The notes below the pieces were generated by a model that ran no database searches, was not told where the DNA came from, and saw nothing but the letters and a program-made list of their open reading frames with translations. A program made the translations under genes and the position numbers. This document shows, one piece after another, positions 1-37,841 of a stretch of DNA of 37,841 nucleotides. The stretch is taken from NCBI GenBank assembly GCA_000934665.2, contig JYFJ02003763.1, positions 1-37,841 on the forward strand. Reading direction: 5' to 3'. How positions within the stretch are numbered: the first letter of the stretch is position 1; each line of letters begins with the position of its first letter. The stretch comes from Catajapyx aquilonaris (Eukaryota).

Positions 1-1589
1 ACAACGGTGTAAGTCCGAGGTCTGTGCGACCTCGGGAAGTGGGAGATCTTTTCCATCCTATATCCTCCTCGGCGTGGGGCTTTATATATATTAGATTTTT
101 AAAATTCTATAGGGAACAGCAGGCAGGTACTCTTGGGACAAAATTAGAGAACATTTTCATCAGTTTCGTCTAAGAATCGATTCCTTTTTCTGCAGCTAGG
201 GACAGCCGCATTCGTTAGGATTCAATAGCTGCACATTTGGAGTCATTTACGTGGCACAAGTTTATTAGAATTGAAACATACAATACTGTATGTGAGCAGT
301 TGCACTATAGCAACTACCAGATCATAATAGGCCTAGGCTGCACTAGTATAAAGCATAAACAAGCCACAAGCCATTTTAAAAATTCAACTCAGTTATTGCT
401 TGCAAGGACATTTTAAACTCTCCTAATTGACAGGTTAACCAAATAACTTAATTGTGGTACAATAATTTAACATTTCAATTGATAAAATTATGTATATCGT
501 CGCTGGCAATCCAATACCTCGGATCTCACACTTTGGCCGATTTTCAGTTTTCCATGGTTATGCAGTAGTAGTTCACGTAGTCCTTATGCAATCTAGCTCC
601 AATATGGCCGCCCCATGCTGCAGGATAGCAAGAGGATAGGGAATTGGCAAGCGATTCGTTTTTGTTTTTTTCAATTGTTTTTTTTTTCACTGCATGTAGC
701 TCCTATGTGAATTAGCTCCAATATGGCGGAGAGACAATACCCTGTCTAGGTGGGGGAGGCACTCATGTAGGTGACCCTGGTCAATACAAGCCCCATCTGT
801 TGGAAAAACCTCATATTCCCTAGGCATCCCAAAAAAATTACAAATACGGTAAATAAATAAATAAATAGGGATTTTCTGTTGTGTGCCAGTACTTTAAGAA
901 ATAGTTATTTCCTTCTCCTGTAAAGTTGGGTTCATCGTAGATACGAGGTATTGGATTGCCAGCGACGATATTGTACCAAGGCAGAATTGTTGTATTAAGT
1001 TATATAAGGTAGTAATTTTTATGACAATCGCATTGTTTTCAGGAACTCCAAAGTTTGGCAAAAAAAACATAATTACACGCAAGTTCACTGCAGTTCAAGA
1101 AGAGTCATAGCACCGTAACTGCACCCACTTTATGTGGCATCCAAGCAGTGTTCTGTGAACTCTCCAGCCGATACAGGAAGGCCGTGAAGTACTGGAAAAT
1201 AATCGACACCATGAAGAAATTGATGCCAAAGTGTGGAAGCGAACCTCTCAATTAAAATCATATCAAAAGGCTGGATTCAGCCAATTAAAAGAAAATTTGC
1301 ATTTCATTTCTGTTTGATCTTGTGCCATCCATACTCTTTATTTCTCTGCTCTTTCTGGCCACCTACAGAGCCAATAATTAGTTTTTTCGAAGCCTGGGCT
1401 TGTTATGGATTCGGTGGAGGAAACGATTTCTGCACCGATAAAAGATGGAAGTCCAATTCTTCAGGTTTCTTTTTGATTCGTCCGCCATGTCCGCTGAGTG
1501 GACCTCCCACCTCACCTTGCCCTCGACTACAAAATAAGCCCGAGTCCTTTTCACCTTTGCCTCTTTTCAAGTGGCAAAATGAAGCTTTC

Positions 1590-2470
1590 TGACCCTTCAC
1601 CGATTGTGGAACGGTTCCATTTACACAAGTGGGACCAAAAGGTGGGGGAAACTGTGGCACAATATGTTGCAGAACTCCGGAGGTTGTCGGCCAATTGCGA
1701 ATATGGTAGGGACCGATTTGTGTGGGGTCTGCGAGATCAGGCCATACAGGTGCGTTTGTTGAGAGAAGCCAACCTGACCTTTAACAAGGCCATGGACATT
1801 GCTACTGCAGCAGAGGCAGCTGGGATGAATGTAAGGCAGTTGGGCTCACAGTCCACAATGGAGTCTGCTGAGGTACTATATCGCTCAAAAAGATAGAGAC
1901 GATTGGCATTTGATTCAAGTGCAAGTTGCACTTGAGTCAAATGCAAGTTGCACTTGAGTCAAATGCAAAATCGTCTCTATCTTTTTGGGCGATATAGTAC
2001 ATCAGATAAGAGGAATATGCCAGATGTCCAGAAGCCAGGAGTCTGGTGTCATCGTTGCGGCTCCACCAACCACCAAGGCAACACAGGTTGGGCCAAGGAG
2101 GTGATCTGCAAATTATATGACAAAAAGGGTCACATAGCCAAGGTCTGCAAGTCCAAAAAAAAAAAAAAAATGCTGGTAAGGAGCCCATAAAGAAGGCGGC
2201 AGACTATGGAAAAGCGACAAGCAAGTCAGTCCAACTGTTGGAAGAGGCAGTTAATACTGTCACTATTTTCAATGTGTATGCTGTCATGGATTACTCGTAC
2301 TTCAAGAAGAGGTGGTCGAATCGGGAATATGAGCTACGACCACTGGATTTCCAATTACGGACGTGGTCATGGCATCAGTTAGAGGTTGCAGCCTGTTGGA
2401 AGGTGGAAGTTGTCTACAAAAGACAGCAACATCATTCAACTCCCATTTATAATGGTGGCAAAATCCGGTG
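1590..2470 (+). mobile_element. Degenerate Gypsy/Ty3-type (K02A2.6-like) gag-protease relic
   Basis: Gag core PSPIVERFHLHKWDQKVGETVAQYVAELRRLSANCEYGRDRFVWGLRDQAIQVRLLREANLTFNKAMDIATAAEAA; decayed zinc knuckles CHRCGSTNH...CKLYDKKGHIAKVC in another frame; protease-tail-like LRTW...VEVVYKRQ. Frameshifted and interrupted by a MITE. Confidence 0.8.
1873..2000. mobile_element. Palindromic MITE, copy 1 (inside gag relic)
   Basis: GTACTATATCGCTCAAAAAGATAGAGACGAT...ATCGTCTCTATCTTTTTGGGCGATATAGTAC foldback with an internal 22-nt tandem duplication; GTAC at both ends (TA or GTAC target duplication). Confidence 0.85.
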
Positions 2471-2883
2471 GACCATGCTTTATGGCGGCCGGGGGGAGGG
2501 GGTAAATCAGGAGATGATTTTATTACAGTACTTATGTGTCCAGAGTTTAGATATCGAGTCACCCTGTATTTTGACAAGTGTCAACTGCTACCTTTACGTA
2601 GCTGGGGTTCTTAGCTTGGGATGCTATAGGATGGGAAAATTTGTATGAGTGAGGTTTCCTTTCACTCTGAAATCATCGAACAATGCAAAGCTTTGGATTC
2701 GATAACAAATAGTCGTGGGAACGCTTTGATGAATACTATAGGCGATCACGCACTATTTGTGTTGAATGGGACGCCATATAAAGCTCATTATTATCAAGAC
2801 ATTATTTGCTATAAGAAATCCGGGAAAATCATATGCTACACTATAATATTAATAATGTCCCAACTAGTAGGACTACACATGCT

Positions 2884-2889
2884 TTTATT
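2884..2889 (-). promoter_or_regulatory. Candidate polyadenylation signal, gene A
   Basis: AATAAA on minus strand ~135 nt after the stop at 3025. Confidence 0.5.
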
Positions 2890-3024
2890 AGTGTCAGTCG
2901 AATTTACAGGACATGCACTTGCTGCTAACAAGCAAATGCAGTGCTCTTTTTACAATGACCATAACGCAATGACGGTTGTCGATGGGCCTGCAGGATCACA
3001 TTGCGAGTGAAGCTGTGTCGTAAT

Positions 3025-6000
3025 TTAACCTCGTCCACGACCTTTGGTAAGAAATTTTTTTAGTAACATGAAATATCTAGTGATGATGATGATGATAATA
3101 CATACCTTTTCCTCCGCCGCCTTTGCCTTTTCCTCCGCCTTTGCCTTTTCCTTTGACTTCTTCTTCTTCGTCTTCATTTTCTTCACTTTCTTCATATCCT
3201 GCACGCTCAGGGACTATACGCAACGGAAAGATCATAATTAGTTTTATGCACTGCACACTGTGTAGTCTCATTACACTCACATTTGTACGTTTGTGTCACC
3301 CTCTTCCAAGTCTTGATTTGAGAGGTACGATCGAAAATTAAGACGGCGCCGTTATAGAAGATGGCTTCCGCTCCAGCGATGGTCTTAAATTGGAACGAAT
3401 CACTCCACCTCCACCTCTGTCCTCCTACAATCCAATTCAGAAACACCAGTGAATTTGTCGGTAGTCAGCTTAATTGAAATTTGTTTCCGTTTTCTTACCT
3501 GCACATGTCCACATTGGGCAGCAAGATCCGAATGTTTCGCCCTCTTCGACGCACTTTCTCTTCTTCTTCAGAGCTGGGCCTCGTTTGCATGGGAATAGCT
3601 GGCATGGCGGAACTCCGACAAACACTTGTTTGGTTGCGGATGGTACTGCAGATATGAATAATAAGAACGACAGTTATTCATAATGCAGGCGTAAGGAATA
3701 GACATAGATTCTAACTGACCATGGCAATTGTACGCGGGGCAACATTTCGAGGGGCTCTTTGTCTTGGTGCATGAAATGCCTTTGGGTGGAAGGGCACAGC
3801 TGACGTCTCGGCATGATTGGGTTTCAAATGTGACGTCAAACTTGGCAACTGACTTGCTGGTCGAACTTTTGGTCTTGGAAGCTATAAAGTAATAAATTAT
3901 ATTAAAATCCGGGGCTAAAAAGTACCAATATGCAGGGATTTTTAAATAAATAGTGATACCCTTGCTGGCCGCTGCTTGTGCTTCTTCCCACGTTGTAATA
4001 GATGACTCAGAGTCGTATCTGTACGTAATACCAATATATAGGACGTTCCTGGCTTCACCCATGTAGAAAACGAACGCTTCCTTCTGTTCCCACTTTTTAG
4101 CTGCAAACAGAGTATGAATCAAATTCATTCACAGATATTCAATTGATATTGTACCACCAATTAGGTATGATAACCCTTACATTTGCATTTATATCGAGGG
4201 CAGCAAAGGTTTTCCACGACTTCAGTAGCGCAACTCCATTTCTCTGGTGGTGCCTTGCATTCGATAATTTTGCATGGTGAAACTCCAACAGCTACTGTGG
4301 TTGTCGATTTTAATGCTGTAAGAACACATAAAATGTAGGATGGCAAAGAAGCACAACTTGTACAAATTGCGTTGATTATGTGTGGCCGCCAAACCTACCT
4401 TGGCAATGTTGTTTACCGCAGCATGATGCAATTTTACCCTCATCTACTGACTTACACGACAGCACTACTGGTGGTTTCCCGCAGATTGGTCTCCTACAAA
4501 TCAGCTCTGTTTGACAAAAATTTAATGTCAGTAGAAATGCAATTCTTCATACAATAATATTTTCACATTCAACTTACTCGTTATTGCTCTGATAGCTACG
4601 CTCCATTCGGTTATAGTGGCAGTGACTTGGTAGAAGAACACACCACCTTGGTAATACACAGCCCATTGTTTTTTGAACATAAAGCTGAAAGTGACGACGT
4701 TGTGCTCCCATTCTTCACCTGTAATACTGGTGAGTGAAACACCGCTTTGATGGACAGCATAGTGTTGGTGGGAATGTGAGCAGCTTACCATCGCATGTGT
4801 ATGTAGGACAAACTGCCTCGGGCATTATCTCCTCTTTGCAGTCCATGTCACTCGGAGGGCTCTTGCATTGTATCAATTTCCTAGGCATAACGGCGACGGC
4901 AATCTTCGCCATGGATGATGGAACTATAGAAGTAATTTAAAAAGTTGTGCAACAGAATGCAGTAAACATTACTAATTTTTTCTATACATACCATCGCAAG
5001 TCCATCGTGGACAACATTCCAGTTCCTCTTTGGTGTCAGTGCAGTCTTCTAAGCCAGTTGGTGGATCAGGACAAGAAACATCGTCACATTTCGTCGCTGA
5101 AATAATGAATCATATATCATTGTCATTATTATGTGCTGGTAATATGCGTTAACGACTTATGGTGATTTTTATACAGAAACTCCTGTTTGCTGCAGGATTA
5201 TGTACTCACACATGGCCTGTTTAACTGCTGCAGACCAAGACTTAATGCGGGAACTCCTGCTGAACTTGAACGCAACGCTCATGTACAGAACGTATGACTC
5301 TCCTCCCATTTCAATCATGTTGCCCTCGCTTTCCGCCCAAGCTCCCGCTGAAATTTCAAACGTCATAAAACTTGAAGGAAAACGAGATTAGGATATTCCT
5401 ACCTGTACATTGCCATCTTGAGCAGCAAGCATCTTTTAGATTGACTTTTTCGCACTTGTATGCCTTTGGAGGCTCACTGCATTCGATAAGGTCGCATGGC
5501 TCGACACCAACCTCGACTACTGCGAGCGAAGCTGAGGCTGCTCGTAAGAAGATGAAAATGGTGATGCTTAATTGTCATCACATTCCTCAGATAAGTTTAA
5601 ATCCAACTTACATGTGCAGATCCATTGTTTGCAGCAAGTATTGCTTTCTACAGCTCTGCAGTTTAGGCCTTGTGGTTGCGATGAGCACACGCATTGTGTT
5701 TCTTTGTGCCAAAAGAGTTGTCCTTGGTAGGATATTACCTTTTTAGATTCTATGTAAAGGACCTCAGCGTCTTCGGTTTCCCATCCACCACCTGAGGAAA
5801 TTAAGTTGATTAAACTAGTAACCTATGGACTACATAACATTTTGGTTTTTCTGGTAATTACCAACACAACTAAATCCGTCACAGCATGCTCCTTTCTTTG
5901 TTGACTTGGTACAGCTCATTCCTGCAGGAGGCTGTTTGCATTTTACCATTGCACAAGGGTCATCTATGTCCATAATTCGTTTGTTCTTTGGTGCTGTAAA

Positions 6001-6290
6001 AATGATTGACAGGTAAAATGTTAAATTTACTGCTGCATATTTTTGTCATGTGTAGATCGGCTTTCCTACCTTTGCAATTCCAGGTATCACAACAATCATC
6101 CCCCGTCTTTGGTACTTGAGTACAATCCAGGTCTTTTGGCTTTTCTCCGCAAACGATTGCATCACATGGATCGTCCGGTAGCCAAAACATTTCCCCTCCG
6201 AATACCATGGCCTTCTTCTTTTCGACATAAATTAGTTCCGCATCTTCTGTTTCCCAGCCACCACCTGGGAATTACGCCACGAAAAAATGC

Positions 6291-6358
<68 letters not shown>

Positions 6359-9300
6359 CTATGCAGCTAAACTTCGCACAGCAGGCTCCCTTCTTTTGCG
6401 ACATTGTGCAACTCATTGACTTAGGAGGATCTTTGCACTTAATCATTCCACATGGGTTCGCAACTTCTTGAATTCGAATACTTCGAGAAGCTATAGATAT
6501 ACCAAAGCGAAAATTTTTGTAGAGAAAAATAACCGACAATAATGCAAAAGTCACTACATACCTTGGCAATCCCAGGATGCACAACATGCTTTAGGTAATT
6601 TAACTTCCGAGCACTTCATATTTTCGGGTTTTTTCGGGCAAACGACATTTTCACATTCATCTGTTTCCATCCAATATACTTGTCCTTCATACACCATGGC
6701 AGCCTTCTTTTCCACGTAAATTAATTCTGCATCTTCCTGTTCCCAGCCACCACCTAGTTGGATAAATTACTAGGTCATGTTTAGTGTCACTATAAAAATG
6801 TCACTGTTGATATTAGTAACTTATTTAAAAAGGACATTACTTAGACAGCTCCATTTGCTACAACAGGCGCCCTTCGCTGTAGACATGGTGCAACTCAATG
6901 ACTTTGGAGGTTGTTTGCACTTAACCATTGCACATGGGTTTTCAATTTCTTGCACTCGAATAGATCTTGATACTGTAAACAATATTTTTTTTAACCTACA
7001 GGAAAAGTACTAAAGCTGAAGATACCATACCAGAGCAATCCCATGCAGCGCAGCAGGCCTTTTCTACTTTAACTTCCTTGCATTCCATATTTTTGGGTGC
7101 TGCAGGGCATACAATGTTTTCACATTCATCTTGGGGTAGCCAGTACACTTCCCCTTCATACATCATGGCTTTCTTGCTTTCGATATATATAAGCTCTCCG
7201 TCTTCTTGCTCCCATCCTCCATCTAGTATAGTTATTGTAATAATTTATTTCATGTTTCTATTGACACGAAATCCTAATTTGACGAGAGGTGAGACATATT
7301 TACCCATGCAGCTCCATCGGTTGCAGCAGGCTCCTTCGGCGGCGGCAATGGAACAGCTGAGTTTAGATGGAGGCGCCTTGCATTTAACCATCGTACAAGG
7401 ATCGACGATTTCGATGACTTTAATCGCCAACGAAGCTTTAAAGAAAAATAGGAAATAAATTAAAAATTAATTGATGCACCTTGCACTTGTGTACTTGTCC
7501 GGATGAATAACGTTAAAGAGCGGCACCTAGACCTGATAGACAACTGTAGTGAAATGACATGCTTTCTTTGTGGCCACGACCTTACCGATACACCACATGG
7601 CCTCCACAATTGACAATAGATGCATATATAAGCATACCTTGACAATTCCACAAACTGCAACATTCGCCCTCTTTGGTTACTTCTGTGCAATCCATTCCAG
7701 AAGGTTGGGGATCACATGTAACTGATTCGCACTCGTCTATCTCTTCATCCATAACCATAACAATTTTGTCTTCAGTGACTACAGCCTTTTCACCTCGAAT
7801 GTACACGTATTCTCCTTCACTCTTGTAGTGCTCCCATTCTTGGTCTGCAACAATTCATTGCTAGAATATACCTTCCGCTTATAATAACATCAGGGATACT
7901 CACTGTCGCATCGCCATTGTGGACAGCATGATCCCGACACAACCTGTTTAGTGCATTTTTGTTCTTCTGGCGGATCGTGGCATTTCACTACCTCACATGG
8001 ATTTTTCACCTTGGCGATCTCGACCCTCTTGACCACTGAAGAATCATAATCATATAATTAGTACAACAATGTATGCCATTATCACAGCTTTGATCTCTTA
8101 CCAACACAGTCGTAGAAAGGACAGCACGATCCTTCAACTTGTGTTGTCGTGCACTCCAGTCCTTCCACATCAGGTGGTGGGGTACAGATGACACTGGCAC
8201 AAGGGTCCATTATCACAACCTCTTTCTTTTCTGTAAAGAAAAATGCTCTGTATATTGTGACTAGTAGAGAAAATAACCAACCGACCCTTGCACTTGAAGA
8301 TGGGACAACACTCTCCAGGTATTTTCTCTTCCATACATTCCACTTCAGAAGGTGGTTTCAAACACTGAACATTGTCGCAGTCGTTGACATCCAACTTCCA
8401 CTCAAAATCCGCCATAGCAACTGGAACATACCACATGAGTAACTTGAACCTAATCAATTATGAAACAAAAACTTACCATTGCATTTGTATTCAGGACAAC
8501 ACTTGCCCTCCTCTATGGTTGTGGAACATTCCGAGGACTTGTCAGGCGGGATATGCCAGCACTTGACAGACGCACAACGTTCTTCCGCTGTCGTGGTCGA
8601 CGATGACTGAATTCCTGGTGTACAAGGAACCTATGTTAGGCACACCTCTTTTCTCACTTGTAGATAATAACAGATACTAACGGGTACACTTGTAAAAGGG
8701 ACAACATTTTCCAGGTTCGACCAACTGAGTGCATTCATAATCATCTCTTTCTGGTGGTTTCAAGCAATCGACGAATTCACATTCATCGTCTTCGGTATCC
8801 TCTCCCAGCTTGTCTGCAACAATATCTCATGAATATTGAGAGAGTGATATTTGATGTTAACAATGCTCACCTTTGCACTTATAAACAGGGCAGCATTCAC
8901 CGGGAACAACTTCTTCTGAGCATACCATGGATTCGTCGTAGAGTGGTTTTTCGCAGACGACATTCGCACAACGCTCAGCCTCCAGTAGAGCCTCTGTAGT
9001 TTAGAACAATAATATTTGGTACATTGACAACCAAGGAAGGGAGTATAACAATACCTTCGCATTCGTATATAGGGCAGCATTTTCCTTCTTCGAAGACCTT
9101 CTCGCAGACAATATCTGGTGGGGGCGTCCAGCAATTGATGTCAATGCAACGACTACCCTTGACACTCCATTTTACTTCCTCCATGATCTCTGTTGAACAG
9201 TGACAGGTACCGATAATTTAGTTAAAAGTATTCTAACTTCATGACAGAGGACTACTAACCAACGCATTTGTAGATTGGACAACACTTGTCGGGTTCGTGA

Positions 9301-12300
9301 ATTTCTGTGCATTCCAGATCATCTTCCTCAGGTGGTTTCAAACACTGTACATCGGCGCATTCGTCGATTTCTAAATCCAACTTGTCTGGTACGGAGAAAA
9401 ATTATTTAATTATATAGGACAAGCATTGCACAACCGAACAACATACCTTGGCATGTAAATTGTGCGCAGCATTCCCCTTCTACAATGTCAAGTATTTCAC
9501 AAAGTAGATTATCGTCTGTCGGTGGTAGATCACACTCAACATATTCGCAAGGATCACGCTCTGATGGAAAGAAAAAAATGCATGCCGGAAGATCATATTT
9601 GGAGAGTTATCTTCATAATACTTACCACGACATTTATAAATTGTGCAGCACCTCCCTTGTTGTTCTATACACTCCAATTCGTCATGCCTTGCTGGAATGG
9701 TGCATGTTACATACTTGCAGTACTCTTCCTCTATCATTATTACTCCGGCTCTTACACAATCTACATAAATTGGACAACAGTTGTTGTCTTGTGGTTCGTG
9801 ATCACAGAATATTCCATCTGGTAGCGGCAAACACTGTCTCAGATCACATTTTTCTATAATCACATCCTCGATCACCTTGACCGCTATGAATGCAAAAATG
9901 AGCTTAGTATCAGTAAAACATTTTAAAAAAAAATGTTAATGTTATGCTAACCTCGGCAGTTCCAGTCGGGGCAACACTTTCCTTCAACACGTACTTCTTC
10001 ACACTCATCTCCTTCCGGTGCTGCTTTGCATCTCACATAATCACATGGACCAACTTCCACTTCCATTGTTTTGGCCTCTGTTGGTTTAGAAGTAATGAAA
10101 TTAGTGCAGGAATATTAAAGAGACGAAAAGCGATCAGTTACCATGACAAGTCCAAGTTGGACAGCAGTTATCTTCCAAGACTTCACTTTCGCAGTGGAGT
10201 TCTTCAGGTGGAGACAAGCACTCTTGCAGCATACATTGTGTGTGCTCCACATCGTACAGTTCAATAGCTGCGAATGTGTCAATAAAACATGAAATTTTTT
10301 TCTCTCTAGCCATAAACAATTGACTAATTACCTAGGCAGAAGTAGTCCCTGCAGCACCACTGTGGTAGCTTTTGTGACGTACACCTGAACTCCTCAGGTG
10401 GTTCATTACATATTGCTAAATCGCATGTTTCTACCGCAACATCTACCATGATTTCCTCTAAAAAAGCAATGCTCTTCGTTAGTGCTTACTAAACATTCAT
10501 TTGACTACCTCATTATTTTGTCACCTCGGCAGGTAAATGTTGGGCAACAGTCGTCGTCCACCGTTTCTTCCTCACAAATAAGATGACCTGGAGGAGGGCT
10601 GCATTTGGTATACTGGCACTCTTCCGCAAGCACAGCTTCCAATCTGAGATCTGAAAGTTATGCAGATGTATGACGAGGTCAAGTACAAGTATTTAAAAAG
10701 TTATTACGTTGGCAGGTGTATTTAGGGCAGCATCTGTCAGGTGCGATTTCCTTTGAGCAATCCTCGATGTTAGGTGGAGGTGTACATATAACATTAACGC
10801 ATTGGTCGTGATGGAATTCAAGAATTTCTCTCTCTGAAATGTGGGAAAATAGCATGATTTTTAGTTCAAAATATCATATGTGTCTAACTCTGCAGATTAA
10901 TTTTTTTGGGACAAAACATGGCAGTATATCTGAATAGAGATTCCCCTATACCTTCACAGTAAATATAAGGACAGCATTGGCCTTCAACGAATGTTGTTGT
11001 GCACTGAAGATGTTCTGGGGGAGCCTCACATTGGACGAGTGCACATTGATCAACTTCTATAGGTCGATACTCCGTTTCTGTAATAATAGATCACACACGT
11101 AAGGGATGCAGACATAACAAATTCTACAAACATACCTTCGCATGTCCACATTGGACAGCAGCAATTTGGAACAGGTGTTGGAACGCAATTCTTGTCCTTT
11201 GGAGGGTCAATGCATTGCACATATTTGCAGATTGGAGCCTGGACGTATATGATTACAGGTTCTGTAAATGACAAAAAAAGACGGAGTAAAAATCATGTAT
11301 GGTCATAAGAGTTATGCTTTTTTACCTTCACAAGTCCAGACTGGACAGCACTGGCCTTCAATATGTTCTTTTGTGCATCGTAGACGTTCTTCCGGAGGGA
11401 AGCAGACTATTCCATCACACTTGTCGATCTCTACAGGCTCCACTCTGAGTTCTGGAAATAATAATGTTGTCATTTTGTCACCATGTAACACCCTTTAGGC
11501 TACTTATGCTAACTTGTGCAATTCCATTTGGGACAGCACAATCCCTCGATGGTTATTTCCTTACAGTCTTGATCTTCAGGCGGAAACCCACATGTCGTAT
11601 CAATGCAAATATCTCGTACTATGTAATCAGTGAACTCCTCTGAAATAAGACATTAGTAATTATTTAGTATAAGAATAGTGCCTCCAAGATCTGGCACTTA
11701 CCTTGACAGGACCAGTCTGGACAGCAATAACCTTTGTCAATCTTTTTACAGATGTAATTCGGTGATGGGTTAAAGCATTCTTCCAATTCACACTTATCTA
11801 TTGCTACATCATTGATCTGCTTAACTGTAAAAAAAAATTAACGGATGAATATTTAGTGTGTGAAACACTTTAAATGGCTCGCGAATAGCTATATTGCCTA
11901 TCAGGTTACTTCAAATAGTTGAAATCTATTTGAATGTAACCCAATTTATGTTGATAGGCACTCTACAACGATTCTCGAGGTAGGTCCACTGACCCTGGCA
12001 TTCCCAAGCTGGACAACACGGGTCAGTACCATTCGTACTAGTACAGACGTATTCTGGGTTGGGCTCGTTGCATTCTACCATGTCACAGAGGCTAATAGGC
12101 ACATCTGTCGCTTTTTCCACTAAAAGGGGGGTTAAAATAATATATGAACAAGTGATTAAATGTAGAGATGTAAAATTAAGTAGATAATATGAAACGTACA
12201 ATGGCATACGAACTCCGGGCAGCATTGATCTTCAACGTCATCCCTCTCGCAGTTGTCTATGTTATCAGGCTCTTTACAACGGACCATGGAACACATTTCT

Positions 12301-15300
12301 AATATTCCGGCTACATTTTGGGTTGCTGTAAGTCAAAGTGGTCGCCAATTTTAATTTAATGTGTATAGTTATGGGAAGTCAATTTAAATATTTATCTTAA
12401 ATTGTACTCCAGTATACGCTCAATGGGAACTGGAAATTGAATAGTTTTGTCTTCGAAAATAGCGAAGAAAACTACTGTTCATCTTACTCTGGCATGTCCA
12501 CACGGGGCAGCATTTCTCTGGATCGTCTTCAGGTGTGCATTCTAAGGTTGCAGGCGGATCTATACATTCAGTCAAGTCGCAATCTTCGAGCAAAACTGTC
12601 GTCAGTTTTGTTTCTGCAAACCAAAACGCATTTTTAATTAGTGGTTGATTATTCTTTAGGTTGACAAAGTGAGAACATGGATCATTCAGTAAAAATGCCT
12701 ACATTCTCAGAAAAAATATTAGTTGTATTTCCGATCCACGCAAGTTTGACCAGTAACTTCTGAATACCTCCGTATACACTGCACAAAACTGATATGATTT
12801 CACACTTTTTATCAATAATAGTTTAGACACAACATTACCTTGACAGTCCCACTCCGGGCAGCAGTCTGGTTCATCAGCAACCTTGCACATGTATTGTTCC
12901 GATGGCTGTAAACACTTTTGTAGTTGGCATTCTTCAATCTCCACGGTGTAATTCTTTGGTCCTGTAAATAGTAAAACATATATACTAATCCGATTTGTAA
13001 CTAGTCCTGTCAGTATGACACCAAGTATTTCAAGTTGATACATACTCTCACATGTCCATTTGGTGCAGCAGTCTCCTCCTTCAGGAACTGCTTCACATCT
13101 GAGCGATTCAGGAGAAGGAAGGCAGGAAGTGGTGAAACACTCGTCTCCCAATGCTGTAAATCAGAGCATTGTATATGTCAGGGCATGTCAGTTACTAGGA
13201 AATAAAATGTCTTACCATTTATGGATAAGGCCATCACTCGTTTCTCTGTGGAATGTATTTTGTTATTAGATGAATGTATGCTATGATTTTTTAGGGATAT
13301 GTGCAGAGTAGTTTGTAACACTTTTAGAACTAGCAATTGAAGATATTTAGTCATGGACACCTAGGCTGCGGTATGATAATCAAGCCAGTTGCTAAAGCAA
13401 TATATTACAGTTTCTAAAGAAAATACTTGGAAACACGTGATCCAATAAGACATAACGTCAAACTATCACATCCCGAGGTCATTTCAATGTGACTCGGATC
13501 GTTATACATTCATGCTTTCAAATTATTAGGTGCTGTTACAATTGAAATATTTATCTCACTCAGAGGTATTTTGCTTGTCGAACAATGTACAATGAGAAGA
13601 AAAATATTGGAGGGACATAATTGACGTTGTCCTTAGAAAACCATTACCCAAGGGCAAAACAGAAAAATCTTTCTTCCTCCAAATTTTGTCTTTTTTGCAT
13701 TTTGATAACGCTGAATTTCTGCTTTTCAGAGATACTTCTTGATTAAATTATGTCTACCGCTTGAGAAAATCATTTTTCAAATGTGTAAACACCATTTTGA
13801 CGTGCCATTCCCACTTGTGACATATATGGATATAAATCATTTTTATGAAACATGTTGAATCTATATCTGTGCCTTAGAAAAGCTCGCATTACAATTAATT
13901 TATCTTTTGATTCTCTCTCTCAGCTACAGGAGCTACAGGACATACTCTGCACATGTCTCATCTCCTGATTTTGACTGATAATGTGTTTATTATTTTAAAA
14001 AAGTCCTTACCTCGTTTTACAGGTTTCGGTGGAGCCGCTGAAAAATAACAGGATAATTAATTATAATTTCATCATTAAATTTATTGTCATTGACGCTGAA
14101 ATTCAGCTTACCTGGTGCTGGAAAAAAATGAACAATTCTGATAAGTGATTTTATCCCAACATTGCACCTGATATAATAACGGGTGATGCATCAAACTCAC
14201 CTACTGCGACCACTTCGACTTCTTCAATTTCTAAATCCAATTTGTCTTGGAATGCAACGTCTTGTGTGTGAGTCACATCCACTTGAACATGCTCCACGTT
14301 AACTGCAGGTATATGTTCTTCCCAGGCATCGAAATTCATTCTTTCGAGGGTGTTTGCCTTTTTGACCTTGGTGGTTTTGGTTTTGATGACGTCCATCGTG
14401 AAGCTTCCGTCAACTGCTCCCGACATCGCCGACATCCCGGACATCCCGGACATCCCGGACATCCCGGACGCATGCATCCCGGACATCCCGGCCATTCCCG
14501 CCATTCCTGCCATTCCCGCCATTCCTGCCATTCCCATTCCCATCCGTTGGCTGCTTCTTACTTGGTGGGTATTAACTACTTGATGCTGCTGTGCTTCCTG
14601 TTCCCCAGAATCTTTGTGGACATAGGCCATACTCATGCTGGATCTGTATGCCTCTCCAGGTCTCCGTTCCATTTGTGTACCGCTGCCGCTGGCACCCATA
14701 ACCGAAGCGTAGGGCATCTCAACTTCACCGAAGCCGCCTCCTTTTCCTGCAAATGTCTGTAAAAGTTCTCCTCCAGGTCCATAGCCACGGCCTAAGTCAT
14801 GAGAATTAAGTAATTAATTATTATTATTAATTATATTTGAATATACAAAATATTTACCTGCAGCACTGTTTGACGATCCTCTGCGGGTTTTCTCTGGATT
14901 AAAAAAAAAATCAGAATTGTGTAAAGCAGTAACTTTAAATTTGTTAAATTATTACTCACCGCCAGTTAATAAAGACGTTCTCTCTTCTGCAAGTTACATG
15001 AAATAATAAATTTGTTATGAGACTGTTTCATTGTTGCATTATTACAAGTGTGTTACTGCCAGCTCAAATTTTATGCCGGATCGTTAAAGTACCACATTTG
15101 CATTGTGGCTGTGAGAGGTGGGAAATTCAATAAGCTTTAGGTTCATTGTAATCTCTAATATATCTCTGAGGATCGATGTGCCATTTCATAATTTTTAGTG
15201 GAAGTTGTTGCTAATTATATCAGTTAAATATGTCCCGTTTTTGCCGTTTTTGTCCGTTTTTGCATGGCCACATAATTATGTCATCGATGGTGCCTTCTCT

Positions 15301-16107
15301 TGTAACCTCCGGGACAATTACGGGATGGTTCACTTTTTTTATAATGGAAACAGACTCTTGCTGCCTTAGTTATCCTTATCCTCGGATAATGCGTCATACG
15401 AATTTCACTTTCTGCTTTACCACTGTGTGTTGGGGGGAGGGGGCTCTCGTGTAACTGAGAAGGATCTTAGAAGAGATAACATCTGATACCCTTATGCAAC
15501 AGCTTAATATGAATGGTCCATATTGTATGGCACTATCACTTTAAAATTCTATTTCACTGAATATTTCCCCTTCGTTAATAATTCCTCGAATTATAATGGC
15601 AAATTCAATGCTTTAAAATTATAGATCGAATATTAATCTGGTTTTGAGACTCCCCCTGTTCTTCATATATTTCTTACGGTATATTATAACATTTAAGCCC
15701 GACTTAAGCTACGAGTTTCCCTTCTCTTCAAACGGACCCACCAATTGGTCGTTACTCAAATGGTCTAACCGGCATGAAACTTAGCTCATGTACAGCATTT
15801 GAACAAACTCAACCTTTCGCACTGACGTCCATATTCCAGGCTCGTACACCTAGTTCAGGTCCTTCTCCTAGAATCAAAATAAACACTTGACTTACAACAC
15901 TGCCTCAGTATAAAGTTGAGTTGATATTTCACACTGACCTTCCTCTTCCTGAGCACCCTTTCCACCTTTTTTTTGTCCCTTTGGAGAACCTTTCTGTGGT
16001 CCTCCTTTGCGTTTGTCTGCATAAGCATCTTGAAGGAACAGGCAGAAAACGAGCACAAGACACAGGGTATAGGTGGCGTTGAGCTTCTTCTTCTTCCAGC
16101 CCAACAT
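3025..16107 (-). CDS. Gene A: giant secreted cysteine-rich modular protein (54 exons, ~2,427 aa, 42 Cys modules); family not recognised, VWC-C-half-like repeats
   Basis: Exons read manually, all AG/GT-bounded and phase 1, summing to 7284 nt with no internal stop: 16107-15939, 14986-14960, 14893-14858, 14791-14201, 14117-14112, 14037-14011, 13245-13216, 13153-13046, 12961-12839, 12613-12488, 12325-12200, 12119-11994, 11824-11702, 11639-11514, 11451-11326, 11261-11136, 11077-10952, 10833-10708, 10650-10525, 10457-10332, 10267-10142, 10077-9952, 9883-9626, 9560-9447, 9385-9260, 9189-9055, 8993-8871, 8813-8682, 8614-8477, 8420-8286, 8230-8102, 8035-7904, 7844-7638, 7435-7304, 7222-7031, 6972-6841, 6753-6562, 6490-6359, 6264-6070, 5993-5862, 5791-5612, 5537-5403, 5347-5210, 5096-4992, 4923-4789, 4718-4578, 4506-4399, 4315-4181, 4100-3960, 3881-3720, 3645-3499, 3424-3281, 3213-3106, 3041-3025 (GRGRG-stop). 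Signal peptide MLGWKKKKLNATYTLCLVLVFCLFLQDAYA|D. Confidence 0.88.
6291..6356. repeat. (AAT)22 microsatellite in a gene A intron
   Basis: Perfect trinucleotide run directly adjoining the donor GT at 6358-6357. Confidence 0.97.
14201..14791 (-). CDS. Gene A exon 4: Cys-free low-complexity domain with (GMA)n(GMS)n repeat
   Basis: 591 nt open exon between ttag| and |gtgagt: GRGYGPGGELLQTFAGKGGGFGEVEMPY...MGMGMAGMAGMAGMAGMAGMSGMHASGMSGMSGMSGMSAMSG...DKLDLEIEEVEVVAV; overlaps ORF 14151..14717. Confidence 0.85.
14420..14545. repeat. Coding 9-bp tandem repeat (Gly-Met-Ser / Gly-Met-Ala)
   Basis: (gacatcccg)n and (gccattccy)n on +, encoding GMS/GMA on - within gene A exon 4. Confidence 0.9.
15939..16107 (-). 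CDS. Gene A exon 1: signal peptide + Gly/Lys-rich N-terminal segment
   Basis: Basic n-region, hydrophobic core LCLVLVFCLFL, A-Y-A cleavage motif, then DKRKGGPQKGSPKGQKKGGKGAQEEE; donor G|GTCAGT, phase 1. Confidence 0.85.
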
Positions 16108-17783
16108 GCCGCCGACTGTGCTGTAACTGAACGAAATTTAGCCAAAGTGTAGAGTTCACAACAAGAACAATGCACAATCCATGCATGTATCCATTTACGT
16201 AGCAATGCTGAGACAATAGGAACCTATACACATACAGTATGTCTATCAGTCTTTAATCAGGATATAAAATAAATCACAATGGCTATCTTCTGACGCTCTG
16301 CCTTTTTCCCCCTCCCTCTCTTGACCCCAAAGAATTCAATACTCTATCATACGAGTGGACGACGACGAACAATTTCAATACTCATGGAATTATCTGCACA
16401 TTACTGCCACCGCCTCAGAAACGGTAGCACGTGGAAGTTAGGCATAAATGGCACTAGGTTATACCTTTTTAGACATACACGTCACGTAGAAGTGACTATT
16501 GTTTTATTCCGGATCACCTACGTATATTCCGACAGGATCACACGTCACAATAAACTGCACTGCAGAATAACATATGGTGTGTTGAGTAGGCTCTAGTTCT
16601 TTTTTTACCTGGCAAGGGTGCGGAGGTAATGAGCTGCAATATGAAATTTCACACTACTTATGTCACGATAATGATAGTTCTGATGTCATTTGGGGTCGAT
16701 TCATTTGGTATCAAATTATGGCTCCTTTAAGGATAAATGTGTAATTAATGTGTCTGGCATACATCATTCTACTGACCGATAGAATGGAACTTACAGGCTA
16801 TTCTGTCCTCTTAATGGTGCAGACTCGATACCCGGAAGACAGGGACGGGCCTTTAATTATGATTGATTACACAACAATAGATGATATGAAATTTTTTGGA
16901 ACCAAATTGATTATGCAACCATGTTAAACTACAGTAGGTTATTTAACGTCAATCACATCACACAAGACGTTAGCTCTGACGTAAGAGAATGCAGGCATTA
17001 TATGGTCAACTTAATAGATAACGCGACGCGACAGTTCTCAGAGAATTCACTTCTGGAATCTATACCACTCTTCACATTCCCATCAATGGAAATGGGGAAA
17101 TTAAGTTATCAGTTGGCATAATGGACATTTTAGATAGAATATTAAATACAAAACACATGTATGCAAATGTACAGCATGCCTCAATATCAATTTACATTAA
17201 AAATCACAAGCACCTGAGTTAATATTTTCATTGCCAGTTGAATGTTTTTAATGAGATATTGTTCTCTTCACGTGTCGCAGCGATTCCCTCCTTTGTGTAT
17301 GCAACACTTGATGCATGAAACAAAGGTGGGACGGATTACTTTGATTAAGGCTATGATTAAACTGCCATATGAAGGTGGGTGTAATATACGACTATAGAGA
17401 TGAGTCGTAATTTACTCGTATAGGCTATTACTTAGCTTGTCGCGACTGGATTAATGTACTTGCACTATTTTGAAAATTAATCATTGTGCCAAGTCTTTGC
17501 AATAGCTTGGCAATAGTCATTAAAAACACTAGACTAGAACATTCTCAGGAGAACAAAAGTAGCAATTTATTCCGGATCTTTCTAAGCTAACTTCGCAATT
17601 CCCGTGATAGCAAAAAATATATCCGCAAAAACACGCTTCTCAAAACTTACCGAAACATTGATAGCGAGAAATCTTTGGCTAATGTCTCTAATGAAATGAT
17701 CAAATTTTAAAAGCATACGGCATTGCGATGAGGAGCTCCGTAATGAAATGGCCTATAGGAAAGAATCATAGACCATTTTGTTT

Positions 17784-17883
<100 letters not shown>

Positions 17884-19479
17884 AAAGAGTAGAATTTCAT
17901 TGGTATACTCTGGCAGGTATTTTATTTTATTGTAGTTGTGTAGTGTTCATTTGTCATTGTACAACTTTTATCGGTCGTTTTTAGATAACATTTATTAGCA
18001 CTTAATTTTTACTACTGATGAGAGTGTAATGGGGTTGTAGACTCTGTTTGAGCCACCACCTTTTATGCTGTAGCTACAGTTATGTTCTTAACAATCATCG
18101 CATGCATTGGTGGCATTTCAAGCAACAAACGAACACGCAGCAATGAACGGCCTGCAACAGTAGCCAATACAAATTCTTCCAAAAATTAGCTCTGACGTCA
18201 CGTGTGACGATTCAGTAGCAAACAGAACACTACATACTATAGGCACCAACTTGCCAAAATTTGGCAAAAAAATAAGGCAAAAGTGCGAAAGTGGAGAGAG
18301 AAAGAGCGACATCCGGCAGTTAAGGGCAGAAGTATGACCGTGAAGTGCAGAAGTAACGAGTATTATTGACAAACAATGACCATCTCTGCTATTCAAACAG
18401 TTCATTTGAAATGGTACCTATAGTATTTTATTATAACAAGCTGCGAGCAAGATATGTAAAGCTGGCGTATAATTATGTCCTGCAAGAAAATTGTATTTGT
18501 AAATACAGTGAATAAGACAAACTCAGATATCAGCAATTTATTTTATACAGTACTCTACAGTTAATGAGTCACCCTGAAATTTTGCCTAGGTAAATACACA
18601 AAGAGTAATATATTGTAGTCCGTTTGCCTTCTTTTTTCGATAGGCTACTACGAGTACATACTCCCGTTCTTTTACGGCTTCTGGTTTTTATAGATAACTA
18701 AAATCAAATCCCAGAAAATGGATATAAAAATGTCCGCATAATTTGATACAGTCATATTTTAGAAAAATAGAATGCACCCTATTTTCCGTATTTTTTTCAT
18801 ATTTTTAACGACTCAGAGCATAGCCACCTGATTTGCAAGTTCCGGGGGCGGTGTTGCCATACGTCTTGCAAGAAATGCCATGATTGTCAAATAATGTTTT
18901 TCGCCATATTCGTCGTTACCTGTTGGTATCACGACCCTTGAATCTCTCACCCTTACATTCTACATTTGCTTCAGGTCAGGGGTCGATTTTATGCGACTGA
19001 AAAAAATCATCGTAGATGAGAATTTTATTTGCGATATAAATAATGTGGTTTATTATTTTTAATCAGTCCAATGCACAAGGGACACAATGAGACGTGCTTT
19101 ATGGACGACATCTAGGTAAAAAAATTATTGATGGTATGCCCTGAATATATATGCGAAATCTATTAATATCTATATGCGAAATGATTGATATTTTTTACTG
19201 GCTGACTCCCCACGTATGTAACGTAAACTTCAGTGTTTGTGTTTTTGCAGATTCGTTATGTGCGATTTCAGGTAGGTTTTTTGATGACATGTGCCATATG
19301 CTACCATCGGTACAGCTGAAAAGAAACGGGAAATAAGAGTTACTTTCTCTTGTTCTTCCTTGTTGTACCACACCCTGTAAATGTTTTTTCTTCTTCTTTA
19401 AATCCAGGCATCATTGTTCTGAGCTTCTGCAATTTCTGTAAGATACATTCGGTTGGTTGTTGGTTATGGGAGCCAAAGC

Positions 19480-19660
19480 AACTATAGACATCTGGCTTAG
19501 GGGGCTTAGAAGGTTTTTTTTTTTTAAATATGGGAGGAAACAAAAGAGCCCCGAGAAGACCCACGAGAACATAGGGAGAACCTCTGAAAACTCTTTCCAT
19601 TTGAGAATCCTCTGTCTGACCCGGGGATCGAACACGGGACCTCAGAGGTGGAAGGTCCTG
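19480..19660 (-). mobile_element. 5'-truncated tRNA-derived SINE with V-SINE-like central domain
   Basis: Minus strand: B box GTTCGATCCC, then GAGTTTTCAGAGGTTCTCCCTATGTTCTCGTGGGTCTTCTCGGGGCTC...GTTTCCTCCCA, resembling the conserved V-domain as I recall it; A box missing, the adjacent MITE starts where it would be. 3' boundary approximate. Confidence 0.6.
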
Positions 19661-19664
19661 TATA

Positions 19665-20002
19665 CAGGGTGTCCCATCTTTTTTGTCAGAACAGTTATCG
19701 GAAAATTGCGCATAGCTGCTACTTTTTAAGCAGTGACTTGCAACCGGTGATTTGTCGGAGGAATGGGGAATGGGGAATGGGGAAAAAGAGGGTCATACAT
19801 CCCATGACATGTGTGACCCTCTTTTTTCCAGGTTTGACCTTCAATTTTCAGCGGCGCCACTTCAACCTACGATTCGCAGGGAATATTCCCCGTTCCTCCG
19901 CAAAATCACCGTTTGCAAGTCACTGCTTAAAAAGTAGCAGCTACACGCAATTTTCCGATAACTGTTCGGACAAAATCAATGCCTCATTTTGGTACCCGTG
20001 CA
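19665..20002. mobile_element. Tc1/mariner-like MITE with ~90-bp inverted arms
   Basis: TA|CAGGGTGTCCCA left end; arms ~19682-19770 and ~19885-19976 (AACAGTTATCGGAAAATTGCG...AGCTGCTACTTTTTAAGCAGTGACTTGCAA and its reverse complement); right terminus degenerate. Confidence 0.75.
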
Positions 20003-20083
20003 TTTTTCAGGATTTAAATTTTTTTACACAAATCGGTTATGGACTGGGATATGTATCAGACACTACTACTTCATTTTTCACTC

Positions 20084-20089
20084 TTTATT
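20084..20089 (-). promoter_or_regulatory. Candidate polyadenylation signal, gene C
   Basis: AATAAA on minus strand ~145 nt after the stop at 20235. Confidence 0.45.
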
Positions 20090-20234
20090 TTTTGAAGTAA
20101 ACCATATTAACATACTACTTTTTGTGAGAGGCGAACATTAATTAGTGAAGATATTTGGTACCACTGGAACCTCAAGGAGTCTTGGCTGAATTCACTCCTT
20201 GGTAGGAAATAATTATTCTACAATCACCATGTCC

Positions 20235-23131
20235 TCATTTTACTAGTCCTGACAAGAGGGCATCCATGCTATGTCCAGCAGTGTTTCCGTCCCTATTTGC
20301 CTTTCCTGCACTTATTATTTTTGAGAATGCATTCATTAGAGACTTTGGAGCTCCCGATTGTTGGAGGCCGGCTGCGTGCGGATCATCATCCGGTTCGTCT
20401 GACCCAAACCCTTCTTTGCCGTATTTCAAAAGCCCGTCAGTTGGCCCAAAGCCCTTACCTAATTAAAAACGTTATATATTAGTGTTATCACAATTATTAC
20501 CAAGAAATATTGTGCAGTAGTTCTTACCTCCTGAGCTGAATGACGATCCACTTTTTTTTGTTCCTGTTTTGAAGGTATTAAGATAAAAAAATACAGTGCA
20601 ATACGTAAGTAACCCGATTGAAACCAGAGCGTTAATTTCAATTTCAAAATGAGGTGGAATTTATGGTTTCAAAAATGACATCAAAGGATATAAGCACATA
20701 ACTTGAATCGAAAATAGTCAATGCCTAATAAATGAAAACTTTGTCAAACGTAATTATTTGATCCTCATTACATCTTTTCAACATTGTACAGTTGTGGAAA
20801 TGAATGGAGAAGTACAAGTATCGCCTGCTGGCTGAGTTTTTCCGTTACATGAAGCAGCTAAATGTAAAGGAAAACTCCGCCAGGAGGCGATACTTGTACT
20901 TCTCCATTCATTTCCACAACTGTATGGCCGCAAGTGTACCGCGCAATTTTATGGGTCAAAAATAATTCAAACTGTAGAATGAAGGTAGTATGTGGTCCAG
21001 GCCTTAAAATGTGAAGAAGACAGATATGAAAAGAGTCACTCCTTCATTATTTTTTAACTGTGACACTCCACTCAAAAAACAAGTTTGGCTCTAAAAATCG
21101 GGCAAAAAATCCTGAATCCGACGGTGCAATCCGTTTTTCGCTACGCGGAACGGTAATCCCAGGGCGAGGTGTCAAAGTGTGTCGTCTGCTAATGAGCGGC
21201 GCCGCCACGCGGGGAACAGGGGAACTGGAGAGCTACACCGCTCTGGGATTGGCCAGTTCTCAAGGTCCCGAGGGCGTCGCTGGCAGACGGGCAGCTTCTA
21301 GCGCACTATTTGCATTTCCCCACTTTGACCCCTCGCCCTGGGATTACCGTTCCGCGTAGCGAAAAACGGATTGGACCGTCGGATTCAGGATTTTTTGCCC
21401 GACTTTTAGAGACAAACTTGTTTTTTGAGTGGAGTGTCCCTTTAAGGATTTGAGTGTGGAAAAAATTATACGGTATAACAGATATTCCGAAACATCATTA
21501 AGTTAACACAGTTATTCTCAATAAAAACTCAGTGCTGGAGTTACCTACAAGACTGGTTTCACTATGTTTGCCATACCACCTAACTTTAGAGACCAAGTCC
21601 AAACTGGGTCCTACGCGAGACTTACACCGGGTATAACAACGAACCACTGTTGACGGAAAGACTTTCATATCGGGAGACCGAGTGTGGCAGGGCCGCAGGG
21701 GTGTGGGCACGCTGTACCAATCTATCCCATGACTTAACTTTTCTTTCCGGCGGATACACGCCTATCTTTCAGCAGATACAAGCCTATAGGAAAGTAGGTA
21801 AAAGTGCGGGATCTCCTGATATGAAAACGTAACCCTTCACATGTCGCCACCAATGATTTTTCATTCCGATTGCCCCGTAGCATCATGTGGTACAGTTGCG
21901 GTCGAACAATTATGTATACTTTTCAGAGATGGTCATTAAATTGGTAACTACATACCATTTCATGCATATTGATCGTATTGTACATTACTCACCGGTAGCC
22001 GAATTTGTTCTTTCATCTGTGGTTCATGAAACAGAAGACACGGTATGATCAAGTACTGTACACGTCATATTATCTACTGCAGGGGTTCGGGAAATTAAGT
22101 ACTATATCGCCCAAAAAGATAGAACCGATTTTGCATTTGACTCAAGTGCAACTTGCACTTGAATCAAATGCCAAATCGTCTCTATCTTTTTGAGCGATAT
22201 AGTACATGACCGGTCCAACGAGGGGTTGTGGCTGACAAAATCCAGTATAACCAACATAGAATGGCGGATCTCGCCTCTTGGGCTTCCCTACTATTGGATT
22301 AGTCAGTCAAAAGTCCAACATAATGTTGTGAGAAAATTGAAATGTGGTAGGAGGAAAGTCGACAAAATCGGACCCCCAATTGGTTTTTCCAGTATAACTT
22401 CCTAAATGTTAAAGTTCCACTTAATTGCTCGATGTCAAAAGTTAAAAGTGGCTATAACAAAAATCCACGTAAATATTCCAAGTTAATGGCATTTTAAAAT
22501 TTAGTAAAAGTCTTTCGCACACTTTCTCCTCGCTTCCCCCCCGGAATTTGGGGGCTTTCCTCTACTCATAGGTACCTCGTCAGACCGACCATAATTATGT
22601 TTATGCCAGTGAAGACAAAATAGCATTAGTCCTATGTCACAGCTTTGTCACTGACATGCACACGATTTCTTCACAAGGTCTCATCAGTTGTCTTCTCAAC
22701 TTTTATGTCTAATTGAAGTACTTACAATACTGTGGCATAGGTGAGCATATTCACTGGCAAGAAGCAATAGAGCAGAGTATAACATTTTTGGGGCAGTTCT
22801 AATTGAGAAGAATCGTAACCTTTGATACGAGCTTTCATTGACCATGCCCGAGCTTCCAGTACTGCTTCACCATCTGAAAAGTATAAAAGATCTTTTCAGA
22901 TTAACTGCACCTTTTTACTTACCACGATTCTTTCATTTCTTTCATGAAGTCAATGTAAACTATGGAAATACTGTAGCCGATGCTAGATTCCAGAGACACG
23001 ATTTGTCACCCTTTGCGATTCGCACCCTGAGGCGGATCATCTTCTTCTGCATACGCATACTGAAGTAGAAGACAGGACACGAGCACAAAACGCAGGGTGT
23101 AACTTGGCTTCAGCTCCTTGCACCCCCACAT
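20235..23131 (-). CDS. Gene C: short secreted paralogue (129 aa) matching only exons 1-4 of gene A
   Basis: Exons 23131-23026 (MWGCKELKPSYTLRFVLVSCLLLQYAYAEEDDPPQ; donor G|GTGCGA is the weakest link), 22016-21993 (DERTNSAT vs A EERTSLLT), 20563-20528 (36 nt, GTKKSGSSFSSG vs A 36 nt EKTRRGSSNSAA), 20458-20235 (GKGFGPTDGLLKYGKEGFG... vs A GRGYGPGGELLQTFAGKGGGFG; ends LLSGLVK-stop). 390 nt in frame; AATAAA downstream. Confidence 0.75.
20789..20922. mobile_element. Tc1/mariner-like MITE (134 bp hairpin), gene C intron 2
   Basis: TA|CAGTTGTGGAAATGAATGGAGAAGTACAAGTATCGCCT...AGGCGATACTTGTACTTCTCCATTCATTTCCACAACTG|TA; 38-bp perfect TIR plus TA duplication. Confidence 0.9.
21058..21441. mobile_element. 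Kolobok-like MITE, gene C intron 2
   Basis: TTAA at 21054-21057 and 21442-21445; ~120-bp TIRs (GACACTCCACTCAAAAAACAAGTTTG...CCCAGGGCGAGG.GTCAAAGTG); right end reads TTAA|AGGGACAC on the minus strand. Confidence 0.82.
21663..21827. mobile_element. Probable decayed small TIR element
   Basis: TTTCATATCGGGAGA-CCG ... CGGGATCTCCTGATATGAAA inverted pair; no clear target duplication. Confidence 0.35.
22099..22205. mobile_element. Palindromic MITE, copy 2 (same family as 1873-2000, opposite orientation), in gene C intron 1
   Basis: Near-identical reverse complement of 1873-2000 without the 22-nt duplication; GTAC at both ends. Confidence 0.85.
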
Positions 23132-23463
23132 GCCAAGGTCTGCTCAGCGACTGATTCAATATCAGTTGAATGCCAGTACCATAGAAAAGACAGTGCGTAT
23201 GCTAGCTAATATTAGTGGCAATATCACCTGCTATTCTATACAATGCAAGAATAAAATGAATCACAATAGCTGCATTCCGATATTTTGCATTGACTCAGCT
23301 GCTGTGAGGATAAAGTGTCAAGTTGTTCACGATGCTGAACAATGATGTATGATTTGAGATATACATTTATGTCATGGAACAAAACTGGCATTATTATGCA
23401 ATGACGTCAGTAGTATACGACGTAGCTATAAGAGCGAATGAATTGTTTCGGAGCGTCTATTAA

Positions 23464-23937
23464 CCCTTAACTACGTAGGTGGGCGAAACACCTTTAACTA
23501 CGTAGGTGGAGCCTGAGAGGCTCCAACGGCATATTTAAATTTCTGCTTATCAACTAAATTGTTACATTGGACTTTTCACATACAGAAAGTGCAGTTCAGA
23601 TCATTAGGCTTCCGATAACGTAAAAATCACACGCTGAGTCAGCATATTCCGACAGGAAAAAATTCTTAATTAAAAGGTTACATCATGCTTGAGCTGCTGA
23701 GTCTTCACCTGCATAGGTAGAGCCAGTATAGAGTCCAGGAGGGACCTGTTCCTCGTTACGATTTTTTTTAAACCAAACAGTAGGGACTAAAAAATTTTTT
23801 CTTTCCTTTTCATGCTTAGGAAGATTTTTCTGACAAAGTCACGGAAGGACAGGGGAAAATAAAATTCAATGAAAAAGTTACATGCTGCGTTTAAATAGTG
23901 CTTGGAGCCTCTCAGGCTCCACCTACGTAGTTAAGGG
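23464..23937. mobile_element. piggyBac-like MITE ~330 bp upstream of the gene C ATG
   Basis: TTAA|CCCTTAACTACGTAGGTGG...CCACCTACGTAGTTAAGGG|TTAA; extra subterminal repeat TTAACTACGTAGGTGGAGCCTGAGAGGCTCCAA at the left mirrored at the right end. Confidence 0.9.
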
Positions 23938-24319
23938 TTAATCTTAGGCATGAATGTGTCTCTCCATCTTCTTCTTGTCGTTACGACTACTACTATTTCC
24001 ATCCTGCCCGTGGGCCCGGGCGCTTCAATAAATAGGCACCAACTGTACAATAATAAAATAAAGGTCCGTGTGATATACCCCCATTTGGGGGTGAAAGCAC
24101 TATATATGGGTAAATATCTCTGAGAGTTAATTCAGAGTAATTGGTGCTATGAATAAGGCCTATTCACACTGCTTGTCGACAGTCTTGTTGAAGCAGAGGA
24201 CCAATCAGAGAGAGCCCTCGCAGTCCGGCGAAGAGGCAGCCGATAACGGTCGACGACAAAGTCAGAGACAAATCTCTGTTTTTGTGGAATATGTTTTTGG
24301 TGGAGTCCAGGTCGATTTA

Positions 24320-24500
24320 AGCTCCGTTTACATGACGAGCGCAGCGAAGTCATCGCCGAGTGACGTATAACCAATATTGTTTGACGTGAAAGTAACAATC
24401 GATTTTCGCCTCAAACAATACTGGTTACTCGGGTTACTCAGCGTTGTTATCACCGGCGATGACATCGCGCGGTTGAAGTCGCTCACATGTAAACGCACCT
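24320..24500. mobile_element. PIF/Harbinger-like foldback MITE
   Basis: TAAGCTCCGTTTACATG...CATGTAAACGCACCTTA ends; nested inverted pairs GCGAAGTCATCGCCG/CGGCGATGACATCGC and TAACCAATATTGTTTGA/TCAAACAATACTGGTTA. Confidence 0.65.
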
Positions 24501-24924
24501 TATTTAAACACTATTTGAATCGCAGTCTAGTACAATTTCTTGTAAGCTTACCTTGCCCATTCTCTGCTCAGCCTTTTTGGGGGTCAGCTTCAATTCAACT
24601 CTGTGACACTCTGTTTTTAGAACACCGGATCTGGCTGACAACCATGCAACCAATCCCTATTCTATAGCAAGTATAAGGCCTTTCCCTCTGTAATTACCCG
24701 GTCATATAGGTAGCTGATGAAGTGGACACGACATGATACTATACAATACAGTGCAGTGGTGCGATGAGATACAGTATTTCATCTGGTAGGCCTATTCTGT
24801 AGAGACTCCTAGACGTCCTGAGACGTCAAAAGACCATCTGTATGTTCAGCTTAATTTCGCAGACTTTATTCCTATTATTATTAATGCACAATATTCCTCC
24901 CATTTATAGGTCATGTATATATCA

Positions 24925-25031
24925 GTCCAACAAGAATTGTCGCAGCGGCAGCGCACGAACTACAATCTACGAGCACAGGGACACGAGAGACTGTAGTTCG
25001 TGCGCTGCCGCTGCGACAATTCTTGTTGGAC
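24925..25031. repeat. Perfect 40-bp inverted repeat (27-nt loop), probably MITE-derived
   Basis: GTCCAACAAGAATTGTCGCAGCGGCAGCGCACGAACTACA (24925-24964) and exact reverse complement (24992-25031). Confidence 0.92.
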
Positions 25032-25104
25032 ACCACTGGAGGGGTAATAAATATATATCTATCTATCATCTAATACACAATATTAGGCAACTAGGTAAGT
25101 TTGT

Positions 25105-25110
25105 TTTATT
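25105..25110 (-). promoter_or_regulatory. Candidate polyadenylation signal, gene B
   Basis: AATAAA on minus strand ~40 nt after the stop at 25149. Confidence 0.4.
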
Positions 25111-25148
25111 ATAATTATTGTACATTACAATTAGTTTCTGCAACATTT

Positions 25149-28100
25149 TTAGCCGATCATGAGTGGTAGTTGCATTCCTCTTCCACGTCCTCTTCCGCTG
25201 TCGCCTGAGTTTAGAAGGTTGTTATGTACAATACGTAGATAAAGTGGATAATACTTTAGAAGTAGGTATATGTCAACCTGTCAAATGTTATATTTGAATG
25301 GCTCAATGGAACAAAAGCCCAAGTCCAGTCACAGAAATTTGCATGTCTTGACTGACTTCATAGAGAATGTCACTAATGCATTTGACAATTTTTCATATGA
25401 GAAATGCTTTCTGACAACTTACCTCTGCTTCCATGGAATAGTGGTGCAAGGAGTCCCTCATCACTTTCATCACTTTCTTCACTACTTGGATATTTATTAA
25501 ATCGGACTGCAAAGGGAAAGAAGCTATTTATGAAGAATACCATAGTATAACGACCAGGCTTACATGAGTGCTGCTTTGCAATTTCCTTCCATTTTTTGAC
25601 TTTAGATGATCTGTCATAAATTATAACGACTCCATTTAAATATACTGCTTCCAACCCAGCGGACGTTTTGAAAAGGAATACATCACTCCATTTCCATCTC
25701 CTGCCTGAAAATTAGCATTACATGCATAAAATATGCATCGACACCACTTACAATTGTAATTGATATATTACCATCACATGTCCATAGAGGGCAACATGCG
25801 TTGGACACACTGGCCTCTTTATGGCAGCCATGTTTACTTCTTTTGCGCTTTGGACTTTTCTTGCATGGAAACAATTTACAAGGAGGTACACCAGTAGATA
25901 ATTTCTTCATACTCGCGGGAACTAAAAATATGAAATGTGTCATAATGATACCATGCTTCCTAGGAGCTATCAGAAACAGGTATGGAGTGAACACATGACA
26001 AATTGGTCATTATACAGTATAGGAGAAATAGCCATTAATGGTGCTAGACCAAAGATCAACAGTATACATTAACATCAGTTTACATTAATCTTTAGACAGT
26101 ACATGGGGTGTACGGGTCTTAACTGTCGATTAGTATCTCTCGTGCAAAGGTCACGGGATGGTCAGAAAAAATAACTTCATTTTCAGCTGGATCAGAGAGT
26201 ACTCACTGTTGCAGACAAAATTGGAACAGCAATGATCTGACCCAGTGTTAGAAGTGCACTGCAAAATTGCTGGTGGCATTGCACAAACATGATGAGGACA
26301 GCTGCCTTTTATGTAAGTAATGTCATATGCATCTTCTGATGCTTTTACCGCTCCTGGAAGTGATGAAAGAACTTAATATTGTACTGTGCATCAACAAGGA
26401 AGACTAGAATGAACATACCTGCGCTCCTACTAAGCATCCCTTGTGCATCATTCCATGTATAGATAGATGATACGGGATTGTATGTGTATGTATTTCCCCT
26501 GAAGAGTACCTTTCGAACTCCACCAGCCACATAAAATATGAAAGATTCATCTTCTTCCCACTTATTTCCTAGAAATATATACCTTTAGTGCTTGTTTAGT
26601 TGAGGAACAGGTACCGGTACCTTTTGCTCAGAACTTACCCATGCATGTATACCGAGGACAGCAAATATTCTCGACAACTACTTTCGTGCAACCCCAACTT
26701 GGAGGGGGTACCTTGCATTCGATTATAAGGCAAGGATCAATTCCAATCTCAACATCCGGTACTTGTGTCATTTCTGTTAAAAACATAATATGGTAATGGG
26801 TCATTCCATGTCAGATCACCAAGCTTGCAAGGAAAATTGACCCTTGCGTAGTCGGATCATTAAGTCGGCGCATCGCATCGGTTTAATTACATCTCACAAG
26901 AATACCATTTGCGCGGTAGACACAATGTATTCTGTCTTCTGTGACTGTCTTATGTATGTATAATAGACGAGACCTCGAATGTCCGTGAAACTGCCCGCCA
27001 TGTCAAGTTTTAGACTTCCAGTGATGTCATTCGTGTGACCTTGAGTCCCGCGTGGTTGACCTTAGCGACCCAGAAAACTTCTAAAACCACACCTCACTTG
27101 CCACATTTATGATAAAAATTCGCGAAACCCAAAATTATTCAGGGTTCTAACATTTTATTTTCGAAATCAGTTGGGTCGAATGAGTCTAAAAAGGCTTGGT
27201 TGAAGCTTGTTTCCAATTCTGCATCCAACATGAACGATGCGAGATTTGGCCGCACATGCGTTTCTTCAAATGCGATTTATTTCTTAACTTGACAATTTAC
27301 TCCATGGTTATATTTTTTTCGTCAAGGAAAGGGTCTAAGCTATAACATATTTTAAAATCAGATTTTTAAATTGGGAGGTAATTTTTTTAAAATTACATTT
27401 TCAAATTGGGAGGTAATTTCTCAAAAAAATGACATTTTCAAATTGTAACAAAATTTTCAAAAAAGTCAAGATACAAATTTTAATAATGCAGATGGATTGA
27501 GCTCTCGAATCCCTTCAAATGGAATGATCTACGACGTCTGTAGCTCAATTTGTTCAGGAGATATGAGCGATATATAACACCCTACCTTCCGAAAATGCCT
27601 TTTTTCAGTGAGCCTATATCTCCGGGGGGGGGGGGGNAGTGTAAATTCGAAAACCGCGCAAATGATATTCTTCTGAGACGTAATTAAACCAATGCGCCGT
27701 TTTTCTTCATGATCAGACAACCCAAGGGTCAGGGGGCTCGGTGAATTGACCCTAATATGCAAGTCAATCAGGCATACGTTCCTTGACTTGGAAACTAACC
27801 TGTACACTTCATTTTTCCACAGCATTGCTTAACTGATGCCCCTTTTCCTTCGGCATTGCATGACAGTATTGGAGGTGGTACTGCACACTGTCTGCTGTGA
27901 CACATCTCAGCTGTATTAGAGAATGAAACTTAGTTTCCTCAGAATCAACCCAATTTTTAGTGAAGACTCACAAGTGAAAACTGTATTGGCTAGTAATTTG
28001 ACTCTGATTGACGACGACTGATCATGTACAATGATACCACCATCGTAATAAGCAGCATCCAAGCCTCCTATTCTAAATTTAAACGTTACTTCCCAAGCTT

Positions 28101-31100
28101 GACCTGTCAGAAATGGAACCTTTTAGTTTGTATTCATATACATCCAATGCAACGACTTACCATGGCACATCCATTGGGAACAGCATGTTCCATGTAAAAT
28201 AGATTCAATGCATGTTTCCGGATTAGGAGGTTTGCTGCAACTGATTACTTCACAAGGTGGCATACCTACCTTGACTTGAACCATATTCGGGGGAGCTTAA
28301 AACAAACGGATATGTGTTATTATAAGAACACTAATGAACGGCAATGGTAGTTTACCAGTGCAAGACCAAATAGGGCAACAATCGCTCTCTGATATCTTGC
28401 TCTCACACTTGAGTTCTTCCGGAGGAGACGCACAGGCTGTGCTGCCACATCTTGATCCTGTATTGGGCCAAAACATTAGTGTGGTATCAAACTCAAAATT
28501 TTAAATGTGTTGAGAGAGTTTGACAAGTTTATGAAAATAACAACTTCATATGAAACTTAACAGCAATTCATTGTCACTTACGCAGTGCCATGTCAGATGC
28601 TGCTTTCCATGTCATTATGCTGGATCCCATATTAAATTTTAAGACCATGCCATTGTGGCGGACAGCGGGAACTCCATTAATGTAAAACATATTGGGGACT
28701 TCATTATCCCACGCACCAGCTAAAAGTATTAGCAGTAGTTAGAATGTTATTGCATATGTTAAAATGCTGGTTTCTCTTACCTACACATTTCCAGTTATCA
28801 CAACATGAATCTCCTGCGCTTTGTTTCGTGCATTGATATTCAGATGGAGGTTCCTTACAAGGAATTAGTTCGCAAACATGTTCATTTCCCACCTCGATAA
28901 TGGTCATCGTTGATGGAACTTTAAAAAAAACAATTTCTTTAGATTCATGTCATTTCTTCTTATAGGATTCCTCACCTTGGCAATTCCATCCTGTGCAGCA
29001 TGACGACTCTCCTTCCATTTTTGGACTGCATTGCAATCCCTCAGGTTTCCCATTGCATTTAACGTCATTGCAGCTCTTCATCCAATATAATGATCCTTGG
29101 TACACCAGTGCCTTTCTACCATCAATGATAACGACATCTTCATCTCCCGATTCCCATGGGACGCCTAAATCTGTTCATAAAGCATGATATTACTCGAAAC
29201 CTCTACCCAAACGTCACACCTACCTAAGCATATCCATTGGTCGCAACATGTGCCTTTCTTGGGTGCCTTTCTACAATTCATAGATGGCAAAGGAGTTTTG
29301 CATTGGACCACGGAGCAAGGGTCTCGTCCTTCTACTATTTTATCGGAAGATGGTGCTATATGTGAGAGAGAATAGTTAGTAATTAGTGCCAATCATAATC
29401 CGGATTACTAGGTAGAATCAGTTCTGCTTAATAAAATCATGCAAATTGGCTAGAGATTGGGTAGTTATGCTTTTGTTATGTCTTGTAGTAGACTACTATT
29501 GTAGGTTAATGTAATTTAATTCTTAGTTGCATGTAATGATGTGGAAAGTTGACGCCAGCAACAGCACTTCTGTCGATGGACAACTGTAATGTTTCAGCAG
29601 ATGCGTTATTGTTGGTCGCCCCCATCTTTGAGCAATGAAATATTTGCATTTTCATCCTTAAATGCAATCGTGTTATCACAGCTCTGAAAATATACTGTAG
29701 CGGTTGAGGCTAATTTTTTTCACATTTGCTTTTGGGCATAACTATGCAACCTCTATGGAAACCTAGCATTAGGTTAATACTGAGCCTTCTACTTGGTACC
29801 TCTGCATTTCCAAACATTGCAACACCCATCACGTTCTCCATCAGTACATTGTAACCACATGGGCTTATAAGGACAGTATATGCCATCACAAGAATCTGAC
29901 GGGAGCCAATAAAGCTGTCCTTGATACATCATGGCTCTCCTTCCTCCTACAGTAATCACATCTCCATCATCATGCGTCCAACTTCCTCCTGAAGAGATGG
30001 CAAATTATTGCATATGCTTAGCCTGAAATATATAAAAAAAAGAATCTGCCTACCTATGCATATATATTTACTGCAGCATGCTCCCCTTTTGGGAGACAAT
30101 GTGCAACTCAGTTCCTGTGGGGGAGTTTTGCATTGCACCAATTGACAAGGATTTGACATGTCTGATATTCTGAAGGACTGTGACCCTGAAGGAATAAAAA
30201 CATAAATTATTGTGAGAGGTATTTACAAACCTGAATTATTTAGAAGGGTAAGGCTTTTTTTTCTCATACCCTGACATTTCCATACACCGCAACATTGACC
30301 AGTTACTTTGGTTTCTTGGCATCCGAGTACTTGAGGCGGTTGTGGGCAGTTAACATTTTCACAATCTTCATCGGGAAGCCAATAAATAGAGCCCTTATGA
30401 ACCATGGCTCTCTTCCCTGATATGTGTATCAAAGAACCATCGTTCTGTTCCCAAGAACCACCTAAAAATCAAGGTAATTGCAAATTATTCTTTTCATTTC
30501 ACTTGTCAATAAAAATAGGCACTTACCCAGGCAGTTGTAATTGTAGCAACAAGATCCTTTTGTCGGTAATTTTGTACAAACCATATCTTGTGGTGGTTCC
30601 ATGCATTGAATCATAGAACAAGGGTTGGATACTAGTTTGATTTTAGCTTGCTGTGTTCCTGAAATATTATGATTCCTTTCAAAATCTTAGCTTCTGGACT
30701 TGCCAGTGGAGACACATACCTTGACATCGCCACCCATTACAACAGCTCTCGGAAATAGGAACAGGTTCGCATGCAAGGTCACTTGGTGAAAGAGGACACT
30801 TAACGTTCTTGCATTTCTCATCAGGAAGCCAATAGTATTGGTTGTTATATATCATAGCTGGTTTGTATCCGATGTAAATTTTGTCTCCGTCATCTTGATT
30901 CCAATTATTACCTCCTGGAATGGCAGAATTCCGAGTTATTTATTATTTATTAGTCTATGTGGATCAGAAAGGATTATTATGAATGGTAGAAAATTGATGA
31001 TCCAACATCACTTCAAAGTATTCTGTGGATGATTACAAATTGCTGTTGAAAATACCTAAATAATATACCATCATTAACATTTTGTGCAAATTGGAAGCAT

Positions 31101-34100
31101 TTACATTACATACCTCACATACCGGTACTCTCCTACCCTGTAAATAAGAATCCTACATACCTTCACATGTCCAGTGCATGCAGCAGGCTCTTTTCTCAGT
31201 TGTTTTAGTACATTTCAGGTACTCTGGAGGGTCTTTGCAGTAGATCATATTACAAGCATTATCTGTTTTTATTATTGGGACATACTGCGATTCTGTTGCA
31301 ACATAGGGTAATAAAGAAATAATTGAATAAGCAAACAGAAATGTAATAATATTTTCTATTCTTACCTTGGCAGTTCCAAGTTTTGCAACACTCATCTTTT
31401 AATTTGACTTCAGTGCACATGATATTCTGTGGCTTCACAGGACATGTAATTCCATCACATTTGGTATCTGGTAGCCAATATGGTGTGCCATTGATTATCA
31501 CAGTTTTTTTGCCAGATACGTATGTGCCGCCACTATCTTCACTTTGCCAATGTCCACCTGAAGGTTATATTAGTGTTTGAAAAATATGTCAATGTATGTT
31601 GCAACAGACACCTACCAATGCATGTCCAGCCACTGCAGCAAACTCCTTTCTGGGTTGTCTTTGTACAATTCATAGTCTTGGGTGGTTCTTTGCACTTCAT
31701 CAATGAGCAAGGATCTCTATGCTCAATGACCTGCATGTTGTGATGTGCTATGGGGAACAAATCCATTGTATAATTTGACTACAAAACTGTCAAGATCCAG
31801 TCTACCTTGACAACTCCAATCCCCACAGCATGATCCTGGCTGCAATATTTGAGTGCATTGGAAATTCTCAGGTGCTTTTTGGCATACAACATCCTCGCAT
31901 GGATCCATCCAAAACATTTGACCATTATGCCTCATAGCCTTCTTATCGCCAATGTATATGACCTCTCCATCATCTTGTTCCCAGTGATTTTCTGGAATAA
32001 AATTAATTTGTCATATATTGGTTTGATTCAAAACTATTTCTTTAAAAAATCCTTGCCTGATGTGCCTGATGTGCATGACCATCGTTTACAGCATGCCCCT
32101 TTGTCCTGGGAAACAGTGCAATCCATGCCTGCAGGTGGTTCTTTGCATCGGATTGTTGCACATGGATTAGACACCTGGATGATTTGTATTTTTGTTGAAG
32201 CTTCGCAGCTCCATGAACTGCAGCAAGAAGCCTCATCTTGTTTCACTTGGACGCATTGCATGTTAGCTGGAGCTGGTTTGCACACCACATCGGCGCAAGG
32301 ATTGTCTGGCGTATATGACAGTTCGAATCTCTGTTGCCCAGCAGGTATCATGTAATTATCTGGAATATCGGAAACATAAATTGTGTGTTTTTTTGCCTGA
32401 GATACAGCTACTGCTCAGCAGCAATGCCAAACTTGACTTCTGCCATCCAAAATGATTATGACTTCGTCCCAGATGAATTAATAAATTTGTCAACAAGTTC
32501 AACAAGTTTCCACTAAGTCCGGCGCCTGCTATAGACAGGTTTATCTATATTTAGAATCCTAACTGATTACCTGTGCATTTATATTCAGGACAGCACTTCC
32601 CAGGTACTCGGATTTCAATACATTTCTTGCTTGGATCTGGAGCTTTGCATACGGCTCTGATACATGGATCACGTTCTGTAACCAAAACACGTGTGTTATC
32701 TTTCTCTTCAATTTTGATCAAATAAAGACATTGTCGCCCTCAGACTCACCTTTGCATTTGTATATTGGGCAACACTTCCCTCTTTCTTCTGTGCACTCCA
32801 TTTCAGCATACCTAGCAGGTAATCGACACTGTACATACTTACATGGCTCCTCTATGTTCCATTCAATATGTAGCCGGAAACAGTCTGTGTACACTGGACA
32901 ACACTTATGCGGTATTCGTGTTTCTTTGCACTGGAGTCCTTCTGGTAACGGCATGCATTTCTCTAAACCACATGTCTCCAAACTCACAGCAATTTTGCTC
33001 TTCACTACAATGCCATAGAACAGTATGCCATGAGCTTCAATATTTGTATTTAATGCATGAGATGATTAGCTTACCGTGGCAGAACCACCTGGGGCAACAT
33101 TTTCCTTCTTGCGGTACTGGATAGCATTCATCTTGAGATGGAGGCATTTCGCATTTGACAAATTGGCACATCTCGACTTCCACAGCAACTGATCTGCTTT
33201 CTGTAGGTTACAATGCATTGTGACTTGTGAAAACACTTATTTCATTTTTAAACCTACCATGGCAAGTCCAACCCGTGCAACAGCCACCAGGGTTCGGTAC
33301 ACTTGTGCATCTTTTTTCAGCTGGTGGAGTTAAGCACTTTTGCAACTGACACTGGTTGTGATCCGTATAAGTAATAGTGATATCTGAAATAAGAAATGTA
33401 CAAGTGAACATAATTGGCTATTAATAGAAGATAATCAGAAATACTTGTCCAAGTAAAATATTATTCTTACCCTGACATTTGTATACGGGACAGCATGCAC
33501 CTGGAGGTAGGTATGACGTGCATTGATAACGTTCTAGAGGCTTCTGACACTCAACATGATCGCATGTTCTAATTGCAACGTCGACCATAATTTCCTCTGA
33601 AATAGTTACATACAAGGTTTTCATTGGTGTCACTAATAAAATACGCAAGCACTTGCTAACCTTTGCATGACCATTCAGGGCAGCATTGAGAAGGTTTATC
33701 TTGGTGTGTGCATATCAAATGAGGTGCAGGACTCGAACACTTCATGTAGTCACACATTTCCGTCGCCACAGCCACTAGCTTGAATTCTGAGGATATATAT
33801 TATTTACTGGGTACTCTAGGCAAGTAGGACAAATAAATTACCAAGAGTGTAATACTCCCTTACTTTGGCAGGTGTAGATGGGGCAGCACCTATTTGGTAC
33901 CGTTTGCGATGTACATGTTTCGGTAGCCGGTGGTGGAAGACATTGCACATCATCACATGGATTGTAGGTTCTTGTTATAAAAATCTTTTCTGCAAACAGT
34001 GGTTGATTCAAGGCTCTCTTTAAAAATTTGAACCTCATAAACTGATGATAATGCGAGCTCAAATTGATGATTTACCTTGGCAATTGTACTCAGGGCAGCA

Positions 34101-37086
34101 TTGTCCTGGTATATGCACTTCTGTACACAAAAGATGTGCCGCTGGTCGATCACATTTAAACAGAGAGCATCGGTCAATAGCCACTGCATTCATTTGTATT
34201 ACTGTAACGAGAACGGAATGCCATCGCCATTTTAACATCTGAAAATGTATCACTATGAGGAATCTGTATTGATGGTACCTTCACAGACCCATGTTGGACA
34301 GCAGCTGCTCTCTGATTTCTTTGAATAACAGTTCTTCTCAGATGGGGGTGTTAAGCATTGCACATATTCGCAGACATCAGCGTCAACTCTCAGAATGATT
34401 CTTTCTATTAAACATCAATGCTTAGTGATTCAGTATGACATCAGACTGATAATTTGGTACACCAATTCTCACATCTCAAAATAATTAAATGATAATTATG
34501 ATACATAACCAAGTTAAAGTCTTGTTGCATAAAATATAGCAGGTACATGATATTTTGGAAAGGCAAATAAAGTTGGTGCAGTGTGAATAAAACCAATTAC
34601 TGTGAAACTTTTATGGATTGTAAATACCTTGGCAAGTCCAGAGTGGGCAGCACTGGCCTGATAACTGTTCTTGAGTACATTCCAAATTAGAGGGAGGGGG
34701 CAAGCATTCAATGAGATTGCAGGTACGTATTTCAACTGATTTCATGTGAGGTTCTGTAAAATAAATTCTTTGCTTGTTACATTTTCATATATCTGTAAGC
34801 ATGCAAGGTAATAAAATTGTGATTCACCAAAAGTGAGGTTCACTCTTAAAAAGACAGGTAAAAAATACCTTGGCAATTCCATACTGGACAACATTGTCCT
34901 GGAAGTCCTATGCTGTTGCATTCTTGATCAGGAGGCGGGCGTTTACATACTGTATCACCACAAACATCCCTAGGAACCAGATCCATTTGTGTCTCTGTCA
35001 ATGACATATTTATTACAGGTTGTTGTTATAAAAGGGTTGCAATATAAATAATATACTGCTGTGCTATAAAATGATTTGACATCATACCAAAAACCCCACA
35101 TATTTTGGGCAATGTCATAATTAAAATTAATTTGCACTTTTTATATAACTTAATTAAACCTTCAGTTTAGTTGACATTCAAGGTATATACACGATAGTAA
35201 TGCATACTTTGGCAAGTCCAAACCGGGCAGCAGAGACCAGGATGTTCAACCTTTTCACATGTATAATCACTTTGAGGATTTACGCATGTCACATAGGCAC
35301 AATTTGCGATGATGACAGGAACAGTTTTCTTCTCTAAAATGAAACACAAAATTGGTGATAATTACAAATGCGAAGGTAATGCATGTTTTAAATACCTTGG
35401 CATTCCCATGCAGCACAGCATTGACTAGGTTTCTTGTTGCAGATATAATCTGGATTTGGTGGCTGGCATTTCCACAATTCACATTCACTTATTGCGACGT
35501 CTTTTACAATTGTACCTTTCGAAACATGTAAACGTGTATGAGAACAGTTCTCAACAAAAACTATTTGCACATTAAATGGTACCTTTGCATGTATATTCTG
35601 GGCAGCATTTTCCCTGAAGGTCACGCCGTTTACAGTTTTCAACATTTGGAGGCAACGTGCATTCAACCATGTCACACACTTGTAACGTTACAAGCACGTC
35701 ATCGGTTCCTGGAATATTTGGATTAATTACGTTTTGTTATAATACAGAATATCTGATAGTAACAGGCAGACAGGGTTTGTACTGCACAGCCTACTGTACT
35801 ATTGCAGCCAAACAGATGAAGACATTCCAACATGAGGGACTCTACATATTCGCTGGAAAGTCTTTAACAGTAATGTTTGTTTGTTTGATTGATTTTTTTT
35901 GTAATACCCGTGATAGGGCCAGGGGCTCTCTTAGAGGGGCGATTCCCAAGGGAGGGCGCTCTTAAGTAGTCATTTCTGACCCTCTTAAATACCAGACCTT
36001 TTCTCCTGGCCCTGGAGAGAGAAGGGAGTGCAAGTCTGTCCGGGCATGTCGGGTGAAAAGCGGAAAAAGACCCGACCAAGCGAAGGTGACGGGGACGAGA
36101 TTTGAACCCCGGACCTCCCGCTTGGCTGGCCAGTAGCATAGCCACTAGACCACTATGCCCCCCATAGGCCCCATTTCAACATTAATATGTAGTAACAGAC
36201 ATCATAATCTACACCTGCCTACACTATGGAAAAGTATGCTGAATATGATAGTAAATGTTCAGTTCTATAGTAAAGATATGCTCCATTACGTGTTAACCAC
36301 GCACCAACATAGACAGAATCGTTTGCCCTGACACCATTCTCTCTCGCATCACTAACAATCTTTAACTTTGCATAAACTCTGTAGTTTACTTTCACCCCAC
36401 CAAGCGGAACTAGATATTATCTAATGAGTCCTACTTTGGCAGTTCCACATTGGACAACACCGGCCAGGAAGCATTATTTGGTGGCACTGAAGATGTGAAG
36501 GTGGGTCCAGGCAAGTACTCGCATCACAGGATTCTCTCACGGTATCTGTAGTCTTTACCTCTGTTGATAATTTTTGGTTAATACATACATTGTTAAAATT
36601 TTTTGGAGGCGACTCCAGTCAATTAAATAAATGCAGGTAACATGCAAGAAAAATAATACTCATCCGACACTTGCGCATATGTGGGCCTATTACCTTCGCA
36701 AGAATAAATAGGGCAGCATCTCCCTTCTGATCTTGTCGTCGTGCAGGTGTACATGGAAGACGGTTCTAGGCATTTGGTTATGTCACATTCATTTACATTC
36801 GCTCCTATTTGATTCGTTTCTGAAATTATTGGTTTTAGATTTAGGTTTATAAATCTTAAAATGAACTAATATAATGTTTATAACATACTTTTGCAATGCC
36901 ACGTAGCACAACATGCTCCGGGCATAAAGTTCGGCTGGCATACATTAATTTCTGGAGGATTGATGCACTGCGAGCTGGCGCATTCGTCTATCTCAACTGT
37001 AAAATCATTAATATTTAATCATTATTAAGTTTTGCATTTTTCTATTCGAGTTTTCTTACGAGTGACAGATGCTTCGATGCTCGGAC
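25149..37086 (-). CDS. Gene B (5'-partial): paralogue of gene A, 38 Cys modules, 43 visible exons, ~1,986 aa visible
   Basis: Phase-1 exons: 37086-37060, 36996-36889, 36819-36694, 36560-36435, 35708-35583, 35515-35396, 35333-35208, 34994-34869, 34753-34628, 34404-34279, 34201-34076, 33989-33864, 33786-33661, 33596-33471, 33383-33258, 33200-33075, 33004-32750, 32675-32571, 32359-32057 (GC donor), 31991-31806, 31747-31616, 31557-31366, 31292-31161, 30914-30720, 30658-30527, 30461-30270, 30185-30054, 29988-29800, 29355-29224, 29164-28976, 28918-28781, 28719-28582, 28457-28356, 28295-28161, 28103-27972, 27910-27800, 26773-26639, 26568-26419, 26335-26207, 25921-25772, 25704-25564, 25506-25423, 25204-25149 (GDSGRGRGRGMQLPLMIG-stop). 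Position-matched exons share motifs with gene A (EEIMVDVA, ERDPC, GVPPCxLFPCK, RWxWSDxFxFKTxAG). No signal-peptide exon within the window. Confidence 0.87.
26838..27731. mobile_element. ~0.9-kb non-autonomous DNA element in a gene B intron
   Basis: ~80-bp imperfect inverted repeats 26838-26917 / 27653-27731 (TGACCCTTG.GT.GTC.GATCAT...GGTTTAATTAC.TCTCA.AAGAATA.CATTTGCGCGGT); internal direct repeat AAATTGGGAGGTAATTT; the matching intron of gene A is only 83 nt. Contains an N at 27637. Confidence 0.75.
35876..36163 (-). mobile_element. Full-length tRNA-derived SINE in a gene B intron (head resembles tRNA-Gly GCC)
   Basis: GGGGCATAGTGGTCTAGTGGCTATGCTACTGGCCAGCCAAGCGGGAGGTCCGGGGTTCAAATCTCG: A box TGGTCTAGTGG, B box GGTTCAAATC, ~200-nt body, A/(CAAA)n tail. 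Confidence 0.82.
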
Positions 37087-37841
37087 CTATGGATAAAAAG
37101 ATGAAAAATAATGCATTACTTAATGCATTACAAAGCCTCACTTGCTAATAACTATCGGATTTCATGTAGTGGAAGAAATAATGTACAGTGCAAAATGTAA
37201 TATTCAAGCATGACCATTGTCTGGTCTTTAGGACATCATAATAATGGGACCACAATGCAACTCTGCTAAATGTAATAGGCAAAATTGAAGCATAGGGACT
37301 GGCTGACAACAGACTGTACAGTAAGGGAGATCGAGGTCGGTTGTAACAGTTTTAAGTCTGGATTTTTTTAAATTCATTTACATATGCATTTAGTCAAATA
37401 TTTTTGACATGATGGGAATAGACAACATTCCTCTTTCTAAAATTAACATTATAAAATCTGACGATTAAAAATTGATAGCTTTATAAATATTTTCCCAAGG
37501 CAATGCAGAGTGTTACATCTGACCCTATCTTCTCGACAATTGTCTCATAGCCTACTTGATCCACCTAGATTACTATTTATCTCTCAATACACTGGAATTT
37601 ATTCAGCATATAAGTATTACAAGAAAATTTTTTATTCATATAAATTTTCGACAAACTGGTTATAAGTGGCTTTATTGCACAAAATAATAACTATTGCTAC
37701 TCTCAATATCCTGTGAGATATATAGCTGCAACATCTGTACACAGACTTGACATTTCTCTTATGATTTTACCATGTTACAACTGACCCCAAGGAAGTTGTT
37801 ACAACCGTCCCCATTGTGTGTTGCAGTGCCGTATCCAGGGG

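Follow-up and report, generated by a model that had tools for sequence, protein, structure and literature searches.

The propeptide of von Willebrand factor ends at a furin/convertase site, placed at the propeptide boundary of a secreted multidomain protein, and furin-type convertases also cut HIV-1 Env gp160 at R-E-K-R, where the P1′ residue is Ala. A site of this kind can be brought under the control of splicing: exon 6B of human ApoER2 (7B in mouse) is an alternatively spliced exon of 13 residues that contains a furin site, and its inclusion is reported to lead to the furin-dependent release of a soluble fragment (PMC7410921). As convertase sites at pro-region boundaries, even splice-controlled ones like that of ApoER2, are already known, the general principle gains little from the locus described here. 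More unusual is the gene family itself, two tandem genes with about 39 six-Cys modules each.

What does the layout of these genes look like? The window, the whole stretch of DNA that was analysed, comprises 37,841 nt of Catajapyx aquilonaris, and all features described below lie on its minus strand. In our gene model, gene B extends from an ATG at 16107 to about 3200, with gene A, its tandem paralogue, upstream. Gene B is predicted to begin with a signal-peptide-like exon, followed by an orphan region that bears a Gly/Met repeat and by 39 six-Cys modules; the joined N-terminal model is open in frame, with 0 stops. As modelled, the product would be secreted and some 2,000 residues long, or longer. 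Exon 1 (15939..16107; ATG at 16107-16105; donor after 15939, phase 1, score 9.0) encodes a Met, a Lys run, a hydrophobic stretch of 14 residues and a small-residue end, by eye resembling a signal peptide, followed by a Lys/Gly-rich tail. Exon 2 (14201..14746; acceptor 8.2, donor after 14201 8.3) encodes the orphan N-terminal region with its repeat tract and an acidic tail, within an open frame of 220 codons (14151-14813). A start of this exon at 14791 was dropped in favour of 14746, its acceptor scoring -1.9 versus 8.2; the motif discussed below is unaffected by this choice. An in-frame 9-nt tandem repeat (14418..14535; Tandem Repeats Finder periods 9 and 18) encodes the Met-Ser-Gly / Met-Ala-Gly tract, and it is for this tract of roughly 40 residues only that the term Gly/Met-rich, applied to the entire N-terminal region in the preliminary description, is apt; over the whole region, Gly amounts to about 14% and Met to 8-9.5%. 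The first module exon (13046..13153, 108 nt, scores 9.7 / 6.5) places four linker residues before its first Cys, and the other 38 modules follow within 3499..13046. In the alignment of the modules six Cys are invariant, spaced as C-x4-C-x8-C-x8-CC-x4-C, and all delimited exons are of phase 1-1. Introns of gene B are short, with a median of 76 nt, 31 of 71 measuring 70 nt or less and the longest 1026 nt.

Between exon 2 and the first module, two very short exons are predicted. The splice scores given here (acceptor / donor) come from position weight matrices trained on the module exons of the window, with 73 donors for 77 modules and acceptors picked by iteration; module exons score 8.6 / 8.1 at the median and 5.3 / 4.3 at the 10th percentile. 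As controls we used 1717 open AG..GT candidates of 6-60 nt, with a length that is a multiple of 3, taken from control sequence totalling 47,870 nt. Mini-exon 1 (14011..14037, 27 nt, phase 1-1, scores 10.6 / 8.0) is bordered by ...ttatttttcag and gtaagg and encodes APPKPVKR plus a carried G; mini-exon 2 (13216..13245, 30 nt, phase 1-1, scores 4.8 / 10.1), bordered by ...cattccacag and gtaaga, completes the Glu codon GAG and continues with KRVMALSIN and a carried G. Both exons have canonical AG/GT borders and, as the preliminary description had it, their join reads K-R-E-K-R↓V in the sequence, with mini-exon 1 contributing K-R at P5-P4 and the opening base of the codon for P3, and mini-exon 2 the remainder of that codon, K-R at P2-P1 and Val at P1′. 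None of the 1717 controls matches both scores of either mini-exon, while the summed scores are reached by one control for mini-exon 1 and by six for mini-exon 2. The acceptor of mini-exon 2 falls short of the score that marks the 10th percentile among the modules; alternative in-phase acceptors for its donor score at most 3.4, and the donor of mini-exon 1 has a single usable in-phase acceptor. Across 15938-13154, 6 of 250 open phase 1-1 candidates pass an acceptor score of at least 4.8 together with a donor score of at least 4.3, and the six combine, in frame, into a single coherent gene model. Judging from these signals, mini-exons 1 and 2 are most likely real, constitutive exons of phase 1-1, and that both are used and joined directly to each other has, in our estimate, somewhat better than even chances.

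Three further short candidates lie in the same part of the gene: two potential mini-exons of phase 1-1, ERTSLLTG (14960..14986, 27 nt, scores 7.7 / 4.5) and KTRRGSSNSAA (14858..14893, 36 nt, 10.7 / 7.1), and the in-frame 6-nt micro-exon CACCAG (14112..14117), with scores of 13.5 / 9.5 the best of the region and reached by none of the 1717 controls. The latter would insert Pro-Ala upstream of the hinge and leave the motif untouched. In gene A, the first module exon (36889..36996) likewise has 108 nt and four linker residues, and 64 nt upstream of it lies a candidate counterpart of mini-exon 2 (37060..37086, 27 nt, PSIEASVT, scores 5.6 / 4.3). It is the only one of 42 candidates in 37819-36997 to pass the thresholds, but it is weak, as 17 of the 1717 controls do as well. 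The encoded peptide contains no basic residue, the gene A exon upstream of it falls beyond the end of the window at 37841, and a DNA alignment of the mini-exon regions of the two genes gave nothing usable. The intron following mini-exon 2 measures 62 nt, typical for gene B. The similar introns of 62 and 64 nt in the two paralogues were dropped as support; short introns being normal in gene B, all that their likeness tells us is that mini-exon 2 matches the exon spacing of the array.

Under the splice model, the furin consensus R-X-K/R-R, with Arg at P1 and P4 and Lys or Arg at P2, is indeed present as K-R-E-K-R. It stands just ahead of the Cys array, with the first Cys of module 1 at +13 from the putative cut, in line with the earlier estimate of about 12 residues. 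The motif was picked out post hoc. R-X-[KR]-R occurs once in the N-terminal model, dependent on the predicted junction 14011->13245, and not at all in 3,265 module-exon residues. With 20,000 shuffles of the N-terminal region, at least one such motif arises in 3.4-6.4% and one within the last 34 residues in 0.5-0.8%, so that its occurrence goes modestly beyond chance expectation. Its uniqueness, however, says little, since at the Arg content of the modules (2.5-3.0%) only 0.11-0.14 further motifs are expected and finding none is what this composition predicts. The Lys residues at P5 and P8 and the prolines at P7, P9 and P10 would suit an exposed basic hinge.

These features suggest a scenario in which mini-exons 1 and 2 jointly encode a short Pro/Lys/Arg-rich hinge that would join the orphan, repeat-bearing N-terminal region (220-256 residues) to the array of 39 six-Cys modules. 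K-R-E-K-R would be the sole R-X-[KR]-R of the modelled protein, and in the mechanism that we prefer a furin-type proprotein convertase would cut after its second Arg in the late secretory pathway, thereby separating the Cys array from what lies N-terminal to it. From its sequence, K-R-E-K-R↓V is plausible as an ordinary candidate processing site. That the joined mini-exons form such a convertase-cleaved hinge is a tentative reading, possible rather than probable, and actual cutting of the site has perhaps half the chances that we give to the joining itself.

The flanks of the motif bear on the prospect that the mini-exons are real and joined, yet encode an unprocessed part of a charged, proline-rich hinge, with the N-terminal region staying on the array. 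Of three flank rules, which derive from mammalian furin and short peptides (PMC3713968, PMC3545927), two speak against the candidate site, which has Val at P1′, where hydrophobic aliphatic residues are reported as unfavourable, and Glu at P3, where Glu and Gln are; its Val at P6 is acceptable, the rule being directed against Pro. Glu at P3 is among the residues described, for human furin, to 'largely inactivate' multibasic peptides (PMC3545927), and a hydrophobic aliphatic P1′ residue is reported as incompatible in the other study, where a peptide with a Ser-to-Leu exchange at P1′ stayed uncut (PMC3713968). The former source further holds that cleavage is not predictable from a multibasic motif alone (PMC3545927). 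Linkers elsewhere in gene B have similar basic runs beside Val or Ile (V-K-R-V, K-N-K-R-I), and the gene A counterpart is devoid of basic residues, both of which would fit a hinge that is simply charged. Against this, the single R-X-[KR]-R of the model falls exactly at the boundary between the two types of region, which the shuffles rarely reproduce, and additional basic residues occupy P5 and P8. We consider an uncut hinge unlikely, although a serious contender. Somewhat doubtful, too, is a main mRNA in which the motif is never put together, with at least one mini-exon unused (likelier 13245-13216), or an unrecognised exon lying between them, and at most one K-R pair encoded. The case for both exons is built from splice-signal scores throughout, the acceptor of mini-exon 2 is weak and the gene A mini-exon does no better than the 17 controls; moreover, all exons being of phase 1-1, a direct join of 14201 to 13153, or the inclusion of one mini-exon alone, would also stay in frame. 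The control counts argue against it for each mini-exon, as does the predicted 765-nt intron between them (13246..14010): by splice scores, it holds no comparable candidate for the additional exon that the preliminary description had held against its own reading, the best of 43 open phase 1-1 candidates reaching only 2.9 / 5.2. Omitting both mini-exons would also leave an intron of 1,047 nt, longer than any of the 71 measured.

A different division of the locus, with one gene for the N-terminal exons and another for the Cys array, or with a separate first exon for the array, appears improbable to us. With two genes, the frame of exon 2 would read through the donor at 14201, staying open for 50 nt to a stop at 14151, with an AATAAA about 65 nt beyond the stop; but this donor is strong, and in phase 1 it fits everything downstream, while at such base composition a chance AATAAA is estimated for every 1-2 kb or so. 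With its own first exon, the array would start at an ATG in the open frame 13360-13178, which runs into mini-exon 2, and only ...E-K-R-V... would be left near the N-terminus; the frame is open upstream to 13360, and its Met leads into a stretch that is partly hydrophobic but broken by Lys and Gln, by eye a poor signal peptide. Still further from likely is a regulated skipping of either mini-exon that would turn convertase processing on or off by tissue or stage. Both mini-exons are short and symmetric (phase 1-1), and ApoER2 exon 6B/7B sets a precedent (PMC7410921). Yet this symmetry is common to all delimited exons of gene B, and the possibility of in-frame skipping is for that reason no sign of a switch; the splice signals of mini-exon 1 are in part above the module median, as expected of a constitutive exon. 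The preliminary claim that the site is lost when either exon is skipped holds for the four-residue consensus but not for a dibasic site, which would survive either skip because both mini-exons encode a K-R pair. We see no reason to think that the site is regulated by splicing.

Searches for relatives of the N-terminal exon led back to its repeat. A word-indexed search of proteins of 344-2000 aa gave 3 matches, all to the low-complexity tract, and a full HMMER scan against 1.84 billion representatives found 29 at E <= 0.001, none of them reaching E <= 1e-10; the best stretch of each starts between residues 68 and 88, in the Gly/Met tract or adjacent to it. A metagenome scan yielded 23 loci with 34-75% identity within query residues 10-122, 21 of them within 70-122, and no usable match was obtained in the ESM Atlas. 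Among proteins of up to 2000 aa, neither a two-module exon nor a profile of the 9 long modules found a relative, the latter among 2527 candidates; as the modelled protein is about that size or longer, relatives of full length may have escaped detection. Pfam gave nothing relevant on open frames and modules, with 0 of 70 modules (61 short and 9 long) matching; PDB searches with both module profiles and a wide VIA-align search, the latter at Z >= 2, gave no match. A literature search for a Gly/Met-rich, Cys-repeat protein showed nothing recognisably the same among the matches listed.

The structural and language-model leads for the modules all point to the VWC domain (ESM Atlas 0.77). The VWC consensus is a ten-Cys pattern with C-x-x-C-x-C and CC-x-x-C, and it is its second half that the modules resemble in their six-Cys spacing and ...CC-x4-C ending; in contrast to VWC, they have six rather than ten Cys, and the long modules are without the N-terminal ones. 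With structure models of pLDDT 77.5 and 89.1, Foldseek returned as first match of the long module the vWC domain of CCN3 (5nb8, non-significant at E 1.2) and for the short module only two matches, the MUC2 C-terminal domains (7qcu) and VWF C4 (6fwn), non-significant at E 8-10. The VWC profile itself (PF00093) detected none of the 61 short or the 9 long modules at E <= 10, and none of 11 longer open frames at E <= 1. The two tandem genes may be members of a family of giant secreted proteins not described so far, for whose modules the searches run gave no relative in Pfam, in the PDB or by sequence; taken jointly with a pro-region that is released at a splice-assembled convertase site and an exon choice that sets its processing, however, this reading is very improbable.

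If the site is used, it is where the mature form of this very large and uncharacterised cysteine-repeat protein begins, and the region with the Gly/Met repeat is either removed as a pro-region or released as a product of its own; this would help in annotating and expressing the gene. How, then, does this candidate compare with the described sites? It is identical to the HIV-1 Env gp160 site in R-E-K-R at P4-P1, including Glu at P3, but has Val at P1′ in place of Ala, and the proteins are unrelated; the cutting of gp160 shows that Glu at P3 is no absolute bar, and nothing more. With von Willebrand factor, to which no homology of the gene B protein is detectable, it shares the placement of R-X-K/R-R between an N-terminal region and a Cys-rich array, and possibly a signal peptide, which in our case is suggested by eye from exon 1. 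Unlike the folded D-type propeptide, however, the N-terminal region of gene B is orphan and partly of low complexity, and the site has the Glu at P3 and the Val at P1′ that are reported as unfavourable in the furin studies (PMC3545927, PMC3713968). In ApoER2 (PMC7410921), the whole site resides in one cassette exon, with inclusion and cleavage shown experimentally, whereas in gene B it is split over two predicted exons, each of which keeps a K-R pair. Common to both are very short in-frame exons that contribute a furin consensus, such that the choice of exons could decide on processing.

The two tandem paralogous genes, A and B, both lie on the minus strand, and a pattern search of the window finds 77 six-Cys modules in them, 38 in gene A (36982 to 25776) and 39 in gene B (13139 to 3503); the arrays span 25772-36996 and 3499-13153, with about 38-39 module copies each. 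An in-phase GT donor follows 73 of the 77 modules within a few codons, and every delimited module exon is phase 1-1, the usual length being 126 or 132 nt. Across the 61 short modules aligned, the six Cys are invariant and one Pro is near-invariant (C-x4-C-x8-C-x8-CC-x4-C), while nine longer modules carry an extra, Cys-free, W/Y-rich N-terminal half. As the arrays are collinear, B4, B5, B7 and B8 pairing with A4, A5, A7 and A8 and, at the far end, B36, B37 and B39 with A35, A36 and A38, the first gene A module in the window is module 1, and the 5' end of this gene lies beyond 37841. Upstream of the gene B array are an ATG exon with a signal-peptide-like start (exon 1, 16107-15939, minus) and exon 2 (14746-14201, minus), the best acceptor/donor pair inside a 220-codon open frame. 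An in-frame 9-nt tandem repeat in exon 2 (14418-14535; about 10 + 5 copies, 76-87% matches) encodes a Gly/Met tract and is probably length-variable.

What do the two predicted mini-exons ahead of the gene B array encode? Mini-exon 1 (14037-14011, minus, 27 nt) has on its 5' side a long pyrimidine tract with a final cag and on its 3' side gtaagg, its phase-1 reading being APPKPVKR; mini-exon 2 (13245-13216, minus, 30 nt) is preceded by cattccacag, followed by gtaaga, and reads KRVMALSIN in phase 1. In this phase one base is carried in and one carried out, and the junction codon GAG (Glu) combines the carried-out G of mini-exon 1 with the opening AG of mini-exon 2. The preliminary description had placed a spliced furin motif here, and its coordinates, frame and motif are correct, because the coordinate-based join of the gene B exons is free of stops and encodes K-R-E-K-R followed by Val. 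In the same join, the first Cys of the module-1 exon (13153-13046) is at +13.

Splice signals were scored with donor and acceptor weight matrices trained on the module exons, with both mini-exons outside the training set. Module-exon medians are 8.1 (donor) and 8.6 (acceptor), with 10th percentiles of 4.3 and 5.3, though the exons behind the acceptor thresholds are also those on which this matrix was iteratively fitted; the mini-exons score 10.6 / 8.0 and 4.8 / 10.1 (acceptor / donor). Thresholds of acceptor >=4.8, a cut-off placed at mini-exon 2's own score, and donor >=4.3 are reached by 6 of the 250 open AG..GT candidates of phase 1-1 in the stretch from exon 1 to module 1: two upstream candidate mini-exons (14986-14960 and 14893-14858, both minus), exon 2, the hexamer CACCAG (14117-14112) and mini-exons 1 and 2. 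Among 1717 control candidates of 6-60 nt from 47,870 nt of opposite strands and intergenic DNA, 23 pass (0.48 per kb); none matches both scores of mini-exon 1 and none both of mini-exon 2, and the summed score is matched by one and six controls, respectively. An exon separating the two halves of the motif, which the preliminary description had considered, finds no support in the sequence of the 765-nt intron, where the best of 43 candidates scored reaches only 2.9 / 5.2. On balance, we slightly favor the view that both predicted mini-exons are used and joined. CACCAG itself (14112-14117, minus, 6 nt), lying downstream of exon 2 and upstream of mini-exon 1 and in frame with both, has the top acceptor and donor scores of the whole 5' region (13.5 / 9.5, matched by 0/1717 controls); it could represent a micro-exon, or else a recursive-splice-like site of near-zero length.

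In gene A, one of 42 candidates passes the thresholds in the last 820 nt (37086-37060, minus, 27 nt, phase 1-1, PSIEASVT). It lies 64 nt before the module-1 exon, mirrored by the 30-nt exon of gene B at 62 nt. The module-1 exon is short in both genes (108 nt, with 4 linker residues versus about 10 elsewhere), and a preceding mini-exon would restore the usual linker length. As support for mini-exon 2 this counterpart is weak, because its scores are equalled by 17 of the 1717 controls, introns are usually about this short (median 76 nt; <=70 nt in 31 of 71) and no DNA alignment of the two mini-exon regions was obtained. PSIEASVT contains no basic residue.

For exon 2, word-indexed search, HMMER, metagenome contigs and the ESM Atlas gave no relatives beyond the low-complexity tract; the HMMER scan of 1.84 billion representatives returned 29 matches, none at E <= 1e-10, and all database matches are explained by the 14418-14535 repeat. 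Module searches covering proteins up to 2000 residues found no relatives, none of the 61 + 9 modules and none of the longer open frames has a Pfam match, PDB sequence profile searches with modules gave no relevant match, and a VIA-align search with a module gave none. AlphaFold models reach a pLDDT of 77.5 (long module) and 89.1 (short module). The sole leads are VWC domains, all non-significant: an ESM Atlas lead (0.77), CCN3 vWC as the first Foldseek match of the long module (E 1.2) and just two Foldseek matches of the short one, MUC2 C-terminal domains and VWF C4 (E 8-10). The modules are at most VWC-like, and not members of the VWC family. The last module of both paralogs (3503-3604 in B, 25776-25880 in A, minus) conserves a Lys/Arg run in its second Cys loop, K-K-K-R-K and K-R-K-R, respectively, which might serve as a basic binding loop or as a further dibasic site.

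Elsewhere, the intergenic DNA holds an inverted repeat (21062-21179 and 21321-21438; 118 nt, 97% complementary, spacer 141 nt) resembling a foldback or MITE-type element, and a perfect (ATC)21 followed directly by (AGT)12 (17784-17883). A perfect (AAT)22 microsatellite occupies 6291-6357 in a gene B intron. Downstream of gene B, open frames that carry a gag-like zinc-knuckle motif (CCHC; 1498-2190, plus strand) are probably a retroelement remnant; other open frames at about 35860-36180, in the 727-nt intron that separates modules 3 and 4 of gene A, are of the kind seen in tRNA-derived SINE-like inserts. Inside gene A, at about 27600-27700, there is at least one N (X in the translation of 27529-27828).

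The N-terminal model has no R-X-[KR]-R other than K-R-E-K-R, and the motif is absent from 3,265 module-exon residues, where just 0.11-0.14 would be expected with Arg at 2.5-3.0%. In 20,000 shuffles of the N-terminal region, at least one R-X-[KR]-R arose in 3.4-6.4% of trials; the share with such a motif in the boundary zone was 0.5-0.8%. The quality of the motif as a furin site is mixed, with Lys at P5 and P8 and a Pro-rich hinge, and with Glu at P3 and Val at P1'. In a study of human furin, Glu at P3 is among the residues that 'largely inactivated' multibasic peptides, and Ser is the most frequent P1' residue (PMC3545927); another paper describes a hydrophobic aliphatic P1' as incompatible, a P1' Leu peptide staying uncut (PMC3713968).

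We tentatively propose that the predicted hinge, the Pro/Lys/Arg-rich stretch of both mini-exons, would be assembled and then cut by a furin-type convertase, which would release the N-terminal orphan region, 220-256 residues long. That the hinge is not assembled in the main mRNA is almost as likely, and that it is assembled and left uncut only slightly less so; that N-terminal region and array are separate genes, or that the array uses an internal exon as its first, is improbable. Least probable of all is a regulated splice switch. Its principle has a precedent in ApoER2 exon 6B/7B, where 13 residues carry a splice-controlled furin site (PMC7410921). However, of the proposal that skipping either mini-exon removes the site, only the loss of the four-residue consensus holds: the predicted products read E-K-R-V without mini-exon 1 and P-V-K-R-A without mini-exon 2, keeping a dibasic pair either way. 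Moreover, frame-preserving skipping is generic in gene B because every delimited exon is phase 1-1, and the splice signals of mini-exon 1 are those of a strong exon.

As a candidate processing site, K-R-E-K-R with its following Val was read correctly in the preliminary description, is well predicted and belongs to a familiar type. The HIV-1 Env site is R-E-K-R, the same tetrapeptide as in the gene B hinge, and Glu at P3 is therefore no absolute bar to cleavage.

Follow-up and report, generated by a model that had tools for sequence, protein, structure and literature searches.

A candidate leader-only paralogue beside two giant VWC-like repeat genes of Catajapyx aquilonaris

The window analysed here is a 37,841-nucleotide stretch of Catajapyx aquilonaris DNA (contig JYFJ02003763.1, positions 1 to 37,841). 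It holds two giant cysteine-repeat genes, A and B, and between them lies a small gene of four exons, designated gene C, on the minus strand at 23131–20235. The 5′ end of gene B falls beyond the window. Gene C is on the same strand as gene A and 4 kb upstream of it. The exons of gene C, the elements in its introns and the 5′ region of gene A are as follows.

23026–23131, minus strand: gene C exon 1, 106 nt, phase 1; ATG at 23131–23129, putative signal peptide, then acidic EEDDPPQ
22099–22205, no strand assigned: MITE-like palindrome in gene C intron 1, 53-nt arms, 91% complementary
21993–22016, minus strand: gene C exon 2, 24 nt, phase 1-1, encoding ERT
21062–21438, no strand assigned: MITE-like element in gene C intron 2, 118-nt arms, 97% complementary
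20787–20924, no strand assigned: MITE-like palindrome in gene C intron 2, 54-nt arms, 96% complementary
20528–20563, minus strand: gene C exon 3, 36 nt, phase 1-1, encoding KK and then GSSxS
20235–20458, minus strand: gene C exon 4, shared GxGFGP..LL..GK.GFG motif followed by a unique tail of ~55 residues; TGA at 20237–20235
14201–16107, minus strand: 5′ cassette of gene A (exon 1, 16107–15939; exon 2, 14986–14960; exon 3, 14893–14858; exon 4, 14791–14201)

A hidden Markov model built from 46 modules of genes A and B, which have six invariant cysteines, detected 77 modules in total (40 in A and 37 in B). None of the 46 modules matched the Pfam VWC family, a single module used as a query matched no protein and likewise nothing in the ESM Atlas, and a PDB sequence profile search gave nothing meaningful (E 0.24). 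The 46-module profile reached one crayfish protein, annotated as “kielin/chordin-like protein isoform X1” (P0002), with an E value of 1e-15, and hhalign comparison of the module profile with the VWC repeats of P0002 gave a probability of 87.7% (E 3.4e-6). The top Foldseek matches of the module model were the VWC domains 5nb8 and 6fwn, which were non-significant, nothing being found at E ≤ 0.001. Judged by profile comparison, the products of A and B are repeat proteins of a divergent VWC-like (kielin/chordin-like) type, and the family is one that standard domain libraries do not recognise.

Splicing of gene C from 23026 to 22016, 21993 to 20563 and 20528 to 20458 yields a 129-codon ORF that closes in its own terminal exon. 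The ATG, the stop and all six splice dinucleotides are present when the canonical GT at 23025 is used, and, apart from the TGA that follows the segment ANRKG, no further stop or frameshift is present. Every junction of genes C and A is in phase 1, as are all of the GT-flanked module donors collected (69/69). Exon 2 of gene A, whose ATG is at 16107, has 27 nt, and exon 3 has 36 nt as in gene C; intron 3 measures 69 nt in gene C and 66 nt in gene A, and a gap of at most 100 nt separates module exons at the A/B locus in 39 of 68 cases. The same nine bases, GTGAGTAAT, stand directly 3′ of exon 2 in both genes. Exon 4 of gene A carries a Met/Gly-rich repeat. The initial annotation had described gene C as free of cysteine modules and its introns as holding several MITEs, and both statements held: every match of the module model between 13200 and 25300 had an E value of at least 0.38, and three MITE-like palindromes were located. 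A second copy of the intron 1 palindrome was observed at 1873–2002.

The correspondence of the four exons of gene C to exons 1–4 of gene A in order, phase and motifs, as originally proposed, was confirmed by direct reading and by a chain search. In the putative signal-peptide core 13 of 18 residues are identical; ERT occurs in exon 2 of both genes, GSSxS is placed identically within the two 36-nt exons, and exon 4 begins with GxG[FY]GP..LL...GK.GFG in both. The spliced C protein aligned to the N-terminus of A with a score of 141, compared with 30.9 ± 8.8 for 200 codon shuffles (maximum 62). The chain search, an unbiased search of splice-flanked phase-1 exons, selected exactly the three downstream exons of the initial annotation with a score of 73 (null 52.3 ± 5.3), a value reached in 0/82 other windows and 0/100 shuffles. 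Taken singly, only exon 1 is a strong match: its protein score in a window-wide scan was 81 (next best 43), its DNA is 71.6% identical to that of gene A over 95 nt, direct pairwise alignment gave a z score of 7.8, and blastn between C and A matched this exon alone. Exons 2 and 3 of gene A as window-wide queries did not rank the C exons first and were not significant singly. In the protein scan the start of A exon 4 had its highest-scoring match outside itself in exon 4 of C (38 versus 35), and direct pairwise alignment of the two starts gave a score reached by 2/500 shuffles; the start of A exon 4 as a DNA query had no match in C (177/200 shuffles reached the score). In a global DNA alignment of exon 3, 23 of 36 positions were identical, which 0/500 shuffles reached. 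The introns are unlike in the two genes, the scores of intron 3 and of the first 100 nt of intron 1 being reached by 146/500 and 196/500 shuffles, respectively.

The frame of gene C is open only when exon 1 ends at the donor between 23026 and 23025 (CAGG/GTGCGA). This donor has a position weight matrix (PWM) score of 6.7, at the 22nd–23rd percentile of real donors and inside the spread of scores of those that gene A uses. Two features downstream of it compete with this model.

23006–23010, minus strand: rival phase-2 donor between 23010 and 23009 (AAGG/GTGACA) with PWM 5.0, and the in-frame TGA at 23008–23006 that follows ...ANRKG
22915–22926, minus strand: strongest donor near gene C exon 1 (CGTG/GTAAGTAAA), exon end at 22923, PWM 9.9, 65th percentile

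The rival phase-2 donor is 16 nt downstream of the frame-keeping one. The stretch of C that aligns with DKRKG of A leads directly into the TGA, and an exon ending after ANRKG would have to use either the phase-2 GT at 23009 or a donor that is not GT. The stop noted earlier at this place is present and would be bypassed through the GT at 23025; the ORF, which had been called open, is so over 129 codons with the 23026 donor and is not if exon 1 ends after ANRKG. The donor at 22923 lies 103 nt downstream of the frame-keeping donor, past the TGA, and its use would end the ORF after 41 codons; no competing downstream donor of such strength is found at exon 1 of gene A. Exon 2 of gene C has an acceptor of 4.6 and a donor of 6.0–6.7, and the exon 3 donor scores 9.1–9.5. 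The acceptors of gene C are low (3rd, 14th and 1st percentile). Those of gene A score 11.5, 9.5 and −2.6 for exons 2, 3 and 4; the last is the lowest of all and falls below the acceptors of C, so the acceptor PWM discriminates poorly. An alternative in-frame isoform of gene C joining donor 23010 to acceptor 22009 (acceptor PWM 0.7) was also noted.

Putative signals were found at both ends of gene C.

23150–23154, minus strand: Inr-like TCAGT before gene C, with the A placed 21 nt ahead of the start codon
20057–20089, minus strand: likely poly(A) signal read from the sequence, AATAAA at 20089–20084 with a GT-rich stretch at 20069–20057

TCAGT is the arthropod initiator consensus. Gene A has the same pentamer at 16130–16126 with an identical spacing to its ATG (21 nt), and the 30-nt stretches in front of the two start codons resemble each other more than shuffled sequences do (score reached by 8/500). 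At the 3′ end a variant AATAAT occurs at 20217–20212. The gene had been described as ending at a stop plus AATAAA; both exist, but the first canonical AATAAA comes only 146 nt after the stop. A gene C transcript would begin at its TCAGT (23150–23154) and end past the AATAAA at 20089.

Over 111 codons, genes C and A differ with a pN of 0.40 and a pS of 0.75, synonymous sites being saturated; in the signal-peptide part, pN is 0.26 and pS 0.54. Against an alignment-optimised null of 0.525 ± 0.044, the pN of 0.405 is only 2.7 SD lower and the estimate is noisy. Five exon pairs of A and B gave a pN of 0.35–0.40 and a pS of 0.76–0.94. Since the values between C and A match those of the A–B exon pairs, the gene C protein has diverged no faster than the giant genes. 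When neutral drift was simulated, 5.7% of runs preserved the ATG, the frame and the six splice dinucleotides at 0.1 substitutions per site, and 0.5% did so at 0.2. As neutral drift of 0.1 substitutions per site leaves at most 6% of copies intact, selection appears to have kept gene C for most of its history. Its exons do not decay like its introns and dN does not approach dS as in a pseudogene, within a noisy pN/pS estimate. A comparison of synonymous codon usage with non-coding ORFs was uninformative, since even exon 4 of A fell only in the 10% tail and exon 4 of C in the 13% tail.

The N-terminus of the C protein has a hydrophobic core with a mean Kyte–Doolittle value of 2.49 over 11 residues from residue 13, and the sequence AYA ends at residue 28, after which a 28-residue signal peptide would be cut. 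The product is probably a secreted, mostly disordered protein of ~101 residues; the mature part is acidic, with a pI of about 5, has abundant Gly, Ser and Asp, and contains no cysteine. A single-sequence AF2 model of the exon 4 peptide had a low pLDDT (62.8) with helices at residues 8–15, 39–54 and 58–73, and the C-terminal part perhaps forms two amphipathic helices. The dibasic pair in exon 3 is RR in A and KK in C. The initial annotation had, as one of two readings, taken the product for a small secreted partner resembling the released prodomain of A. An intact paralogue of the N-terminus only is the best supported form of that proposal (open frame, exons alike and introns not, its own Inr-like TCAGT, terminal exon, stop and AATAAA with a GT-rich element); release of a prodomain has no direct support, the dibasic pair alone being in common, and the motif after the pair is present in C as well. 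A neuropeptide precursor was considered from the dibasic pair and ..YGK and was rejected for lack of a canonical amidation or cleavage pattern and of a homologue.

A HMMER search of exon 4 of C against 1.84 billion representative proteins returned one match only, which was judged spurious: a repeat protein of bacterial origin (E 2.3e-5, five stretches). No homologue of this exon was found in metagenome contigs, no usable match in the ESM Atlas and no Pfam family. Neither in gene A nor in any database searched was a resemblance to the unique tail detected. Exon 4 of A had no homologue among longer proteins or in metagenome contigs.

The favoured reading, to which we give about even odds, takes gene C for an old tandem paralogue of the giant VWC-like genes, truncated and standing alone, that codes for a small secreted acidic protein without cysteines. 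It would keep only the 5′ cassette of the family, comprising the core promoter, the signal peptide, a pair of mini-exons and the beginning of exon 4. A possible, though rather unlikely, alternative sees in gene C a relic that died recently (an unprocessed pseudogene or non-coding remnant). It would have been a functional paralogue, truncated or full, for most of its history and have since lost correct splicing or coding of exon 1 because of the TGA behind ANRKG and a switch to a downstream donor, so that the 129-residue protein is not made today. Like unprocessed pseudogenes, it is a tandem intron-bearing copy shorter than its parent, with transposable elements inserted in its introns and a stop where exon 1 of the parent reads on: the TGA directly follows the segment aligning with A exon 1. 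The strongest donor nearby (22923) lies past this TGA and has no counterpart in gene A, the acceptors of C, like the donors of its exons 1 and 2, are weaker than most training sites, and no homologue of C was found. Unlike such pseudogenes, however, gene C has a frame kept open by a canonical upstream donor, no frameshifts, and exons that are conserved while the introns are not. With the GT at 23025 the whole 129-codon frame is open with its ATG, stop and six splice dinucleotides, and the exon 1 donor (6.7) is better than the one gene A uses after its own exon 2 (5.3). Such intactness is improbable after at least 0.1 neutral substitutions per site, so any death of gene C must have been very recent.

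The initial annotation had also offered exons C1–C3 as an alternative 5′ cassette of gene A, spliced to its exon 4 (14791) to give a second N-terminus. In this reading, transcription from the promoter of C would run through C4, and the donor at 20528 would join exon 4 or exon 2 of A, providing a second signal peptide and leader. In variable first-exon clusters of the protocadherin or UGT1A type, upstream cassettes with their own promoters are phase-compatible with shared downstream exons. The phase-1 junctions of C, A and the modules would keep such joins in frame, and C is on the strand of A, 4 kb upstream. Unlike these clusters, however, gene C finishes in a terminal coding exon of its own, with a stop and a poly(A) signal, and gene A has complete first exons with its own TCAGT, ATG and putative signal peptide. 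The exon 4 homologue of C lies 69 nt after the C3 donor, a short intron typical of the locus, and reaching 14791 means passing over the poly(A) signal of C, the start of A and two better acceptors (11.5 and 9.5) for the worst (−2.6). Were C1–C3 all that counted, the persistence of an open, A-like C4 would have no explanation. The cassette is therefore disfavoured despite the permissive phase, and we consider it very unlikely. It is still harder to believe that exon 1 is the only real duplicated fragment and that the three downstream exons match by chance or through an over-read model. The window-wide scans with exons 2 and 3 of A and the absent DNA match of the A exon 4 start would agree with this; against it stand the recovery of exactly these three exons by the chain search at a score seen in none of the other windows or shuffles, the pairwise results for exon 3 (0/500) and the exon 4 start (2/500), the 36-nt exon 3 and near-equal intron 3 (69 versus 66 nt) of both genes, and GTGAGTAAT after exon 2 in both.

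If gene C is such a stand-alone paralogue, it has a parallel in NOTCH2NL, a human N-terminus-only paralogue of NOTCH2, described in 10.1101/221226 as a partial copy with the promoter and exons 1–4 of its parent and a short unique tail, whose secreted product acts on the pathway of the parent. Likewise, gene C keeps the first exons of its parent in order and phase together with the TCAGT–ATG spacing, without the rest of the modular protein, and its open frame runs into a unique tail followed by a separate 3′ end (AATAAA at 20089–20084). There are also differences. NOTCH2NL retains folded EGF modules, whereas gene C encodes the leader only, with zero cysteine modules. NOTCH2NL arose a few million years ago and still differs little from its parent, being nearly identical, whereas synonymous sites of gene C are saturated. 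The tail of gene C sits in an exon homologous to exon 4 of the parent, and that of NOTCH2NL in a former intron. Activity is reported for NOTCH2NL, whereas gene C is known here from sequence alone. Although the A/B modules match the VWC repeats of kielin/chordin-like proteins (P0002) at the profile level, gene C is not of this type, having no module, no cysteine in the mature part and no Pfam match in exon 4, and the N-terminus of P0002 showed no likeness to the A/C leader on inspection.

The function proposed for the C product rests on this analogy. Because the leader motifs are common to both proteins (the dibasic pair, GSSxS and GxG[FY]GP..LL..GK.GFG), C would probably meet the same processing or binding partner as the N-terminus of A, and it may serve as a soluble competitor or co-factor like other N-terminus-only paralogues. 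A doubtful and more specific version of this idea casts gene C as a secreted leader-only decoy, kept by selection, that would compete for a factor processing, sorting or assembling A and B and so tune their deposition or signalling, as an ancient invertebrate counterpart of the NOTCH2NL type with a disordered leader in place of folded modules. Expression of gene C would show that a giant modular matrix or signalling protein can have its short, disordered leader last very long as a gene of its own, which would point to a function of the leader itself, for example in processing, sorting or partner binding. It would also offer a tractable handle of ~100 residues on two unwieldy genes of 37–40 modules. 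Should gene C prove silent, it would count as an ordinary tandem-duplication relic.

Rfam had no match in the whole window, and the intergenic ORFs between B, C and A contained no Pfam family at E ≤ 0.01. One weak zinc-finger match among intergenic ORFs was observed at 1936–2190.

Short introns, MITEs and microsatellites give the window the look of animal DNA, and its minus strand carries two giant genes of small cysteine modules (genes A and B), one module per phase-1 exon. Gene C, a small leader-only candidate paralogue, is located between them on the same strand. Its four exons and the first four of gene A are as follows.

Exons of gene C and 5' exons of gene A
23131, minus: gene C ATG
23026, minus: end of gene C exon 1 at the frame-keeping donor CAGG/GTGCGA, phase 1
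22016-21993, minus: gene C exon 2, 24 nt
20563-20528, minus: gene C exon 3, 36 nt
20458 to TGA 20237-20235, minus: gene C exon 4
16107 (ATG) to 15939, minus: gene A exon 1
14986-14960, minus: gene A exon 2, 27 nt
14893-14858, minus: gene A exon 3, 36 nt
14791-14201, minus: gene A exon 4

The initial annotation had paralleled the four C exons with A exons 1-4 in order, phase and motifs, and all the motifs it claimed were found. Every junction in both genes is phase 1, as are the module donors with GT (69/69). The signal-peptide cores share 13/18 residues, ERT is present in exon 2 of each gene, GSSxS occupies identical positions in the two 36-nt exons, and both exons 4 start with GxG[FY]GP..LL...GK.GFG. 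Intron 3 is 69 nt in gene C and 66 nt in gene A, and GTGAGTAAT directly follows exon 2 in both.

On an exon-by-exon basis, a strong match was confined to exon 1 (71.6% blastn identity over 95 nt; protein score 81, next best 43). Window-wide scans with A exons 2 and 3 did not single out the C exons, and with the start of A exon 4 as the query, C exon 4 was narrowly the best non-self match (38 vs 35). An unbiased chain search, in which AG...GT phase-1 mini-exons had to lead into a final open frame and were scored with it against A exons 2-4, returned exactly the three exons of the initial annotation, with a chain score of 73 that was equalled in none of 82 other windows and none of 100 shuffles (null 52.3 ± 5.3). 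The spliced C protein scored 141 against the A N-terminus, while 200 codon-shuffled versions averaged 30.9 ± 8.8 and reached 62 at most. A chance match between C and A is accordingly very hard to credit. In direct pairwise alignments with 500 shuffles each, the exons of C are similar to those of A and the introns are dissimilar.

Pairwise C-A alignments (z; shuffles reaching the observed score)
Exon 1: z 7.8; 0/500
Exon 3: z 3.9; 0/500
Exon 4 start: z 3.2; 2/500
Exon 2: z 2.0; 22/500
Intron 3: z 0.6; 146/500
Intron 1, first 100 nt: z 0.3; 196/500

The reading frame of gene C, described previously as open, depends on the exon 1 donor: it is open only if the exon stops at 23026 in phase 1; an end after ...ANRKG would require a non-GT donor. 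With a donor-site weight matrix (PWM) trained on 69 module donors, the frame-keeping donor scored 6.7 (22nd percentile), which is within the working range since the exon 2 donor of gene A itself scored just 5.3. The GT at 23009 (PWM 5.0) is in phase 2, and only a join to the poor acceptor at 22009 (acceptor PWM 0.7) would keep the frame with it. The GT at 22922 (PWM 9.9) lies beyond an in-frame TGA (23008-23006), and its use would stop the ORF after 41 codons. Exon 1 of gene A has a single strong donor (9.3) and lacks a competitor. Over 111 aligned codons, C and A differ with pS 0.75 (saturated) and pN 0.40 (synonymous and non-synonymous differences, respectively), and over the 28 codons of the signal-peptide part with pS 0.54 and pN 0.26. 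Five collinear A-B exon pairs gave comparable values (pS 0.76-0.94, pN 0.35-0.40), so by this measure C dates back as far as the split of A from B, and its protein has changed no faster than those of the giant genes. The observed pN of 0.405 is just 2.7 SD below an alignment-optimised null (0.525 ± 0.044), and the codon-usage test had no power. In 5000 runs of simulated neutral drift on the C coding sequence and six splice dinucleotides, with the exon 1 donor picked because it keeps the frame, the share with everything still intact was 5.7% at 0.1 substitutions per site and fell to 0.5% at 0.2 and to zero at 0.5. We favour, with middling confidence, a truncated tandem paralogue that is probably coding; that gene C is a recently dead relic is possible but doubtful, and the rest of the probability is reserved for unforeseen models.

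It had also been proposed that exons C1-C3 form an alternative 5' cassette spliced to gene A exon 4 at 14791. The phase permits this join, and that part of the proposal stood, but the C3 donor is merely 69 nt from the C4 acceptor at a locus where short introns prevail (of the 68 gaps separating module exons, 39 measure ≤100 nt). The transcript would also have to pass the poly(A) signal of C and the start of A, and then bypass the acceptors of A exons 2 and 3 (PWM 11.5 and 9.5) in favour of the acceptor that scores lowest of all (-2.6). Because the open frame of C4 and its likeness to A would be left unexplained as well, we consider the cassette improbable.

Several features suggest that gene C is a gene in its own right: it ends in an exon of its own, with a stop and a likely poly(A) signal. 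The stop and AATAAA noted initially are both present, but the first canonical AATAAA (20089-20084) is 146 nt past the stop; a GT-rich stretch lies 15-27 nt downstream of it. TCAGT is the arthropod initiator consensus, and as a putative initiator it occurs in both genes with its A 21 nt upstream of the ATG (C, 23154-23150; A, 16130-16126). The 30-nt stretches preceding the two start codons resemble each other more than shuffled sequence does (8/500 equal the score). The stretches separating B, C and A yielded no further gene or family. The predicted C product would have 129 residues, including a 28-residue signal peptide ending in AYA, and the mature protein would be a Cys-free, Gly/Ser/Asp-rich chain of 101 residues (pI about 5.0, GRAVY -0.87). 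In a low-confidence single-sequence AF2 model of exon 4 (pLDDT 62.8), residues 8-15, 39-54 and 58-73, counted within the exon peptide, may be helical. No credible homologue of C exon 4 was found among 1.84 billion representatives, metagenome contigs and the Atlas, and none was found for A exon 4 among longer proteins and metagenome contigs.

Among known cases, NOTCH2NL (10.1101/221226) comes closest in kind: it retains the NOTCH2 promoter and exons 1-4, has a short unique tail, and yields a secreted product that acts on the pathway of its parent. Unlike NOTCH2NL, gene C has no folded module, is ancient, and is a predicted gene.

A module HMM, built from 46 of 69 listed module exons in one alignment, detected 77 modules in the window; 40 of them belong to gene A (below 13200) and the other 37 to gene B (above 25300). 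No module was found in between (best E 0.38), in agreement with the earlier description of gene C as devoid of them. Six Cys are invariant across the modules (C..V.C..PP....C.......G.CCP.W.C), and none of the 46 members matched a Pfam family. The 46-module profile matched a single crayfish protein, annotated as kielin/chordin-like (E 1e-15), and this profile is the only tie of the A/B modules to its VWC repeats. In hhalign the long module type covered a complete VWC repeat of the crayfish protein (probability 87.7%, E 3.4e-6), and the best Foldseek matches of an AF2 module model (pLDDT 79.7) were VWC domains (5nb8, 6fwn), although not significant. These matches make A and B divergent VWC-like repeat proteins; by domain content, gene C falls outside the VWC family. 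The modules span 3500-13151 and 25773-36949 (minus), nearly all one per phase-1 exon and commonly 126 nt; a longer type (186-207 nt) carries a GGWE..Y..W extension. All module exons are phase-symmetric, so that any skipped exon would leave the frame intact. Outside the modules, A and B have C-terminal exons in common (minus; 3207-3464 and 25373-25711, 3568-4128 and 26345-26584) at about 39% identity with saturated pS, which indicates old tandem duplicates. The 5' end of gene B is outside the window. In A exon 4, a 9/18-nt tandem repeat (14418-14535, minus) encodes a Met/Gly-rich run of MAG/MSG units between the leader and the first module, with no counterpart in gene C.

Several MITEs had been noted in the gene C introns, and three MITE-like palindromes were located.

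MITE-like palindromes in gene C introns
22099-22205
21062-21438
20787-20924

The palindrome at 22099-22205 (intron 1) has a second copy at 1873-2002 near the window start (roughly 107-130 nt, 76-81% identical). Between the C 3' end and A, an inverted pair of 91 nt (19681-19771 and 19885-19975, 92% identical) with long ORFs (19340-19792 minus, 19588-20100 plus; no Pfam match) is probably another transposable element. ORFs at 1498-2190 (plus), downstream of gene A, have a CCHC-like zinc-knuckle look (weak Pfam match to Znf_SCAND3, E 0.0065) and may be a retroelement gag remnant. A long run read as poly-Ile/poly-Asn appears in the ORF list only, at about 6231-6419 in the A intron region, and perfect trinucleotide microsatellites, (ATC)21 and (AGT)12, were confirmed by TRF at 17784-17883.
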